Of a DNA stretch of 64,000 nt, positions 1 to 64,000 are shown piece after piece. Numbering within the stretch: position 1 is the first letter of the stretch; every line of letters begins with the position of its first letter. Below the pieces are notes generated by a model. That model was not told the DNA's origin. It did no database searches and saw only the letters and a list, made by a program, of their open reading frames with translations. The DNA comes from an uncultured virus (IMG/VR IMGVR_UViG_3300031993_000020) (taxonomy: Duplodnaviria; Heunggongvirae; Uroviricota; Caudoviricetes). The DNA is taken from the IMG/VR virus record IMGVR_UViG_3300031993_000020, one strand, 5' to 3'. A program made the translations under genes and the position numbers.

Positions 1-1042
1 CTAAGCGAGCAACTACTTTTATAAGAACGGGTACTAATTTGCTTCTGAAGAACGATCTGAATTTAGCAATCGGGTGTTTCCATCCGGCTTTGGGCCACTT
101 CTTCAGTGCAGATTCAGCACATTCTTCTACAATATTACTCTTTCCAACAACACTTGCAGCGAACTGAATCTCTTCTGAAAGCATGCTCATAAGAGTAAAA
201 AACGACATCATCTGAAAAGGTCCACTTAGTAAAGTTGTAGCTAGGGTCCAATATTCCTTCAATGAACCAGCATGTAGCTCATTTACGAAATCCCCGAACT
301 CAACTTTCATCTGACCCCAAAAACTATTATCGAGTCTATCAGCGTCCGAAATCTCAATCAGATCATTTTTTTGAATTTCGGATTCTAACTCCTCAGCTTT
401 CTGTTGTAAAATTTTTGCTTTTTGGATCAACTCTCGGGATTCTTCATCGTTTAAGTCCTGTAAGTCGCCAAGCTTAAAGAAATTACTCTTCGAAGAATAC
501 TGAGATTCTGATTTGTCTTCATTCTTAGGACCTTCCTTAGGTCCTTCTTCTTTACTTTTTTTCTCGGAAACAGAATCAATTCCTTCACTATTTTCTTCTG
601 CTTCGTTTAAATCGTCTAAGCCAAATTTCTTTGGTTTTTCTTTCTTTTGTTCTTCTGGCTTTACTACTATTCTGGTGTTCTCAACCTCTTGCTTTTGTTC
701 TCTAAAACCCATCCAAGAGGCTCTTTCTCCTTTAAATAGCTCCGGATATCCAGTAGAAAGCACATCTCTCGCTGTATATTCAGAACCAGCCATAATCTTG
801 CCGACTTGCTCAATAATTTTACGGTTTCTGTTCTGTAAATCAGCTAAGAGCTTTTTCTGCTTTTCACTTAATTTCGATCTCGCTTCACGTTTCTTTAATC
901 GGACAATTCTAACACCGTTATTTTCAAAAGCCTTGAAAATATCTCTGCTATGTTTCGTCCTCTTCCGAAACTCTCTAATAGAAGAGAGATCGGAGGCGAA
1001 ATTATAGGTGCTTTTAGAAACCAGTTGAAAATTTTTAATCAT
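1..1042 (-). CDS. Hypothetical virion/head protein, truncated by the window edge (begins MIKNFQLVSKSTYNFAS)
   Basis: ATG at 1042 after a GAGG RBS. The frame is open in the stretches I translated, down to position 1. N-terminal NF/NFA motif like its neighbours. Missing from the ORF track because it is partial. Confidence 0.7.
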   Translation of the reverse strand, partial: MIKNFQLVSKSTYNFASDLSSIREFRKRTKHSRDIFKAFENNGVRIVRLKKREARSKLSEKQKKLLADLQNRNRKIIEQVGKIMAGSEYTARDVLSTGYPELFKGERASWMGFREQKQEVENTRIVVKPEEQKKEKPKKFGLDDLNEAEENSEGIDSVSEKKSKEEGPKEGPKNEDKSESQYSSKSNFFKLGDLQDLNDEESRELIQKAKILQQKAEELESEIQKNDLIEISDADRLDNSFWGQMKVEFGDFVNELHAGSLKEYWTLATTLLSGPFQMMSFFTLMSMLSEEIQFAASVVGKSNIVEECAESALKKWPKAGWKHPIAKFRSFFRSKLVPVLIKVVARL

Positions 1043-1069
1043 AATTTCGCCTCACGATTCGAATATACA

Positions 1070-2227
1070 TTAAGCAAGAATTTCTAAAGCTCTGTGTCCA
1101 ACAGTATCCAAGGCGCTGGCGCGTTGAGCTCCGGAACCAACGTCAATAAGTGCACGATTCTTGAACTGAGTAATAGCCTCGTCCAAAATGGGGCCTTTGA
1201 AGGGATAGAGAATAGCTGATTTCAGTTTGAACCAGAATTTATTGCTTCTCTCGAGTTCTTTCACAACAGCAGCTAGACGTTTTTCAGCATCAATGCTGGT
1301 CATTACGCCACCGGCACCAAAAAGAGCACCGACAGCGGCAAGACCGGCAAGAGCTAAAGTGGTCAGAAGAGAATCGCCATCTTTCTGAATAGAAATGAGC
1401 TGTCCGAGTTGTTTGTTAGCTTGGAGTTCTTGCACGTCCTCAATAATTTCAGCATCAACAACTTCATCATTAGAAAAGTACACTTTAGTCACATTGCTAA
1501 AATGTTTCATTTTAACGAGAGACGACAATTTATCCCCAGCCGTATTGACAAGAGCTAAGCCCTGCTCTTTCAGAGTTGGAAACATCTTTTTAGCTTTATC
1601 AATCGTCTTGAGAGCGGCTTTTTCACCGGCCTTCGGCGCACCGACTGCATAAGCAGCACCTAGACTACCAGCACCACTAGCAAGGCCAAAACCAGCCAGT
1701 GCGGCTGTGTTGGCCCGCATCTCTGCCAGCATCCGCATTCCTTCAGCTCCATATTGAGCCAATCCTGGACCAAATATTTCAGTTAAATACGCCTGAACAG
1801 CACCACCAATCAGCCCCAATGCTGAGAAATACCCTAAAATACTACTGCCAGCAAAAAGCGAAAACTTTTTAAACTGACGCCAAATTACGGAAAGAGGTCC
1901 TAATTTGCTCTGCAAGGCTTTTACAACCTTATTCAGCCGGTTTTGTACCATAGCAGCATTGGCTAAACCTGCTGTACCCACAGCAAGACCAGAAGCTGCA
2001 AGACCAACCAGTACAGCGTTAGCAAAAGTGTTGGGGTCACTACTAACTTTAATCAGAACCTTATTTTTTTCAAGATTTTCACCTGGTTTTGCAGGGAAAT
2101 TATCAGCCAAGACATCTGAGGGAATACTCGCCAATTTCATGGAAACATCAGCAGTATACGGAGCAATTGTGACACTTGCAGGTGAAACAGACACATCAGC
2201 AAAGTTGCGACGTTTAATTCTCTTCAT
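1070..2227 (-). CDS. Putative internal head/ejection protein with Gly/Ala-rich hydrophobic segments
   Basis: 385-aa ORF with GGAGG RBS, leader MKRIKRRNFAD and several TM-like helices. Confidence 0.6.
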   Translation of the reverse strand: MKRIKRRNFADVSVSPASVTIAPYTADVSMKLASIPSDVLADNFPAKPGENLEKNKVLIKVSSDPNTFANAVLVGLAASGLAVGTAGLANAAMVQNRLNKVVKALQSKLGPLSVIWRQFKKFSLFAGSSILGYFSALGLIGGAVQAYLTEIFGPGLAQYGAEGMRMLAEMRANTAALAGFGLASGAGSLGAAYAVGAPKAGEKAALKTIDKAKKMFPTLKEQGLALVNTAGDKLSSLVKMKHFSNVTKVYFSNDEVVDAEIIEDVQELQANKQLGQLISIQKDGDSLLTTLALAGLAAVGALFGAGGVMTSIDAEKRLAAVVKELERSNKFWFKLKSAILYPFKGPILDEAITQFKNRALIDVGSGAQRASALDTVGHRALEILA

Positions 2228-2239
2228 AATAATACCTCC

Positions 2240-2326
2240 TTATCGAAGAGCATCTAAAAATTTATATCCAGCAGAATCAAGCGCTTCGATAGGTTTCTAA
2301 CCACAAGCAACATCAATGATCCGCAT
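2240..2326 (-). pseudogene. C-terminal remnant of a paralog of the 385-aa gene
   Basis: Translates MRIIDVACG*KPIEALDSAGYKFLDALR*, collinear with LIDVGSGAQRASALDTVGHRALEILA at the end of 1070..2227; contains an internal TAG. Confidence 0.6.
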
Positions 2327-2328
2327 GG

Positions 2329-2357
2329 TTGACAAAACAATAATAGTTGGCTACTAT
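2329..2357 (+). promoter_or_regulatory. Sigma70-type promoter for the homing endonuclease gene
   Basis: TTGACA (2329-2334), 17-nt spacer, TACTAT (2352-2357); predicted start about 2364-2365. Confidence 0.7.
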
Positions 2358-2364
2358 AATAACT

Positions 2365-2450
2365 GCGAGGCTAGATCGGCCAATCGAAAAGGAGACCTTA
2401 TCCAGCTCCCTGCCTCGCTCTAATTAAAACGGATAAGCTAAGGGATAAAG
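2365..2450 (+). ncRNA. Cloverleaf-like leader RNA with a loop complementary to the RBS region (c4-antisense-like architecture)
   Basis: Closing stem GCGAGGC/GCCTCGC (2365-71/2412-18) with two inner hairpins. Loop CTTATCC is complementary to GGATAAG (2431) and GGATAA (2443) just before the ATG. Confidence 0.55.
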
Positions 2451-2452
2451 CA

Positions 2453-4168
2453 ATGAGTTGTACAGAACGGATTAAATGCCCCTGGTGTAAATTAGAAACC
2501 ATCAAAGCATCACTTCCTAAACACCTAAGAGTCACACATCAGAAAACGCCGCTTGAATATTTTCTACATGTTAATGGTTTAACTGAACAGGACGTTCCTA
2601 AATGTGAATTCTGCGGGAAAGACTGTGATGCTACGATCTCTGGATTTCAACCGACATGCGGTAATCCCGATTGTATAAAAGAATGGCACCACAGAAATCG
2701 TTCTTTATCGCTATCTAAACGGCACAAAGAAGCCATTGCGAATGGCACACATAACTTTCTGAAGCATAATCTCGCCAGAGATGAGAATGGAAAATCTATC
2801 AGCAATGTCAAAGCAGCAAAGAAAGCTGTCGAAAGCGGCAAATGCTCCATCTTAGCCAAGAACAGACCACGTGATGAACAAGGCAATGACCTCTTAGCCA
2901 AGAAAATAGCTGCTGCACAAATAGAAAAAGGTGTTTTCTTCGGTGGCCATGACCTAATGTCTGAAAATGCTACCAAACGGAATTTAGACCGTTCAGTAAC
3001 TGGCAATCACCAATGGTCAAAAGATAATCTAAAGCTTAATGCTGACGGTAAGAGCATCAACCATGTAAAAGCTGCGCAGACTCAGATACAGTTGGGAAAC
3101 TTCCCCGGTCTTGGCAGATGTGATGCTCATATCTTACATAAAGATGAACTCAATAAAGAGACCTTTGAAAGTAAGTTCATCATTAACGGTCGTTTTAAGT
3201 TTGATCTATGCTGTCAATATTTTAACTTATCTGCTCCTACGATCAAAGCCAAGAAACGTGAGTTTGGTATAACGGCAGTAAATGATTCTAATCGACATAT
3301 TCAACAAAACCAAGTGTATGATTTTTTAAAAGAAATATACGAAGGTTCAATTGTGTCAAACACAAGAAGTGTCATCCCAAATCTCGAAATTGATCTTTAT
3401 CTACCTGACCAACACCTTGCTATTGAATATGATGGACTAAAGTTTCACTCGACGGGTTATAACTATAACGGAGACATGGTCGTTGTCGATAAATACTATC
3501 ATCTCGATAAAACAATATTATGCGAAGAGCGAGGAATTCAACTGCTACATATCTTTGATATCGAATGGATGTCCAACAAAAGACATATCTGGAAAGCAAT
3601 GATACGCAGACTTCTGAACAAAGTCACCGTAATTGATTCAGATGTGTGTCGTGTAATAACCGATATCAAAGATATAGAGCAATTTTTAAATGAGAATCAC
3701 ATTCAGGGCTATGCGGTATCTAAATATAATTATGGCCTGATATATGATAATCAGCTTATAGCTGTTATGTGTTTTAATGAATCTAACACTAAAACCGCAG
3801 ATTATGAACTAGTCAGATATTGTGAACTATGCGATTATACTGTTTCAGGTGGAGCGCAAAAACTCCTAGAAGCTTTTCGTGTTACTCACTCTGGAACAAT
3901 AGTCTCATACGAAAACAGACGCTGGGGACAAGGAAGACTTTTACAAGAATTAAGTTTTCAAAGACAAGTCACGTATGAACCAGAGTATTACTATTTCAAG
4001 ACCAATGATTACATGAAATTATACACACGACATGGCTTCAAAAAAGAACGCTTAAAAGGTCGTAAAGATTTTATATACGACGAGTCACTTTCCGAAAAGG
4101 AAAACATGTTCAATAATGGCTATATGCTAGTCTATGATTGTGGTTCTTTTGAATATGATCTGCAATAA
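2453..4168 (+). CDS. Free-standing homing endonuclease (Zn-ribbon, repeats, PD-(D/E)XK/DUF559-like nuclease, Hef-like C-terminal region)
   Basis: CPWC/CEFC/CGNPDC zinc motifs, EIDLYLPDQHLAIEYDG nuclease motif, NHIQG...ELVRYC...GGAQKL C-terminal domain; inserted against the operon direction. Confidence 0.75.
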   Translation: MSCTERIKCPWCKLETIKASLPKHLRVTHQKTPLEYFLHVNGLTEQDVPKCEFCGKDCDATISGFQPTCGNPDCIKEWHHRNRSLSLSKRHKEAIANGTHNFLKHNLARDENGKSISNVKAAKKAVESGKCSILAKNRPRDEQGNDLLAKKIAAAQIEKGVFFGGHDLMSENATKRNLDRSVTGNHQWSKDNLKLNADGKSINHVKAAQTQIQLGNFPGLGRCDAHILHKDELNKETFESKFIINGRFKFDLCCQYFNLSAPTIKAKKREFGITAVNDSNRHIQQNQVYDFLKEIYEGSIVSNTRSVIPNLEIDLYLPDQHLAIEYDGLKFHSTGYNYNGDMVVVDKYYHLDKTILCEERGIQLLHIFDIEWMSNKRHIWKAMIRRLLNKVTVIDSDVCRVITDIKDIEQFLNENHIQGYAVSKYNYGLIYDNQLIAVMCFNESNTKTADYELVRYCELCDYTVSGGAQKLLEAFRVTHSGTIVSYENRRWGQGRLLQELSFQRQVTYEPEYYYFKTNDYMKLYTRHGFKKERLKGRKDFIYDESLSEKENMFNNGYMLVYDCGSFEYDLQ

Positions 4169-4192
4169 ATCAGCACATTAAAGAAAAGAACA

Positions 4193-4218
4193 CCCCGGTG
4201 AGCTCTTGCTCACCGGGG
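4193..4218. terminator. Bidirectional intrinsic terminator between the convergent HEG and capsid genes
   Basis: Hairpin CCCCGGTGAGC-TCTT-GCTCACCGGGG with an A-rich flank that gives a U-rich tail on the minus strand. Confidence 0.75.
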
Positions 4219-4258
4219 AAATTCCACGATACTAACCTAAAAGATCAGTTTAAATTAA

Positions 4259-6064
4259 TTACATACCCATACCGTAGGCTTTGATTTTGCCATGGATGGC
4301 CCATTCAGGCACAACGGCTTTGCAAGCAGTCTGAGAGAACAGAGCCTGGCTCAATTCCCCAGGGTTGTTGCAATTGACGGCGGGAAGAGTACTATACGGC
4401 GGCAGGTAGTCACCCATAGCAACAGGAGCAGCCTGACCATCAACACTCTTGAACACACCGATAACAGTACCGGTACCCACAGCTTCATAGCCCTTCGGGG
4501 TATCGCTGTCTTTGCCATTCAAATAGGTATTACGAACAACCGGGATGGATTTGTAAGTACCGATCAGACCATCACGACGCATGGTGATAGCAGGATCAGC
4601 CACGAAGTTCTCTTTATCAGAGGCATACATCAGACCAGCGGTCTCATCAACGATAAGAGCGGTGACAGGAGAACCAGTCCGATTCAGGAACTTGGCGCAG
4701 AGACGATCGGTGAAGAGGCTCAGACGATCGTTCTTGGTGGCCACGAAGTTGGCGAACGGGTTAGCATTAACATTATCAACACCAGCGCCATCACCAAAGC
4801 CACTCAAGTCGAGAATCATCGGGTCTTCACGACTGTCGAGCATCTGGACGCCTTCCCACAGTTTACGGACGATCAAGGTATCGATGAAGTAGGTGTACAG
4901 AGCAACGATCTGGTCGATAGCCCGTTTACCAAAGTCAACGTTCACGCCATACTGAGCGTTCTTACGCAGAACTTTGTTCATCTGGGCCTGAACTTCGATA
5001 CTGGACTGCAACACAACGCGGTTTTCAGTCGAAACGAGTTCGGTACTCTCGATGTAGGGTTTCAGTTTCAGAGTATGAGCGCCATTTTCTTCAGCAATAC
5101 GGTCGATGCAGACATTAACACTGACTTTGACATCAGAAAACACATGGACTTTATCACCAGCAGCTTGGGTAGCACTAACGTGAGTGGTTAAACCAAGGGC
5201 TTCAGCAATAGCCAGCATAGAACCGGTTTCCGCAGTCAGCGCACCAGTAGATTCGGCACCATTAGTACCAGCAAGTACATTACCAGTAACGCTACCATCA
5301 TTGATATTAATGGTCACATTACCAACAATACCAGCGTCAACTTGAACCAGCCGAATATTGCCGTCAGGACTCTGGTTACGAGCGGCATCAAAGGCAACAA
5401 TTTTCTTGAAGTGAGTTTTGGTACCGGCTGTGGCAGCGGAAGCACCAGTAGCGGTATACTCGACATAATCGCCCTCAACAACGATTTTGGTTTCACCAAT
5501 AACAATAGGAGTATTATGAAGAGAAGACGAAATAGCAGCAGCGCTAGCTGGCCATTCAGCACCCTGTTCAACGTCAAACGCATCTTCACGAGCGCTGTCA
5601 CGGGTGAAGTCGATACCCTGCGGCATACCTTTACGAGGATCAACAACGCGCTCGTTGGCTTTAACACCACCAGCGGTTTTTAGAGCACGGAGACCCTGGA
5701 AGCTGATCTGCTGAGCGATGCTGTCCATAGCACGTTCCATGGCGATGTAGGTCAGACCATGAGAAGCAACGGTGGTAGCAATGGCGATATCAGCCACATC
5801 AACATCACGAACGGAAGCGAGGTCAGAGGCCGAGAAGTTACGACGGCCAGCAGCACGCATACCATTAGCGATAGCGTCATTCAGAGAGAATTTGGTGGTA
5901 GAACCGAGGTCCAGGAAGTTACCAATCGAGGTCAAAATACGATCAGCAGTCAGAGAAAAACCTTTCTCATCACGGATCCGGTTGTTACGGCCCTGCAAAG
6001 ATTTGCGAGCGAAGTTGAGTTTAGCACCGACATTGTTCATAGTGTTAGAAAAATAATTACCCAT
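4259..6064 (-). CDS. Major capsid protein (T4 gp23-like/HK97 fold)
   Basis: 601 aa. C-terminal GLIGTYKSIPVVRN...IGVFKS.DGQAAPVAMGDYLP resembles gp23-type capsids. Strongly biased codon usage, position after scaffold genes, followed by a terminator. Confidence 0.8.
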   Translation of the reverse strand: MGNYFSNTMNNVGAKLNFARKSLQGRNNRIRDEKGFSLTADRILTSIGNFLDLGSTTKFSLNDAIANGMRAAGRRNFSASDLASVRDVDVADIAIATTVASHGLTYIAMERAMDSIAQQISFQGLRALKTAGGVKANERVVDPRKGMPQGIDFTRDSAREDAFDVEQGAEWPASAAAISSSLHNTPIVIGETKIVVEGDYVEYTATGASAATAGTKTHFKKIVAFDAARNQSPDGNIRLVQVDAGIVGNVTININDGSVTGNVLAGTNGAESTGALTAETGSMLAIAEALGLTTHVSATQAAGDKVHVFSDVKVSVNVCIDRIAEENGAHTLKLKPYIESTELVSTENRVVLQSSIEVQAQMNKVLRKNAQYGVNVDFGKRAIDQIVALYTYFIDTLIVRKLWEGVQMLDSREDPMILDLSGFGDGAGVDNVNANPFANFVATKNDRLSLFTDRLCAKFLNRTGSPVTALIVDETAGLMYASDKENFVADPAITMRRDGLIGTYKSIPVVRNTYLNGKDSDTPKGYEAVGTGTVIGVFKSVDGQAAPVAMGDYLPPYSTLPAVNCNNPGELSQALFSQTACKAVVPEWAIHGKIKAYGMGM

Positions 6065-6335
6065 AATAGGTCTCCTTCGACTGAGTTCATCCCAGTCATT
6101 TTTAAATTGTGAATTTATGGCGGTAACTCATCGTACTTGACTAAAGATGAGCTTCAATATGCACACCACGTGCAAATATTGATTTGATGTATATGGAAGA
6201 TCCGCCGAACTTCTAAAAAAGGAACTAAAGGAACAAAAATAGAAGCGAAACAGTACGCACGAAGCTATATTCAACTATATATCTTCCAGAATATGCTTCA
6301 TTGTGCTCCTGTCTATATTAGTTATGTGATTCGTA

Positions 6336-7988
6336 TTACCGAATGTATTTATCACCCAAGAGACGATACAGGCCCTTCATGTTCTGAGCGGGCTGAGCTT
6401 TCTGCTGTACTGGTTTACGAGTGTTAGCGAAATTCTTCGCAGTAGCACCCATCTGACGACGATGCAGCGAACGACTGAAAGCCTGCGGATTGGCCATCGG
6501 AGCAACCGGAGCAACAGACTGCAAAGCACCAGCCTCGTCTGCATCATCATAGACGATAGCGTCAGCCTGAGCTTTCGCCATAGCATCACCAACGGTAGCA
6601 GCGGACAGAGTGAGCTCGCCGGGAGCAGCGTCATAACCAGACATATCATCCTGCACAATACCACTGTTGTCAGCGATAGTAGAGTCGATTACATCGTTGT
6701 AAGCAGCACCCATGGAAGCAGGATCCACACTAGTCGGAGCGGTAACAGCCGGAGCAATACCCATCAAGTCAGCAGGCAATTCGCCAGCTTCAGCTTTATC
6801 AGCCACTTCTTCATACATTTCCGGATGAGCGATATCAATACCGGCTTCTTCAGCTTCGATGATTTCGTTAGGAGTATTCACTTCTTCGATATCAATTTCG
6901 CCTTCTTCTGCGAAATTCTTCAGCTGTCTCTTAGCTTGGCGTTTTAGAGAAAACGCTTTGGCTTCGGGAATCAATTGGATGCCACCGCAGTCATTACCAC
7001 AGGCGATCTCATCTTTCAACGCCTGAACGAACTGCTGGACTTTATCGAGAGCGGCGAGTTCTGATTTTGAAACTTTAGCTTCGCCATCATACTGCAAAAC
7101 ATTACATTTAAGAGCAGGAGCAAAAGAGGCAGCAGGAACGCAAGCGGCTTTCAGTTGCTCAGCGATTAAAGGTTGACATTCAGGCTCACAAATAAACCAG
7201 TCTCTGGTTAATTTGTTAGCTAACATATCGCAAGCAGCGTCGTTGCTAAAAGTCTTGCGAACAGTGCGATTTACTTTCATATTTTTTACTCCATAATTTG
7301 AGAATGAATGAGAACCAGACTCTGTTTGATTCATATTAATAGCTGGCACAATAGGTGTACTATTAGCTCGAGCAGCAGCTAAAGCGTTTTGATTAATTTC
7401 TGCTGCGTGTTCGTCCCGATATTTCATGTCTTTCTGAATTTGTTGATTCAGCAAAATATCGGCTTGACTATATTTCTTTTCATCCGGCGTATATCCGCGC
7501 CAAGAGTCGACCAGACCAGTAAAAGCGCCTTTAATTTTATCAAGGAACCCGGTAGGTTCAGCCCCTGGGAATTTTGCGAGTACTGCAGCACTCTTTTCGG
7601 GTGTTTTCTGACCATTAATGGCAGCTTCCCAGAATTTTCTTACAGTACCTGTTGTTTTTGTTGTATTAGCATCATATTCAGGAACACCATTATAGTCGAT
7701 AGCTAAAATACATCTAGCAAAATAAGTTACAGCTCTAGTCAACGCTTCATAGTCGGTCTGAAGAGCACTAGTGTCATATGTAGTGTTAATTCCGGCATCA
7801 ATTACTGTTTTAAGGTCTTGAGCTTTTGCTCGAGCAGCGTTATAATAAGAATAAAGCAGTGTTAGTAGAGCTTTTCTTCCAGAAAAAGAATCCAAAAATT
7901 CAATAGCTTCAGCTTGATTGGATAATTCACTTTTCAAAGAAGAAGGTGACAAGAGTCCCTCAAGTGAAAAATTTTCTTTTGTAGTCAT
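6336..7988 (-). CDS. Prohead scaffold/core protein (probable start MTTKENFS at 7988)
   Basis: GGAGG RBS before 7988. Acidic, multiple NF[SA] motifs, C-terminus PGELTLSAA...LLGDKYIR shared with the next gene; immediately upstream of the capsid gene. Confidence 0.6.
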   Translation of the reverse strand: MTTKENFSLEGLLSPSSLKSELSNQAEAIEFLDSFSGRKALLTLLYSYYNAARAKAQDLKTVIDAGINTTYDTSALQTDYEALTRAVTYFARCILAIDYNGVPEYDANTTKTTGTVRKFWEAAINGQKTPEKSAAVLAKFPGAEPTGFLDKIKGAFTGLVDSWRGYTPDEKKYSQADILLNQQIQKDMKYRDEHAAEINQNALAAARANSTPIVPAINMNQTESGSHSFSNYGVKNMKVNRTVRKTFSNDAACDMLANKLTRDWFICEPECQPLIAEQLKAACVPAASFAPALKCNVLQYDGEAKVSKSELAALDKVQQFVQALKDEIACGNDCGGIQLIPEAKAFSLKRQAKRQLKNFAEEGEIDIEEVNTPNEIIEAEEAGIDIAHPEMYEEVADKAEAGELPADLMGIAPAVTAPTSVDPASMGAAYNDVIDSTIADNSGIVQDDMSGYDAAPGELTLSAATVGDAMAKAQADAIVYDDADEAGALQSVAPVAPMANPQAFSRSLHRRQMGATAKNFANTRKPVQQKAQPAQNMKGLYRLLGDKYIR

Positions 7989-8090
7989 AGATAAACCTCC
8001 AAGATATAAAAATATAACTCTGGGCACTAGATAATCCATATTTCAGGACCACCTAGTTGGCCCAGAATTATAAAAAAGATTTACCTATAA

Positions 8091-11000
8091 TTATTTAATA
8101 TACTTGTCGCCGAGCAGTTTCTGCAAAGAAGACATACGGCTCACGGGCCGACGAACAGCACGACGGGCACGAGAGAAGTTGCTTTCGCCTTTCAGTTGGT
8201 CGACACCGTGCAGAACGGCCAAGTCATTCTGAATAGCCATAGCCTCACCGGCATTGGCAGCAGACAGGGTCAGTTCACCAGGTTTGGAATCATACTGATC
8301 AGCATATTCGCTCTGCATAATCGATTCGTCATCAAGCATGGAGTCCATAACATCGCTGTCGGAGCCCCAGTGAGGAACTTCGGTATCTTCGCGAGTCGGA
8401 GCAACAACGGCAGGAGCTTCAATACCGGCATCATCGGTATCATATTCAGCGCCTTCAGCCTCAAACTCTTCTTCGCCACCTTCGTTATCAACGGTGTCAG
8501 CTTCCATATCCCACTCTTCATCAGGCAGTTCTTCAGCGTCACCGGTGTCTTCATCGTTCTCCATAGCGAATTCATCATCGCCACCTTCGAACTCTTCATC
8601 GGTAGCCACGTCTTCCATACCTTCATCTTCGGCAGGAGCCTCAATCATTTCCTCGTCGACTTCTTCCTCTTCCTCTACAGGAGCATCTTCTCCGTCTTCA
8701 GCGAAGTAATAACGATTGAAGGGGTTAGCCCGTTTCTTCTTCGAAAAAGCTTTCTTTTTACCGCAGAACATATTGTTGTTGCCACAGTAATCTTCTTCAG
8801 AAAGATCATTGAGGACCCACGCTTCAGAATCAGTCATGCCATCGACAGGGTATTCATCGACAGGGTATTCAAAGCATTTAGAAAAGTTTTTCGGGTTCTT
8901 TTTCAGTTTTTCAACGGCAGAGTAGTACCGACGCATAGCAATCTTGATACGGCGGAGATTGTTGAGGTCTTCAGCGTAACGAGCGCGGGAGAAAGGCACA
9001 ACTTTCGCCTCAGGGTCACTGGTTTCGCCAACCGCATTCATATAGGACTCAATATCACCACTATTAAGCAGCGCACGAAGAGCATTGATCATACCATTGC
9101 TCTGATCGTCGACTGCGTCTTTGAGCTCGTCCCAAGCATTGCTAATTTTATCTCTGGTCTGTTGGTCTAAATTCTTATTGTTTGCAATTTTGTTCTTAAT
9201 AGAAGCAATTCGCTCGTTGATTGTTTGAGAATTTTTACCAAGCAAAGCACGCAAGGCATTCATAGAAGCTACAGTATCATTTTTCTCATAATCGAGAATG
9301 GTGTTAGCAAGCGTCTCAAATTTTATACGGGCTTTCAGATCGGGAATCATACTAGCAGCGGTAATAATTTGGGCTTGCAAGAAACCGCGATTGCCAGTAA
9401 TTTTACCGAGAAGACCTAACAGTTTCAGACGGGCTTTATCGAAAGAATTAAGAACTTCATGAGCCTTGGTAATATCGGCTTTTCGTGCTTCGCTACCGAA
9501 TTTCTCCTGAGCCTTCTTCCATTCACCGCTTCCGAAACCAGCAAACAACTCGCTCATAAGAGCACGGCTGTTGCCACCAAAGTACTCGGCGATATCACGA
9601 GCAAAACTGTCGAACTGGGCCTTTTCAGCATGTTCAAAATCGAAGCTTAACACTTCATCATAAAGAGCCTGGAGATCTTCTTGATTCACAAGCATATCTG
9701 CGGAACCGATAACATTTTTGATAGAACTCAGCTGAGCGTGCATATCACTCAGATATTGTTGCACCATCGGAAACACTTCGGTTTCGAGCTTCGTTAAAGT
9801 GACATCAGATAAAGGACCGCCTTTTAAAGCTTCGCCTAACTTACCCCATGCGGCTGTCATCTGTTGAGTAGCCTTATCTGCGGGAGACACGGCCTTACTA
9901 TTCAAAGCACTAATAACCTCATCGATATGTGTCATACTGGGGTTATCGCTCGTGCAAACGTCCTGCAGTGTTTCAGCGCTGACTCCGTGGCTCTCAACGA
10001 AGCGCACACAATCTTGTTCACCTTCTTTTGTACAAGCAGCCCAAGCATCATAACCACGGCACATAGCAGCAAGAGCAGTAGTAGTATCGCGTTTACGAGC
10101 AGCTACGATCATATCCTTAATAGATGCATATAACCGTTCAACATTCTTAGCAGCAGCACTAATATCAGCAGCAGTATAGGCAAGAATTGTCATAGAAAAA
10201 GCATCAATAAGAGCTTTCCCAACTTGATTCATAGGCATAGACTGTGCAAGAGCATAATCCGGAGGAGGTGCTTGCAACCAAAGATTCTCATAACTCTTAA
10301 TAACAAGAGTCTCGAATTTTCCAAAAGTAAGCTGATTGCCCTCTTTACTATGAATATCACTATAGGCACTCTGGAAATCTTTAATCATAGAATTCATAGC
10401 AAATTGAGAAATTGTTTTAAAAGCAGCCTGGTTGAGATTATTAATATAAGTAACATCAGAACCGTCAATATAACTGTCACTGCTAGCGTTAGCTAAAATA
10501 CAGAGACCTCTAAGAAAGCTCTGAAACGGTTTTACCGGCAGAGCTTTTTCAGAATCCCAGACTTGAGCAATAACAGGAGAACTGATGGCTTCTGTTGCCA
10601 GAGGAATAAAGGTCAACGAATTTTTCACAGAATTCAAATCTGGATAGATCGTTTCATTATCAAGCGCTTGACGGAAGTTAGGAACGTCGATACCAGCCCC
10701 ACCAGAAACATGTAAGTCGGTTGCGGCAGAAGCCTTTTCCCCACTCTTATTCATGTTATTCATCTCTTCGTTAGACATCTCTTTTGCGGTATCAGTATTG
10801 GTATCAGCTATCGCATCATAGGCACTATCAAAATTCCAACGACTAAAATAACGAGATTTTCTCATATTAATTCCTTTCAAAGAAGCGTTCATTGTACCGC
10901 TTTCTAATGTAATATTGTTTGCTAACATTTCATCCTGTACTTGATTAGAAGCCTGTTGCTCGTTGTGAGCGTCAATTACTGACTGTACAGGAGTTTCAGG

Positions 11001-13088
11001 TTTAATTTCAGTTAAAGGTTCTCCAGATACTTCATCAGTTGCCGGAGTTTGTTCTGCAGTAAGGTCATCAGGTTCCATGATCTTTGCTTCAGAATCTTGC
11101 GGATTTAAATTTAAGTCTTCCCCCGCTAAGAAATTCTCTTCCTCTATTGGAGAGGGCTCTTTAGGAAAAAAATCCACATCTGAATTCGAATCATCTTCCG
11201 TATAATTGAAAGCATCGGAAACTGTATCAGAGGCTTCTTCGTCTCCCAGAGTCACATCAAGGAGATCATTAAGTTTTTTATCCTCTTCACTGCTACCATC
11301 GCTAAAATTCTTCTGCACAACGTCAGCCGGTTGAGACATAACCGCCAAATCAGAGGCGATATCCTGTCCCAGTTCGCTTTCCAGTTGAGCGATACGAATT
11401 TCATCTTGTTTAATCTTAGCTAAGATGTCATTAGCCCTCGGTGAGTTTTCACCAGTAGTAACAAACCAAGCATAAGCAGCCGAACCAAGAGCCATCAGAA
11501 AACCAATAGAAGATGTATTCGGATTTTCACGAATAAATGAATCAAGTTTCCTGATTCCCTTAATCCAAGCAGGATCACGATTAAATATATTAGACAGACT
11601 ATTAAAGAATGATGGCTGTTTTACTCCGACAATTACACGATTGCCGTTTACCGACAAGAATTTCGGAGACAGAGCAACAAGAAGCCCGCCTAAAAATCCA
11701 CCAAAAGGTCCACTATACTTGGCAATATCATCGCTTACTTTAGACCAGAATCCCTGCTCATTATTATAAATAGCGCCTAAATCATAGAGACTCTTGGCTA
11801 ATTCCTGCTTTGTCTCTTCCAGCTCTAACAGTCTATCATCACGGCTGTAAATTTCATCGGCGAAACAAGCCTTAAACTGTCTGGCATTGTGAGTCCGAGC
11901 AAAGTTAGCTAGAGCGACAGTAGATTTAGCCGCTGTAGAAATAGCAGCGTCATCCAATCTTTCAGCATTAGCGAGATTTTTAAGAGCTTCCTCATCATCA
12001 GCTGCCGCTTTGTAAGCAACAGTATCAGAAATCAAAGAAGCGAGACTGGCAATACCAACAGGAGCAATAACTACACCCGCCAGAATACCAGGATTATTAG
12101 AAATAGTTTTTTCAGCTCGTACTAAAACAGGCTGCAATGAAGTTTTATTCCAGGAAGCGAGAGATTTGTACGCAGGACTTCTCGTCAAAGATTTAATTGC
12201 CTGTTTCGCTCCTTGATGAGCAGCGACAGCAACATCTTTCTTCACGGATTTCCAAGCATCGTTGACATCACTGATAATGTCTGCTGGCTGAATACTGAAG
12301 TTTTTGTTTTCAATGCCAGCAATACCTTCTAGATGTTCTTCAATCTTGTCTTCCAAATCATCATCAGTCATAGGTGTCTGATATTCATCTTCAGCTTCGA
12401 TTGCGGTCTCTCCGGTAGGTTCCAACTCGACATAATCATCGGGAATCTCACCTTCGGGAATGTCTCCCTCAGTGATAGCATCAGCAGTGCCTTCAGTAGC
12501 TTCAGTATCTTCGATACCATCTACTTCTTCATCAGTACCCATCATGTCACTATGATTCTTGGCGACATTCAGAATAGCTTCAGTAGCTTCAGCATCAGCG
12601 CCCGTCGCTTGAGAAATCGTTGCAGCGATCTCTTCCGCAGGAACATTTTCCAAAACCTGATTAGCAAAAGTAGGAATAATGTCTATAATCTCAGTTAACT
12701 TCTCTTCCATAGTCTTGCCTTCAGGAGGCACTACTGTATCTGAGAAATTCGTCCGAGAACATAGACGATACACTCGGTTAGAATAGTTTTCATTAGCTGC
12801 TTCAAGAGTAGTCTCTTCTGCGTCTTCCACAGATTTCGCTACTAACGAAACAACTTTTTCTACGAACGCGGGACTTGAACCAGTCGCTTCAGCAATAACG
12901 CTAACATCTTCGGCTTCCACTTTATCAGGATCCACCATCGATATTAGATTGGCAGTAGCAACAGGGTCGCCCGGCGGAACAATAAGCTCATCACCGGCGA
13001 CAATAGCTTCAGCGGCGTTAGCTGCTGGAGACACATCTTCGCCAGTATCAGGGCTAAGTTGCTCCTCTTCAAGTAAAGTTTCTTCCAT
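8091..13088 (-). CDS. Large acidic prohead core/polyprotein-like protein
   Basis: 1665 aa with Asp/Glu-rich blocks, TM-like segments, many F[SA] motifs and C-terminus PGELTLSAA...LLGDKYIK. Confidence 0.55.
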   Translation of the reverse strand: MEETLLEEEQLSPDTGEDVSPAANAAEAIVAGDELIVPPGDPVATANLISMVDPDKVEAEDVSVIAEATGSSPAFVEKVVSLVAKSVEDAEETTLEAANENYSNRVYRLCSRTNFSDTVVPPEGKTMEEKLTEIIDIIPTFANQVLENVPAEEIAATISQATGADAEATEAILNVAKNHSDMMGTDEEVDGIEDTEATEGTADAITEGDIPEGEIPDDYVELEPTGETAIEAEDEYQTPMTDDDLEDKIEEHLEGIAGIENKNFSIQPADIISDVNDAWKSVKKDVAVAAHQGAKQAIKSLTRSPAYKSLASWNKTSLQPVLVRAEKTISNNPGILAGVVIAPVGIASLASLISDTVAYKAAADDEEALKNLANAERLDDAAISTAAKSTVALANFARTHNARQFKACFADEIYSRDDRLLELEETKQELAKSLYDLGAIYNNEQGFWSKVSDDIAKYSGPFGGFLGGLLVALSPKFLSVNGNRVIVGVKQPSFFNSLSNIFNRDPAWIKGIRKLDSFIRENPNTSSIGFLMALGSAAYAWFVTTGENSPRANDILAKIKQDEIRIAQLESELGQDIASDLAVMSQPADVVQKNFSDGSSEEDKKLNDLLDVTLGDEEASDTVSDAFNYTEDDSNSDVDFFPKEPSPIEEENFLAGEDLNLNPQDSEAKIMEPDDLTAEQTPATDEVSGEPLTEIKPETPVQSVIDAHNEQQASNQVQDEMLANNITLESGTMNASLKGINMRKSRYFSRWNFDSAYDAIADTNTDTAKEMSNEEMNNMNKSGEKASAATDLHVSGGAGIDVPNFRQALDNETIYPDLNSVKNSLTFIPLATEAISSPVIAQVWDSEKALPVKPFQSFLRGLCILANASSDSYIDGSDVTYINNLNQAAFKTISQFAMNSMIKDFQSAYSDIHSKEGNQLTFGKFETLVIKSYENLWLQAPPPDYALAQSMPMNQVGKALIDAFSMTILAYTAADISAAAKNVERLYASIKDMIVAARKRDTTTALAAMCRGYDAWAACTKEGEQDCVRFVESHGVSAETLQDVCTSDNPSMTHIDEVISALNSKAVSPADKATQQMTAAWGKLGEALKGGPLSDVTLTKLETEVFPMVQQYLSDMHAQLSSIKNVIGSADMLVNQEDLQALYDEVLSFDFEHAEKAQFDSFARDIAEYFGGNSRALMSELFAGFGSGEWKKAQEKFGSEARKADITKAHEVLNSFDKARLKLLGLLGKITGNRGFLQAQIITAASMIPDLKARIKFETLANTILDYEKNDTVASMNALRALLGKNSQTINERIASIKNKIANNKNLDQQTRDKISNAWDELKDAVDDQSNGMINALRALLNSGDIESYMNAVGETSDPEAKVVPFSRARYAEDLNNLRRIKIAMRRYYSAVEKLKKNPKNFSKCFEYPVDEYPVDGMTDSEAWVLNDLSEEDYCGNNNMFCGKKKAFSKKKRANPFNRYYFAEDGEDAPVEEEEEVDEEMIEAPAEDEGMEDVATDEEFEGGDDEFAMENDEDTGDAEELPDEEWDMEADTVDNEGGEEEFEAEGAEYDTDDAGIEAPAVVAPTREDTEVPHWGSDSDVMDSMLDDESIMQSEYADQYDSKPGELTLSAANAGEAMAIQNDLAVLHGVDQLKGESNFSRARRAVRRPVSRMSSLQKLLGDKYIK

Positions 13089-13097
13089 TAACGCCCC

Positions 13098-14408
13098 CTA
13101 GTTTAAGCGAAATTTCTTCATCTTGTTTGCTTCTTCAGTCAGAAGTTTATTCGCCAGTTCTTCTTCTTGTTTGTTCCTATATTTTTCAATAGCCATACCA
13201 GCAATCATACCTAGCATAGCAGTATCGAAAGTCTTATTCTTTAGAAGATTTACTCCGGTTTTAGCCAGAGAACCAACCGTCTCAGTCACTAATGAATAAT
13301 TAGTGTGCAATTTATTCTGTAACTTATCGAGGTTCTTTAAGATAGCAGCTTTGGTGGCGTCAGAAGTCTTAGTATCTTCTTTTAATACTTGTCGAACTTC
13401 ATTAATATCATTATCAAACTGGGTTTTAAATTCACTAATAACCTGATTGATTTTGATATTCTGTGCAGTTATTTCTTCTAAGGTTTTACCATGTCTAGCC
13501 ATAACTTGTGATAACTGCTGTACCTTGCTTGTTAACTGACTATTTAAGACTCCCTCTCCGATTATAGTGGCCAGAGAGACTCCAACCATAGGAAGGGAGA
13601 AAAAAGCAGCATTCAGTTTAGAAGCAGCGTTTAAACCTTTTACAGCAGCACTCGTTCCTAGTTGAGCTAAAGAACCCTGAGTCAAAGTAGGAACTTTAGA
13701 GATCAGATTAGCTGATAAAGCATTCATAGCTTCAGGACCACCAGCTAAATAACCGGCAGCAGGAAACATGCTGACAATCGTACTAACGATAAAACCATGA
13801 GGCTGTTCCGGATGTGCTTCATCATAGGATTTGATAAACTGATTAAAGATATCAGTGGAAGCCTCAATAGCTTTCTGCAACTCAGCTATCTTTTCCTGTT
13901 TTGTAGGATCATAATCCGGTAATTTACTTGTCTCTTCTAACTGCTTAATTAAATCGCCATCAAGAATCGACTGAAACAAATCACTCTTATAGAATTCTTC
14001 CTGTTTGTCCAAAGCATAAGCAACTTCTTTGTATTTTGGATTTCCTGTCTGTTTTAAAATGTCGGCCAGTTCACGACCGACTTCGCTAACGAGACTTAAC
14101 AGTTTCTTCTGTGATTTTAACAGTTCGTCTCTCTTTTGATTAAGAACCTCTTGTTCTTTTACATACTCTTTCGACTTCGTCTTATACTCACGTAACCGAG
14201 AAAAGAAATGAGGTACTTTTTTGAAAATCAGCTTAGCTGCTTCTTTCGCGAACGAAAAGAGTAGTAGCAGTGATGCTACAATCTTAATTGCGGGCAAAAT
14301 AGCAGCCAAAGCCGGTATAACAAAAGGAAAGGCAAAGTTCTGTCTGGCAAAATTTTGTGTACGACGAAATGATTTCATCGCTTCACGGTAGTCTTTATAT
14401 TCATTCAT
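13098..14408 (-). CDS. Putative internal virion protein (hydrophobic helix plus coiled coil)
   Basis: 436 aa; QNFARQNFA followed directly by a hydrophobic helix. Confidence 0.55.
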   Translation of the reverse strand: MNEYKDYREAMKSFRRTQNFARQNFAFPFVIPALAAILPAIKIVASLLLLFSFAKEAAKLIFKKVPHFFSRLREYKTKSKEYVKEQEVLNQKRDELLKSQKKLLSLVSEVGRELADILKQTGNPKYKEVAYALDKQEEFYKSDLFQSILDGDLIKQLEETSKLPDYDPTKQEKIAELQKAIEASTDIFNQFIKSYDEAHPEQPHGFIVSTIVSMFPAAGYLAGGPEAMNALSANLISKVPTLTQGSLAQLGTSAAVKGLNAASKLNAAFFSLPMVGVSLATIIGEGVLNSQLTSKVQQLSQVMARHGKTLEEITAQNIKINQVISEFKTQFDNDINEVRQVLKEDTKTSDATKAAILKNLDKLQNKLHTNYSLVTETVGSLAKTGVNLLKNKTFDTAMLGMIAGMAIEKYRNKQEEELANKLLTEEANKMKKFRLN

Positions 14409-15488
14409 TCATTTCTTCTCCGTGTTTGCTAAACGCTTTACCACAAGGTCATGAATTTCATTAAGCGCAACTTCAATATAGTGGATAATAATAGTAGTCA
14501 CTACTGTTCCACCAAGGATCTTCATTGGTTCTTCCAGACCAAGAGCTTTTAAAGCCTTTTCAGTGATAGAAGATTCCCAAAAGCCAAAATTCTTTCTGCT
14601 AAAGTCCATCTTAGGCGGAGTTCCATAGATATTAGGAACCGGAGGCGGTTCCATGTTAGTTTCAGAAACAGTTGCAGCCTCTTCGATAGGCATTGCTGTA
14701 GAATTTTCTGTTGTCTCTTGATCCATAAGTACAGGTTTTGGATAACTCGTTTTTTCTTTGTCCTCAAAAACAGGCTCACTAACATCGCTCGGAACCTCTA
14801 TAACAGGTTCCGTTTCAGATTCTACAACAGGTTCCTGAGGAACAGATTGAGGTTCTGGTTTCGGCTCTGGCTTCGGAGGAATATATGGTCTCGGTGCTGG
14901 TGCAGGAGGCGGTATTGGAGCAGGAGGCGGAGCAATCATCTGGGTCACAACAGGCAATGTAATAACAGATTGAGAAGCTTCGATCTCTTTCTGCTTGCGC
15001 CTATCTTCCAAGAGCCCAATAATATATTGTCTCTCTTCATACTCTTCTTTTAATAAACGCTCATACAGTTTTTCATTAAAAGCTTTGTCCTTTTCTGCAG
15101 ATTTGTAATTATCAAACAGAGCAGTCAAAAGCTCAGTAAGAGCAATACCACCTAAACTAGCAGCAGCGGCAATAGCCATACCAGCTTGAATCTTGCTGGC
15201 GAGACTAAAATTCTTCGCAATGGCAATACCTTCTTTCGCTGCTTCGTCAGCCATACCAACCAAAGCTGCTTTGCTCTGTTGATCTGCCTCTTGAATATTC
15301 TGTAAAGCCTCTTTCTTCTCTTCCTGAATAGCGTCTAAATTAGCCTTAGCCTCTTGTAACTCAGCAAGATTCTCTTCTGACACATAAGGACATTTGCCAT
15401 TTTCTTTCGCTTCTTCAATTAATGAACGATCCAGAATATTTGCGACTTTAAAGAATCTTTTTACTGCGGAGAGAATATGCTCAAACAT
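14409..15488 (-). CDS. Putative internal virion protein with a Pro-rich linker
   Basis: GGAGG RBS before ATG 15488; KNFSL and KNFGF each precede hydrophobic segments; PPPAPIPPPAP tract. Confidence 0.55.
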   Translation of the reverse strand: MFEHILSAVKRFFKVANILDRSLIEEAKENGKCPYVSEENLAELQEAKANLDAIQEEKKEALQNIQEADQQSKAALVGMADEAAKEGIAIAKNFSLASKIQAGMAIAAAASLGGIALTELLTALFDNYKSAEKDKAFNEKLYERLLKEEYEERQYIIGLLEDRRKQKEIEASQSVITLPVVTQMIAPPPAPIPPPAPAPRPYIPPKPEPKPEPQSVPQEPVVESETEPVIEVPSDVSEPVFEDKEKTSYPKPVLMDQETTENSTAMPIEEAATVSETNMEPPPVPNIYGTPPKMDFSRKNFGFWESSITEKALKALGLEEPMKILGGTVVTTIIIHYIEVALNEIHDLVVKRLANTEKK

Positions 15489-15489
15489 T

Positions 15490-17685
15490 TCAACCTCCAC
15501 TTGTATTATAACCTAGGTAATCCATACCCATATGGAAACGTTTTGACTCTTTTTCAATCCTCGCCAATTGCATATTCAACTGATTTCTCTTAAGAGCCAA
15601 ATTGGCAAGTTCAGCTTCTAGCTCTTTCTCACGATATGAAATACGGTTTAATTTGTCTTCAACTGTAGCAACAGCAGCAACGCTTAAAGCACCGATTAAA
15701 AGAGCTGGAGCAATTGGGAAGAGTAACAGCTTAGCAGCGGCTGCTACAGGTGCAGCTATAACTGCAGGAACAGCAAAATGCTTAGTAACTTGCACCATAC
15801 CATAGGCACTGCCATACTTGCCACTCTTCTTGGATTGTGGCATAGCAGCAAGAGCAGCTCGCTCATTCTCCAAATCAGCAGTCAGCTGTGCGATCTTGTG
15901 TTCTATTTGCTTAATTTCGATCTTTGACGCTTCAGCTTGATTAACCAGAACACTCAATGCTTTGTCTTCATCCGCATTTATACCCCAGTAAATAGCTCCT
16001 GCCGGAATAGCAGTACCAATACCAACTAAGGCAGTTTTACCTAGAATAGATTTGGCATCTTTCAATACCGCATTTGCTTTCTGCATTAACGGGTCTACAG
16101 CTTTACTTCCCGGCTGACAGGCTTTAACACCTTTAATCACAAACTCCTGCCTCTGTTTTGTAGGCAAGCTACGTAAAGTAGCCAAGAATTTCCCAGGGAC
16201 AGAAGCACCTAATTGAGAAGTAGCCATCGGTACAGCAGTAGCTAATTCAGTTTTGACTAACTGTTCGACTTGATCGAAATTCTTAGAAATCCGTTCGAGC
16301 TCTTTAGCGAATTTACTGGAATCAACCCGTGCTGTCTTAATAATATCTCTAGCCGCTTTACCTTTATCAGTTGCATTTCTAAAGATGTATAAAGCATCAT
16401 CTTTGAAAGAACCAGAGGTCTTCTTCAATAAAGATTCAAACTGCGAAGCAAAACTTTCAGCACTTAAAACACCAGAGTTAAAACCAGATGTCAAGTTGGC
16501 AGACTTTTCAATAAAATTCTTATTTTGAGCAGCTAGATCGGTGATCTTTTTCAGTGAAGAACCGCGAATATTCTCCAGAGATTTTGCATTTCGTTCCAAA
16601 AGATTCTGAAAATCCTTTGTCAACGACCGGAAATATTCTTGGGAAATTTCGCCATTCTTTAACTGTTTTGCCGCACTTGTTATGGCAGCTTTAGTGTTTA
16701 AAACACCACTCTTAATAATGTCTGCTTCCAGAGTCGTATTACTCAAGTCAAAAGCACGAACACCTTTAACTTTATTAAGAAAATCAGCGGCAGTCTGAGA
16801 AATAACTTTCTGACCTTTTAGCCTTCCGACGTTAGCCAGTTCTCCATCCAAGCCCATTAAAAATGGTGAATGAACAACATCTTTAACTAACTGTCCAGCT
16901 TCTTTTGCTGCAGTCTTTGCGGCTTCTTTTAAATAAGGAAGTTCAGCTTTAACCGCTTGTAGACCTTTTCCAGCACCTACAGCGATAGTTGTTTTAACAC
17001 CAGGAGCTGCCTTTACTACAGACTGTACTACGGGACTTTCAGTAACGGATTTAGCGGCAGACTGAATACCCTTGATCGCTTTAGCTCCAGCCTGTGAATT
17101 GGCTACAGCTGTCTTAATGTTACCCAGCGATTTAAGAGCTTGTCCTGCTACATTCTTTAATGCCCCGCCGAGAGCTGCTACGTTATAATTCTTTCTCGAA
17201 AAATTCTGCTTCGTACTGTAACGAGTATTACTCTTAACAGTTTCGATAGCTGATAAGACATTTTCGAAATTAACAGGAACAAAAGTAGCGATTTCAGTAG
17301 CTAAACCTTCAGCAGAAAAATTATTCACTACCTCTTCATTTAAAGCAAATGTAATTTTAGCTAACCCAACTGGTCCACATTTTTTCGGCTGCTGAAACTG
17401 AAAATTCTGAAAACAGGAGCCTAAATAAGTCATAGCCTGACTAAAATTCTTCAGGACTACTTCCTCGTCTTTGCCGTTGCCGATCATGTCATTGACATCA
17501 TCTACGGCTTCAACAATACACTCAACCAAATCTTCAGGAGTTCCAGTAGAACGAGCAATAGCAGAAACTGTTTCCTCGTCAACTAGCTTAGGATTAAGAT
17601 ATCCGGCAATACTAACTACATTCATAAGTGGAGCCAAGTTGCCAAATTCTTCCTGGGTGTTTTGTAAAATATCGTTATTCATCAT
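15490..17685 (-). CDS. Putative internal virion/ejection protein
   Basis: Probable start overlaps the protease stop; NFS motifs, Ala/Lys-rich body, two TM-like helices and coiled coils. Confidence 0.55.
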   Translation of the reverse strand: MMNNDILQNTQEEFGNLAPLMNVVSIAGYLNPKLVDEETVSAIARSTGTPEDLVECIVEAVDDVNDMIGNGKDEEVVLKNFSQAMTYLGSCFQNFQFQQPKKCGPVGLAKITFALNEEVVNNFSAEGLATEIATFVPVNFENVLSAIETVKSNTRYSTKQNFSRKNYNVAALGGALKNVAGQALKSLGNIKTAVANSQAGAKAIKGIQSAAKSVTESPVVQSVVKAAPGVKTTIAVGAGKGLQAVKAELPYLKEAAKTAAKEAGQLVKDVVHSPFLMGLDGELANVGRLKGQKVISQTAADFLNKVKGVRAFDLSNTTLEADIIKSGVLNTKAAITSAAKQLKNGEISQEYFRSLTKDFQNLLERNAKSLENIRGSSLKKITDLAAQNKNFIEKSANLTSGFNSGVLSAESFASQFESLLKKTSGSFKDDALYIFRNATDKGKAARDIIKTARVDSSKFAKELERISKNFDQVEQLVKTELATAVPMATSQLGASVPGKFLATLRSLPTKQRQEFVIKGVKACQPGSKAVDPLMQKANAVLKDAKSILGKTALVGIGTAIPAGAIYWGINADEDKALSVLVNQAEASKIEIKQIEHKIAQLTADLENERAALAAMPQSKKSGKYGSAYGMVQVTKHFAVPAVIAAPVAAAAKLLLFPIAPALLIGALSVAAVATVEDKLNRISYREKELEAELANLALKRNQLNMQLARIEKESKRFHMGMDYLGYNTSGG

Positions 17686-18742
17686 CCATTCCTTCGGGCG
17701 CTTTTGCTCCCGCGTTCTTTGCAACATCAGTTCCATTCAGAAGAGCCAGACTAATACCAGCCTTCTTACAAATAAATGTCCACAGCGAAGTCAAAAGCTC
17801 TTCGATTAACGTATTCAATTTGGCTTGATCTAATCTGGACATGTACCCCATGCGGAGATACGTATTCTTGATCATATTCGCTCTTTGATTAAACGTATTA
17901 GCCAACTTCGGATTGTCTAAATACCGGTTAATACGAAGCCCCAGAGCAATATTGATCCGTCCATCACCGGAAATAGCATTCGCCATCCAGTTATAAATTA
18001 AATCGTTCACATAAGCCTGAATCTGCTGAGAACTACTACGAATTAGAGTAGGTGACAAAGATTTTAAAACACGAATCGTATCAATAATACGACCAGATAA
18101 GATCAAATAATAAGGTTTCTTCGACTCGCGAATAATCTCTCTAAGAGAAAAGTTCGTCGTATTATCCTGAATAATAGCAGACTGTTGACGCCCATTAGTA
18201 TTCGAGAAATTAACGAATAATTTTCCCTGAGCTGTCCGTGAAAAATTCTTCTTGATTGAGATAATACCAGAACCAATAAAGAAATTATCCAGAGTAAAGT
18301 CACAACCAATAAGTTCCTGAATATCGTAATTTCCATTCGGATTCTCGATAGATTCAGTAGCCATTGAAACACCTACATAGGTGCCCTTCTTGATCAACTC
18401 TTTTACTTTTCCAGCTGCTGGGAAAGCTGCGGGATCAAATAGATCAATGGCTGCATACGCAGAATTGCCTTCAATCCAGACGTCACGGATAACGCCACAC
18501 ATATCGGGATGAGTAGCAAGAATGTCATCATAAGGAGTCCCCGTTTTTGAATTGTCTGCAAAATCACGTCCTTGATGAGTCAGTAAGCATTTAAGCATAC
18601 CGTTTTTCAGACGTTTCTTGTGATAATCGTTCTCAATAACATTTTTGATAAACGATTCTTTGGACATATAGGCTTTTGTGCCAACACCGGGTTGATCAAA
18701 ATCAACCATTCTAACAATTAAATCAGCATCTTTAGTTATCAT
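17675..18742 (-). CDS. Prohead maturation protease (T4 gp21/HK97-type fold)
   Basis: His (LLTHQGR), Ser (YVGVSMAT) and Asp (GCDFT) in the order typical of prohead proteases; upstream of the core and capsid genes. Confidence 0.75.
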   Translation of the reverse strand: MITKDADLIVRMVDFDQPGVGTKAYMSKESFIKNVIENDYHKKRLKNGMLKCLLTHQGRDFADNSKTGTPYDDILATHPDMCGVIRDVWIEGNSAYAAIDLFDPAAFPAAGKVKELIKKGTYVGVSMATESIENPNGNYDIQELIGCDFTLDNFFIGSGIISIKKNFSRTAQGKLFVNFSNTNGRQQSAIIQDNTTNFSLREIIRESKKPYYLILSGRIIDTIRVLKSLSPTLIRSSSQQIQAYVNDLIYNWMANAISGDGRINIALGLRINRYLDNPKLANTFNQRANMIKNTYLRMGYMSRLDQAKLNTLIEELLTSLWTFICKKAGISLALLNGTDVAKNAGAKAPEGMDDE

Positions 18743-18754
18743 AAAATTTCTCCG

Positions 18755-20311
18755 TTATGCAGAAGCAGTGTCAGACTTTTTCTGGAGCCGTGCAGCTGTC
18801 ATCTGAGTTCCACCAGTAATTTCTCGGAAAGAGTCTTTCTTAGATACCCGAACCTGAGCAAGCTGGTATCTTTTATTTTTGAGTGAATCGTATGAATCAA
18901 TGATGAAATTATCCTTGCGTACATAAAGTCTCACTTTTTTGCCACCGTTCACATCCCACATCATAAAGTAAAATATACTATCATCTTCTGGATCGGTATA
19001 ATTCCGACCGTAGATTAAAGCAAAGTGATCTGTAGATTTATCATTGTTTATGTATTTGCTCTGCTTGTGATAGTTAAGTCCGACAAGAACTGGAAGTCTA
19101 CGGTTTAAGCAATTATTAATATAAACGAAAGCATCAAAAGCGGCATCCTTATTAACTTTAATATAAGAACGATTACCCTTTGCGACTTCACTACCAAGAG
19201 AAGCTAAGACAATATGTGCCATTTCCGGGTCTCCCCCAGGAGGCAAGATATACTTTCTATGAAAACCATTATTGTTCAGATAATGATTAATGATAGCTGT
19301 TGCAGTTTTCAGGCAATCAGCGGGCCCTTCTTGTTTTAACCCTCTTATCTTTAGTTCTATGGGATCTAAATCACCATATTTGTCTTCTGAAAATAGAGCA
19401 TTATCTCCGCTTTCCATGAGGTCTTTGATATCATCATATGTTAAGAAACGCGCACTGTCAGTAGGAATTCCTCCAGTAGCATCTCTGACACTTTTATGAC
19501 GATATTCAGTAGACGACTGGGAATCAGAATTTTCATCTACCTCATCGACTTCTTTATTGTACTGAACAGCAAGCTCATCTCGATAACTGTTTGAAGAATA
19601 ATGCAGCTCGACAATGCTAAATTTCGGATCAAAATTGGCGTCAGATAATTTACCCATATCTAAGACACAAACACCATCTTTTTTCGGTTTCAGAATTCCG
19701 ATCTTCTTTACACAATTGTCAGGGTCTACTAAATAACTTTTAATATTATTAAAAACACGTTTAGACGGAATAAAGACATTCATTCGCCCAGGTTGAGGAG
19801 AATGCCACACCAAGACCGGATTATAGATACTAGGGTCTTCTGAAATTGAGACAATCTTAATGGTTCGGTCTTTAATGATATCGAAATACGCAGCTTGTTT
19901 GTGCATAGTCCCTCGAGAAATTTCTTTATCGCGGAACAAATTATCATGTAGCTGAAACTCACTGCGTATCTTTTTCATAAAGTTTTTATCATCAGGACTA
20001 GAATTAAATTTAATAGGTGACTTTATCTTATTGTAAAAATTAGACCCACCCATAAACAAGAAATCCAGGTCCTCGATGAAGAATCTAGCAATAAGAGATA
20101 CAACCTCTGCACAATAAATACTATTTGTATTGCTGTCTGCGTGCTTTACAATTTCCCGCGTATTTGTCGGAAGTTTAGCAACATAATAGTCGTAGAGCTT
20201 ACTATTGCTGACGGCATTACTGAAATTATAAGAAATCGCACGGGTGCTATCTGTGTAATTTCTTGAAAAATTTCTGCCTATTACAGCAAAGAAATCTTCA
20301 ATTGCATTCAT
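18755..20311 (-). CDS. Protein with a C-terminal papain-like (peptidase C39-like) domain
   Basis: LKQEGPADCLKTA (Q..C), PVLVG, DHFALIYG (H), MWD (D); N-terminal RNFS/YNFS leader. Confidence 0.6.
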   Translation of the reverse strand: MNAIEDFFAVIGRNFSRNYTDSTRAISYNFSNAVSNSKLYDYYVAKLPTNTREIVKHADSNTNSIYCAEVVSLIARFFIEDLDFLFMGGSNFYNKIKSPIKFNSSPDDKNFMKKIRSEFQLHDNLFRDKEISRGTMHKQAAYFDIIKDRTIKIVSISEDPSIYNPVLVWHSPQPGRMNVFIPSKRVFNNIKSYLVDPDNCVKKIGILKPKKDGVCVLDMGKLSDANFDPKFSIVELHYSSNSYRDELAVQYNKEVDEVDENSDSQSSTEYRHKSVRDATGGIPTDSARFLTYDDIKDLMESGDNALFSEDKYGDLDPIELKIRGLKQEGPADCLKTATAIINHYLNNNGFHRKYILPPGGDPEMAHIVLASLGSEVAKGNRSYIKVNKDAAFDAFVYINNCLNRRLPVLVGLNYHKQSKYINNDKSTDHFALIYGRNYTDPEDDSIFYFMMWDVNGGKKVRLYVRKDNFIIDSYDSLKNKRYQLAQVRVSKKDSFREITGGTQMTAARLQKKSDTASA

Positions 20312-20425
20312 TTGTATCTCCTTAAAAATTTTTCAATCTGATACTACTGCACACCTATTTGATTTGATTGGTGCTGTCCGGTTTAGATGTGCAGTGTGTA
20401 AAAGATTGAATATGCTCTAGTAGAA

Positions 20426-21514
20426 TTAGTCGTTCTTAGCTAAGCGCTGATCGGAACGATTCTTAGCTACATTGGCTAATAATTCCAGTTGACTGTAAAT
20501 TTTCTTGCCCTCAGTAGTACGTTCTTCTGCTGCTGCGCAAATGGTTGCCATTAAAATCAGCTGTAACTGATCTTTGCATTGTTTCCAATGCTTCCTAATG
20601 AAATCAGCAATATATTCTTTACGAGTTGAATCAAACTGTAGGGATTTTTCGAGATTAGTGCTCAGCCCAGTAAGCAATTCTTGTTGTCTCGGAGAAGCAT
20701 CATCAAATCCGACTGACTGATTAAATAATTTTAAATTCTCTCTAAATATATCAATGTTGTTAGTATCAGGATTCAGGACAAAATCAACTATAAAGTCTCC
20801 AATTTTATGATGATACAGATCATCAGAAACTAACATTGCGTCTACGAAGGCTTCTAGATTTTCTCTTTCGATTGAATTTTGTTCTACAGCATCGAGAAGC
20901 TTATGATAATGCTTCATAAAATGGTCATTGGCATGGGGATCGAATACGGTCTGTTGTTTAGGATTTTTATTGTAATCATCAACGCTCTTCTCTAATTCTT
21001 TATCCACTTTTTGTAATTCAGCGTCGTGTGCTCGTTGCTGCTTCTGCCAAGCGACTACCGCATTATATTGAGCATCAGTAAGACGGGCAGGAACTTCAAT
21101 TTCTTTAGGTACAATCATATACTGAGGTGCTTCAGTACTATTCGGGCCATTCTTCAAATGACCTACGCCTACGATAACAAATGTATTCTCGCCTTCACTG
21201 CCTAACCAATTGGCGACAATTTCGAGGTCATAGCTCTTTAGAAAATCTGTGAGTGCCTGTCGAACTTTTGGTGTATCGTTATTGGAAACATTCTTCTCTT
21301 TGAGAAACTTTAATATGATACTCTTATTCTTTGTGACGAATTCGACGTTTGTCATTTTCCCAGAACCTTCAAGAGCGAGGTCCCGACATATATTTAAAAG
21401 CTTAACTTCAGTCTCGGATAAATTAGAATGATTAACCAAAGTTTTATCTTCCTTAGAAGCAGATTCTTTCTCATCTGCAAAATATTTTCGTGCAATGCTA
21501 CTAAAATTTCTCAT
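20426..21514 (-). CDS. Hypothetical protein with leader MRNFSSIARKYFADE
   Basis: GGAGG RBS before ATG 21514. Confidence 0.6.
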   Translation of the reverse strand: MRNFSSIARKYFADEKESASKEDKTLVNHSNLSETEVKLLNICRDLALEGSGKMTNVEFVTKNKSIILKFLKEKNVSNNDTPKVRQALTDFLKSYDLEIVANWLGSEGENTFVIVGVGHLKNGPNSTEAPQYMIVPKEIEVPARLTDAQYNAVVAWQKQQRAHDAELQKVDKELEKSVDDYNKNPKQQTVFDPHANDHFMKHYHKLLDAVEQNSIERENLEAFVDAMLVSDDLYHHKIGDFIVDFVLNPDTNNIDIFRENLKLFNQSVGFDDASPRQQELLTGLSTNLEKSLQFDSTRKEYIADFIRKHWKQCKDQLQLILMATICAAAEERTTEGKKIYSQLELLANVAKNRSDQRLAKND

Positions 21515-22433
21515 TAAGATTTCCTCCAATAATTGAGTCATTCCAAGCGCCTGATAATCCATCAAGTCGCAATCTTACTACAGCTTGTACTCCAGAACTC
21601 AGTTCTGTCGTTTCATCAATATCAGGGTTGTATACGGTTATACCTTCGCGATTTACACCTTCGTGTGGTAACTCGTCGATGGAACCGAATTGACCTTGTT
21701 CAATATAACTTAGTGCTTTTTCATACGCCTTAATGATAAAGCTATTATCGAAGGCGAATTTCAACAGGTTCTCTCTAGCAGCATATAGACGATACCCAAC
21801 AAGTTCTAGATATACGTTATTATCTATATACTGTTTACCATTCTTATTGTCGTACAACCCGACTAAGAATTCTAGAGAGTCTATTCCCCGGATATGTACG
21901 AAGTCTTGCGGATCAAGCATTGTTTTATCATAATCAATTTCTTGACCGGAGATAGCATTCAGTAAAATTGATTCCATGTGCTTCATCGCCCAAGGAGCGA
22001 ATTTAGCGTAGTCGGGAATTTTTCTCCGAATGTTATTAATCTGTTCATAAAACTTCTGTGCAAACAATCCATAGTCAAACTGCTTGCCCATGTCTTCACT
22101 CGGATAATCACCCCCGAGGAATATGCCCACCCCTTTATAGTCATTATCAGTATCAAAACCGAGAAAGACAGGAACAGGTTCTTCATCATTCTTTTGAATT
22201 TTAAAATATAAAGCTGATTTACCGTATAACGCATGTGAACGATCATCTAAACTGTAGTAATATCTGGCTAAGCCATTATAAATAAGTTCTGATTTGAAAT
22301 TACCAGAACGAAGAAACCAGTGTTCTTCTACTTCTGATTTCTTTGCTTTAAGAATTTTGTAAGTAGCATTCTCGTCTACTGAAAAATTCTTTGATGAATA
22401 ATACCAAAGAATTCGTGGATCCAATTCTGCCAT
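21501..22433 (-). CDS. Hypothetical protein (leader ends KNFS)
   Basis: ORF with GAGGTG RBS, coupled to its neighbours. Confidence 0.6.
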   Translation of the reverse strand: MAELDPRILWYYSSKNFSVDENATYKILKAKKSEVEEHWFLRSGNFKSELIYNGLARYYYSLDDRSHALYGKSALYFKIQKNDEEPVPVFLGFDTDNDYKGVGIFLGGDYPSEDMGKQFDYGLFAQKFYEQINNIRRKIPDYAKFAPWAMKHMESILLNAISGQEIDYDKTMLDPQDFVHIRGIDSLEFLVGLYDNKNGKQYIDNNVYLELVGYRLYAARENLLKFAFDNSFIIKAYEKALSYIEQGQFGSIDELPHEGVNREGITVYNPDIDETTELSSGVQAVVRLRLDGLSGAWNDSIIGGNLNEKF

Positions 22434-22434
22434 C

Positions 22435-23286
22435 TCACACCTCAAAGAAATGTCTCAGATAAGAAAAATTCTTAGGCTCAGCCTTTTCAGATTCTTCTCC
22501 GCCCTCTTCAGAAGTTTCTTCTTCACCTTCCTCAGAGAACATATCTTCGTCCATCCAAGAATCTTCGCCCATGTCCTCTTCTTCTGTCTCTTCTACTTCC
22601 TGACTTTCAATTATACTTTGAGCTTCCTCTTTAACAGTACGATCCTCTTTGGCAAATTCATCGATAATCGGATCAATTGCATAATCACCGGGTTCGTCGC
22701 CGTCCTTGTATTTGATTGATAGTACGGAAGTATTATTAACGGTATATTCAGTACCAAAGGTCTGCTCTTGAACTTTGCAGGAGAACTGACCTTCGATAAC
22801 TGACGGATTAACCAGCCAGAAAATATAGGAATGTCCACCATTATCAGAAAGAGTAAATAACAGTTTCAAGACCTCTTTTGTACGAACTTTAATTTCATCA
22901 TACAGACGTTCGTATAATTTAAGGTCAACCTTATTAATTGTCCAATCTTTGCGAGTAGCTACAGAGGAACAAATCTTCCAGAGCGTTACCAAGTCTTGAA
23001 CACCATCGACAACAAGCAATTTGTCCTCGTCATTATCGATCTTTAACTCTTTATAGAAAGACTCTGGAAATTCCCAGTCAATTTCACCAATATGGGCTAA
23101 CTGCGTTTTATCAAGAAGAGGAGTTATATCCAACATCGGAGAATTTTCGTTCTCCTTCTTCTCCTGATCGCCCTGTTTTGACTGCGAAGTATTTTCTGCA
23201 GATTGTGCATTTTCCTGTTTTATAAAACCATCATCGTCGGTAACAGCAAAACAACGACGTGCAATATGTAAAAATTTATTGGGCAT
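22435..23286 (-). CDS. Hypothetical acidic protein with leader MPNKFLHIARRCFA
   Basis: Probable start 23286 after GAGG; acidic C-terminus ending KNFSYLRHFFEV. Confidence 0.6.
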   Translation of the reverse strand: MPNKFLHIARRCFAVTDDDGFIKQENAQSAENTSQSKQGDQEKKENENSPMLDITPLLDKTQLAHIGEIDWEFPESFYKELKIDNDEDKLLVVDGVQDLVTLWKICSSVATRKDWTINKVDLKLYERLYDEIKVRTKEVLKLLFTLSDNGGHSYIFWLVNPSVIEGQFSCKVQEQTFGTEYTVNNTSVLSIKYKDGDEPGDYAIDPIIDEFAKEDRTVKEEAQSIIESQEVEETEEEDMGEDSWMDEDMFSEEGEEETSEEGGEESEKAEPKNFSYLRHFFEV

Positions 23287-23626
23287 TTTTAGCCTCTGCT
23301 TTCTTTCCTTTAGCCGGACTCTTTGTAGCGACGATCTTATCAATAAAATGTCCGACAGCATTCGGAACCGCCTGAGCAAGAATATCCCAAGCGAGCTGTG
23401 ATATAGAAATAGAAATCGCAATCAAGTCTGCCAACACGGTAACTGTTGGAGACACTAAATTAGTATTGAGTATACAGAGAACAATCGTAACAATCAAAGA
23501 GGCAAAAGTTGTAACTTTGCCCCGTTTGCTCTTAGTAAAGTTCTTTATTAGTTGAACGATGCCAACATCAGCCATACCGATAAAAACGGCAAGTTCCAGA
23601 ATATAAATCATGTCTACACTATTCAT
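23276..23626 (-). CDS. Holin-like small membrane protein
   Basis: 116 aa, three hydrophobic segments, basic C-terminus. Confidence 0.5.
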   Translation of the reverse strand: MNSVDMIYILELAVFIGMADVGIVQLIKNFTKSKRGKVTTFASLIVTIVLCILNTNLVSPTVTVLADLIAISISISQLAWDILAQAVPNAVGHFIDKIVATKSPAKGKKAEAKNAQ

Positions 23627-24258
23627 GCAAAACTCACCCCGCTATCCTTGATGTTGGCTTCAGTAATATTCAAATAGGAATAAACTTCATTCAAAATAAA
23701 ATTGAAGAAGTTCTTATAAGCGTCTACAGCTGTGCTCGTCGTGGAAAACACATAGTCATTATTTGCTGAAAGAGTTAATTTACTTCCATCAGCAGTCACA
23801 GTCCACGGAGCGACCATTGTTTTGGAATTAAAGATCTGCCCAGTCACAAAAAGAGGATCTGTACTCGTCTGTAAGGTTCTCATAAAAAGGTCTTCCTTAG
23901 CAGACACGAACGAAGGCTCTTTTTGAATCTTGGAAACTTCACGGATAATTCCATTAAGCATAGAAATAAACATCTGCGAAGCCATAATCTGACTCTCAAC
24001 AGATTTCGTGGAGAGGTAAGAGAGGAAAATTGGGTACTTCGTCTCTCTTACCCCAGCACTTTTTGCTACTCCATTTACGATATTGCCTTTGAAATAAGTA
24101 TTCAATGCAGTAATAGTATCGTAGATAAGCTTCCGCTTAGTATCAGTTAAGATAAGCGCTGCAGAAGCAAGTATCTTCGCTTCAACCGGAGAAGGATCCC
24201 CCTCCTCACTAAAGTATCTTTTCGCAATTCTAGCGAAATTAATAAGTTTTGTGTTCAT
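23623..24258 (-). CDS. Hypothetical protein with leader MNTKLINFARIAKRYFSEE
   Basis: ORF with AGGAG RBS. Confidence 0.65.
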   Translation of the reverse strand: MNTKLINFARIAKRYFSEEGDPSPVEAKILASAALILTDTKRKLIYDTITALNTYFKGNIVNGVAKSAGVRETKYPIFLSYLSTKSVESQIMASQMFISMLNGIIREVSKIQKEPSFVSAKEDLFMRTLQTSTDPLFVTGQIFNSKTMVAPWTVTADGSKLTLSANNDYVFSTTSTAVDAYKNFFNFILNEVYSYLNITEANIKDSGVSFA

Positions 24259-24290
24259 GAAGAGGGTCTCCTTTTTTTGACTAGTATAAG

Positions 24291-24362
24291 CGTTTACTTG
24301 AACAGGTACGAAAAGACGTCAACAAACTTGAGATTATCAAGGAATTAAAAGACCAATCAAGA
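24291..24362. repeat. Inverted copy (60/72 identity) of 33701-33772, a coding segment of the 877-aa gene
   Basis: Direct base-by-base alignment; all 12 differences are transitions. Confidence 0.9.
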
Positions 24363-24896
24363 TAGTTCTTCACACCAGTCGGGAATGCTATCTGTATTAC
24401 TATCGGAACTGCTCTGACGTTTACCATTACGAGAAAAAACTTCCGCAAACTTAACACAAATAGGTCCAGCAATTTCTTGCGCCTCTTTTGACTTAAAAAA
24501 TGCAGAGAGGTCCAAAATATAGCCCATTGCAACAGCCCAAATTATAAACATCCATACTACTAGTCGGTTACCTATTCTTAGCCCACATACAGCATTAAGA
24601 TACTGACAAAACGGAATTATATGTTTTATCAAACGTTTCGCAACTGTTTCTGGATCTTCGGAATTTGCAGCATAATTAGCTCGTACATATAACTCCATAA
24701 GATCTTCATTTGTCTCAAGATTCAAGTATTCTAGAAAGTATTTTGGTTCTATAATTCTCGGAATCAGCCACTTATTAGGATCTGTTGCTATAATCTGATC
24801 AAGCGGTTTACTCCCCTCATTCTGAGTGGGTTGAAGATTATCCTCACTAAAATACTTCCGAGCTATTCTAGCGAAATTTATAAGTTTTGTGTTCAT
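24357..24896 (-). CDS. Hypothetical protein with leader MNTKLINFARIARKYFSED
   Basis: ORF with AGGAG RBS; leader DNA nearly identical to that of 23623..24258. Confidence 0.65.
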   Translation of the reverse strand: MNTKLINFARIARKYFSEDNLQPTQNEGSKPLDQIIATDPNKWLIPRIIEPKYFLEYLNLETNEDLMELYVRANYAANSEDPETVAKRLIKHIIPFCQYLNAVCGLRIGNRLVVWMFIIWAVAMGYILDLSAFFKSKEAQEIAGPICVKFAEVFSRNGKRQSSSDSNTDSIPDWCEELS

Positions 24897-24923
24897 AAGA
24901 AGAGTCTCCTTAAAAAAAATGGA

Positions 24924-25907
24924 TTAGCCTACAATAGCCGTTTTAGCTACATCCCAAGTAGTCCCGAGACTGTCTTTTATGTTTTCAAGAAATTGCTTAA
25001 ACATTACGCCAGCGGTTGCTTCTGACCAGAATTGACTATCAGGAAATTTTTTAAGATAGTCGGCCCAAGCTTTTTCCCAACGATAACCACGATCAGCATA
25101 CCGTTTGAGGTAGTCTCGTTCGATTTGACCCACACTATTAATCCTTGAACCGATAGTACTCATTAGTCCAAAATTCGCCTTACCGCTTTGTCCACCGTTA
25201 CGACGAGAGAAGTTTTTAAAAACTTTTCCGAGAAGTTTCTTAGCTTCTTTGTCAGTAAGTTGCATACCTTTATTAAATTTTGAAGCGAGGCTACTCATAT
25301 CTTCGTCACTACTGCTTTCAAAAGCAACCGCAGCACCTTGGGCTCTAGCCATATGAAGAGCATCGGCACTGCCACAAACAGATTTTACCGCAGCAATCTG
25401 ATTCTTGCTTTTTTCTTCTTCCGTTAATTTAGCAAAATTCCGAGCATAACGACGGGTGTACCGGGAAAAATGTTGTTCTTTTGCTGAAGCGACAGTCTTG
25501 CTGTTTGCTAAAACTTCCTTAAACTTATCTTGTATCTTTGCCCAACGATCGCCATCTATTTGCGAAGCCCCTGCAGTAAAGGCAGCTCCTAAAGCATAAA
25601 GAGCTTTAGGACTCTTGTCTGGACTCGCTTCTGCTTTCTTGCAATATTTTAGAACAATAGGGTCTTTTGAGACACAGAACTTCTTCCAAGTTGAGATAAA
25701 TTCATCATCAGAAGGTAGTTCTCCAGCCCCACCATAAACTATTCCGTAAATATATGCACCTTTTTGAGCATCAGACAACGGTGAAATATTTTCAAAATTC
25801 CGTCTATTCGAGAAATTCCGTTTCTTCACGACGGTTTTCCGACTGAAACCATCAGCGTTCTCTTTGAAAAACTTCTGAGCGTAAAAATTAGTTACAGATT
25901 GATTCAT
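24924..25907 (-). CDS. Hypothetical basic protein with repeated RNFS/RNFA motifs
   Basis: 327-aa ORF with AGGAG RBS; leader MNQSVTNFYA resembles that of 31777..32793. Confidence 0.6.
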   Translation of the reverse strand: MNQSVTNFYAQKFFKENADGFSRKTVVKKRNFSNRRNFENISPLSDAQKGAYIYGIVYGGAGELPSDDEFISTWKKFCVSKDPIVLKYCKKAEASPDKSPKALYALGAAFTAGASQIDGDRWAKIQDKFKEVLANSKTVASAKEQHFSRYTRRYARNFAKLTEEEKSKNQIAAVKSVCGSADALHMARAQGAAVAFESSSDEDMSSLASKFNKGMQLTDKEAKKLLGKVFKNFSRRNGGQSGKANFGLMSTIGSRINSVGQIERDYLKRYADRGYRWEKAWADYLKKFPDSQFWSEATAGVMFKQFLENIKDSLGTTWDVAKTAIVG

Positions 25908-25951
25908 AATATAGTCTCCTTTTGCGGTCCCCTCGGGACTCTATTTTTTTA

Positions 25952-26713
25952 TTAAGCACAAACCACTTTTTCCGGTGGTGTATATCCGGGAAATTGCTTC
26001 CAGAGTTTCTTATCAATACCACCGGGATTCATTTTAAGTTTCGGGCCGTTATTCTTTTGTAGTTCCGCTTTAATTCTGTCCTTTAATTCGTTCTTAAAAT
26101 CTTCTACCCAGGGCATCTGCCTGGCAACCAAAGGAAGCATATCGTAAGCTGAATCTAAAGCGGACGGCCCAGCATCAATTAAAGTTGGCTCTCCTTCTGA
26201 CTTCTCTCTAAAAAATTCGCCAAAGCAGAAGTCATCCGTTATTTTAGGGCTCTTGGGAGGAGTGAATAACCAGGGATTGTTCTTCTTTGCTCCCATCCAG
26301 ATGAGGGAGTAAACGCCAACATAGAGCGCAGTCTCAGCTACTGTCGCATCAGGATACGTCTGTAAAAACCGACGTGGCTCCATAATATAAGGTAGACCCT
26401 CCAGAAGTTTTAAGCGAGGGTCGTTTGCAAAATTAGCATTCCGTCTATCAAATTCTTTCGGTATTAAATAATACTCTTCTACTAAATCTTCTGCCATGTA
26501 CTGCGGAATGTTTAAAATGTCTGCTACATCGTCAGGATCATCTATCCCCTGGTCACAGAGATTCCTAACTCTTAAATATTGATGAAGAATGTATTTTAAA
26601 TTGTTCTTCTCCATCTCTTTTTGAACTTGTTCAATCGGCAGATAACGATCGATAGTATTTCTGTACTCTTTGTAGAGATCCTTCTTCATTAGTACACCAG
26701 AGTAAGAACTCAT
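25952..26713 (-). CDS. Hypothetical protein
   Basis: 253-aa ORF coupled to the terminase stop. Confidence 0.55.
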   Translation of the reverse strand: MSSYSGVLMKKDLYKEYRNTIDRYLPIEQVQKEMEKNNLKYILHQYLRVRNLCDQGIDDPDDVADILNIPQYMAEDLVEEYYLIPKEFDRRNANFANDPRLKLLEGLPYIMEPRRFLQTYPDATVAETALYVGVYSLIWMGAKKNNPWLFTPPKSPKITDDFCFGEFFREKSEGEPTLIDAGPSALDSAYDMLPLVARQMPWVEDFKNELKDRIKAELQKNNGPKLKMNPGGIDKKLWKQFPGYTPPEKVVCA

Positions 26714-28551
26714 CGCCTAATCCTCCCCGCCGTCGGCATCCTGCACTGCTTCGAATATTGCCTCAAATATTTCTGCTCTGTCCGGTATTGCTCCATATTC
26801 TTAATAGCATCCATCCAGTAATTATTGTGATATTCAGAGTTTTCCAGAGGAACATCTAAAGAGTCCCCGAGATTCGCTCTAATCATTGCAAAACAACGTA
26901 CAACAGCATCACACTGGTCTTTTGCATTAACTGAATCAGTTGATGTCTTTCCGTTGTCTACTGCTTCCATATCTGAATGGTCTACCTTGTTCCCGTCCAT
27001 CAATTTGAGACATTTGAACTCACGATACAATCTTATATTGTTCGGTAGTTCTATCTTCCCTTCGCACAATGCATGTTTAAAATCTAAATAGTGCTTGTCT
27101 TTTTCAACTGAGAGATATCTCGTTTTAATTCCTATCATCTTCAGTTCTTGCGTTAATTGCTCCGTCTGAAAGTTATCGTAACAAACTGTATGTATCGGAT
27201 GCTTTTCATTTAATGTATACAAGAAATTACGTACCTTTGAAATGTTTGTTACCTGTCCCTTCTTTCGAGACAAGCCAAACACTATAGGAAATTTCACATA
27301 CAGATCCTGTACTTCTTTTTCATTTAAATTGTTCTCAATCGGAGCGTAAGATACAGAGTCGGCATAGCCAATCGCTATACCATACTCATCTGTTGCGTAA
27401 CCACAGTCAAGTCCCACGAATATATACTTATCATCAGGAAGATACGAGTCTATCGTCTCCCTCATACCTTCAATATCAATTACTTGACTATCATCATAAA
27501 AATCGACAACTTCAGTGTCTTGAATAAGCTGCGGAATTGTAAAGTAATCTTTAATCTGTGGTTCCGGAAAGAACATACCACCAGATATAAGAGCTAATCC
27601 CGCTTTCTCTTGTAATGCCAGATTAACATCAGTCGTAAACTCGTTATAAAGTTCCATGGGAACTTCCAAAATACGATTCTCATCATATCCGGAAATATCT
27701 TCACCTTCCTGAAGAATATGTGGACTTACAACTGAGTCTCCACCATAGACTTGGAACGATTTCGGATTCTTATGCCAGAATTCCCACGGCTTCACTGACC
27801 AGATGTTCGGCTGAACGAGAAAAACTTCTTTGCTGTAAGCTGATTTGTGCGTAAACCGTTCTGTCGGAGAATCAACTGTCGTATCAGAACAGTCGAGAAT
27901 AAAATGACAGAACAGACCGAGTCCTCGTCTAAAACGACCCTGCATACGAGAAAGAGCAGAATTAATTAAATTGTCTGCATCTTTATGAACGTTAATTTCT
28001 GATAACCAGACAACAGCAGCATCAGTAGAAACGATAGATTTAACGTCATACGCGGGGTCAATCTGGATGTTATCATTAAACTGTCCAGATTTCTTTAAAT
28101 CCTGAATAAATGGAGACTGATTAATTAAATTATTAACGGTATCAATAAATTCGATCGCCTTATATTTAAAAATCGAAGCACCGAACAACTTAATACCGTT
28201 CAAATTTAACAGTCTAAAAAACGCACCCGGATTTTTCATAGACAGAAGTTTTATGTAATCATACATTAATACAATCTGAGAAAATGTACTCTTTCCACAA
28301 CCGATACAACCGGTAACAACTACATAGCTGCTAGCTGTAGTTATAGGATTAGGATACAACTCTACTAACTTCTGTCTCCAATAAGGATATACGCCAGACC
28401 GACCAAGGTCACTATCCCAGTATTTCCAGCCCATATAATAAGCGTCATCTATAAAAGTAAGAATATCGGGAACTTCAAACCTGAAACCAATCTCCTCAGA
28501 TAACACTTGAAGTAGCTGGTCATTAGAATAATTAGATAAATCGGCTGGCAT
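26710..28551 (-). CDS. terL: Terminase large subunit
   Basis: N-terminal ATPase (YPYW, Walker A GCIGCGKS, WLSE) and C-terminal RNase H-like nuclease (FVGLDCG, YDNFQ, KDQCDA). Confidence 0.85.
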   Translation of the reverse strand: MPADLSNYSNDQLLQVLSEEIGFRFEVPDILTFIDDAYYMGWKYWDSDLGRSGVYPYWRQKLVELYPNPITTASSYVVVTGCIGCGKSTFSQIVLMYDYIKLLSMKNPGAFFRLLNLNGIKLFGASIFKYKAIEFIDTVNNLINQSPFIQDLKKSGQFNDNIQIDPAYDVKSIVSTDAAVVWLSEINVHKDADNLINSALSRMQGRFRRGLGLFCHFILDCSDTTVDSPTERFTHKSAYSKEVFLVQPNIWSVKPWEFWHKNPKSFQVYGGDSVVSPHILQEGEDISGYDENRILEVPMELYNEFTTDVNLALQEKAGLALISGGMFFPEPQIKDYFTIPQLIQDTEVVDFYDDSQVIDIEGMRETIDSYLPDDKYIFVGLDCGYATDEYGIAIGYADSVSYAPIENNLNEKEVQDLYVKFPIVFGLSRKKGQVTNISKVRNFLYTLNEKHPIHTVCYDNFQTEQLTQELKMIGIKTRYLSVEKDKHYLDFKHALCEGKIELPNNIRLYREFKCLKLMDGNKVDHSDMEAVDNGKTSTDSVNAKDQCDAVVRCFAMIRANLGDSLDVPLENSEYHNNYWMDAIKNMEQYRTEQKYLRQYSKQCRMPTAGRIRR

Positions 28552-28583
28552 ACTTCACCTCATTGCTTGTTTGTTTGGTTTGT

Positions 28584-29345
28584 TCATTTTAATTCTAGGA
28601 CATCTTTTGCATCTATAGAACCAAGAAATTCATTGAGCTTTTGTTCTATATCTTTATCAGTTAAGTCGCAGATCACTAGTTCTCTTGCATTGCTATCGCT
28701 GGTATGTGCAGCAAGTTCATTACTAGCAAAGTAAAATGTTAAATATAAATTAGCACTATTACTGATAGGTGTAACCAGTTGAATACAAAAGACGGCCTCA
28801 TAGAGTTCACCGGGTTTGGCTTTCTTAAGCCACTGAATAATTTCAGGATAAAGTGCAGCTTCTTCGATCTTGCGGTCAAGCGCATTAAAAATGCTATCTT
28901 TGGGATTTTTTTCGTTAGGATAGCCATTACGAATTTTATCTACCAGAAATCTTATACCAGAACGAGAGGTAGCTGGTTTTAGATAAAGATAATATTTAGA
29001 TTGTTCTACTGAAGCTGGCTTGAGTTTTTGAAGTTGTTGTTCTGCTGCTTCTAAAGTTCTCCAAAGAGTCGCTGCTGCATTTTCTGCATCCCGATGCCAG
29101 TAAATCTCACTATTTCCTTTGAGATTTCTACTGATGAATTGCATGTCTTTGGCTTTGAAAAAGTCATCAGTATCATTTTCTAAACGATCTAAAACTGCGT
29201 AAGAAGGAAACTCCTCTAACTCGTGATTAGGTAGAACTTTTAACAATCCAAGATATTTTTTTCGGCACTCCAGTGCGATATAGAGACACTTTTTCCAGAT
29301 AGGCTCATCTTCCTTACCTAAATATTCTACATTAAATGTTGCCAT
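28584..29345 (-). CDS. Hypothetical protein
   Basis: 253-aa ORF with AGGAG RBS between portal and terminase. Confidence 0.6.
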   Translation of the reverse strand: MATFNVEYLGKEDEPIWKKCLYIALECRKKYLGLLKVLPNHELEEFPSYAVLDRLENDTDDFFKAKDMQFISRNLKGNSEIYWHRDAENAAATLWRTLEAAEQQLQKLKPASVEQSKYYLYLKPATSRSGIRFLVDKIRNGYPNEKNPKDSIFNALDRKIEEAALYPEIIQWLKKAKPGELYEAVFCIQLVTPISNSANLYLTFYFASNELAAHTSDSNARELVICDLTDKDIEQKLNEFLGSIDAKDVLELK

Positions 29346-29358
29346 TATTTAACTCTCC

Positions 29359-31044
29359 TTACCAGTCACTGAAAGCGTCACTCGCTTCCTCTGAACTCAT
29401 CTCTTCTGATTCTGGTTCCTCTTCAGCCCAGGCATCTTCTCCGGAACTTTCAGAACTACCCTCGTTGGACGATCCCGATCCGCTCTCATTGTTACCGGCG
29501 ATGACATCATAATTAATCAGACCTTTCAGATCTGCGTCGGCATTCTCGAGCTCGTTCTGTAAGTATTTTAGAAACTCACCTTTATTAATTGCATCGTTGT
29601 TCATAATGTTGGTCGCTGCTTCAATAACTGAATTGATCTCATTGAATCTATCAGAAAGAGCAGTAATGTTACTTTTCTGTGCATACGGAGAAATGTACTT
29701 ATTAAGATCAAACTTGTGACTAAAGACACTAATATCATAATATTTAGCGTCTAAGCGGTACATATAAGAAACACAGAATCTACAAATCGAAGCAGAAATC
29801 GTATCTAACATGTGACTCAAAGTATTAGTATACTTCTCATACTTGGAAGAAAGTTCCCAACGATTTCCATTCCCTGTAAAAATCTCTTCGACAATATTAA
29901 GCTCGTTCTGTAACGCCTCTTTTGAAGTTTTGATGTCTTCCATTAGAGCGTCTAACTGCTCTTTAATAGAAGTTAAGTCTAGTTTCTCCAGAGCGGAATA
30001 ATCAGAAATCTGAGGAACAACTCGAATACGATTCACTAATTTGTCCTGAATCTGATTCAGGAGTTCCAGCGGATCTGAATAGGACATAACGACATTGATG
30101 TTATCTTCATTAAGAAGAGCTTCGATGTCATTGACGACGTCCATAACTTTCCTAACATCAACCTTCTGGGAAGCAACAGTCGCTGTAATAATATTACATT
30201 TCAAATAATCTGATAAGGACAACGCCTGAAAGACATACTGTTTAACAAAAAGTCGGAATATATCAGTCAGATGATCCTGAAAGTATCCCTTACCTTTATA
30301 AAGAACAGTATTTACTTCAATAGAACGCAAGAATTCTTTTACCGCTTCAGATTCCTTCTCGCCCGCTGTGTTTCTGATTGCATGAATATTCAAATCAGAT
30401 TCAATATCATCAGTCAGAGTTTTGTAATTAATCTCATCATCTTTAACTGTCTGAGAATGCTTTTCCATCTCAACTTCGGTGAACATGTCTTCTATATCTC
30501 TATCATACCAATAAGCGAAGAGATTATAGAACGGCACCTGTTGATTTTCACCTAATGCTGCGGCTAAGAATCTACCCTTCTTATTAATAAATTGAACCTG
30601 ATATGGATTAATAACTTCAGTTATTTCACGATTTGAGGAGATATTCCCTACATAAACACCGCGTTTAACGAAATCTTTTAAATGCGCAAGAATAAAATCT
30701 TTTAGCTTGTATTCCTCGATTACTTTATTTACGTGCGCCTGCAATTTGTTGTCATTACAGGAAACTCTAAAGTCATCTTTGGAAATAACTTCATAAAGTG
30801 CGTCAGCGTAGATATTAACTAACGCATTAAAGTACGGATAATCATCCAGAATATCATAATAGATATTCGGATCGAGATCCATAGAGTTCGTGTATTCACT
30901 CGTGTGATGTTTTCTGTAAGAACCGGGAGCGTCAATAGAAGAATACATAGAAGTCATTGTTGTATTCATTCTGGAGGCAAGCGAATCCATTACACCATTA
31001 AAAGAGTTCGCCACCCAAGACGAAAAATTAGCTATAATACCCAT
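29359..31044 (-). CDS. Portal protein (probable)
   Basis: About 561 aa, helical. YPYFNALVNIYAD...KDFVKRG pattern resembles portal N-termini; next to terL; acidic tail. Confidence 0.6.
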   Translation of the reverse strand: MGIIANFSSWVANSFNGVMDSLASRMNTTMTSMYSSIDAPGSYRKHHTSEYTNSMDLDPNIYYDILDDYPYFNALVNIYADALYEVISKDDFRVSCNDNKLQAHVNKVIEEYKLKDFILAHLKDFVKRGVYVGNISSNREITEVINPYQVQFINKKGRFLAAALGENQQVPFYNLFAYWYDRDIEDMFTEVEMEKHSQTVKDDEINYKTLTDDIESDLNIHAIRNTAGEKESEAVKEFLRSIEVNTVLYKGKGYFQDHLTDIFRLFVKQYVFQALSLSDYLKCNIITATVASQKVDVRKVMDVVNDIEALLNEDNINVVMSYSDPLELLNQIQDKLVNRIRVVPQISDYSALEKLDLTSIKEQLDALMEDIKTSKEALQNELNIVEEIFTGNGNRWELSSKYEKYTNTLSHMLDTISASICRFCVSYMYRLDAKYYDISVFSHKFDLNKYISPYAQKSNITALSDRFNEINSVIEAATNIMNNDAINKGEFLKYLQNELENADADLKGLINYDVIAGNNESGSGSSNEGSSESSGEDAWAEEEPESEEMSSEEASDAFSDW

Positions 31045-31047
31045 CAA

Positions 31048-31740
31048 TTATCCCCCAGCTTCTTCCTCTTCTCGTGCCTTTTTGGCATTCATATTAATTT
31101 GTGAAATAATATCACTCAAGGCATTTTGAGAAAGTCTGGCTTTGTTAGCCTTCTTGTTGTCTTCAGACATCTGTTCCAAAAGTTTATCAGAACCGACAAT
31201 ATTATACTTGTCTCGCAGATTCTGTAATTTATCAAGCCAGTCGTAAATTTCACGAATGACTGCAACAATTTCCCCGAGGTCCTGAATGTTAGGATCTTTA
31301 GCTCTTTCCATAGCAAGAGTAAGAGCTCTATCAGTCAAGAACCCCAGAGAAATAGTCGCTTTAGTTCGAGCAACGTCAGAAACGGCGTTGATCATCTTTG
31401 AAACGTATAACTTAGCAAACTCGGAGTCTTTTTCTGAGTAATCACCAATATGACTGGCAATTTCTGTAAAGTCTTTAAAGGAAACTGAAAGATTATGCTT
31501 CCCACCGAGCTCATCAAATGAAGAACTAATAATATCTTTGATTTCAGTTGTTTTTAACTGACCGGTATCGTATTCAGATTCCAGATAATCATTAATCCTA
31601 GGTGCTGGTTTTAAAGCACTTCTGTCAAGAATTTCAAACTGCTCTTCAGCAGCTTTTTGGACTTTTTCTTTTGTATCCAGCTCTTCAAACTCGTTGGCTA
31701 CATCAAAGCTCAATCTTTTTACATCATCGCTGGTTATCAT
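31048..31740 (-). CDS. Hypothetical helical protein (position compatible with a small terminase)
   Basis: 230-aa ORF directly upstream of the portal; function inferred from position only. Confidence 0.4.
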   Translation of the reverse strand: MITSDDVKRLSFDVANEFEELDTKEKVQKAAEEQFEILDRSALKPAPRINDYLESEYDTGQLKTTEIKDIISSSFDELGGKHNLSVSFKDFTEIASHIGDYSEKDSEFAKLYVSKMINAVSDVARTKATISLGFLTDRALTLAMERAKDPNIQDLGEIVAVIREIYDWLDKLQNLRDKYNIVGSDKLLEQMSEDNKKANKARLSQNALSDIISQINMNAKKAREEEEAGG

Positions 31741-31776
31741 AAAAACTCCTTAGTTAGTTTGTGTTTAAAATAGAAG

Positions 31777-32793
31777 TTAACTAGCCAATCGTTTTAAGGC
31801 AGTCATACCCGCATTATAAGTTTTAACGAATCCACCTTTTATTTGCCGCCATTTTTGAGTAGCCTTATCTTTATAAAAGACGATCCAATCTTTATTGGTA
31901 GAAGACGGTTTCACGCTTCCTATCGAAGCCAGTCTCGGAGATTTTCCTTCAGCAACTGCTTTCTTGAAAGCCTGAGTGTTGTTCAACCAGGTCTTCATAG
32001 TGCTGTCACGATTGGTAACATATTTTGCAAAACGTTCTGGATTTTCCTGTTTGGCTTTCTCACTCTTGACACCATTATAAAGAGCCAGCCAGTAAGCCTG
32101 ACTCATTAAAATCTTGAACGCCTTGTCATATTTTTCAGCGTCTTTGGAACCGTGAGCTTTAGCAACAGAATTGGAAATATTCTTAACACCACTGATAAAA
32201 TCTTTACCGAGTTTGTTCGAAATTTTGCCAGAAGGATTCAACAGATGAGTGGCGTCGATATTCGCCATTTTACCAAAAGTAGCTTTACCATTCACCATGC
32301 CGGTAAGACGTTTTTCGGCGTCACCACCTTTGTGCTCGGCAACATCAGACAGAGAAGAAGCTAAAGCATTGTAGAATTTATCACCAGAGAAAGAACCTAC
32401 TTTCTTGGACTCTTTAATGGTAGTTTCACCGTAAGTTCTCCGCATTTCTGCACGAATCTCGTTGAGCTGCTGATCGATATCTTTATCGCTGTTCACGACA
32501 AATTTCACAATCTGTGTCAGGTCTCTACCTTTATCAGGATATCTTTTAGCGAGATCACGAATGGCCTTTTCCAGAGCGAGTTCTCCCTTTTTGCCTTTAA
32601 TCAATTTAAGAGCTTCTTGGTACTCTTTAGGAAGTTCGCCGGAAGTGATAGCTGCAACTTCCTGTTTCCTGATACTAGGATCTGTAACCTTAGTAGTCAT
32701 AGCAAAGTTGCGCCGAGCAGCTTTTTTATCTAGCTGTTCAAGTTTATCATTAAAAACTTGACTGGCGTAATAATTATAAACGGAAGTGTTCAT
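31777..32793 (-). CDS. Hypothetical Lys-rich protein with a leader ending RRNFA
   Basis: 338-aa ORF. Confidence 0.6.
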   Translation of the reverse strand: MNTSVYNYYASQVFNDKLEQLDKKAARRNFAMTTKVTDPSIRKQEVAAITSGELPKEYQEALKLIKGKKGELALEKAIRDLAKRYPDKGRDLTQIVKFVVNSDKDIDQQLNEIRAEMRRTYGETTIKESKKVGSFSGDKFYNALASSLSDVAEHKGGDAEKRLTGMVNGKATFGKMANIDATHLLNPSGKISNKLGKDFISGVKNISNSVAKAHGSKDAEKYDKAFKILMSQAYWLALYNGVKSEKAKQENPERFAKYVTNRDSTMKTWLNNTQAFKKAVAEGKSPRLASIGSVKPSSTNKDWIVFYKDKATQKWRQIKGGFVKTYNAGMTALKRLAS

Positions 32794-32794
32794 A

Positions 32795-35428
32795 TTAAGT
32801 CCTCACTCTTAGTCCACCACGAGTCTTCGTTCTGAAATCACCATCTTGATAGACTAAGTATTTTTCAAAAAGTTTAACTAATAACGCACTTGGCGAAGAC
32901 ATGTCAGTTGTATTTACTTTCTTCGTTTGGCCTAAGAGACGATATAAAGCGTCAGCGTCTTTTGCCAGTTCAATGTCTCCGTCAGGAATAATACTGTTTA
33001 GTTTCTTATCTTTAGCAAGAGTTTCATCATAGAATAAATCGGCAAGACCGTCCCTCAGAACACTTAAACCTTTCTTAGGATTATACTCACGGTTATTCTT
33101 AGATTTCTTATCTAACTCAAAACAAATAGTATCCAAATAATGAAAGAGATAATCCGGCAGAATCTTTGCGCCTACTTTCTGGAACTCCTGAGAAGTCTTC
33201 GCGTTTAACAGAGACACATAGGCAGCTTGGATAAAATCTCTAGCTTTATTGCCCTGATAAACGGATGTAAAAACTTTATCTGGATTCACAAAGACGTCGT
33301 TCTCCATATTAATAGAAATATCTTGAACATAGAGAGCTTTAGACAGAATGCTGGCCTTATCTTCCGGATTAGGATATTTCTGCTGTAACATCAAGAGCCA
33401 GTTATTCGCTTTCTCTCTTTTATTATCTTCATCTGTTTTCGCTAGACTACTTTCAGAAAAACCGAAGTAACGAATAACGAAGATAGTTACACAATAGACC
33501 GTTTCAGCAGCTTTAGCATTATCTTCGGGAGAAATATTAATAATGCCGCTATCGGCAAAATAGAATCGTGAAAAAGCTTTAGCAACTGCACGTTCTACTT
33601 TTCTATTCGCTCTTCTCGCTTCTCGTCTTGCCGTCTTAGCATCAGCATAAGCTTTCTCAGCTTCATCCAGTTTCTTTTGACTCTTGTCTTTCTGCGCAAG
33701 TTTTGACTGGTCTTTTAACTTCTTGATGATCTCAAGTTCATCGACATCTTTTCGTACCTGTTCAAGCAGATGAATTGTATCAATCCGATAATTATGAGAT
33801 TCGCGGCGTTCTTTACGAAGAACTGAGCGCTCTTTCTGATTGTTGATGTCTGAACTGGTAATAACAGCCTTTTTAGGAACATAAGAATAAACTGTATCTT
33901 CTTTTCGTCTACTGGGGTCAAAAAGTTCATCGAACATATCTTGTATATGTTTAAAAACAGATATATCACGAATATCTTTATCAGAATGCTTATAAAGTTC
34001 TGATAGGTCGCGGTCAGCCAAACACTTTCTATTAAAATCATCAAGTAATACTTTTGCTCTCGGATCCTGACTTTCTTTTAACTGCTTAATATATTTTTCC
34101 TTGAACTCCAGATATTTCTTCCTAATTGGTTCATACCAGGACAAATCAGCCAAGGTAATCGTATTAGCATTCTCTCCCGAGTTGGCTCCTTCGGCTCCTT
34201 TTTGTTCTGTCCCTTCCGCTTTATCGGAAGAGCTCAAAGGTTCATTATTGTGAGCTTTAGCTATCTCTTTACCCTGCGCTTCTGCATCAATCGTATTACT
34301 CTTAACTGCAGTTGTGTCTTTGTTCGACTGCCCTTTGATATTTAAATCTTCGAGATTAGCGTCAGTATTGAAATTTCCTCTATGAATCTTTTTGAGAATT
34401 TCTACACAGTTATTATATAACCGCTGCATACTTGCTTTACCGACGGAGTTCTTAAAATCAAAGACTTTCGTTATATTATCAGGATTGTCCCGAATAATAT
34501 AACAGGCAAGAAACAGACAATAGAACAAAACATAGAGCTGATTATACTCATTGGTAAACCGATAGTTCCCCGTCTGAACTGTATACCGAAAATCAAAGTT
34601 CTGACATTTCTTATATACATTAATCAGATTAGCAACTCTCTGAGGCATTTGAGTGTTCGCCTCAAACTTTTCAGGAGCTTTAAACTCTTTTACATAGTCT
34701 TCGATCTTTAGAGTATCTTTATCTACGTTGTGTGCTCTGGCATAATCGTAAAATTTCTTAATACGATTTTTAGCGGCCTTGTAATCGTTACTTGGCTCAA
34801 TGCCGGGGCCTTCGTTGGCCACTCTAATCAGAGAATTAACGAAAGAATCTGTCAGATAATTAATATAGGTATTAATCTTCGGGTCAACCGGATACTTCTC
34901 CTCTTCATCTTTATCAGTAGAAGGAGTCCTATCTTCAACTCTGTTGCCATTAGTCTGCAACTCTTTATCCGCTTTTTCCCATTCTGGCTTCTGTTCAGTA
35001 ACCCACTTCTGCAGATCTTCATTCTTCATATTAGCCTTAGCGTATGAAAGAATGTCATTAAAGTGACCAGAGTTTTCATTAGCCAGTTGGGTGATATTTG
35101 TAAGGTCAGTTTCAGATTCTCTTTTCTTTGCAGCTTTTACCTGCTCTACAGTAAGATTTTGAAACTGTTTATCCTTCTCAGCTTCTTTTTCTTTTTGTTC
35201 AGGGGTGGCTGCATGCTTCGCTTTATTTTCATTTTCCCACTTAGCTTTAGCCCACTCATCCAAGAACTGTTTAGTAACTTTTGGATTCTGTTTTACATAA
35301 CGGAGGATCTCGTCAAAATGGTCTGAGTATTTATTCAAGACTGACCAGAGACCCGGAATACCGTATTTGAGAGTAGCGGCTCTCGCTTTCTCATCTTGTT
35401 TTTCGTTTAGTGCAAAATTTTTGTACAT
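32795..35428 (-). CDS. Large hypothetical protein beginning MYKNFA
   Basis: 877-aa ORF with GGAG RBS; internal KAFSRFYFAD. Confidence 0.6.
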   Translation of the reverse strand: MYKNFALNEKQDEKARAATLKYGIPGLWSVLNKYSDHFDEILRYVKQNPKVTKQFLDEWAKAKWENENKAKHAATPEQKEKEAEKDKQFQNLTVEQVKAAKKRESETDLTNITQLANENSGHFNDILSYAKANMKNEDLQKWVTEQKPEWEKADKELQTNGNRVEDRTPSTDKDEEEKYPVDPKINTYINYLTDSFVNSLIRVANEGPGIEPSNDYKAAKNRIKKFYDYARAHNVDKDTLKIEDYVKEFKAPEKFEANTQMPQRVANLINVYKKCQNFDFRYTVQTGNYRFTNEYNQLYVLFYCLFLACYIIRDNPDNITKVFDFKNSVGKASMQRLYNNCVEILKKIHRGNFNTDANLEDLNIKGQSNKDTTAVKSNTIDAEAQGKEIAKAHNNEPLSSSDKAEGTEQKGAEGANSGENANTITLADLSWYEPIRKKYLEFKEKYIKQLKESQDPRAKVLLDDFNRKCLADRDLSELYKHSDKDIRDISVFKHIQDMFDELFDPSRRKEDTVYSYVPKKAVITSSDINNQKERSVLRKERRESHNYRIDTIHLLEQVRKDVDELEIIKKLKDQSKLAQKDKSQKKLDEAEKAYADAKTARREARRANRKVERAVAKAFSRFYFADSGIINISPEDNAKAAETVYCVTIFVIRYFGFSESSLAKTDEDNKREKANNWLLMLQQKYPNPEDKASILSKALYVQDISINMENDVFVNPDKVFTSVYQGNKARDFIQAAYVSLLNAKTSQEFQKVGAKILPDYLFHYLDTICFELDKKSKNNREYNPKKGLSVLRDGLADLFYDETLAKDKKLNSIIPDGDIELAKDADALYRLLGQTKKVNTTDMSSPSALLVKLFEKYLVYQDGDFRTKTRGGLRVRT

Positions 35429-35451
35429 ATCAGAGTCTCCAGCCGAACGTC

Positions 35452-36390
35452 TTAGTTCTCAGCAATCGCTTTACCAATATCTCCGGCAGTGGAAATACCA
35501 TGTTTAATTAAATTATACTTCAAGAGGTCAGTTGCAGCAGTATAGAGCTTATTGTACTTACGCTCTTGAGTCTGTTCATCAGTAACCGCATTCCTCGTCA
35601 GGAAATCAGTCTCACTCTGAATCAAAGCATCGTACTCGCGATAATCCTTGTTCCCAAAGATGGCCTTTAAGTCATCAGTGAATTCCAATGAATCGGAGTT
35701 AGGATTAAGTCTGGCAGCAGCGAAGATGAACTGATCACCGGGAGCGAGCTCTTCTGTAGTCTCAGAAGCGGAGATGACTTTATTGATTTTACTTCCGATA
35801 GAGGTCGGAGCCTTCTTGGAAATAAACTCTTTAAAGACAGTTCCAAAACGAGAAGGTTCGCCAACTCTAAAATACTGCTCAACAGCATTCATATAGATGA
35901 GTTCAGTCTGACAACAGTCCAAAGCGAGTTCAATAAACTTTCTCAAATTTTCACTGTTGTCACCGATTCTCGGAGCGGAGATTGGATTTATATAAGTTTT
36001 AGGCCCACCCTGAAGAGCGTTTACCATCAAAGAGTTAGTTGCTCCCTGCTCAAAACTCATAGCTGCTCTGACAATACCTGATTTCAGAGTTGAAATGAAT
36101 TTAGCAGAATCACCGGTTCTGGCTCCTTTTAGCGGAATCTTCCACTTATGGTCTAGAAGAGCACCAAGTTCTGTAATTTTCAGGTCACCGGTATTATAAA
36201 TATAAATAGTGTCGATGGTACAGGATTTAGTTGATTCGAACTCATTTCTGAGCCAAAAAACCAAGTAAATGTCACGATGAGTTTCTTCTGGGGGATAAAT
36301 GTCACACCAGAGTCTCAAGGTAGCACCATTGATATTAAAAATAGGAGAACCGACCATTGAAGTAAGTCGATGAGGATATTTTATTGCCAT
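35452..36390 (-). CDS. Hypothetical protein, first gene of the minus-strand arm
   Basis: 312-aa ORF with GGGGAG RBS. Confidence 0.6.
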   Translation of the reverse strand: MAIKYPHRLTSMVGSPIFNINGATLRLWCDIYPPEETHRDIYLVFWLRNEFESTKSCTIDTIYIYNTGDLKITELGALLDHKWKIPLKGARTGDSAKFISTLKSGIVRAAMSFEQGATNSLMVNALQGGPKTYINPISAPRIGDNSENLRKFIELALDCCQTELIYMNAVEQYFRVGEPSRFGTVFKEFISKKAPTSIGSKINKVISASETTEELAPGDQFIFAAARLNPNSDSLEFTDDLKAIFGNKDYREYDALIQSETDFLTRNAVTDEQTQERKYNKLYTAATDLLKYNLIKHGISTAGDIGKAIAEN

Positions 36391-36534
36391 GACGCATACT
36401 CCCCGTTTGAAATATTGTTGTAAGAGGTTCCTACTACATTATTACACGTAACTAACAACTAGATGGCTAAAGCTAAATGTTTGACTTGCTAAAAGGTAAC
36501 AAATTTTGGTAAAAAATACGAGAGGAGGTTAAAA

Positions 36535-38394
36535 ATGGAAGACGAATCCAAGCAATCCTATACCGTTACAGAAGAACCACTGGACAAAGAGTTTCTCAAA
36601 AGGATTATTGATACGGGAAACAATTATATAGTATCTTACCCTGCGGGTTCAGGTAAAACTACCGCTATCAGAGATTATATAGTTGCCAGACTTCGTAAAC
36701 ACGACCTTAACCGGAAAATCATCTATGTAGCCCCGACTCAGTCTCTTCTGGATAATATGTGGGAACAGATAATGAAGGAAGCTAACGTCATCAGAACGGA
36801 AGTCTTCAATTATCATTCAAATAGTCCCGCTTATGGAGAATGTAAGATTCAGAAGCAGAAAATGCAGGAGGCCATCAAGCAGAAGATCGATTCTGCCTTG
36901 GTTATCCTTATTACCCATGAGAGAATGAAGTTTGATATTGTAGACAAATTCATTGCTCATCTTGATGGCATCTGTGGTATGAAACCACTGGTGTTCCTGG
37001 ATGAATCCATTGAAGACTGCAATATCGTCAGTACTACAACTTACATCCTAGACGGGATCCTCGCTCAAACAGGATTGATAGATCCGGGACAGACCCATCT
37101 TGACTTTAAACCGGAGAAACTGGGTAAGTACACAAATGCTAAACGTGTATACGAATGCCTTTCCAGACGAGTTGCATACGATGTAGAACGCAGATGTACA
37201 ACGATTCGACCTCTCGCAGGTTTAGGCATGGAACTAGCAAACAATGTAGGGTTTTCAGATAAAGCAGATCTGACGGATTCCATAGTTGAAGCGAGATTTC
37301 TGAACTTGTACTCGATGATAGCTATGTCGATCGCCCAAAAACTCTGGGTAGAAGCAGATGACAAAATATATTTGAGTATTCCGATAGCTATCCATGAATC
37401 ATGGAAGACCTACGCTCAGATAATCGTAGCTGATGCTACAGCTTTTATTCACCCATCTATGTGCAAGGGATACAACCTGATTGTCAGTTCTGATTGGAAA
37501 GGTGGACTTATCAAACAGATAGTAAGTCCCTATAGATTTAATACCAGAACAAAGATCGAAGAGAATCTTGGATCCATTCCTTATTATTTAGACAATATAG
37601 ACCTTCGGAAATATCGCCGGATATACATAGTTACCTTCCTAGGCAAGGCAATCACGGAGACTTACAAATATCTGCAGGAAAAATATCCTGACTATACGAT
37701 CGAATATCGAGATCGGAGAACTACGGAAGATTTCCTCGCCTCGGATATTGATAACTCAACTGACGAGCTATATTCAGATTCCAGTCAAATGGATAAGATT
37801 ATATATCTAACCAATTTCGGAAGAACTCGCGGATCCAATAAATTCAGAAATTGTGACTGTGTTATCCAAATTGGGAACTATCGGGCTAACCCCAGGATTC
37901 TAGATTTTTTACAGGTAATATATCCGGGATTAACTGACAATCAGCTAGCTCTTACGAATTACATTCAGGAACTCTATAGAGGTATCGTTCGTTGTGGACA
38001 ACCAATGGCAGCTTATGCTCTTCTGGATCAGAATTTCTACGACTATCTCAGAGAAAGAGCTGTTAATTTTCACTTTGCTATAAACAACAGTCAAACCAAA
38101 CCATTCACGGGATCGGTAGTAGACAAGATAAAGAACAAACAGTACGGCATGAACACTAATCTAGTAGAGAGTCTCTACGAAGCAAAGATGACTGGTAAAG
38201 TTATTCAGAAGGAAGAACTTTGTAAAATGTGTGAAGTGCCGAGACTTATAGATGCCAGAGAACGACTTTTAAACCTATATGTCAAATATCCAGAAATTAA
38301 AGAGGAGATCTTTACTAATTATAAATCTAAAAATAAACTTAAAGAAGCCCTAACAGTAGCCAACAAACACAGGGAATTGAACCTTCAACTTTAA
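36535..38394 (+). CDS. SF2 helicase-like protein, possibly an origin-binding initiator
   Basis: Walker A YPAGSGKT, YVAPT, FLDES, RGSNKF and QELYRG motifs; adjacent to the origin-like region. Confidence 0.6.
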   Translation: MEDESKQSYTVTEEPLDKEFLKRIIDTGNNYIVSYPAGSGKTTAIRDYIVARLRKHDLNRKIIYVAPTQSLLDNMWEQIMKEANVIRTEVFNYHSNSPAYGECKIQKQKMQEAIKQKIDSALVILITHERMKFDIVDKFIAHLDGICGMKPLVFLDESIEDCNIVSTTTYILDGILAQTGLIDPGQTHLDFKPEKLGKYTNAKRVYECLSRRVAYDVERRCTTIRPLAGLGMELANNVGFSDKADLTDSIVEARFLNLYSMIAMSIAQKLWVEADDKIYLSIPIAIHESWKTYAQIIVADATAFIHPSMCKGYNLIVSSDWKGGLIKQIVSPYRFNTRTKIEENLGSIPYYLDNIDLRKYRRIYIVTFLGKAITETYKYLQEKYPDYTIEYRDRRTTEDFLASDIDNSTDELYSDSSQMDKIIYLTNFGRTRGSNKFRNCDCVIQIGNYRANPRILDFLQVIYPGLTDNQLALTNYIQELYRGIVRCGQPMAAYALLDQNFYDYLRERAVNFHFAINNSQTKPFTGSVVDKIKNKQYGMNTNLVESLYEAKMTGKVIQKEELCKMCEVPRLIDARERLLNLYVKYPEIKEEIFTNYKSKNKLKEALTVANKHRELNLQL

Positions 38395-39150
38395 GTGGCT
38401 TTTTTCTCTGGGACCCCCTCTAAAAAATACCCCTAAAATCGAGTCTAAAATAGCCATTTTTGATCCAAATTTCAAAAAAGTTGTCTGAATGCTCAGGATC
38501 AATTTATGTAGGTTTTTTAATGGTTTATCCTTTGTCTATTTTTAATTTTTTATCTTTTTTGTCTTTTTCTTTTCTTAAGAAAATTTCCTTATGCTCTCCC
38601 GTTATTTTCTGTTTTAAATTAACTAATGATTTTAAATAGTTAAATATCTAAGTACGTTTTTCCCCTATAATAAAACATAATCATAGGTATATATATAAGG
38701 TAAAAATGATAGGATTTAATCAATTATTTGAGTTTATTTTTAGTCTATTATTATTTTAGTCAAATAAAAAAAGATTAAGGATTAGCCAATGGAAAAGAGT
38801 GAGTAAAACGAACGAACCTATTATTGATTGTATGGCTCCTACCGGAGCCGTCTGATGAAATTTTCATTGACCCCACTTTCCGAACCCTCGATTTTGAGTC
38901 AAATGACCTCTTCTATTGACAAAAGTGGCAAAATTGGCCTATTTTTGGGGTGTTTTTAGGGGTGTTTTGAGGCGTCCGTGAGGCAGTCGTGAGGCACTCA
39001 TGAGGCATCCGTGAGGCAGACGTGAGGCAAACGATTTTTAAATTCACGAGTAATTACAAGTACATAGCCGACCCCAGATCTGCTCAAATGAGGCACTCGT
39101 GAGGCATCCGTGAGGCACTCGTGAGGCAGACGTGAGGCAAACGCGAGGCA
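38395..39150. other. Putative replication origin
   Basis: About 770 bp non-coding near the strand switch. Very AT-rich core (about 38520-38780), imperfect inverted repeats (CCCCTCTAAAAAATACCCCTAAAA vs TTTTTGGGGTGTTTTTAGGGG) and iteron arrays. Confidence 0.65.
38968..39150 (+). repeat. Two blocks of six 11-bp tandem repeats (CGTGAGGCANN)
   Basis: TGAGGC at 38968, 38979, 38990, 39001, 39012, 39023 and 39089, 39100, 39111, 39122, 39133, plus CGAGGC at 39144. Confidence 0.9.
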
Positions 39151-39166
39151 AAATGAGAGGTGAAAA

Positions 39167-39484
39167 ATGGAGCTAAAAGAAGCTATTCAGCAGGTGTTAG
39201 AAAAACATGGTCCAATGACTCTGGAAGAGCTCCTTCAGAGCCTTTCTCCCCAGATTTTTCAGATTCTCAAAGAGGATCCTTCTTTCTCAAACATCTGCGT
39301 TCGGGTAGATAAGCAGAAAAAGAAGCGAAAATGGGTCTATCGGAACAAAATCTGTCCAAAAGCAGCTGAATCTGTAGCTAATTGTTTCTACTGTGAGCAG
39401 TTACACTCTTGCAAATTCACAAACAAATACAAGCAGATAGAGAAAAAACCTATAAAAGTTGAAACTATCCTACACGAACATTAG
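39167..39484 (+). CDS. Small protein, possible HTH plus Cys cluster
   Basis: MELKEAIQQVLEKHGPMTLEEL N-terminus; C...CFYC...C. Confidence 0.5.
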   Translation: MELKEAIQQVLEKHGPMTLEELLQSLSPQIFQILKEDPSFSNICVRVDKQKKKRKWVYRNKICPKAAESVANCFYCEQLHSCKFTNKYKQIEKKPIKVETILHEH

Positions 39485-39522
39485 TATTAGTATCGTCTTA
39501 GCAATTAAGTCTTTTCCGTGTA
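39485..39522 (+). promoter_or_regulatory. Phage-specific promoter motif TATTAGTA...CGTGTA
   Basis: Same motif with identical 30-nt offset at 50614-50651 and 63828-63865. Confidence 0.6.
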
Positions 39523-39552
39523 GATATGAATAGGGTACCAGTGGAGGTTTCT

Positions 39553-39951
39553 ATGTCAAAACCGTTTAAACAGCGATTAACAGAAGCTGAATATAAGGCT
39601 CAGCTGTCTGAAATACAACATAGGACAGATTTATCTCCTATCCAGAGGACGATGGCCATCAATTCTCTTACCAGACGCTTTAATAATGATGTCGCCTATT
39701 ATACTCCAGACTCTTCTGGATACTCTCAGGCTGATAGGGATGCCTTGGAAACTTACCATAAAGACCTTATCTGGAGAGCAAAGTACTTTGGAATGGATCC
39801 AAAGGAAGCTGAAAGTTCCGATAACGAGGCTCTTAATAGATATATTCACGCTCAGGAAAAGCTGGGAAGGAAAATTATCTATGATGAGTCTGAGATTGGA
39901 AGTCCAGATCTAACATCGTCTAATTCTAAACGAGGAGAGTCCTATGAGTAG
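39553..39951 (+). CDS. Hypothetical protein
   Basis: GGAGG RBS before ATG 39553. Confidence 0.6.
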   Translation: MSKPFKQRLTEAEYKAQLSEIQHRTDLSPIQRTMAINSLTRRFNNDVAYYTPDSSGYSQADRDALETYHKDLIWRAKYFGMDPKEAESSDNEALNRYIHAQEKLGRKIIYDESEIGSPDLTSSNSKRGESYE

Positions 39952-40150
39952 CCCACGAGTCGAAGAACTATTACAGGAAATTGAAGACCTCTGTTCTCAG
40001 TCAACAGAACCTACGCAAGAAGAAACCTTGGAAATTGTCCAAAAGGCTTCTGAAGTTCTGCAACTTCTGAATCAGCGCGTTGAAACGATTAATAATAACT
40101 TGGAGGAAGCATATGCCCAAATTCATTCTTTGGGCGGGGAGCAAGGATAA
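39944..40150 (+). CDS. Small coiled-coil protein (weak resemblance to exonuclease VII small subunit)
   Basis: 68 aa, two amphipathic helices; resemblance by eye only. Confidence 0.35.
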   Translation: MSSPRVEELLQEIEDLCSQSTEPTQEETLEIVQKASEVLQLLNQRVETINNNLEEAYAQIHSLGGEQG

Positions 40151-40985
40151 GCTCTTACCGCAGATTAACGAGAGATTAGAAGCAAAACTTCCAAACGCAC
40201 AGTATTATTTAGAACCGTTCCTCGGTGGAGGATCCGTTCTTTTATCTGTTTTAGAGAAATATCCACATCTCACCTGCTATGCAAACGACAAGAATGCCGT
40301 TCTTATTAACACTTGGAATATTCTCAAAACCTATCCGAAGGAGTTAGCTGAGGAACTTGCTGTTACAAGTCAATACTGGCACCCAACTCCTAAAGATGAC
40401 TTTCTGGGTATGGACAGGGATACTTATCGTTTCTCTTTTCAGGAAGAGAGAGCAAAACTCAATCGGATGATTGCTACGAAATCTTTTGGATTACCAATGG
40501 CCGTTTCTTTTCTTATTGTGAATCATATGGGATACAACGGTCTTTTTCGGGTAAATTCCAAAGGTTTCTGCAATACACCTCCGGGAACTTATCATGCTTT
40601 CCCAACAAAAGAGGAGTTATTGCAGATTAGTGCTTTGATTCAGAACGTAGAGTTTTCTTCAGAAGACTTTAGTGTATTTCTGAAGAAGTTTGATAATCAG
40701 AGCAATACTTTCGTATATGCGGATCCTCCGTATCTTCCTATAACAAAGACTTCCAGCTTTACTGATTACACCTCCGGAGGATTCGGAGAGCAGGAGCAGA
40801 GAGATTTAGCTCTTTTACTCAAGAAGCACGATTTTGTTGCTCATGGGTCTTGGTCTGAAGAGTTGGACCCGTTTTATAAAGAAATCTATTCTAACTGTAA
40901 TATTGCCAAAGTTTCCGCGAGACGTAATATTAACTGCAAAGGCAGCAAACGAGGAAAGATACAAGAACTAATCGTCAATAATTAG
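40113..40985 (+). CDS. dam: DNA adenine methyltransferase (Dam/D12 class)
   Basis: WAGSK, EPFLGGGSV (motif I), YNGLFRVN, YADPPY (motif IV); GGAGG RBS before 40113. Confidence 0.9.
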   Translation: MPKFILWAGSKDKLLPQINERLEAKLPNAQYYLEPFLGGGSVLLSVLEKYPHLTCYANDKNAVLINTWNILKTYPKELAEELAVTSQYWHPTPKDDFLGMDRDTYRFSFQEERAKLNRMIATKSFGLPMAVSFLIVNHMGYNGLFRVNSKGFCNTPPGTYHAFPTKEELLQISALIQNVEFSSEDFSVFLKKFDNQSNTFVYADPPYLPITKTSSFTDYTSGGFGEQEQRDLALLLKKHDFVAHGSWSEELDPFYKEIYSNCNIAKVSARRNINCKGSKRGKIQELIVNN

Positions 40986-40995
40986 CGAGGCTGTT

Positions 40996-41826
40996 ATGTA
41001 TACGACCGACACCAAAGAACCACTTAACTTTTTCTCAGAATTTGTAAGCTCAAACTATTTCTTCTCTCATCCTAGTCTTAGAACAATACATGAAGGAATT
41101 TTTCCTTATTGGCAGGAGCTTTTAGAACAATTCATTGCTTCTCAAATTCCTGTTGAGTTATTAACCGGAGGAGTCGGCAACGGAAAAAGTACCGCTCAGA
41201 TGTTTCAGCTGGCGTACGACTACTTCAATTTACAGCTCTTACCTGACCCGAACGAGACTTTACAGATGCCTGGAGAACTATACTTTTGTGTTGCTAGTGC
41301 ATATCCTTCATCGTTAGTATATATTAGCCAGCAGCTTGACCGTTATTTCTTTCAGTCACCTTTTGTTAAGGATTTAAAGAAAGCCGGTAAGTTCAAGGAA
41401 AATATAAGACTCATTACTACGACCTACAGTGCCCGAGAGAAATTACGAAATTTGAATATCGTTTCATTGCTTCTAGATGACTGTAGAACCAGCCATCAGC
41501 AAGAGATTAAAGACTGCTGGCAATTCTTTAAAAGTAAAGGTTCTACCGGATTTGGAACCTACAGACACTTTTTAATCAACAGCTCGCTTAGCGAAGTGCA
41601 TGCTTTTGATTTTCTAACGGATAAATTTCTCAGAACGAAAATTTTCAAGGACTTTGCACCGTCTTGGGTAGCTAGAGACCCGGATGCTATTTCTGATCCG
41701 ACATTCGATGTCCAAATTGATGATAAAATTCTTCAAGTACCTCTCTGGTACGAACAGATGTTTAGGGATGACAGGAAGAGTTTTTTAGAAACCTACTGCG
41801 GATTAAAAGAATCTAAACGAGGATAA
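40996..41826 (+). CDS. Truncated paralog of the terminase large subunit (ATPase domain only)
   Basis: FPYW, TGGVGNGKST, AYDY, QSPFVKDLKKAGKF and LQVPL align with TerL YPYW, TGCIGCGKST, MYDY, QSPFIQDLKKSGQF and LEVPM. Confidence 0.8.
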   Translation: MYTTDTKEPLNFFSEFVSSNYFFSHPSLRTIHEGIFPYWQELLEQFIASQIPVELLTGGVGNGKSTAQMFQLAYDYFNLQLLPDPNETLQMPGELYFCVASAYPSSLVYISQQLDRYFFQSPFVKDLKKAGKFKENIRLITTTYSAREKLRNLNIVSLLLDDCRTSHQQEIKDCWQFFKSKGSTGFGTYRHFLINSSLSEVHAFDFLTDKFLRTKIFKDFAPSWVARDPDAISDPTFDVQIDDKILQVPLWYEQMFRDDRKSFLETYCGLKESKRG

Positions 41827-41828
41827 CG

Positions 41829-42236
41829 ATGTCTGTAGAACAGGATATTCTGAAGCTATTAGTTGCGCATAAGAACTATCTCCGTACCTTTACGAACGAG
41901 CGAGAGATAACGGAAGATAACAAAGCGCTACGCAAATATATAAAGGACATCTGCACGGGTTCTTGTAATCTGACCTACAAAATGGAACCTGACAAGTGTC
42001 TGATAGTAACACAGGACCAGCTGGTCTGCACTCTGATAGTTGACCTATATGTCGCTCCAGAATATCGAAGACAGGGAATAGCTACTAAATTGATTAGTGA
42101 GATCGAAGGTCCGATAAAGTTAGAATGTTTTGACAAAAACCCAGCGAAGAATCTGTACTTGAAGCTAGGTTTTGAACCGCAGGATTGGAGAACAGCAAAG
42201 AATTGCCACTGGTACTTGAAAAACGTTGTAAAATGA
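41829..42236 (+). CDS. GNAT-family acetyltransferase
   Basis: LYVAPEYRRQGIATKL and NPAKNLYLKLGF motifs. Confidence 0.85.
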   Translation: MSVEQDILKLLVAHKNYLRTFTNEREITEDNKALRKYIKDICTGSCNLTYKMEPDKCLIVTQDQLVCTLIVDLYVAPEYRRQGIATKLISEIEGPIKLECFDKNPAKNLYLKLGFEPQDWRTAKNCHWYLKNVVK

Positions 42237-42278
42237 GACCGGCTGTGCCGGTGTGAGAAAATGGGATAGGTTAGATAA

Positions 42279-42365
42279 ATGTTCAATGATTTTTGGTTCA
42301 GAATTTTTTCAGTATTCACGGTCGTTTCTCTGATTGTGGTACTGATTTTAGCCCGACATGGGTAA
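42279..42365 (+). CDS. 28-aa single-TM peptide MFNDFWFRIFSVFTVVSLIVVLILARHG
   Basis: Short hydrophobic ORF filling the intergenic gap; below the ORF-track cutoff. Confidence 0.4.
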   Translation: MFNDFWFRIFSVFTVVSLIVVLILARHG

Positions 42366-42394
42366 TAAACTAAAGGATATTAAAGGAGAATCAA

Positions 42395-42598
42395 ATGAGT
42401 TACGAAAATTTTGAAGAAAAATATAATAAAGATGGAATCACAGATGATCATAGATATTTAAAATGTGGGAAGCTTGTTGGATATTTCAAAAAGAATGGTA
42501 AACAGTATTTTCAAAATATTTATGGTGAAATCTGTGATGTTTCTATGATGAACCTGTATGGACATGATGCTGTAGAAATGGAAGTCTATGGATATTAA
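42395..42598 (+). CDS. Hypothetical protein
   Basis: AGGAG RBS, 67 aa. Confidence 0.6.
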   Translation: MSYENFEEKYNKDGITDDHRYLKCGKLVGYFKKNGKQYFQNIYGEICDVSMMNLYGHDAVEMEVYGY

Positions 42599-42615
42599 AG
42601 AAGGAGGGAAAAACC

Positions 42616-43398
42616 ATGGTAACTGTAAAGAAAAGCGACTTAGACGTAAAGGTAACTGTGAGTGGATGTGTAAAAGCCGCACAAATTGATGTCCCGAATA
42701 TGAATGAGCTCTGGTACAAGAAGATTGAGCGGATAGCTGGTCTTGCCTATTTAGAGGCGAAAGCGGTGATTGAGAAGAACAATCAGTCGAAAGAGTCTTA
42801 CGAGGAAGCTGCGAAAGTTATTCGAGTAGCTATTGAAGCAGTCAACCAGCAAGTTCAGAAGGCGGAGACAGTTCACAAAGCTCGTCGAGATAATCATCGT
42901 TCAACCAAAGATGTCCGGATGGCGATTGTTACCGGGGAGCAGGTAATGAGTCTCTTGGAATCTTATATGGGGCAATTGATTGCTTTAATTGAATCCAGAG
43001 ATATTTCTGAAGAGCCGGGTATGAACAGGAAGCAGGTTATTGAGTCTGCAATTAATTCCTGGATTAATCGAATCAATTCGGCAGTAGACGAAAAATATAT
43101 AGCGGAAGAGTCGAAAGACTGGGATGCTGTATACGAAGGTTCTTCTGCGGCATTACAGTTGGTTTCTCTGGACGGCTATATTTTCCGTTATCTGAAAACT
43201 GTTGAAGCGTTAAAGCTCATGCTTTCGACAGCCAAGACAAGTAATCGGATTGTGGAGTTAGCTGCTGATCTGAATAGATTAATGGAGCGTTGCCAACTTG
43301 CTTATGTTGATGTAATATCAGCACGTAAGGCTCTCATCAAGCTAAATAAAGCTGAAGATGACGAACCTGCTGGAGAACAGAACAAAGAAGGGCAGTAA
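42616..43398 (+). CDS. Hypothetical helical protein
   Basis: AGGAGG RBS, 260 aa. Confidence 0.65.
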   Translation: MVTVKKSDLDVKVTVSGCVKAAQIDVPNMNELWYKKIERIAGLAYLEAKAVIEKNNQSKESYEEAAKVIRVAIEAVNQQVQKAETVHKARRDNHRSTKDVRMAIVTGEQVMSLLESYMGQLIALIESRDISEEPGMNRKQVIESAINSWINRINSAVDEKYIAEESKDWDAVYEGSSAALQLVSLDGYIFRYLKTVEALKLMLSTAKTSNRIVELAADLNRLMERCQLAYVDVISARKALIKLNKAEDDEPAGEQNKEGQ

Positions 43399-43425
43399 AA
43401 AGCCAAACCAAACGCGAGGTGTATT

Positions 43426-44025
43426 ATGCGAGACTTATCTAATTACGCGAGATTTCTTTGTATAGCTAAACTATCCGCCAAAAGAGTTTTCGCGATAGCA
43501 GAAGAGAAGAAACCAAAGTCCATTATGGATTGGGATATTTTTCTGATGCATATTCACGAGGATGTACCGGAAATTGTCATTTCGGGTACTAGACATCTTT
43601 TGATAGAAATATCAGAGCCTAATTTAAACTTACGTACGATCTCCACATACATAAGTTTGAATTTGTTGGAAGAGAAGGGCCTTAGTTATCTCCAGCAAGT
43701 ATTAGATAAGTTAGTGTCCGATGTAGAGTATATGATAGACCTTGCGAAGATTGCTAACAATGCGGAGATATTACAGAAGGTCGTTACCGACGCTGGTCTT
43801 GATGCTTACATACAGATTGTAGAGGTTGATAGCTTTTGGCAGATACAAATCAATGGACGAGCCTGGAGGGAATCAGCTTTCATTACACCGGATTTAGAGC
43901 AATCGAAAAAGACGTTGCAGGAGTTCATTGATAGCCTGCATCTAACCCATCCTACAAAACCGACAATTGAAGGGTTTGAACGAGTTCTAAGAGAGTTTGG
44001 TGTCGAGACCGGAGAAAGCTCATGA
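43426..44025 (+). CDS. Hypothetical protein (likely paralog of 48588..49175)
   Basis: GAGG RBS; similar length and W-D/LEQSKK pattern. Confidence 0.55.
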   Translation: MRDLSNYARFLCIAKLSAKRVFAIAEEKKPKSIMDWDIFLMHIHEDVPEIVISGTRHLLIEISEPNLNLRTISTYISLNLLEEKGLSYLQQVLDKLVSDVEYMIDLAKIANNAEILQKVVTDAGLDAYIQIVEVDSFWQIQINGRAWRESAFITPDLEQSKKTLQEFIDSLHLTHPTKPTIEGFERVLREFGVETGESS

Positions 44026-44390
44026 ACAGCGTAGAAAGCAGAAAGCAATTGGAAGCATTTCGTCTTAGGTTTGAAATACAGAGACGTAGAATATCTACTC
44101 TATGGCAGGAGGCAGGTTCTCCGAGAAGTTGGAAAGAGCAGAAGAAGTTCTTGGAACAACTCTGTGAGAGCCTGCCCGAACTGTCACTCAGGAAGAATGC
44201 CCTTAGTTCTGATTGGCTGCTTCGTGTAGAATTTTCGACTGGAGATGTTGCAACTTTCACGATTCATTCCAAAAAGAAGAACTTCCGTTACGTCTATAGC
44301 GACTATTCATTCGTAGACTTTTTAGAGTTTTTGCGTAGCTATCTTGATTGGGAGGTTCTCGAACGAATTGAAGAGAGGGAACCGTCATGA
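44022..44390 (+). CDS. Hypothetical protein, tandem paralog 1
   Basis: LEAFRLRFEIQRRRISTLWQEAGSPRSW. Confidence 0.65.
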   Translation: MNSVESRKQLEAFRLRFEIQRRRISTLWQEAGSPRSWKEQKKFLEQLCESLPELSLRKNALSSDWLLRVEFSTGDVATFTIHSKKKNFRYVYSDYSFVDFLEFLRSYLDWEVLERIEEREPS

Positions 44391-44758
44391 TCGATATTGA
44401 AACTGCCAAGAATTTAGAATCGTTCTATCTCCGGTTCGATCTTCACAGACGCCGAATAATTGCCCTCTGGAAAGAAGCAGGTTCTCCTAATGATTGGGTA
44501 TCACAGAAGAAGCTACTAAAACTTTTTAGCGAATCAGTACCGGAAGTCTCTTTTGAACAGAGTAAAAAGTACAGAGACTGGCTATTTTCTGTCAAAAGTC
44601 CGATAGAAACTATTTACTCGGTCACTCACACGAGAAAATATCTGAAATATTATGGCTATTCGTTTGACGAATATCTTGAACTTATATGGATACGTTTACA
44701 ACGAGACATTCGAGTATGTAATTTAACAAGGCTCTGTTTCAAAGCAGTATTGATATAA
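44387..44758 (+). CDS. Hypothetical protein, tandem paralog 2; C-terminus altered by the TnpB element
   Basis: LESFYLRFDLHRRRIIALWKEAGSPNDW; last codons lie in the left TIR. Confidence 0.65.
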   Translation: MIDIETAKNLESFYLRFDLHRRRIIALWKEAGSPNDWVSQKKLLKLFSESVPEVSFEQSKKYRDWLFSVKSPIETIYSVTHTRKYLKYYGYSFDEYLELIWIRLQRDIRVCNLTRLCFKAVLI

Positions 44759-46224
44759 TTCTTGGCACTCAGAACTAAGCCCTTATAATTATACAAGAAA
44801 GGAGGTTCTCAATGAATCTTACTGAAGAACATTTCATCAAACATTCAAAGAGAACCTCCTCTTTCTATGAATTGGTTGATGGTGCTTGTTGTAAAAGCAA
44901 GAATGTGTATAACTCCACTAATTATCTCATTAGACAGGTATTACATATTCAAACAAAATTGTATGAAGGAGAATTTTTAGATAAGTACCAATCAAAGCTA
45001 ATTTTCGAGACAAACAAGCTTGTTGATTCTTACAATCATTCTCTTAATCATACTTTAAAGTACATTAACTCAGAATCCGGTTTTACGATTATCAATTACA
45101 ACTTCTTAGCTTGGTTGCAAAAGAGTACTCCTGAATTTAAAGATTTGGGTTCTCCTAAATCTCAACAATGCATCAAAAACCTGTGTGCTAATTGGAAAGC
45201 TTATTTTAAAGCTCTAAAAGCTTATAAGGAGCATCCAGAACTCTTTACAGGTTATCCTCAAAAACCTAGTTATTATGAGAAAAATGAGAGACATTGGATT
45301 GTACTTACCAAACAGTTCTTCAAACAAGAAGGTTCCGTTATTACAATCTCTCAATTTCCAGATTTAGTGATTTACTCGAACAGAGATGTCTCTTCTATTG
45401 CTCTAAAAACCGTAGACAATGGCATCAGAATAAGACTCTCATATAAGCAAGAAGCTAAAAGTCCAAAACCGGACAATCAAAGAGTATATTCAATAGACCT
45501 AGGAGTTAATAACTTAGCAACCATAACAAGCAATACGGAACAAAATCCTTTTATTATCAACGGAAGGATAGTCAAGTCAATCAACCAATACTATAACAAA
45601 CGCTTATCAGAACTTAAATCTCTTGCTAAAATCACGAACAAACGTGACACAACAAAGCGTATTCGTAGATTAAGTACCAAGAGAGACAATCTGATAAAGA
45701 ACTATATGCATCAAGCAAGTAGATATCTTATCAATCAAGCTCTAAAGAACGAGATCAATACCATCATTATTGGAAACAATACAGGTTGGAAGCAAGAATG
45801 TAATATGGGTTCTGTCAATAATCAGAACTTCGTTCAAATCCCATTCAATAAGTTCAAAAGCATGATCTCGTATAAAGCTGAATTGGAAGGTATCAAGGTG
45901 ATCGTTACAGAAGAATCTTACACCTCTGGAACCTCTTATCTTGATAATGAAGCTCCCATTAAGGAGAAATATAACAAGAAGAGAAGAGTTCATAGAGGAT
46001 TGTTTAAGAGCGCTTCTGGAGAACTTATTAATGCTGATGTAAATGGTTCTTACCAGATTATGAAGAAAGTTCTTGATAGTGTGCCTATTAAGCACAAAGA
46101 ACAAATCTTAGTAATTAATCCACTTAAGAACCTTCCGTATAAGGAAGTAGAGATTATTGGCTCTAGTCACGATCGTAACAGATCTAAGGTTTTAAATACA
46201 TCAATCGTTATTTAAAACAGAGCC
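44730..46224 (+). mobile_element. Non-autonomous TnpB-carrying element with about 31-bp imperfect TIRs and an 8-bp TSD
   Basis: TIRs GGCTCTGTTTCAAA.../...TTTAAAACAGAGCC (24/31 match); TTTAACAA duplicated at 44722-44729 and 46225-46232; no transposase inside. Confidence 0.85.
44812..46215 (+). CDS. tnpB: TnpB-family RNA-guided nuclease (RuvC with rearranged Glu, no Zn finger)
   Basis: SIDLGVNNLA (RuvC-I), IIIGNN lacking the canonical Glu, VTEESYTS, NADVNGS (RuvC-III); internal TTGGCA-N16-TATAAT promoter. Confidence 0.9.
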   Translation: MNLTEEHFIKHSKRTSSFYELVDGACCKSKNVYNSTNYLIRQVLHIQTKLYEGEFLDKYQSKLIFETNKLVDSYNHSLNHTLKYINSESGFTIINYNFLAWLQKSTPEFKDLGSPKSQQCIKNLCANWKAYFKALKAYKEHPELFTGYPQKPSYYEKNERHWIVLTKQFFKQEGSVITISQFPDLVIYSNRDVSSIALKTVDNGIRIRLSYKQEAKSPKPDNQRVYSIDLGVNNLATITSNTEQNPFIINGRIVKSINQYYNKRLSELKSLAKITNKRDTTKRIRRLSTKRDNLIKNYMHQASRYLINQALKNEINTIIIGNNTGWKQECNMGSVNNQNFVQIPFNKFKSMISYKAELEGIKVIVTEESYTSGTSYLDNEAPIKEKYNKKRRVHRGLFKSASGELINADVNGSYQIMKKVLDSVPIKHKEQILVINPLKNLPYKEVEIIGSSHDRNRSKVLNTSIVI

Positions 46225-46250
46225 TTTAACAAGCATCGAGAGGAGTAATA

Positions 46251-46595
46251 ATGAATATCTTGATCATTAAGCCTAAATGGGCAGAGCTGATTCTCTCCGG
46301 TCAAAAAACTTGGGAGATAAGAGGCAGCAATACAAACAAAAGAGGAATCATCGGTATAGCCGAAAGCGGAACAGGTAAAGTATTTGGCGAAGTAGAGTTA
46401 GTTGACAGCTATCCACTAGACGTTAAAAATTTTCTTATTGGACAAAAATGGCACAAATTAGACATCACTTGGGCAGAACTTTGGACGACATATAAAACGC
46501 CTTATGCTTGGGAACTCCGCAATGCCAAACGATATGATGAACCTAGACCATACAAACATCCGAAGGGCGCGGTAATTTGGGTAAAGGAAGAGTAA
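46251..46595 (+). CDS. ASCH-domain protein
   Basis: IKPKWAELILSGQKTWEIRG...YAW...G..IWV. Confidence 0.85.
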   Translation: MNILIIKPKWAELILSGQKTWEIRGSNTNKRGIIGIAESGTGKVFGEVELVDSYPLDVKNFLIGQKWHKLDITWAELWTTYKTPYAWELRNAKRYDEPRPYKHPKGAVIWVKEE

Positions 46596-46596
46596 G

Positions 46597-46812
46597 ATGA
46601 GTGATCCATACGAACCAATGTTCTTTGTGATTGGAATGATCGTTGGCGTGATTCTTAGCGGATTTAGCACGTATATGTTCTGTCACTCATCAATTGAATC
46701 TCAATATCAATACTGCAATAAACAGTGTGTCACTTACGTCACCGAAAAAGATGAATTACTAAAGTGTGTTAACAGATGCGTGAAGGCACGAAACGTTATT
46801 GAACAGGAGTGA
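46597..46812 (+). CDS. Small membrane protein with a Cys-rich tail
   Basis: One TM helix, CxxxC motifs. Confidence 0.55.
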   Translation: MSDPYEPMFFVIGMIVGVILSGFSTYMFCHSSIESQYQYCNKQCVTYVTEKDELLKCVNRCVKARNVIEQE

Positions 46813-46847
46813 TGCTGTGATTAAAACTTAAAAGAGTAGGAACAACA

Positions 46848-47300
46848 ATGATCAAAGTAGCCCACACTGAACTGCTTCCTATCGAATTTGTCTTCAGCGA
46901 TAACGAAGCAGACTTCGAGACATACAATTTTTGCGATAAAGATGGTACTATCTTTGCTTTACCGAAGTTAGACAAGCACACTGGATGTGCTTTTTTCGCT
47001 TTTCGTGGACGAGCGTCTTGTGTATGTATCTGTCTCAACAAAAGCGACATGGAGAATGCTAGTGTTTGGGTACATGAGTCTTTTCATGTAGCACAGATGG
47101 CTCTGGAATATCTGAACATTCCATTTGTTCCCTTTGGCTCAAATGAGATCTATGCTCACACCATACAGTATATCTTTCGTTGTGTAGAACAGTTTGTGAT
47201 GCTGGCCAAAGCGCCAGCTGATCGCGTTGAGTCATTAAAAAATGAACATCCTGATTGGCTTCTGTTGGAGGATTTAGATGCAGATCAAGTTAGTCAATAA
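46848..47300 (+). CDS. HExxH-motif (zincin-like) protein
   Basis: VHESFH...NEIYAH. Confidence 0.6.
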   Translation: MIKVAHTELLPIEFVFSDNEADFETYNFCDKDGTIFALPKLDKHTGCAFFAFRGRASCVCICLNKSDMENASVWVHESFHVAQMALEYLNIPFVPFGSNEIYAHTIQYIFRCVEQFVMLAKAPADRVESLKNEHPDWLLLEDLDADQVSQ

Positions 47301-47622
47301 AGAGTGGGATTTCTATCCAAAGGAAGAAATTGTTGTCTCTTGGCAGGGACTATTGGACTACATGGAAAAATTCTTCGGAAGAAGATTTGAGAATCTCTCA
47401 GTTGAAGAATGTGACAGAGAACTTTGGAAAATCTGGAACGGTCCAATGGATGAAGGCGAATTCCTGGGATATTCAACCGATAACATCTTCAAGTTAGAGG
47501 GCGCACCGGAGGAGTTTCCTAAAGTCATTTGTACGAGAGAACCTTCAACGGAAGAAATCCTTGAAAAATTAGACCGGATCGAGAAAATGGTGACTGAACT
47601 ATATGAGAGGAGCAAACAATGA
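47278..47622 (+). CDS. Hypothetical protein
   Basis: GGAGG RBS, coupled ORF. Confidence 0.55.
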   Translation: MQIKLVNKEWDFYPKEEIVVSWQGLLDYMEKFFGRRFENLSVEECDRELWKIWNGPMDEGEFLGYSTDNIFKLEGAPEEFPKVICTREPSTEEILEKLDRIEKMVTELYERSKQ

Positions 47623-47915
47623 GAACCATGTCTTCTATGGACGCAGTTTTGAGTCAGTATACAAAAGAGATCGACGCCAAGATAATTGAAACTCTGTTGA
47701 ATCACAACAATGTTTCTTGGTATCGCGAACAATTAAAAGAAGCAGAAAAAGCTTTGGCCGAGGCCAGATACAAACTTGAACATGAGCCGAATATTGATTT
47801 AGGCGGTCCGTCAGGTGGTTGTACGCATAATGGATATCGGTACGAAATCAAGCAAGCTCAGATAGAGATAGATCGCTGCAAGGAAAACATCGCCAGATTG
47901 GAGAGTAGGTCATGA
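47619..47915 (+). CDS. Hypothetical coiled-coil protein
   Basis: GAGGAG RBS, ATGA overlap. Confidence 0.55.
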   Translation: MRTMSSMDAVLSQYTKEIDAKIIETLLNHNNVSWYREQLKEAEKALAEARYKLEHEPNIDLGGPSGGCTHNGYRYEIKQAQIEIDRCKENIARLESRS

Positions 47916-48583
47916 AATTCGAGAACACACAAGTATTTGGCATAGAAAACGCTATGATTGGAATGAGATTACCGATGAATCGTTCATTCCAGGAAGCCAA
48001 AGAGAAATCAGATACTGTAGGTGAAGAGCTGGGGACAGACGACCTGGTAGTCTGCGAAAAGCTGATTAATGCTGATAAGCTTTATAATTCTCAGCCGAAC
48101 TCGAAATTTCTTAGAATGATTCATGTACAGGTTTGCGTAACGGCTCCATCATTTTTCTGGCAGGAACTCGATACTTATAAAGTGGGTGTTACTAGGAATA
48201 GTTCTTCTTTAATGCACAAAGGAACATCTAGGGACTTCACGCTGGATGATTTCGAAATATTAAACCGAGACGAGATAAGAAAAGAGATCGATGCCGGGGA
48301 AATTAAATCTGTAGCCGCTCAGTATTGGAAGACGACAATAGATACACTTAATTGGTATCGTGCTGAATATCTTAAGAACAGAGACCCTGATATTTTTGAA
48401 GCTTTCAGAGAAGCAATACCGATGAGCTATCTCTATACTTCGATGTTAGATTTAAATTACGCTGTTCTGAGGTCGATGATACAGCAACGAAAATATCACA
48501 GATTAAGATGGTGGCGAGAGGATTTTATTAATTGGTGCAAGACATTGCCTAACGCAAAGTTCTGGCTCTTTAACGAGGACTAG
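47912..48583 (+). CDS. ThyX-like (flavin-dependent thymidylate synthase-like) protein
   Basis: KFLRMIHVQ, WQELDTYKVG, RNSSSLMHK, NYAVL..M..QRKYHRL..W pattern typical of phage ThyX-like proteins. Confidence 0.7.
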   Translation: MKFENTQVFGIENAMIGMRLPMNRSFQEAKEKSDTVGEELGTDDLVVCEKLINADKLYNSQPNSKFLRMIHVQVCVTAPSFFWQELDTYKVGVTRNSSSLMHKGTSRDFTLDDFEILNRDEIRKEIDAGEIKSVAAQYWKTTIDTLNWYRAEYLKNRDPDIFEAFREAIPMSYLYTSMLDLNYAVLRSMIQQRKYHRLRWWREDFINWCKTLPNAKFWLFNED

Positions 48584-48587
48584 CGAG

Positions 48588-49175
48588 ATGACTGAACTAA
48601 CCAAACGAGAAGCATGTGTATTATTACAAAAGGTACAACTGGAAACTAAATTAGCCAAAGCGATGATTGCAGGAAAAGAATTGCAAACTGTCGAAGGATG
48701 GGATACGCTTTTCCATCTGATAGCAGAGCGCTGCAATGATCTGCTCTTTGAATTTAGACCTGTAAATATACAAGACAGTATCGCCGGTTGTGTTATTTGG
48801 ATATATAAGGACGGAGAGAAATGTGGAGTTTTTCGTACGGTCCTCTACCAGCTTTTGACTCTCACGCCAAATGCAGCCAGCTACGTCTTTGATGAAATTG
48901 TTGCAGAAGCTGAGAGACTTGTACGAAGAGCTGAAAGCTATGAGACAGCAATTAAGTTAAGAGAGTATCTGGATAGTATACAATCGACGGATAAGTTTAT
49001 TGTTGAACTCTCACGTGATGGTTCCTGCTGGGGTATTTATCCAAAAAATACATCTTATTACATCGCTACTAATTCGGGTATAGCACGTGCATATCCGATA
49101 GGAAGTAGTTTAGAAGAAGCGAAAAAGTACGTGAATGACAATATACAGAAGATACAGAACGGAGAACAAATGTGA
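48588..49175 (+). CDS. Hypothetical protein
   Basis: 195-aa ORF in the operon. Confidence 0.55.
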   Translation: MTELTKREACVLLQKVQLETKLAKAMIAGKELQTVEGWDTLFHLIAERCNDLLFEFRPVNIQDSIAGCVIWIYKDGEKCGVFRTVLYQLLTLTPNAASYVFDEIVAEAERLVRRAESYETAIKLREYLDSIQSTDKFIVELSRDGSCWGIYPKNTSYYIATNSGIARAYPIGSSLEEAKKYVNDNIQKIQNGEQM

Positions 49176-49642
49176 GAGATTTGCACGAGTTTTACATAAA
49201 TGTAGCGGAATTAACAGCAGGGCGTTCAACGTGTGCAAGAAAGAAAGTTGGAGCTATTTTGGTGAAGGATGACCGGATCATTTCAACTGGATACAATGGT
49301 GTTTTGTCCGGAGCACCACATTGTGAAGATATGTTCTTCGGGAAGATTAACTGGGACTGTGCAAGTCTAGATTCTAAAATTTCTCAGGAACATCACAAGT
49401 TCTCTTCAATTGAAGAGGTACATGCGGAGCAGAATGTTATTGCTTTCGCCGCGAGACATGGAGTAGTAACAGAAGGGTGCACATTATATATTACGTTGGC
49501 TCCGTGTCCTGATTGTTCCAAGCTAATAGCTGCTGCTGGTATCACAACAGTTGTGTATCATCACGAATACGACCGAAACAGTTCAGGCGTGGAATTTCTG
49601 CAGAGACATGGAATTACCGTCGTTAAATGGACAAACGCATGA
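49172..49642 (+). CDS. dCMP deaminase
   Basis: RSTC..KKVGA, TGYNG, HAEQN, PCPDC. Confidence 0.92.
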   Translation: MRDLHEFYINVAELTAGRSTCARKKVGAILVKDDRIISTGYNGVLSGAPHCEDMFFGKINWDCASLDSKISQEHHKFSSIEEVHAEQNVIAFAARHGVVTEGCTLYITLAPCPDCSKLIAAAGITTVVYHHEYDRNSSGVEFLQRHGITVVKWTNA

Positions 49643-50595
49643 GCAAGAAAAACTACAACACAGATTATTCTTTAGCAGAATTAATTAAATCAGATAGCTG
49701 TATAGCGGCTCTTCGTGGAGACTATATAGTTACCTGTCCTATCTGTAAAGAGAAGAAAGATAGTGAAACACCGGGAAGGGATTATGGAGCAGAGAGAAGA
49801 GAACGAAAGCTGTATATAGATCCGACACTTTCCTGTGGATACTGTTTTGTCTGTGGAACGACCTTTTTGGATAAAGACGGATTATCCAGAATACAAGCAC
49901 AGAGGAAAGTAGCACCTTTATCCTTGGATAGGCCGGAGTTTATTTGTATACCGTATACGAGAGAAGATCCGAAGGACGAAGAAAGCCATAAATATCTTAT
50001 AGAGCGCTGTCCCCAGTTATATACAGAGCTTGATATGTCTTCTTTGGGTTTTTACTGTTCAAACGAGAAAGTTGTCATATTATTTTATTTAAACGGTCAT
50101 AATTATTATTATCAGTTACGATACACGAATCCGGACAAGACAAACAATGGAATAAAGTATTACATGCCTGTAACTGGTACTTTAGGAAAACCGTTATATT
50201 TTGCCGGAGGGACGTACGATCCCTTCAAGAAAACAATTCTGGTAGAGGGAGTATTTACTGCCTTAGTCGAAAAGTTGTTATTACCAGATTGCAATGTTGT
50301 TGCGGTGCTGGGACATTATCTTACTGAATTTCAGGCGAAGTGGTTAGCATCCCTTGGAATGTTCAACCAGACATGGATTCACATGGATGAGCCTGACATG
50401 TCCTGGGATCTTAAGAAAAAGCTGCCTAAGGATTTTGCGAGACAGTTCAAAGTCATGCCTAATTTCAGCAGTAAATATGACTCCGAAGAAATTATTAGAA
50501 TGAAGATTTTAACGGTCGAAAAGTATCGAGAGTTTTTGTTAGATATTTTAAATAAGGACCGAATATTAAAGCTAAATCGGCCACATAAAGATTAA
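49627..50595 (+). CDS. DNA primase (Zn finger plus TOPRIM)
   Basis: CPIC...CFVC, YYQLR, LVEGVFTA, AVLG; upstream of the helicase. Confidence 0.75.
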   Translation: MDKRMSKKNYNTDYSLAELIKSDSCIAALRGDYIVTCPICKEKKDSETPGRDYGAERRERKLYIDPTLSCGYCFVCGTTFLDKDGLSRIQAQRKVAPLSLDRPEFICIPYTREDPKDEESHKYLIERCPQLYTELDMSSLGFYCSNEKVVILFYLNGHNYYYQLRYTNPDKTNNGIKYYMPVTGTLGKPLYFAGGTYDPFKKTILVEGVFTALVEKLLLPDCNVVAVLGHYLTEFQAKWLASLGMFNQTWIHMDEPDMSWDLKKKLPKDFARQFKVMPNFSSKYDSEEIIRMKILTVEKYREFLLDILNKDRILKLNRPHKD

Positions 50596-50613
50596 AACCG
50601 AATAGAATGCAGG

Positions 50614-50651
50614 TATTAGTAATGTAGATTGAAAGAAGTCTGATTCGTGTA
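50614..50651 (+). promoter_or_regulatory. Phage-specific promoter motif
   Basis: TATTAGTA...CGTGTA, near-identical to 63828-63865. Confidence 0.6.
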
Positions 50652-50689
50652 CATATAGAACGAACAAATTTGGGTTTGAGAGGTCTTTT

Positions 50690-52442
50690 ATGTTACAAAA
50701 TTTTATTTCTGAACTAAACCCAACCAGCATTGTAGTATCATTATATCATCCGAGACTGTTTCATCTCTATGGTAAATTTAAGAGAGCCTTGGAATATACA
50801 ACGAGAAATGGAGATGAGAGCACAAAGAAACTACTGAAACATTTATCTGATATTGAAACAGGAGTATCTGAAGACGGCTTTAGATTAAAATGTGAATCAC
50901 TGGGATTTTCAGATACATTGATTGAATCACACACAAGGACCTTCTCTTTATGTTCAAAGTTGGAAGGCGACGATTTTAAGTGTCTTATTTCTAAGATAAA
51001 GAATTTTCTGATCGATGAAGAAATAAGATATTGGATGGAAAAGTACAACAAGGATCATGAACCAGATGAGTTTATCGACAAGATAGCAGAATTGAAGGTG
51101 TCAGATTTAAACAGCAACTTCAATGACCCTAAAATGTTTTCCACCTGTTTGTTTACAGATATTGACCCGACGAATGTAACTGCGGAATTTGAGAAAGGTG
51201 TTTTAAAGAGTACCTTTTCTCTTATAAACGATTCTGTAGCTGTAGGAGGATATGTCCCTGGGTCAGCAACGGTATTCTGTGGACCGACAAAAGCTGGGAA
51301 ATCTCTGATAGCGATGCAGGAGACGATAAACTTTCTGAAGCAGGGGGCTCATGTTTTATATTCGGCGTTTGGTGATTTGAATAAGAATCACTTTTTAGCA
51401 CGTATGACAGCCCAGATAAACAACAGACCTATTTCTTATACAATGAAGCATCCTGTGGAAGAAATGAAGCAGGCGGTAAAACTTGTACCAGAGCTGAAGA
51501 ATTTGGACTTACAGTTTTTAGCTCCTGACAAATACACATCAGGTGATTATGTAGACTATTTAAAGAACGCATATGCTAAGGACGGGATAACTAAGTTACA
51601 TGACTGGGCAGATGTTATAGTTGTTGACTATGATGCGAATTTAAAGACGAAGTTTGAAGACAATATGTATAAGAAAGGTGAAGACATTTATCAGAATTTG
51701 TATTCTTTGGTTTATCCGGATAAAATTCTGATAATTCTTGCACAAACATCAAAGATCGCGTGGGAAAAAGAAATTGTGGAACTGGGAGATTTAGGAGAGT
51801 CTTCCCGGAAGCAGCAAATTGTCGACATTTTCTAATGATGGTGTCGTAATTCAGTGAAATGCTGGAACATCCTTAGAGTCTAAGTATAGGTTTCTACCGA
51901 TGAACAAGCCTTAGAATTGGATAATCAGCAGCCTAGTAGAAAAAAATATTCTAAAGGTTCAACGACTATTCCGAAAGGAAGTACACTCAAGTGAGTGGAA
52001 GTGCTGAACAGAAGCAATTAAGTTTTGCTTTTGAAGATATAGTCTGATCTCATATGAAAGTATGAGCTGGTTTTATGCCGGGTAGAGATTAACGACCTCT
52101 ACTGAACATTTATGGATCATTAACATCTCCTATCCACGCGCACAAATGGTGAATCAGAACAATGTAGTAGGATATTTGAACCTCTGTGCTAACCGTAATG
52201 GGGTAGCAAAGATGGTTACTTATATGCGAGATATTTCCGGTAGATTTTATGAAATATCTCTGGACGCTTATGGTCTTATTAAGAACGCAACCGATGCAAA
52301 GACATTTATTCCTGATATTGATATATTCAATAATGATTTAGCAGGAGAAGACTATACCGTTATCGCAGACCGCAAGGCATTAAGGCCATTATTCTTTGAA
52401 CCTCCGGATTCTGATGCTGAAATCTTGGAGGAGGATGACTAG
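50690..52442 (+). CDS. DnaB-like replicative helicase, two exons (50690-51829 and 52116-52442; about 488 aa)
   Basis: Walker A GPTKAGKS, VVDYD, LAQ, LGESSRKQQIVD; splicing restores VDI|IINISYPR...ANRNG in frame. Confidence 0.85.
51830..52115 (+). ncRNA. Group I intron (ORF-less, 286 nt)
   Basis: P AAATGCTGGAA, Q AATCAGCAG, R GTTCAACGACTA, S AAGATATAGTCT. IGS TAATGATGGTGTCG pairs with the ligated exons CGACATT|ATCATTA (U-G at the 5' site); terminal G at 52115. Confidence 0.92.
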
Positions 52443-52444
52443 TT

Positions 52445-53074
52445 ATGGGACGGTGTGCAAAGCAAACATTAATGGATATAGCCTCGGACACCGATAAGAA
52501 ACTTAATAAAGAAGTTGGAGTTTCTGTGACGCCGGTAACAGTTGAACCTATATCCGTTTTAAATGAAATAGAATTTATTATACCAGTAAATTATGTAGAA
52601 TCCGTTAACAAACTAAATACTGGTGTAGTACGTTATACATCGACGAAGGACCCTAAAACTGGAAGGATGTATAATAAACCAGTGCCTGGAGTTATGCTGA
52701 GGCCTGAAGCGAGAGCAGCAATGCATAATTACTTCACACAGCTGGAGCGTTATATCCCTAAATATATGATTCCAAAGACAGATTGGAAGAATGTAGATAT
52801 AACGTATGGATTTTATATTGGATCAAAGACTTTTAGGCGACGTGATAATGACAACATGCTTAAGATTTTCCAAGATTGTATGTCTCATCATCTTGGATTT
52901 GACGATAGTCAGATTGTTACAGTTCATACGTACAAGCGTTGTCTAAATAATAAAACGAGAACGACGAATCAGGAATATATCTATATTAAATTGAAAAATG
53001 CGAGTAAGACCGATAGCGAGCTCATTGTTCACGAGGAGGATATAAAAAGTAGAATTGGATTCAAATGGAGTTGA
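52445..53074 (+). CDS. RusA-like Holliday junction resolvase
   Basis: SVN, RRDNDNMLKIFQD, FDDSQIV. Confidence 0.8.
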   Translation: MGRCAKQTLMDIASDTDKKLNKEVGVSVTPVTVEPISVLNEIEFIIPVNYVESVNKLNTGVVRYTSTKDPKTGRMYNKPVPGVMLRPEARAAMHNYFTQLERYIPKYMIPKTDWKNVDITYGFYIGSKTFRRRDNDNMLKIFQDCMSHHLGFDDSQIVTVHTYKRCLNNKTRTTNQEYIYIKLKNASKTDSELIVHEEDIKSRIGFKWS

Positions 53075-53583
53075 AAATGAGCTTTGATACAAGATTTTGT
53101 TTGGCGTTACTTCGACATGAAGATACATTTGAATATAGAGGATTTGATTGGGTAGTAGAAGAGACCGAAAAACATAATTATGTGCTTCGGTCAGAATATT
53201 ACGATAAAGGCTTCCCGCTATCTGTATTATTTATGCCGCTCAATGAAGAATGTTCTATTATGAAGCTGATTGATGGCTTTAGCGATTTTCGTAATATAAG
53301 CATGATAACGGAGGATGTTCCATATCGTATTTTATCGACGCTTTGTATGGACTATAGATACAAGTTATTCTTGTATGCATTAGTCAAATTACCAAGAAAT
53401 ATACAAATAAAACAAATACGCAGATTACGTGCGCAGGAGGATGGATTATATGACGAGTTAGCAAAGTATATCGAGTTGTACGAGGGGTCCCCTCTTCTCT
53501 ATGAGGAAGAGGAACAGAGAGTTAAACAAATTAAATTTAAACGCAACAAGAAAATCAAAAAGATGAAAGGTAGACTAAAATGA
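53065..53583 (+). CDS. Hypothetical protein
   Basis: Coupled ORF in the replication operon. Confidence 0.55.
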   Translation: MELKMSFDTRFCLALLRHEDTFEYRGFDWVVEETEKHNYVLRSEYYDKGFPLSVLFMPLNEECSIMKLIDGFSDFRNISMITEDVPYRILSTLCMDYRYKLFLYALVKLPRNIQIKQIRRLRAQEDGLYDELAKYIELYEGSPLLYEEEEQRVKQIKFKRNKKIKKMKGRLK

Positions 53584-54584
53584 GTAATGATCTGACCAGT
53601 ATTATGAGCAACGATGAACAGGAAATTCAATTCACCAATTTCTTTACCCCTGCTGCCGGTTATGAGCAGAAGAGCAATTTCCCAAAAATGGAAAAAGACG
53701 AAACTCGGACAGGGCAGATTTTGGATTGTGTAAATACCTATCGTTTAGGTACGACTTTCCTTTGCATTATTCCTGATCGCGTATTAACGAAAGTTAATCC
53801 TCAGGAACCTGGTCTTCCGAGACTTTATCGTAAAGTGTCCCGTCCGTTAGATGGTCGTGTTCAAGATCCGGACAACGAGAAGTTTAAGATGAGCATTCAA
53901 ATTCCGCAGTTAAAAGATTTCAAATGCTCTTTGAGTCCTTCTCAGCAGGACATTATTAAACATCTGCATGAACAGGGAAAACGGTTTATGGATTTGACTG
54001 CTTGGGATAAGAGGAAACTTTATCCTGAAGTTAATGAGATGATTCGTATTTCCAATCCTGCACAGATTGTATTTGCTTATGGCAAATTGATTAAATTTAT
54101 TTCTGCTGACAAAGGTGACGTTATTGACCCTGAGATCGGACACGTACGCGTACTGAAGTTTGCTAAAGGCCAAGTGGGCAAGAACGATTTTGTTACTGTT
54201 CTTATGAATGCTATTAAGAACAAATCTGATGCTCTTGGTACTTCCGCTTGGATGTCTTACTTCTTCAACCGGACAGCGGGAGAAAGAAACAAAATTGTTG
54301 CTCTGTCTGTAAGTCAGTCAAATGATGCTATTAAATCTTATCTGCTTTCTACTTCTCTAGAGGAAACCAAACCGTTTGAAGTTACCAAAGAGGATCTGGA
54401 TGTAGCGGATAACCTTGATAAGCGCGTATTTAATATTGAGACTTTTGATGATGAATATTATCAGAAACTGACCAGAGCGTTTGACCACGTTCAAGATGTT
54501 ATTGATGATTTAGGTGCTGAGCTGAATGCTCCTGCTCCTGATATGCCAGATGAGGAAGAAGACGGAGATTCTTATCCGTTCTGA
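53580..54584 (+). CDS. Probable single-stranded DNA-binding protein
   Basis: Acidic tail ending DEEEDGDSYPF; replication context. Confidence 0.55.
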   Translation: MSNDLTSIMSNDEQEIQFTNFFTPAAGYEQKSNFPKMEKDETRTGQILDCVNTYRLGTTFLCIIPDRVLTKVNPQEPGLPRLYRKVSRPLDGRVQDPDNEKFKMSIQIPQLKDFKCSLSPSQQDIIKHLHEQGKRFMDLTAWDKRKLYPEVNEMIRISNPAQIVFAYGKLIKFISADKGDVIDPEIGHVRVLKFAKGQVGKNDFVTVLMNAIKNKSDALGTSAWMSYFFNRTAGERNKIVALSVSQSNDAIKSYLLSTSLEETKPFEVTKEDLDVADNLDKRVFNIETFDDEYYQKLTRAFDHVQDVIDDLGAELNAPAPDMPDEEEDGDSYPF

Positions 54585-54610
54585 TTGATAAGTTTGAGTG
54601 AGGTTCTGTT

Positions 54611-55597
54611 ATGTGCTCGTATAAGTATGGTTTAATTGATGGAAATTATTTCCTTCGAAGAAATTTCTCAGCTGCCAAAAGGGCGGGAAATTTGGTCGGA
54701 GATGACCCGAACAATTTGACGAGGTCTTTTCTCTGTACAGTCCTTGGGTATAAAGAGAAGATTAATTTCGACAAAACGATTGTTGTCTGGGACTACTCTC
54801 CATATAAGAAGTTATTAGACATCACCGAGTACAAACAGAACCGTCACTATGCAACCAGAGAAGAACTACTCGAACTAAACGAACTAATCGAAAAAGAAAC
54901 TGACACAAACAAAAAGCTCGAACTCATTGCAAAGAGAGACGCTCTTCAGTATGACTTAGACTGTGAAAAGGTCTTTGCCGATACGAAGAACGCTCTCTTC
55001 AATGGGTTAGACAGTTCATCGATCACCAATATTCGTATTAAAGGATATGAGGCCGATGATTTGGCTTATTTGATTTCGTCACATCTTTCCAAAAACAACG
55101 AGAGCTGTATTTTAGTTACGGCAGATTCTGACTGGCTGGCTTTTGTTCAGGGAAATGTTACGGTATACAAGGAATCAAGAACGAAGGGAACGAAGTATTA
55201 TACGATTAACGAGTCTCCCTATATGGCTGAAGCGGAAGAATTACAATGTTCTGCATACGTTGTAGGTAATCTGATGGAAGCGTATACGGGAGGACATAAT
55301 AACGTGGATAAATATTCACATTCAGAGATTCCCTTTATAGATTTTGCTCGCAAGTTATTGCAGAAGGATCTAACTCTTCCGGATTACGAATATTTCTGGA
55401 AGAGGGTAGCTGCTCTGAATATTGAAAACTACGATAATGATATTGTTGTAGAGACATTCAATAAATTAATGGCAGTACCTATAGACAATACTAAAGCCAC
55501 GGAGCTAATGAAATCACTCGGTTGGAATATGCTGGAACGTTTTAATCAGGCTTTCAAAATCGAGGCACCTCCATCTTTTGGTGGATTCGTGTTTTAG
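54611..55597 (+). CDS. 5'-3' exonuclease/flap endonuclease (T4 RNase H-like)
   Basis: LIDGNY, EYKQNR, GYEADDL, TADSDW. Confidence 0.85.
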   Translation: MCSYKYGLIDGNYFLRRNFSAAKRAGNLVGDDPNNLTRSFLCTVLGYKEKINFDKTIVVWDYSPYKKLLDITEYKQNRHYATREELLELNELIEKETDTNKKLELIAKRDALQYDLDCEKVFADTKNALFNGLDSSSITNIRIKGYEADDLAYLISSHLSKNNESCILVTADSDWLAFVQGNVTVYKESRTKGTKYYTINESPYMAEAEELQCSAYVVGNLMEAYTGGHNNVDKYSHSEIPFIDFARKLLQKDLTLPDYEYFWKRVAALNIENYDNDIVVETFNKLMAVPIDNTKATELMKSLGWNMLERFNQAFKIEAPPSFGGFVF

Positions 55598-55611
55598 TAG
55601 CGGAGCCTTAC

Positions 55612-56124
55612 ATGATTTATTTAAAAACAGATGGTTCGCCCGAATGCGATAAAATGGCAACAGCTTTTTATCGGGAGATAGCTGATGTTCACACATCAGT
55701 ATTTTCTACGGGTGAACCAGTACAGAAGACAGAACGTGAGCATTACAATATAGACAGAAGAGAGGGAACGAAGGTTATAGACTTTACCTTTCTATGTAAA
55801 CTGCTATCGAGTAATATAGATGACATTAATCGAGCGAGTTACATACACTTATTAGAGCCGACGATAGACTCAATATTGAAATCTCCGACAGATATAGAAT
55901 ATTGTATTCTACTGCCGGATTTCATCAAAAATGAGCCTTCATCATTTCGTTCTAAAGTACTTAATGATGTAAAAATTAAATTACACGGAAAGTGCAAAGT
56001 TGACCGGATTCCTTCTTATTATAATTCGCATAAGTCTAATCCTTATCAGTTTATATTAAATGGGCATAATGTTAGTTTATTGTCTCTTGATAAGGAACTG
56101 ACGGCAGTAGTTAAACATGCCTAG
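55612..56124 (+). CDS. Hypothetical protein
   Basis: 170-aa ORF with GGAG RBS. Confidence 0.55.
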   Translation: MIYLKTDGSPECDKMATAFYREIADVHTSVFSTGEPVQKTEREHYNIDRREGTKVIDFTFLCKLLSSNIDDINRASYIHLLEPTIDSILKSPTDIEYCILLPDFIKNEPSSFRSKVLNDVKIKLHGKCKVDRIPSYYNSHKSNPYQFILNGHNVSLLSLDKELTAVVKHA

Positions 56125-56132
56125 GAGTTTTT

Positions 56133-56453
56133 ATGGCACAGTATCAGTTTTTAAAAATATTAGGTGGAGACCCTGAGGGTGGATTTGTTATTAAAAGAGA
56201 CCGTCTTACCGGAGACACCTCTTTAGAATTACCTTCAGATCATGTCTTTGAATTTCTGAAATTCCAGTTAGATGGGGTTCAGAAGATCGGTGTTCAGCGG
56301 ATGGATACTCTTCCTTATGTTGGGCCGACAATGAAATTTAATCCGAGTCTGATTATATTTCAGACAGATGTTCCTGCGGATAGTCCTGTTGTGAGGTTTA
56401 TTGAGAACAGCAATGCACAGGCAGTAGAACAGAAGACAGGACTTATTGTTTAG
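56133..56453 (+). CDS. Hypothetical protein
   Basis: 106-aa ORF with AGGAG RBS. Confidence 0.6.
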   Translation: MAQYQFLKILGGDPEGGFVIKRDRLTGDTSLELPSDHVFEFLKFQLDGVQKIGVQRMDTLPYVGPTMKFNPSLIIFQTDVPADSPVVRFIENSNAQAVEQKTGLIV

Positions 56454-56476
56454 TAAAATTTCGAGGAGGAGATTTT

Positions 56477-59320
56477 ATGTTAGAACGCTGTTATTTGTCT
56501 GACGCTCCTTCTGAAATACCGAGAAAAGATAATGTACGGTATTTAAAAAACGTGGATGAATTACTAACTATCGAGTCGTCTTTAATATACTGTGATTCTG
56601 AAGAAGTAGCGAAGATTTTAAAGAAGTACGATAAGCAGGGGCTGTTACATTTTGGTTGTCGTGGATTAACGCCAGCTATGATGTATCAAGCTCCTGTTTT
56701 ACGTTTTGGAACAAATTATATAATCTGTTCTCCGATTTGGGAACAGAAGAAGTACAAAGAGTTTTTGAAATTTAAACCAGCCTCGCCGGTAGATTTACCG
56801 GAGACACACTATATTAATATAAATAGTGTATCTGACGATGAAGCTGCAGACATCTTTCTGAAGCAGATGGCGACATTATCGAAGACATCTGAATTAGGAA
56901 TAGATTTTGAAACTAACGGTTTTCCCGAAACGGTAGATTTCTTTCCGTTGGGATTATCTATATGTGATCTGAAAAATTCATATTACTATGACTTTGATTG
57001 CTATCTGGATAACAGAAATAGCAGACCTAAATTTTATAAAGCGCTCGAAGAATTTGTGCAGAAGAATACACAGAGGTTGTATGCTTTTAACGTCTCCTTT
57101 GAAATTCGTTGTTTCTATTTTATGTACAGGAAATTCTTTAAATTACAAGATACTCGTGCATGGTGTATTGTCGATTATATGAAATCGAATTTGAAATATG
57201 CCGCACAGTATTACTTACAGGTTTCTTCCTGGGATGATTCTGTTGACGAAGAGATGAGAGCGTTAAGTGAGGCTTTTGAATTACCTGTCGAGGAATTTGA
57301 ACATGAGTATTCACTGGGACAGAATTCACAGTATTCATTTGTAAAAAGTCTCTGTAAATTTAATGCGAGCAATCCGGACTTTTTGCCGAGGTTTAAGAAA
57401 TATCATGGATCCACCTGGGCCTGTGCTAATCAGAAGACAGTAGGAAAGTATTGTTGCTACGATTCAGCTATGGATGTCCTTATTTATAATAAGATAAGGA
57501 CTATAAAATTGGTGGATCATAAATATTCCGAAGAGGCGTATCAGGTATATCTGGCGAATCAATATTTGTCAGCTATTATAGATATGTCTGGAATATTCGT
57601 AGAACCGAGACTTTTAGAGGAAGAGCGAGAGACTTTCGAGCGGATATATTTTAATACGAATATCTGGCTAAACAAGGAGATGGTTAAGTATAAGATAGCT
57701 TATCTCAAAAAGCACTGTTCAGACCGTATTAATATTGAATTGAACGACAAATTGTCTTATTTGGTTGACACACTATCATCGTATATATTTATTCAAAAGG
57801 ACAGAGCTGCACTCGGTAAGGATTTCGTGAAGCTTATTAGAGGTAATCAGGAAGTTTTTAATCATTTAGTATCTAAGCATTATGATGAGCTTCAGTATTT
57901 AGTGACAGCTTGGCCAGATGAAGAAGAATTTAAGGCTGCTCTAAGAGGAAGGAAACTTTTCACTGAAATAGGGCAGATGATTTACGATGAGTGGGGATTA
58001 AAGGAACTCTTTACGAAATATAACAAAGACAGTATTACTCTGAAGAAAAAGAACAAAGAAGCACTGAAGAATTTACCTTATACAAAAGAGGAGTTACTGG
58101 CGTTACTAGCTAAGGGAGAGAAAGTCTGGAAGAAAGAACAGCCTAATCCGGTGTATCAGCGATACATGTCGATGTACATTTATGATTTGGGTGAGTTGCA
58201 TAATCCAGAAGAGATTGAAGCTAGTTTGGAATTGAGAAAGTATGAATCCTTATATAAGAGAATGCTGCCGTACTTTAAAGGAAGGACAATTTATAGTCCG
58301 ATAGATGAATCTTTAAAGTGGATGTACATATTTGAGTTTAATGCACCGGCAACGAAAGATTTAGCGGGTACTCTTTTGCAGGACTACTGTCAGGAGAGCT
58401 ATGCTACTTTTGCTGGGTTTACAGAATTGTGTAAAAAGCAGAATCATCCAGAGTGGTACACGAAGAGTAATTATTTGAACTTTGTTAAGCAGATGAAGCA
58501 GAATTACAAAGAGATAAAGAAAGTGCCAGAGTTCTTTGATTATTATTTCGAGAAGACACCGAAGTTCGTGCAGAAAACTTATTTTGATAAGAAAACGAAG
58601 GAGCAGAAGACTTATACAGTCCAGTCGAATGATTTTATCGTTTCAGATTTAGTATGGTCTTTAAAGACACCGACGAATGTTGCAGCGAAGAGTTTCCCTC
58701 CGTGTAATATTCCGAGTGAGCATCTAAAGGATCCCTGGTCTGAATTTAATTATCAGAGTCTGGATGAAGAGTATGATGTTCCAGCGTTCAACTGTCATAA
58801 GTTTTTAGGGATTTACAAATTAAATCGAGTAGTAACGAAAATGGCATCTTCTTCCATTGCTTCCCTCGATGAAGACAGTTTTAATATTGAGCTTCTCGAT
58901 AGCAGCAGAGGGTTAAAGAAGAATAGTCATGATCCGACGAAACTGACCAAGTATTATATAAAAGCGATGGCGAATAGTGCTAATACAAATCGTTGGTCAG
59001 CTAATATTCATAGCGTACTTGCTCCAACGGAAGATACACGAGTAGCGTTAGTACCGAAGATGGGAACACATTTTTTACTTAAGAGAGAAAACGAGCAAGT
59101 ATATACGGACACTTGTACTGTATATGAAATTGACGGCTATAATTTTAGAGCTGATGATCGAGTAACACTAATCAACGGGGAGACAAAATTGGTCAGGGAA
59201 CTTACAGATTCAGATGAATTTGATCCTAACTGGCTAAAGAACATAATTGAACTAGACAAACAAAATACTGGTGATGTTTATTGGGACTTTGAAAAAGTTT
59301 GCTATGCTAAAAACTCTTAA
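56477..59320 (+). CDS. Family A DNA polymerase, N-terminal part (3'-5' exonuclease plus thumb), with an extra C-terminal Hint-like segment
   Basis: Exo I IDFETNG, Exo II AFNVSFE, Exo III YCCYD; TNRWSA...RVALVP immediately before the motif A position. Confidence 0.8.
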   Translation: MLERCYLSDAPSEIPRKDNVRYLKNVDELLTIESSLIYCDSEEVAKILKKYDKQGLLHFGCRGLTPAMMYQAPVLRFGTNYIICSPIWEQKKYKEFLKFKPASPVDLPETHYININSVSDDEAADIFLKQMATLSKTSELGIDFETNGFPETVDFFPLGLSICDLKNSYYYDFDCYLDNRNSRPKFYKALEEFVQKNTQRLYAFNVSFEIRCFYFMYRKFFKLQDTRAWCIVDYMKSNLKYAAQYYLQVSSWDDSVDEEMRALSEAFELPVEEFEHEYSLGQNSQYSFVKSLCKFNASNPDFLPRFKKYHGSTWACANQKTVGKYCCYDSAMDVLIYNKIRTIKLVDHKYSEEAYQVYLANQYLSAIIDMSGIFVEPRLLEEERETFERIYFNTNIWLNKEMVKYKIAYLKKHCSDRINIELNDKLSYLVDTLSSYIFIQKDRAALGKDFVKLIRGNQEVFNHLVSKHYDELQYLVTAWPDEEEFKAALRGRKLFTEIGQMIYDEWGLKELFTKYNKDSITLKKKNKEALKNLPYTKEELLALLAKGEKVWKKEQPNPVYQRYMSMYIYDLGELHNPEEIEASLELRKYESLYKRMLPYFKGRTIYSPIDESLKWMYIFEFNAPATKDLAGTLLQDYCQESYATFAGFTELCKKQNHPEWYTKSNYLNFVKQMKQNYKEIKKVPEFFDYYFEKTPKFVQKTYFDKKTKEQKTYTVQSNDFIVSDLVWSLKTPTNVAAKSFPPCNIPSEHLKDPWSEFNYQSLDEEYDVPAFNCHKFLGIYKLNRVVTKMASSSIASLDEDSFNIELLDSSRGLKKNSHDPTKLTKYYIKAMANSANTNRWSANIHSVLAPTEDTRVALVPKMGTHFLLKRENEQVYTDTCTVYEIDGYNFRADDRVTLINGETKLVRELTDSDEFDPNWLKNIIELDKQNTGDVYWDFEKVCYAKNS

Positions 59321-59338
59321 AAATTAAGGAAATTAATA

Positions 59339-59980
59339 ATGCTTGTTGCTATTGCTGGTTTAATTGGTGCAGGGAAATCCACATTGTGTGACGGACTAGA
59401 AGGAATCAAGTTTTACGAACCTGTGGAATCTAACCCGTATCTGAATGATTTTTATGCAAATCCGAAAGAACATTGTTTTGCTATGCAGATTCATCTGTTA
59501 GCAGAACGGTTTAGAATGGTGAATAAAGCGTACTGGATGCAGGTGACTGATCCTGTTAATACTGTTACGATTTTGGACCGTTCAATATTTGAAGACTGGG
59601 TATTTGCCAGGCTTGGTATGTTGAATGGCAATATGAGTGAACTCAACTTTAAGACGTACGAGTCACTTCACGAAACAATGCAGTCTTTTCTGACGCTTCC
59701 GGATCTTGTATTATATATTGAAGCTCCTATTGATACTGTTATGGACCACATCGCAAAAAGGAGCAGAACGTGTGAGTGTGGTATTCCCCGGGAATATCTT
59801 GAAGACCTCCAGAAGGGCTATGATGTTTTAATTCCGTTGCTGGAAAGAAAATGTCGAGTAGTTCATCTGGACGGTACGAAGTCCGCTGAAGAAGTCTTAA
59901 AAGACGCAAACGATGCTATTGAGAAACGTAAAGCAGAATTGCGTGACGAACCTCATCCGCATTATAAGGGCGGACTGTGA
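59339..59980 (+). CDS. Deoxynucleoside kinase
   Basis: GLIGAGKST, EPV, DRSIFED..FA, RSR.CE. Confidence 0.9.
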   Translation: MLVAIAGLIGAGKSTLCDGLEGIKFYEPVESNPYLNDFYANPKEHCFAMQIHLLAERFRMVNKAYWMQVTDPVNTVTILDRSIFEDWVFARLGMLNGNMSELNFKTYESLHETMQSFLTLPDLVLYIEAPIDTVMDHIAKRSRTCECGIPREYLEDLQKGYDVLIPLLERKCRVVHLDGTKSAEEVLKDANDAIEKRKAELRDEPHPHYKGGL

Positions 59981-60249
59981 TGTTGAAGAGCAAAGCGGAA
60001 ATAGATAAGTACTTTGAAGACTTTTTGAATGAGAAGCGTAAGTTAGTAGAATCTGCTCAATATATCAAAGTACCTCGTTACAAAAACAGTACCTGCGGAT
60101 TGATAGCAGCTCAGATCGGTCGTATGGAGAACGGAAAACATCTGTCGACGATTAAATTTATGGACGCAGAGATAGAAAATACAGACGAGCTGAGAGAACA
60201 CACAAAGAGTAAAGCACAGGATTTAATTAATGATATTATGAAGTTGTGA
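59977..60249 (+). CDS. Hypothetical protein
   Basis: 90-aa coupled ORF. Confidence 0.5.
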   Translation: MMLKSKAEIDKYFEDFLNEKRKLVESAQYIKVPRYKNSTCGLIAAQIGRMENGKHLSTIKFMDAEIENTDELREHTKSKAQDLINDIMKL

Positions 60250-60304
60250 GTTAGTAGTTGTTTCTTTCGTGTATTAAAGGAATACTTTCAAGGAGGAAAC
60301 CGCT

Positions 60305-61054
60305 ATGATCTGTGCTTTTTGTGGTAGAGATATTATTAAGAAATTGCCTATACATTTAAGAACAGCTCACGGTAAAACGTTGAGAGACAATACGATTATT
60401 AATGAAGGGCTGGATCCAAATAATCTGCCAAAGTGTAAATTCTGTGGCCGAGATGTAATGATTGATCGGATTGTGCATAAGACGTGTGACAATCCGATGT
60501 GCATTGAGCGTCAGAAGGCTATCAATAGGCACGAAGGACAGGTTATTGAGAATCGTAGACGAGTGGAAGCTGGAACGAGTAATCTACTCAAGCAGAACCT
60601 CCAGTATGATGAATTTGGGCGTTCTCTTATTCATTTGAATTCGTATCGTTCTCGAATGATTCATGGCAATTTACAGCCTAAGATTTCTAATTTAGAGAAA
60701 CGTGTAGCTGATTATGTTCGGACTCGTTATCCGAGAGTTACAATTCAGTATGGCATTCCGGGAGCACCTGATCCTCATCCTTATGATATGTACGTGCCGG
60801 AGATAAATCTTCTGATCGAAGTTGATGGTTCTTACTGGCATGAGCAGAAATCTGAATGGGATTATAAGTGTGAAATGCAAGCGAAAAATCTCGGATATAA
60901 TATTGAACGTATTTCGTGGGACGAGAATCAGAACATATCAGATGAACAGTTAGCTTCTATGGTGGATACAATTTTAGATAAGTATCCTGTAGGGAACCAA
61001 CAGACATATTTTCCGGCAAGTCCGCCGGAATCAACTATTGTGGAGACTAGGTAA
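60305..61054 (+). CDS. Free-standing DUF559/Vsr-like homing endonuclease
   Basis: CAFC/CKFC/CDNPMC zinc motifs; SNLE, YDMYV...LIEVDGSYWH. Confidence 0.8.
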   Translation: MICAFCGRDIIKKLPIHLRTAHGKTLRDNTIINEGLDPNNLPKCKFCGRDVMIDRIVHKTCDNPMCIERQKAINRHEGQVIENRRRVEAGTSNLLKQNLQYDEFGRSLIHLNSYRSRMIHGNLQPKISNLEKRVADYVRTRYPRVTIQYGIPGAPDPHPYDMYVPEINLLIEVDGSYWHEQKSEWDYKCEMQAKNLGYNIERISWDENQNISDEQLASMVDTILDKYPVGNQQTYFPASPPESTIVETR

Positions 61055-61057
61055 ACA

Positions 61058-61426
61058 ATGGCACTAACACAAGATGAACTAATCAAACAAATCAAGGAAC
61101 AGTTTGAAAAAATGCCTGGAGTGCAATACACTTCGAAGGCTCTAGCTAACTTAATTCTTGGGAGCGAACAGTTGAGTGCGACAAACAGAATTGTAAATAT
61201 CTTGAGAATCTTACGTGATGAAGGATATCTTACCTATCAAGTGAACGAGAGCAGCACCAAGAAGCCAGGAAGCTGGGTTCAAAGGGGTGTAAAGGTTCTT
61301 AAGAAAGAATTAAAGAAGGCAACTCAAGTTAAAGACAACGACAAAGCGACGAAGGAATGGATTGCTAAAGTCGTTGGTGAATTGGAACAACTTGCCTTAG
61401 AAGGCAAACAACTGCTCGAAAACTGA
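61058..61426 (+). CDS. Winged-helix-like DNA-binding protein
   Basis: YTSKALA...ILRILRDEGYL pattern. Confidence 0.45.
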   Translation: MALTQDELIKQIKEQFEKMPGVQYTSKALANLILGSEQLSATNRIVNILRILRDEGYLTYQVNESSTKKPGSWVQRGVKVLKKELKKATQVKDNDKATKEWIAKVVGELEQLALEGKQLLEN

Positions 61427-61445
61427 GCTATAAGGACATTTTTCT

Positions 61446-61913
61446 ATGAAGAAGATTACTTGGGAAAGCGTTGAAGAATTTAAGCCGGAACTTTCTGCCG
61501 AAGCCACAGATCGCGAAAAGATTCGTGCCAACATGTTGGTTGAACTGAAAAAATGGAAAGAGAAAATCGACGCGGATAAAGAACCAAACGAGAAAAAAGC
61601 TCTGACGATTTATAATGACATCTTGGATAAGCAAATTGATGTTCTCCATACAAGGAAACATATAAGTGCTATTCTGATGGGCGAAAAAGGTGAAGACCAT
61701 CTTGAATTGTCTATGATTGGGACAAAGATCGACTGGAACAAGACGAATCTCTGGAACGTCATTTTCTTTGATAAAATCGCTCAGCATTTAATGCGTTCTG
61801 TGTATACTGAAGTCAACGGGCCGAAAGCTCCTAGACCGAAAAAAGTTAAAAAGTTCAAACAGAAAAAGGTTGCAGACAAACCTGCAGAAGCAGAGAAATC
61901 TGTTGAAGCGTAA
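61446..61913 (+). CDS. Hypothetical protein with a Lys-rich tail
   Basis: AAGGA RBS, 155 aa. Confidence 0.6.
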   Translation: MKKITWESVEEFKPELSAEATDREKIRANMLVELKKWKEKIDADKEPNEKKALTIYNDILDKQIDVLHTRKHISAILMGEKGEDHLELSMIGTKIDWNKTNLWNVIFFDKIAQHLMRSVYTEVNGPKAPRPKKVKKFKQKKVADKPAEAEKSVEA

Positions 61914-62018
61914 TGTCTAAATTTTGAGGAGGAGGACAAGAGACCTCTCCTTGTCCTCTTTCTCCTTACTAGTCGCTGCCGCCAGCATGGAGCTGGGGAG
62001 GGTATAAGGAGATTTATT

Positions 62019-62516
62019 ATGAAAAAGGTATTCACAACTGAATGGAAACTGGTACAAGCGAGTTCTGGAAAGAAACGGAACGAACAGCTCTTTGACCTGG
62101 ATTTTCATCCTGTCCACACAGATGAAGCTGATTTTGGTTTGTCTGTCGGAGGACTCAAGAGTGACGTAATTCCGAAAGTTGGCAAAAACTACACGCTGAC
62201 TCTTTATGAGGCAGAAGGTTATGATGGTGTCTGGTTCACTGTAACATCAGTTGCTATCGCTGATGATGGCGAAAAAACTCGCTTGGATGTAACACTTCTG
62301 CAACAGAATGATGACTACTATACAGAAGTTGTCTTTAATTGCTTTACGGATAAGTTTTACACTAACCTGCACGACCGTTTCTATCTGATTTTGGAAGAGG
62401 TTGACGATAACGCGCGGCTGATTGATCAGCTGCCGAATATTCTTAAAGAAGATCCTCGGACAGAGATTGAAGTAACCACTGACATCCGGAAAAGTTTTAT
62501 TCGACCGCTTCCTTAG
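62019..62516 (+). CDS. Hypothetical protein
   Basis: AAGGAG RBS, 165 aa. Confidence 0.6.
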   Translation: MKKVFTTEWKLVQASSGKKRNEQLFDLDFHPVHTDEADFGLSVGGLKSDVIPKVGKNYTLTLYEAEGYDGVWFTVTSVAIADDGEKTRLDVTLLQQNDDYYTEVVFNCFTDKFYTNLHDRFYLILEEVDDNARLIDQLPNILKEDPRTEIEVTTDIRKSFIRPLP

Positions 62517-62534
62517 TGCTTGAATATACAAGAA

Positions 62535-62700
62535 TTTTGCAGAACGTTTTGAAGTACAGCTAACTACTTTACTCTTTGCTTTTGATGTGCTCATATTTTT
62601 TCTCCCTTCTGCTTCCGCCGTCGTGAGATGCCGGAGAACGTTCTGTAGAAGTGTGCTGACCTCTCTTGTGTACTTCGGAGGGGTCAGTTTTCTTTTTTTT
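62535..62700 (+). ncRNA. Candidate small RNA ending in an intrinsic terminator
   Basis: 16-bp stem 62535-50/62635-50, GTGA-capped hairpin, then CTGACCTCTC...GGAGGGGTCAG plus a T-run. Confidence 0.55.
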
Positions 62701-62718
62701 TCTCTTCTCGAGGCTTTT

Positions 62719-63846
62719 ATGAAGATCAATAAAAATACTATTAGAGATGGTTATATATGTAGTTATTGGGACATAAGTCAAGCAGAGCCCCGATCTATCT
62801 GTTATCTTTCTGAAGATCCTTTATTCAAGGACCTTTATCAGATAGGAGGCGATGCATACAAAGAGCTTGCGATTCGTCGGTGGCTAGCCTCACATAATCT
62901 TGACCCGTCATTTAATTCTCCTGATCGCGCAAAAGTCGATATGAAATGGGTCAAGGAACAGAGAACATTATATAAGACAATCATTCTTTCTGGTATTTAC
63001 GGCAGAAGTATTAAGGCACTATCTGAATCTGCCGGTGTTTCTTATGAAGTCGGTAAAGAGATTTGGGAAGGGTTCATGGGGCCGATGAAAAAGGTCACAG
63101 AATTCCGCGATAATAACATTGCCTACGCCGAAAAGAATGGTTACATTAATACAATTCTAGGGGAAAGAATCCCCTGTGATATGGATAATATCTATACGAC
63201 AGCTAACAATTGGGCTGTTCAGGGATTTACCGCAGTTATCTTAGCTACATTCTTTTATAATTGTATTGAAAAAGCATTAAGTATGGGAATCGACGTTACT
63301 TCGTACATGATTATTCACGATTCTCAGACTATTTCATTTCCCATCAAGGATTTATTCTTGATGGATTTGATCTGTAGAAAATATTTCCGCGAAGCCTGTA
63401 AACAGTATTTTAAGCCGGATTACAAATTCGATTGGGATCTGATGTTTGATTTAATGAAACATATTCCCTATCAATTTGATTTAAATTCCAGCACCGCTAC
63501 GTTTACTCTCTGGTCAGAAAAAGTAGATTATTTGTTGGATCATCTGGCAGTGAATTATAAATTCAAAGTGACCCAGAGAGATGAGTTTACAGAGCCAGAC
63601 ACGGAAGGTGCTAAGCTCTTAGTTAGCACAGGAAAGAACAAGTACCACTTAGTTATGGAAAACGAACGGTTCAGACAATTAAAACAGACAAAACTAAAAA
63701 TCCAGTTAACGGAAAAGTTAAAAAACATTGATTGGTGGGATGTTCCATTAGAGCCCACTTTTCTTGAACATATCAAGAAAATCAAATACTTAGACTTTAG
63801 TAAATTCTCTGGCGAAACTAATGTAGGTATTAGTAACGCAGTTTAA
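62719..63846 (+). CDS. Family A DNA polymerase, C-terminal catalytic part
   Basis: Motif A WDISQAEPR, motif B RTLYKTIILSGIYG, NWAVQG, motif C IHDS; GAGG before ATG 62719. Confidence 0.88.
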   Translation: MKINKNTIRDGYICSYWDISQAEPRSICYLSEDPLFKDLYQIGGDAYKELAIRRWLASHNLDPSFNSPDRAKVDMKWVKEQRTLYKTIILSGIYGRSIKALSESAGVSYEVGKEIWEGFMGPMKKVTEFRDNNIAYAEKNGYINTILGERIPCDMDNIYTTANNWAVQGFTAVILATFFYNCIEKALSMGIDVTSYMIIHDSQTISFPIKDLFLMDLICRKYFREACKQYFKPDYKFDWDLMFDLMKHIPYQFDLNSSTATFTLWSEKVDYLLDHLAVNYKFKVTQRDEFTEPDTEGAKLLVSTGKNKYHLVMENERFRQLKQTKLKIQLTEKLKNIDWWDVPLEPTFLEHIKKIKYLDFSKFSGETNVGISNAV

Positions 63847-63865
63847 TAAAAGTTGAATGCGTGTA
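63828..63865 (+). promoter_or_regulatory. Phage-specific promoter motif
   Basis: TATTAGTA...CGTGTA with the same spacing as the two other copies. Confidence 0.6.
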
Positions 63866-64000
63866 CTATTAGAACCAGAGTAGTTTTGGAGTTTCAAGAT
63901 GCCCGGTTTGCGTTTTTCATATCTATATCAGGAAGACATCGCGCAGATAATAGATGCGAAAATACCGATATGTCTTCTTAATAATAAGAACATTCTGATT

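Follow-up and report, generated by a model that had tools for sequence, protein, structure and literature searches.

A short inverted copy of a coding segment beside an optional accessory gene in a large uncultured phage: a probable recombination leftover

Invertible-segment systems have a layout of constant and variable parts, and in Mu Gin/G, P1 Cin/C and the shufflons the inverted repeat lies in the coding region and has near-identical arms. Diversity-generating retroelements (DGRs) combine template and variable repeats with adenine-specific mismatches and a nearby reverse transcriptase. RNase III-dependent regulation by RNA duplexes occurs in phages, for example in lambda sib retroregulation and at the T7 RNase III sites; the phage antisense or duplex cases known to us are local hairpins or overlapping antisense transcripts, conserved among relatives. 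Replication-based repair is known to leave inverted templated insertions at junctions.

The closest described systems are found in T4-type phages. In the account of PeSL shuffling by Arbiol et al. (2010, PMC2839356), as far as it bears on cassette layout, an orphan accessory ORF lies between two copies of a conserved motif of ~70-100 nt, a very close relative shows an ‘empty’ topology with a single motif, and homologous exchange between the flanking motifs, by which the cassette is deleted or inserted, is the proposed mechanism; the motif itself combines an early promoter with a stem-loop terminator, and excised mini-circles carry a chimeric form of it. The T4 internal proteins, in the relevant part of the review by Rao & Black (2010, PMC3012670), are otherwise diverse but have a short N-terminal capsid targeting sequence (CTS) in common, and their genes vary between related phages.

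Here, we describe a locus in a 64,000-nt stretch (the window) of an uncultured Caudoviricetes virus (IMG/VR record IMGVR_UViG_3300031993_000020), in which an intergenic sequence, copy A, is an inverted copy of a segment, copy B, of an 877-aa gene. Copy A looks like a recombination leftover, because it is tied to an optional cassette that is missing in close relatives. The relatives are contigs of four sequencing runs (X1, X2, X4 and X5), X4 and X5 coming from other studies. The phage occurs in runs labelled bovine gut and has a genome of at least 198 kb.

The inverted pair and the accessory cassette

The plus strand of copy A and the reverse complement of copy B (Table 1) are identical at 60 of 72 positions and all 12 differences are transitions, confirming the inverted copy first noticed in a sequence-only reading of this DNA. 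Their 64-nt core (24297-24360 and 33703-33766) has a complementarity of 88% (local blastn E 2.8e-12), and a 24-nt core pattern, allowed up to three mismatches, finds exactly two sites, A and B, with no hit in 100 dinucleotide-preserving shuffles. The pair also ranks above the runner-up inverted repeat across the 64 kb, which is 54 nt long at 78%. The likeness is far above chance expectation; the longest exact run is 20 nt. That copy B lies inside the 877-aa gene, encoding residues about 553-576, likewise held. Read on the plus strand, copy A retains the frame of copy B (RLLEQVRKDVNKLEIIKELKDQSR) and runs straight into a TAG at 24363-24365. It lacks a start codon, and the similarity extends weakly to 24280 through one indel and an in-frame TAG (24282-24284), for perhaps 83 nt in all. 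As the earlier reading stated, copy A fills a gap, namely the 98 nt that separate the 179-aa ORF's stop codon from the start ATG of the 211-aa ORF, immediately upstream of the AGGAGA ribosome-binding site of the latter.

Table 1. Features of the locus, in window coordinates.
Feature	Position	Strand	Remarks
211-aa gene	23623..24258	-	leader alone in common with the 179-aa gene
Direct repeat, copy 1	24203..24273	-	ribosome-binding site and first 18 codons (leader MNTKLINFARIAKRYFSE) of the 211-aa gene
Segment missing in relatives	24265..24914		179-aa gene and copy A; seen from contig joints in X4 and X5
Copy A	24291..24362	+	intergenic; homologous to codons ~553-576 of the 877-aa gene, in opposite orientation
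179-aa accessory gene	24357..24896	-	hydrophobic stretch around residues 113-135
Direct repeat, copy 2	24841..24911	-	ribosome-binding site and first 18 codons of the 179-aa gene
327-aa upstream gene	24924..25907	-	left neighbour of the empty site in X4 and X5
Terminase large subunit homologue	26710..28551	-	between copies A and B
877-aa ORF	32795..35428	-	near-orphan
Copy B	33701..33772	-	coding segment HLLEQVRKDVDELEIIKKLKDQSK in the charged middle of the 877-aa gene

Copy A forms the 3' spacer of a unit of ~640-650 bp that also holds the 179-aa gene. This unit is flanked by two direct repeats, 82% identical over 71 nt and 638 nt apart, whose coding parts make 16 of the first 19 residues the same in the 179-aa and 211-aa proteins; the two proteins have no other similarity. 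A homologue of the 179-aa protein (P0005) is 81% identical and carries the identical 19-aa leader, and another (P0006) has an overall identity of 31-40%, yet a leader identical at 19/19 residues. Judged by these alignments, the leader is a conserved module. It is part of an N-terminal NF[AS] signature that 14 of the 25 late-block proteins carry. The 179-aa, 211-aa and 877-aa proteins had no matches in PHROGs, Pfam, NCBIfam, PDB or Atlas, and tblastn of the 211-aa protein against phages returned no relative. We consider these surroundings more valuable than the A/B repeat itself, the shared leader and the NF[AS] motif being the more curious by-products of the analysis: if NF[AS] marks virion-targeted or protease-processed proteins, it would offer a handle on an otherwise unannotatable structural proteome.

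Relatives with an empty site

The unit is missing as a whole in both runs that have a bridging contig, among the contigs of the four runs compared. In X4, one contig runs from 24264 to 24915 across 9 intervening letters, and in X5 one links 24246 and 24914 across 28 letters, such that the 211-aa gene follows directly behind the 327-aa gene and the 179-aa gene and copy A are absent. Depth in the bin 24302-24735 is 0 in both runs; in X4, which is close to the window (22 of 29 contigs at 95-99% likeness, the other seven at 90-95%), the 877-aa gene region is covered, with a depth of 4.98 in the bin of copy B (33416-33849). For the two runs most similar to the window, X1 and X2, none of the listed contigs lies over 23434-25169, a gap that is uninformative. 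Copy A is missing, together with the 179-aa gene, from both relatives whose contigs bridge the site, an outcome that the sequence-only reading itself had named as counting against its proposal. The absence from X4 and X5 means that copy A is dispensable in those genomes, not that it is functionless where carried. A further joint, in X2 (23420 to 34776, 1 letter between), was judged a short spurious match of 80% likeness, its sides being estimated at roughly 18-25 nt from a loose end at 23403 and small depth increments. Wider searches added no relative: blastn in distant mode with 23400-25100 against phages, a related-locus search with the 877-aa, 613-aa and 327-aa proteins and alignment A2 in viral_contigs, metagenome_contigs and genome_contigs, and the exact 24-nt core pattern in viral_contigs were all empty.

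The arrangement could in principle be an assembly artefact, the tandem genes with the fragment being a chimera of co-existing strains, as strain variants do exist at this very site and the listed Logan contigs of X1 and X2 do not span it. We find this scarcely credible. Sampled 31-mers of 24000-33999 are present in X1 with a share of 1.00 and in X2, another study, with 0.91; the exact 179-aa and 211-aa proteins each occur on three contigs, of up to 198,555 nt; and the 20-nt longest match between A and B is too short for a misjoin at usual k-mer sizes. Also very improbable is that the pair serves as a DNA inversion or recombination substrate, another option of the earlier reading. An A-B exchange would flip a 9.4-kb block and attach copy A with its TAG behind codons 1-552 of the 877-aa gene, yielding a truncated ~576-aa product, which would agree with the retained frame of copy A and the stop directly after it. 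However, an A-B strand-changing joint is not reported in the contigs of the four runs (contigs drop rare variants), serine and tyrosine recombinase families number zero among the 58 ORFs of the 64-kb window (of a genome of at least 198 kb), the arms are only 88% alike with no exact run beyond those 20 nt, and the flip would leave the terminase and some nine further late genes running counter to the rest of their block.

Substitutions, RNA pairing and the origin of copy A

The sequence-only reading favoured a maintained RNA duplex, either as a trans antisense RNA or as a long-range stem. In such a model, the antisense of B contained in the minus-strand polycistronic RNA would form a duplex of about 64-70 bp with the 877-aa mRNA, whether in cis or in trans, causing RNase III cleavage or a block of translation, and carriage of the cassette would retune the 877-aa gene. 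A and B do lie on the same transcribed strand in a co-oriented gene block, and a long, stable duplex is predicted (-96.8 kcal/mol), which surpasses that of the opposite strand pair (-85.5 kcal/mol) by about 11 kcal/mol. The energy is nevertheless within chance: sequences with 12 random transitions reach -91.7 +/- 5.8 kcal/mol, and 19% of 500 trials at least match the observed value. Six of the eight core differences are indeed G-U compatible on the minus-strand RNA, a count that was correct, whereas the bias drawn from it is not significant (binomial p=0.14 against an expected 50%), nor is it over the full 72 nt (7/12, p=0.39, with 50% expected for transitions). There is no significant signal of selection for pairing between A and B. 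Copy B, moreover, sits in the non-conserved middle of the 877-aa protein, and copy A is missing from X4, whose contigs cover the region of the gene it would act upon. Near copy A, no Rfam family comes at or near threshold (best snoR14, 20.2 bits against a gathering score of 40, E 0.22), and no terminator-like site is found in the copy A spacer or the 71-nt repeat. The minus strand of copy A holds a -35/-10-like match (24360..24333); such sites number 7 in all, where 7.0 are expected. The local fold of 24240-24380 (-) has z = -1.09, and an outer stem that brackets copy A (24370-24380 with 24280-24293) is no better than in shuffles. None of the sequencing runs listed as containing the sequence is an RNA run. 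We therefore regard the maintained duplex as unsupported, given its ordinary energy, its non-significant G-U bias and the relatives without copy A, and a functional duplex as unlikely. Less likely still is that the cassette purposely carries a 64-72-nt antisense module that pairs with the resident 877-aa mRNA for an RNase III-type cut or a translational block; if true, a mobile gene would retune a core virion gene in trans, and the cassette would bear an antisense regulator in a large uncultured phage.

The substitutions themselves are more ordinary than they seem. From B to A they comprise G>A (5), A>G (3), T>C (2) and C>T (2). Among X4 variants relative to the window, 269 of 339 are transitions (79%), giving P(12/12)=0.06, and the all-transition pattern is only mildly unusual in this lineage; with the spectrum of the more divergent X5 (66% transitions) the value is p=0.007, which leaves a residual oddity. 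In the frame of B, 7 of the 12 differences are synonymous and the others are H/R, D/N, E/K, K/E and K/R, leaving 19 of 24 residues unchanged. At least 19 are kept under 12 random transitions with p=0.13, and because this excess of synonymous and conserved positions is not significant, the likeness to ordinary coding divergence is suggestive only. As a caution for similar cases, a coding source rich in K, E, D and Q yields all-transition, G-U-compatible differences unaided.

Copies A and B differ by 16.7%. Over its eight listed pieces, X4, which lacks the cassette, differs from the window at 194 of 5,488 sites (3.5%); for the piece of the 877-aa gene the figure is 36 of 513 (7%). Here 12 or more differences in 72 nt have a probability of 7e-6 at the first rate and 0.004 at the second, and copy A was therefore not recently copied from the resident B. 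We favour, with a probability of about 0.6, the reading that copy A descends from a diverged homologue of the 877-aa gene and is a passenger relic in a cassette that is gained or lost by recombination at the leader repeats. This reading takes up the recombination scar that the earlier reading had listed last, and is supported by the relatives without the whole unit and by the direct repeats on both sides of it. A 72-nt piece (perhaps the full 83 nt, with the indel) of a foreign or old 877-like gene would have become copy A, now probably a functionless 3' spacer of the accessory cassette and not a working element, and its complementarity to the 877-aa mRNA would be a by-product of that origin. 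The cassette would be inserted or deleted by homologous recombination at these leader repeats, whether inside a single genome or between relatives that infect the same cell, and genomes with it (the window) and without it (X4 and X5) would therefore coexist. Cassette exchange thus appears to use a ribosome-binding site and coding leader as portable homology. The A/B repeat would then be an ordinary stray fragment, left behind by the recombination through which large phages shuffle their accessory genes.

Homologues of the 877-aa protein cover residues 1-70, 180-391 and 673-872 only, leaving the B segment uncovered; an exhaustive HMMER search gave three matches, none over residues 392-672, and the sole match in a protein search (P0004) is a 4-residue variant with the B segment unchanged. 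Residues 500-640 against shorter proteins gave 148 candidates, none at E<=1, and tblastn of the whole protein against phages gave no relative. No donor gene or protein with an A-like end was found in these searches. A possible but doubtful alternative is that copy A was copied long ago from the lineage's own 877-aa gene and then drifted, the tandem arrangement being ancestral and lost in X4 and X5. Copy A might in that case be, for example, templated filler at a repair or template-switch junction formed on insertion of the 179-aa gene, with later loss via the leader repeats. This scenario rests on the same homology, repeats and absence from relatives as the preferred one, the weak extension to 24280 with its indel and in-frame TAG resembles decay, and inverted templated insertions are known from repair junctions. 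In turn, it requires two independent losses or one old loss, the retention of 19/24 residues without coding constraint (p=0.13), and a residence long enough for the divergence seen.

Comparison with known systems

As in a DGR, point substitutions are the only differences between two copies of ~70 nt, of which one lies within a gene. Unlike in a DGR, all four bases are affected by the changes, and the copy is inverted and does not sit at the 3' end of a gene. A DGR was rejected, as the changes are not adenine-specific and a reverse transcriptase is absent among the 58 ORFs scanned. With the Gin, Cin and shufflon systems it has in common an inverted repeat inside a coding region and a second copy in frame, and it differs in its 88% arms and the essential packaging genes inside the segment; no inverted form is reported among the contigs of the four runs, from which rare variants drop out. 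An invertase system was likewise rejected, as no resolvase, invertase or integrase family occurs among the ORFs of the window, which is part of a genome of at least 198 kb. As in phage RNA duplex regulation, a long near-perfect duplex is possible between co-directional parts of late transcripts, but A and B span 9.3 kb, are not both present in close relatives and show no pairing-biased substitution.

The resemblance to the T4 CTS, as the cited review presents it, is that the 179-aa and 211-aa proteins are otherwise unrelated and have their N-terminal leader in common. The leader is recognized here by sequence likeness and is unrelated to T4 in sequence; packaging into the prohead and removal by the prohead protease, as in a CTS-like leader, would be an analogy. 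Measured against the published outline of PeSL, the locus differs in that its repeat is a ribosome-binding site with 18 codons, promoter-like sites being at chance (7 vs 7.0), in that it lies in the late/structural block by the terminase, and in that its cassette carries a stray fragment of another gene. In two features of that outline it is alike: the 179-aa gene and copy A are flanked by two direct 71-nt repeats, 82% identical, and the relatives X4 and X5 have the empty site with a single motif.

The inverted repeat and its cassette

The inverted repeat described by the sequence-only reading is real, and most of the interpretation attached to it is not. Copy A, an intergenic segment read on the plus strand, is identical to the reverse complement of copy B, a coding segment of the 877-aa gene, at 60 of 72 positions, and all 12 differences are transitions, as claimed; local blastn inside the window gives the pair an E value of 2.8e-12, with an ungapped core (24297-24360 / 33703-33766) of 64 nt at 88%. 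A 24-nt core pattern allowing up to three mismatches finds the A and B sites alone (0 matches in 100 shuffles), and the runner-up inverted repeat of the 64-kb window is 54 nt long at 78%. Copy B encodes HLLEQVRKDVDELEIIKKLKDQSK, and copy A retains B's frame on the plus strand, reading RLLEQVRKDVNKLEIIKELKDQSR and then TAG. The placement noted earlier also holds: copy A fills almost the whole 98-nt gap separating the 179-aa and 211-aa ORFs, immediately upstream of the AGGAGA site of the 211-aa gene.

Coordinates of the two copies and of associated features
Feature	Coordinates	Strand	Size	Remark
Copy A	24291-24362	+	72 nt	intergenic
Copy B	33701-33772		72 nt	within the 877-aa ORF
877-aa ORF	32795..35428	-	877 aa	
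179-aa ORF	24357..24896	-	179 aa	stop TGA borders copy A gap
211-aa ORF	23623..24258	-	211 aa	ATG borders copy A gap
Direct repeat	24203-24273 and 24841-24911		71 nt, 82% identical, spacing 638 nt	bounds stretch missing from relatives
Terminase large subunit	26710..28551		613-aa ORF	tblastn and Atlas

The 179-aa gene and the copy A spacer form a cassette of ~640-650 bp between two direct repeats, which have an interior of 32 nt at 97% identity and each consist of a ribosome-binding site and the first 18 codons of their own gene. The 179-aa and 211-aa proteins have the common start MNTKLINFARIA(R/K)(K/R)YFSE, the remainder being unrelated. Two database relatives of the 179-aa protein were found, P0005 (181 aa, 81% identical, encoded on two Logan contigs of at most 3,924 nt) and P0006 (156 aa, 31-40%), and since the P0006 leader is identical at 19 of 19 residues despite the low overall identity, the leader is a module under strong constraint that is joined to varied protein bodies. 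A related leader, NFSSIARKYFADE, lies around 21470-21508 (local tblastn E 0.001-0.01) in ORF 20426-21565 (minus strand; 379 aa as listed, with the true start probably later), which brings the leader family to three members or more within the window.

The tripeptide NF[AS] occurs in the N-terminal 45 residues in 14 of the 25 minus-block (late/structural) ORFs, counted as minus-strand ORFs of 1-36390 (e.g. 24237, 24875, 21505, 35419), versus 1 of 32 plus-block ORFs; outside that stretch, the background rate of the same proteins is 0.089 per 45 aa (binomial 3e-9). Carriers include the 877-aa, 211-aa, 179-aa, 327-aa and 338-aa proteins, and the tripeptide could be a signature of a propeptide, a protease or virion targeting. 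The 327-aa (24924-25907, minus) and 338-aa (31777-32793, minus) proteins have similar N-termini, MNQSVTNFYAQKFF... and MNTSVYNYYASQVF..., followed by an RRNF/KRNF motif, and may be paralogues.

Pairing statistics and substitution pattern

A bias to G-U-compatible differences had been taken to indicate a maintained RNA duplex. The core count of 6/8 is correct, but it is not significant: because each transition pairs as G-U on one of the two strands, the null expectation is 50%, with p=0.14 for the core and p=0.39 for the 7/12 of the whole repeat. The minus-strand duplex has an energy of -96.8 kcal/mol, against -91.7 +/- 5.8 kcal/mol when B is paired with versions of the copy given 12 transitions at random, 19% of 500 such trials being equally or more stable. 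A functional antisense RNA or long-range stem where the cassette is present would be served by a co-transcribed strand that carries both arms and by a duplex ~11 kcal/mol stronger on that strand pair; with G-U counts and energy within chance and copy A missing from X4 and X5, two sequencing runs carrying related DNA, such a function lacks positive statistical or comparative support and is improbable. A stem of 10-12 bp with three G-U pairs (24280-24293 / 24370-24380, minus-strand RNA) is predicted to enclose copy A, one arm coding the conserved DWCE with which the 179-aa protein ends; the local fold around copy A is no better than shuffles (z = -1.09).

The all-transition pattern has a plain explanation, namely that natural variation in this lineage consists largely of transitions: 269/339 X4 variants relative to the window are transitions (79%), giving P(12/12)=0.06, and the more divergent X5 spectrum has 313/476 (66%), giving P(12/12)=0.007. 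The codons that make up the repeat segment (K, E, D, Q, N) are two-fold degenerate, a class that allows silent changes by transition only. In B's frame, 7 of the 12 A/B differences are synonymous, the other five being H/R, D/N, E/K, K/E and K/R, and 19/24 residues are kept (p=0.13), an enrichment of synonymous or kept positions in copy A that is no more than suggestive. A DGR was ruled out: the spectrum of A/B substitutions speaks against one, and no reverse transcriptase is among the 58 scanned ORFs.

Relatives without the cassette and the origin of copy A

Contigs of four runs were aligned to 23000-36000 at a likeness of at least 80%. X4 comes from another study, with 22 of 29 aligned contigs 95-99% alike to the window, and X5 from a third. 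One X4 contig runs straight from 24264 to 24915 with 9 intervening letters, and a 647-nt X5 contig from 24246 to 24914 with 28; in both relatives with a bridging contig (2/2), the 211-aa gene lies directly behind the 327-aa gene. Depth in bin 24302-24735 is zero in both, and in the copy B bin (33416-33849) it is 4.98 in X4 and 0.93 in X5. The 179-aa gene and copy A are therefore missing jointly, the 877-aa gene region being still covered in X4 at least, and conservation of the copy in relatives, proposed earlier as a check, fails in both. Runs X1 (the possible source) and X2 have no listed contig across the cassette site, which carries no weight either way; their k-mer shares for 24000-33999 (1.00 and 0.91) argue that the long form is real and leave an assembly artefact with almost no credence.

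An inversion switch between A and B, also raised earlier, would give a neat truncated product, A being in frame and followed by a stop. No A-B joint is among the joints seen in contigs of the four runs (18 reported, 15 listed), though rare variants drop out of contigs. No recombinase is among the 58 scanned ORFs, the arms are only 88% alike and inversion would reverse the terminase and other late genes, which makes this reading very improbable. All 15 listed joints are 'skips' in X5 contigs, and the other three are presumably those tabulated separately. One of the separately tabulated joints, in X2, leads from 23420 to 34776 across a single letter and was put down to a brief spurious match. 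A 62,223-nt X5 contig from a remoter relative, whose matching patches are at about 80% likeness, aligns with the leader repeat (24202-24273) and with many of the late genes, and since it has no match of at least 80% across 31537-35759, the 877-aa gene ranks among the fastest-evolving parts of the block.

Between copies A and B the divergence is 16.7%, whereas the 8 listed X4 pieces together depart from the window at 3.5% of positions (194/5,488) and the listed 877-aa gene piece of X4 at 7% (36/513). The probability of at least 12 differences in 72 is 7e-6 at 3.5% and 0.004 at 7%, reaching 0.05 only at 10%. The A/B divergence exceeds the X4-window level, and copy A is therefore no recent copy of the resident gene. 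One option is that it arrived together with the cassette, out of a relative of greater divergence, having once been part of 877-like coding sequence there. We favour import in a broad sense, with copy A as a passenger relic inside a mobile cassette (probability roughly 0.6); of the earlier alternatives, the recombination scar is the one preferred, as a footprint within an accessory cassette at a plastic locus. An old intragenomic copy, with the cassette lost in X4 and X5, is unlikely. No donor protein for copy A was found with the 877-aa protein, its partial homologues or residues 500-640: the full-length search gave a four-residue variant alone, with the B segment unchanged, none of three partial homologues reaches residues 392-672, and residues 500-640 had no match among shorter proteins.

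Phage context and comparison with known systems

The window belongs to a large phage that is uncultured, and one 198,555-nt contig is on record with exact matches to the 179-aa, 211-aa and 877-aa proteins. Among 12 listed runs with this DNA, five are labelled bovine gut metagenome, four gut metagenome and three are unlabelled. Of the 'portal-terminase block' said to separate the copies, only the terminase was confirmed, the 613-aa ORF matching annotated terminases of 150-207-kb phages at 28-30% identity over 91% of its length (tblastn, 266 records) and scoring 0.99 (features) and TM 0.72 (structure) in Atlas. No Pfam or PHROG match in the minus arm (1-36390) passes a curated cut-off. The plus arm encodes a DEAD-type helicase, Dam methylase, TnpB, dCMP deaminase, RusA, 5'-3' exonuclease, deoxynucleoside kinase and family-A polymerase.

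Several other elements were seen. The TnpB-type gene (44812-46215, plus; OrfB_IS605 6e-22, Cas12f1-like TNB domain) is bracketed by a 33-nt inverted repeat (44728-44760 / 46194-46226, 79%), which suggests an IS200/IS605-like element within the replication arm. A group I intron (51820-52066, plus; Rfam RF00028, 76.5 bits against a gathering score of 50, model matched full-length) begins at the end of the 381-aa ORF 50690..51835, which is thus probably an intron-split gene. An int-alpA sRNA family match (2364-2432, plus; 38.6 bits, gathering score 35.8) lies just 5' of the plus-strand ORF 2453..4168. Two clusters of an 11-nt tandem unit with a GTGAGGCA core (38935-39163, 9 overlapping copies), lying in the gap 3' of the helicase gene, look like origin iterons or an operator array. 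A 63-nt intergenic direct repeat of the plus arm (50599-50661 / 63813-63875) is 73% identical over a distance of 13.2 kb.

The repeat is best regarded as a recombination footprint, of a known kind, in an accessory cassette of a novel large phage. According to PMC2839356, recombination of flanking ~100-bp motifs inserts or deletes cassettes at PeSL-flanked ORFans of T4-type phages; the topology described there is that of the 179-aa cassette between its flanking repeats, whereas the portable homology here is a translation start plus coding leader. The coding leader on the 179-aa and 211-aa proteins also recalls the capsid targeting sequence of T4 internal proteins, which PMC3012670 gives as their sole common part.
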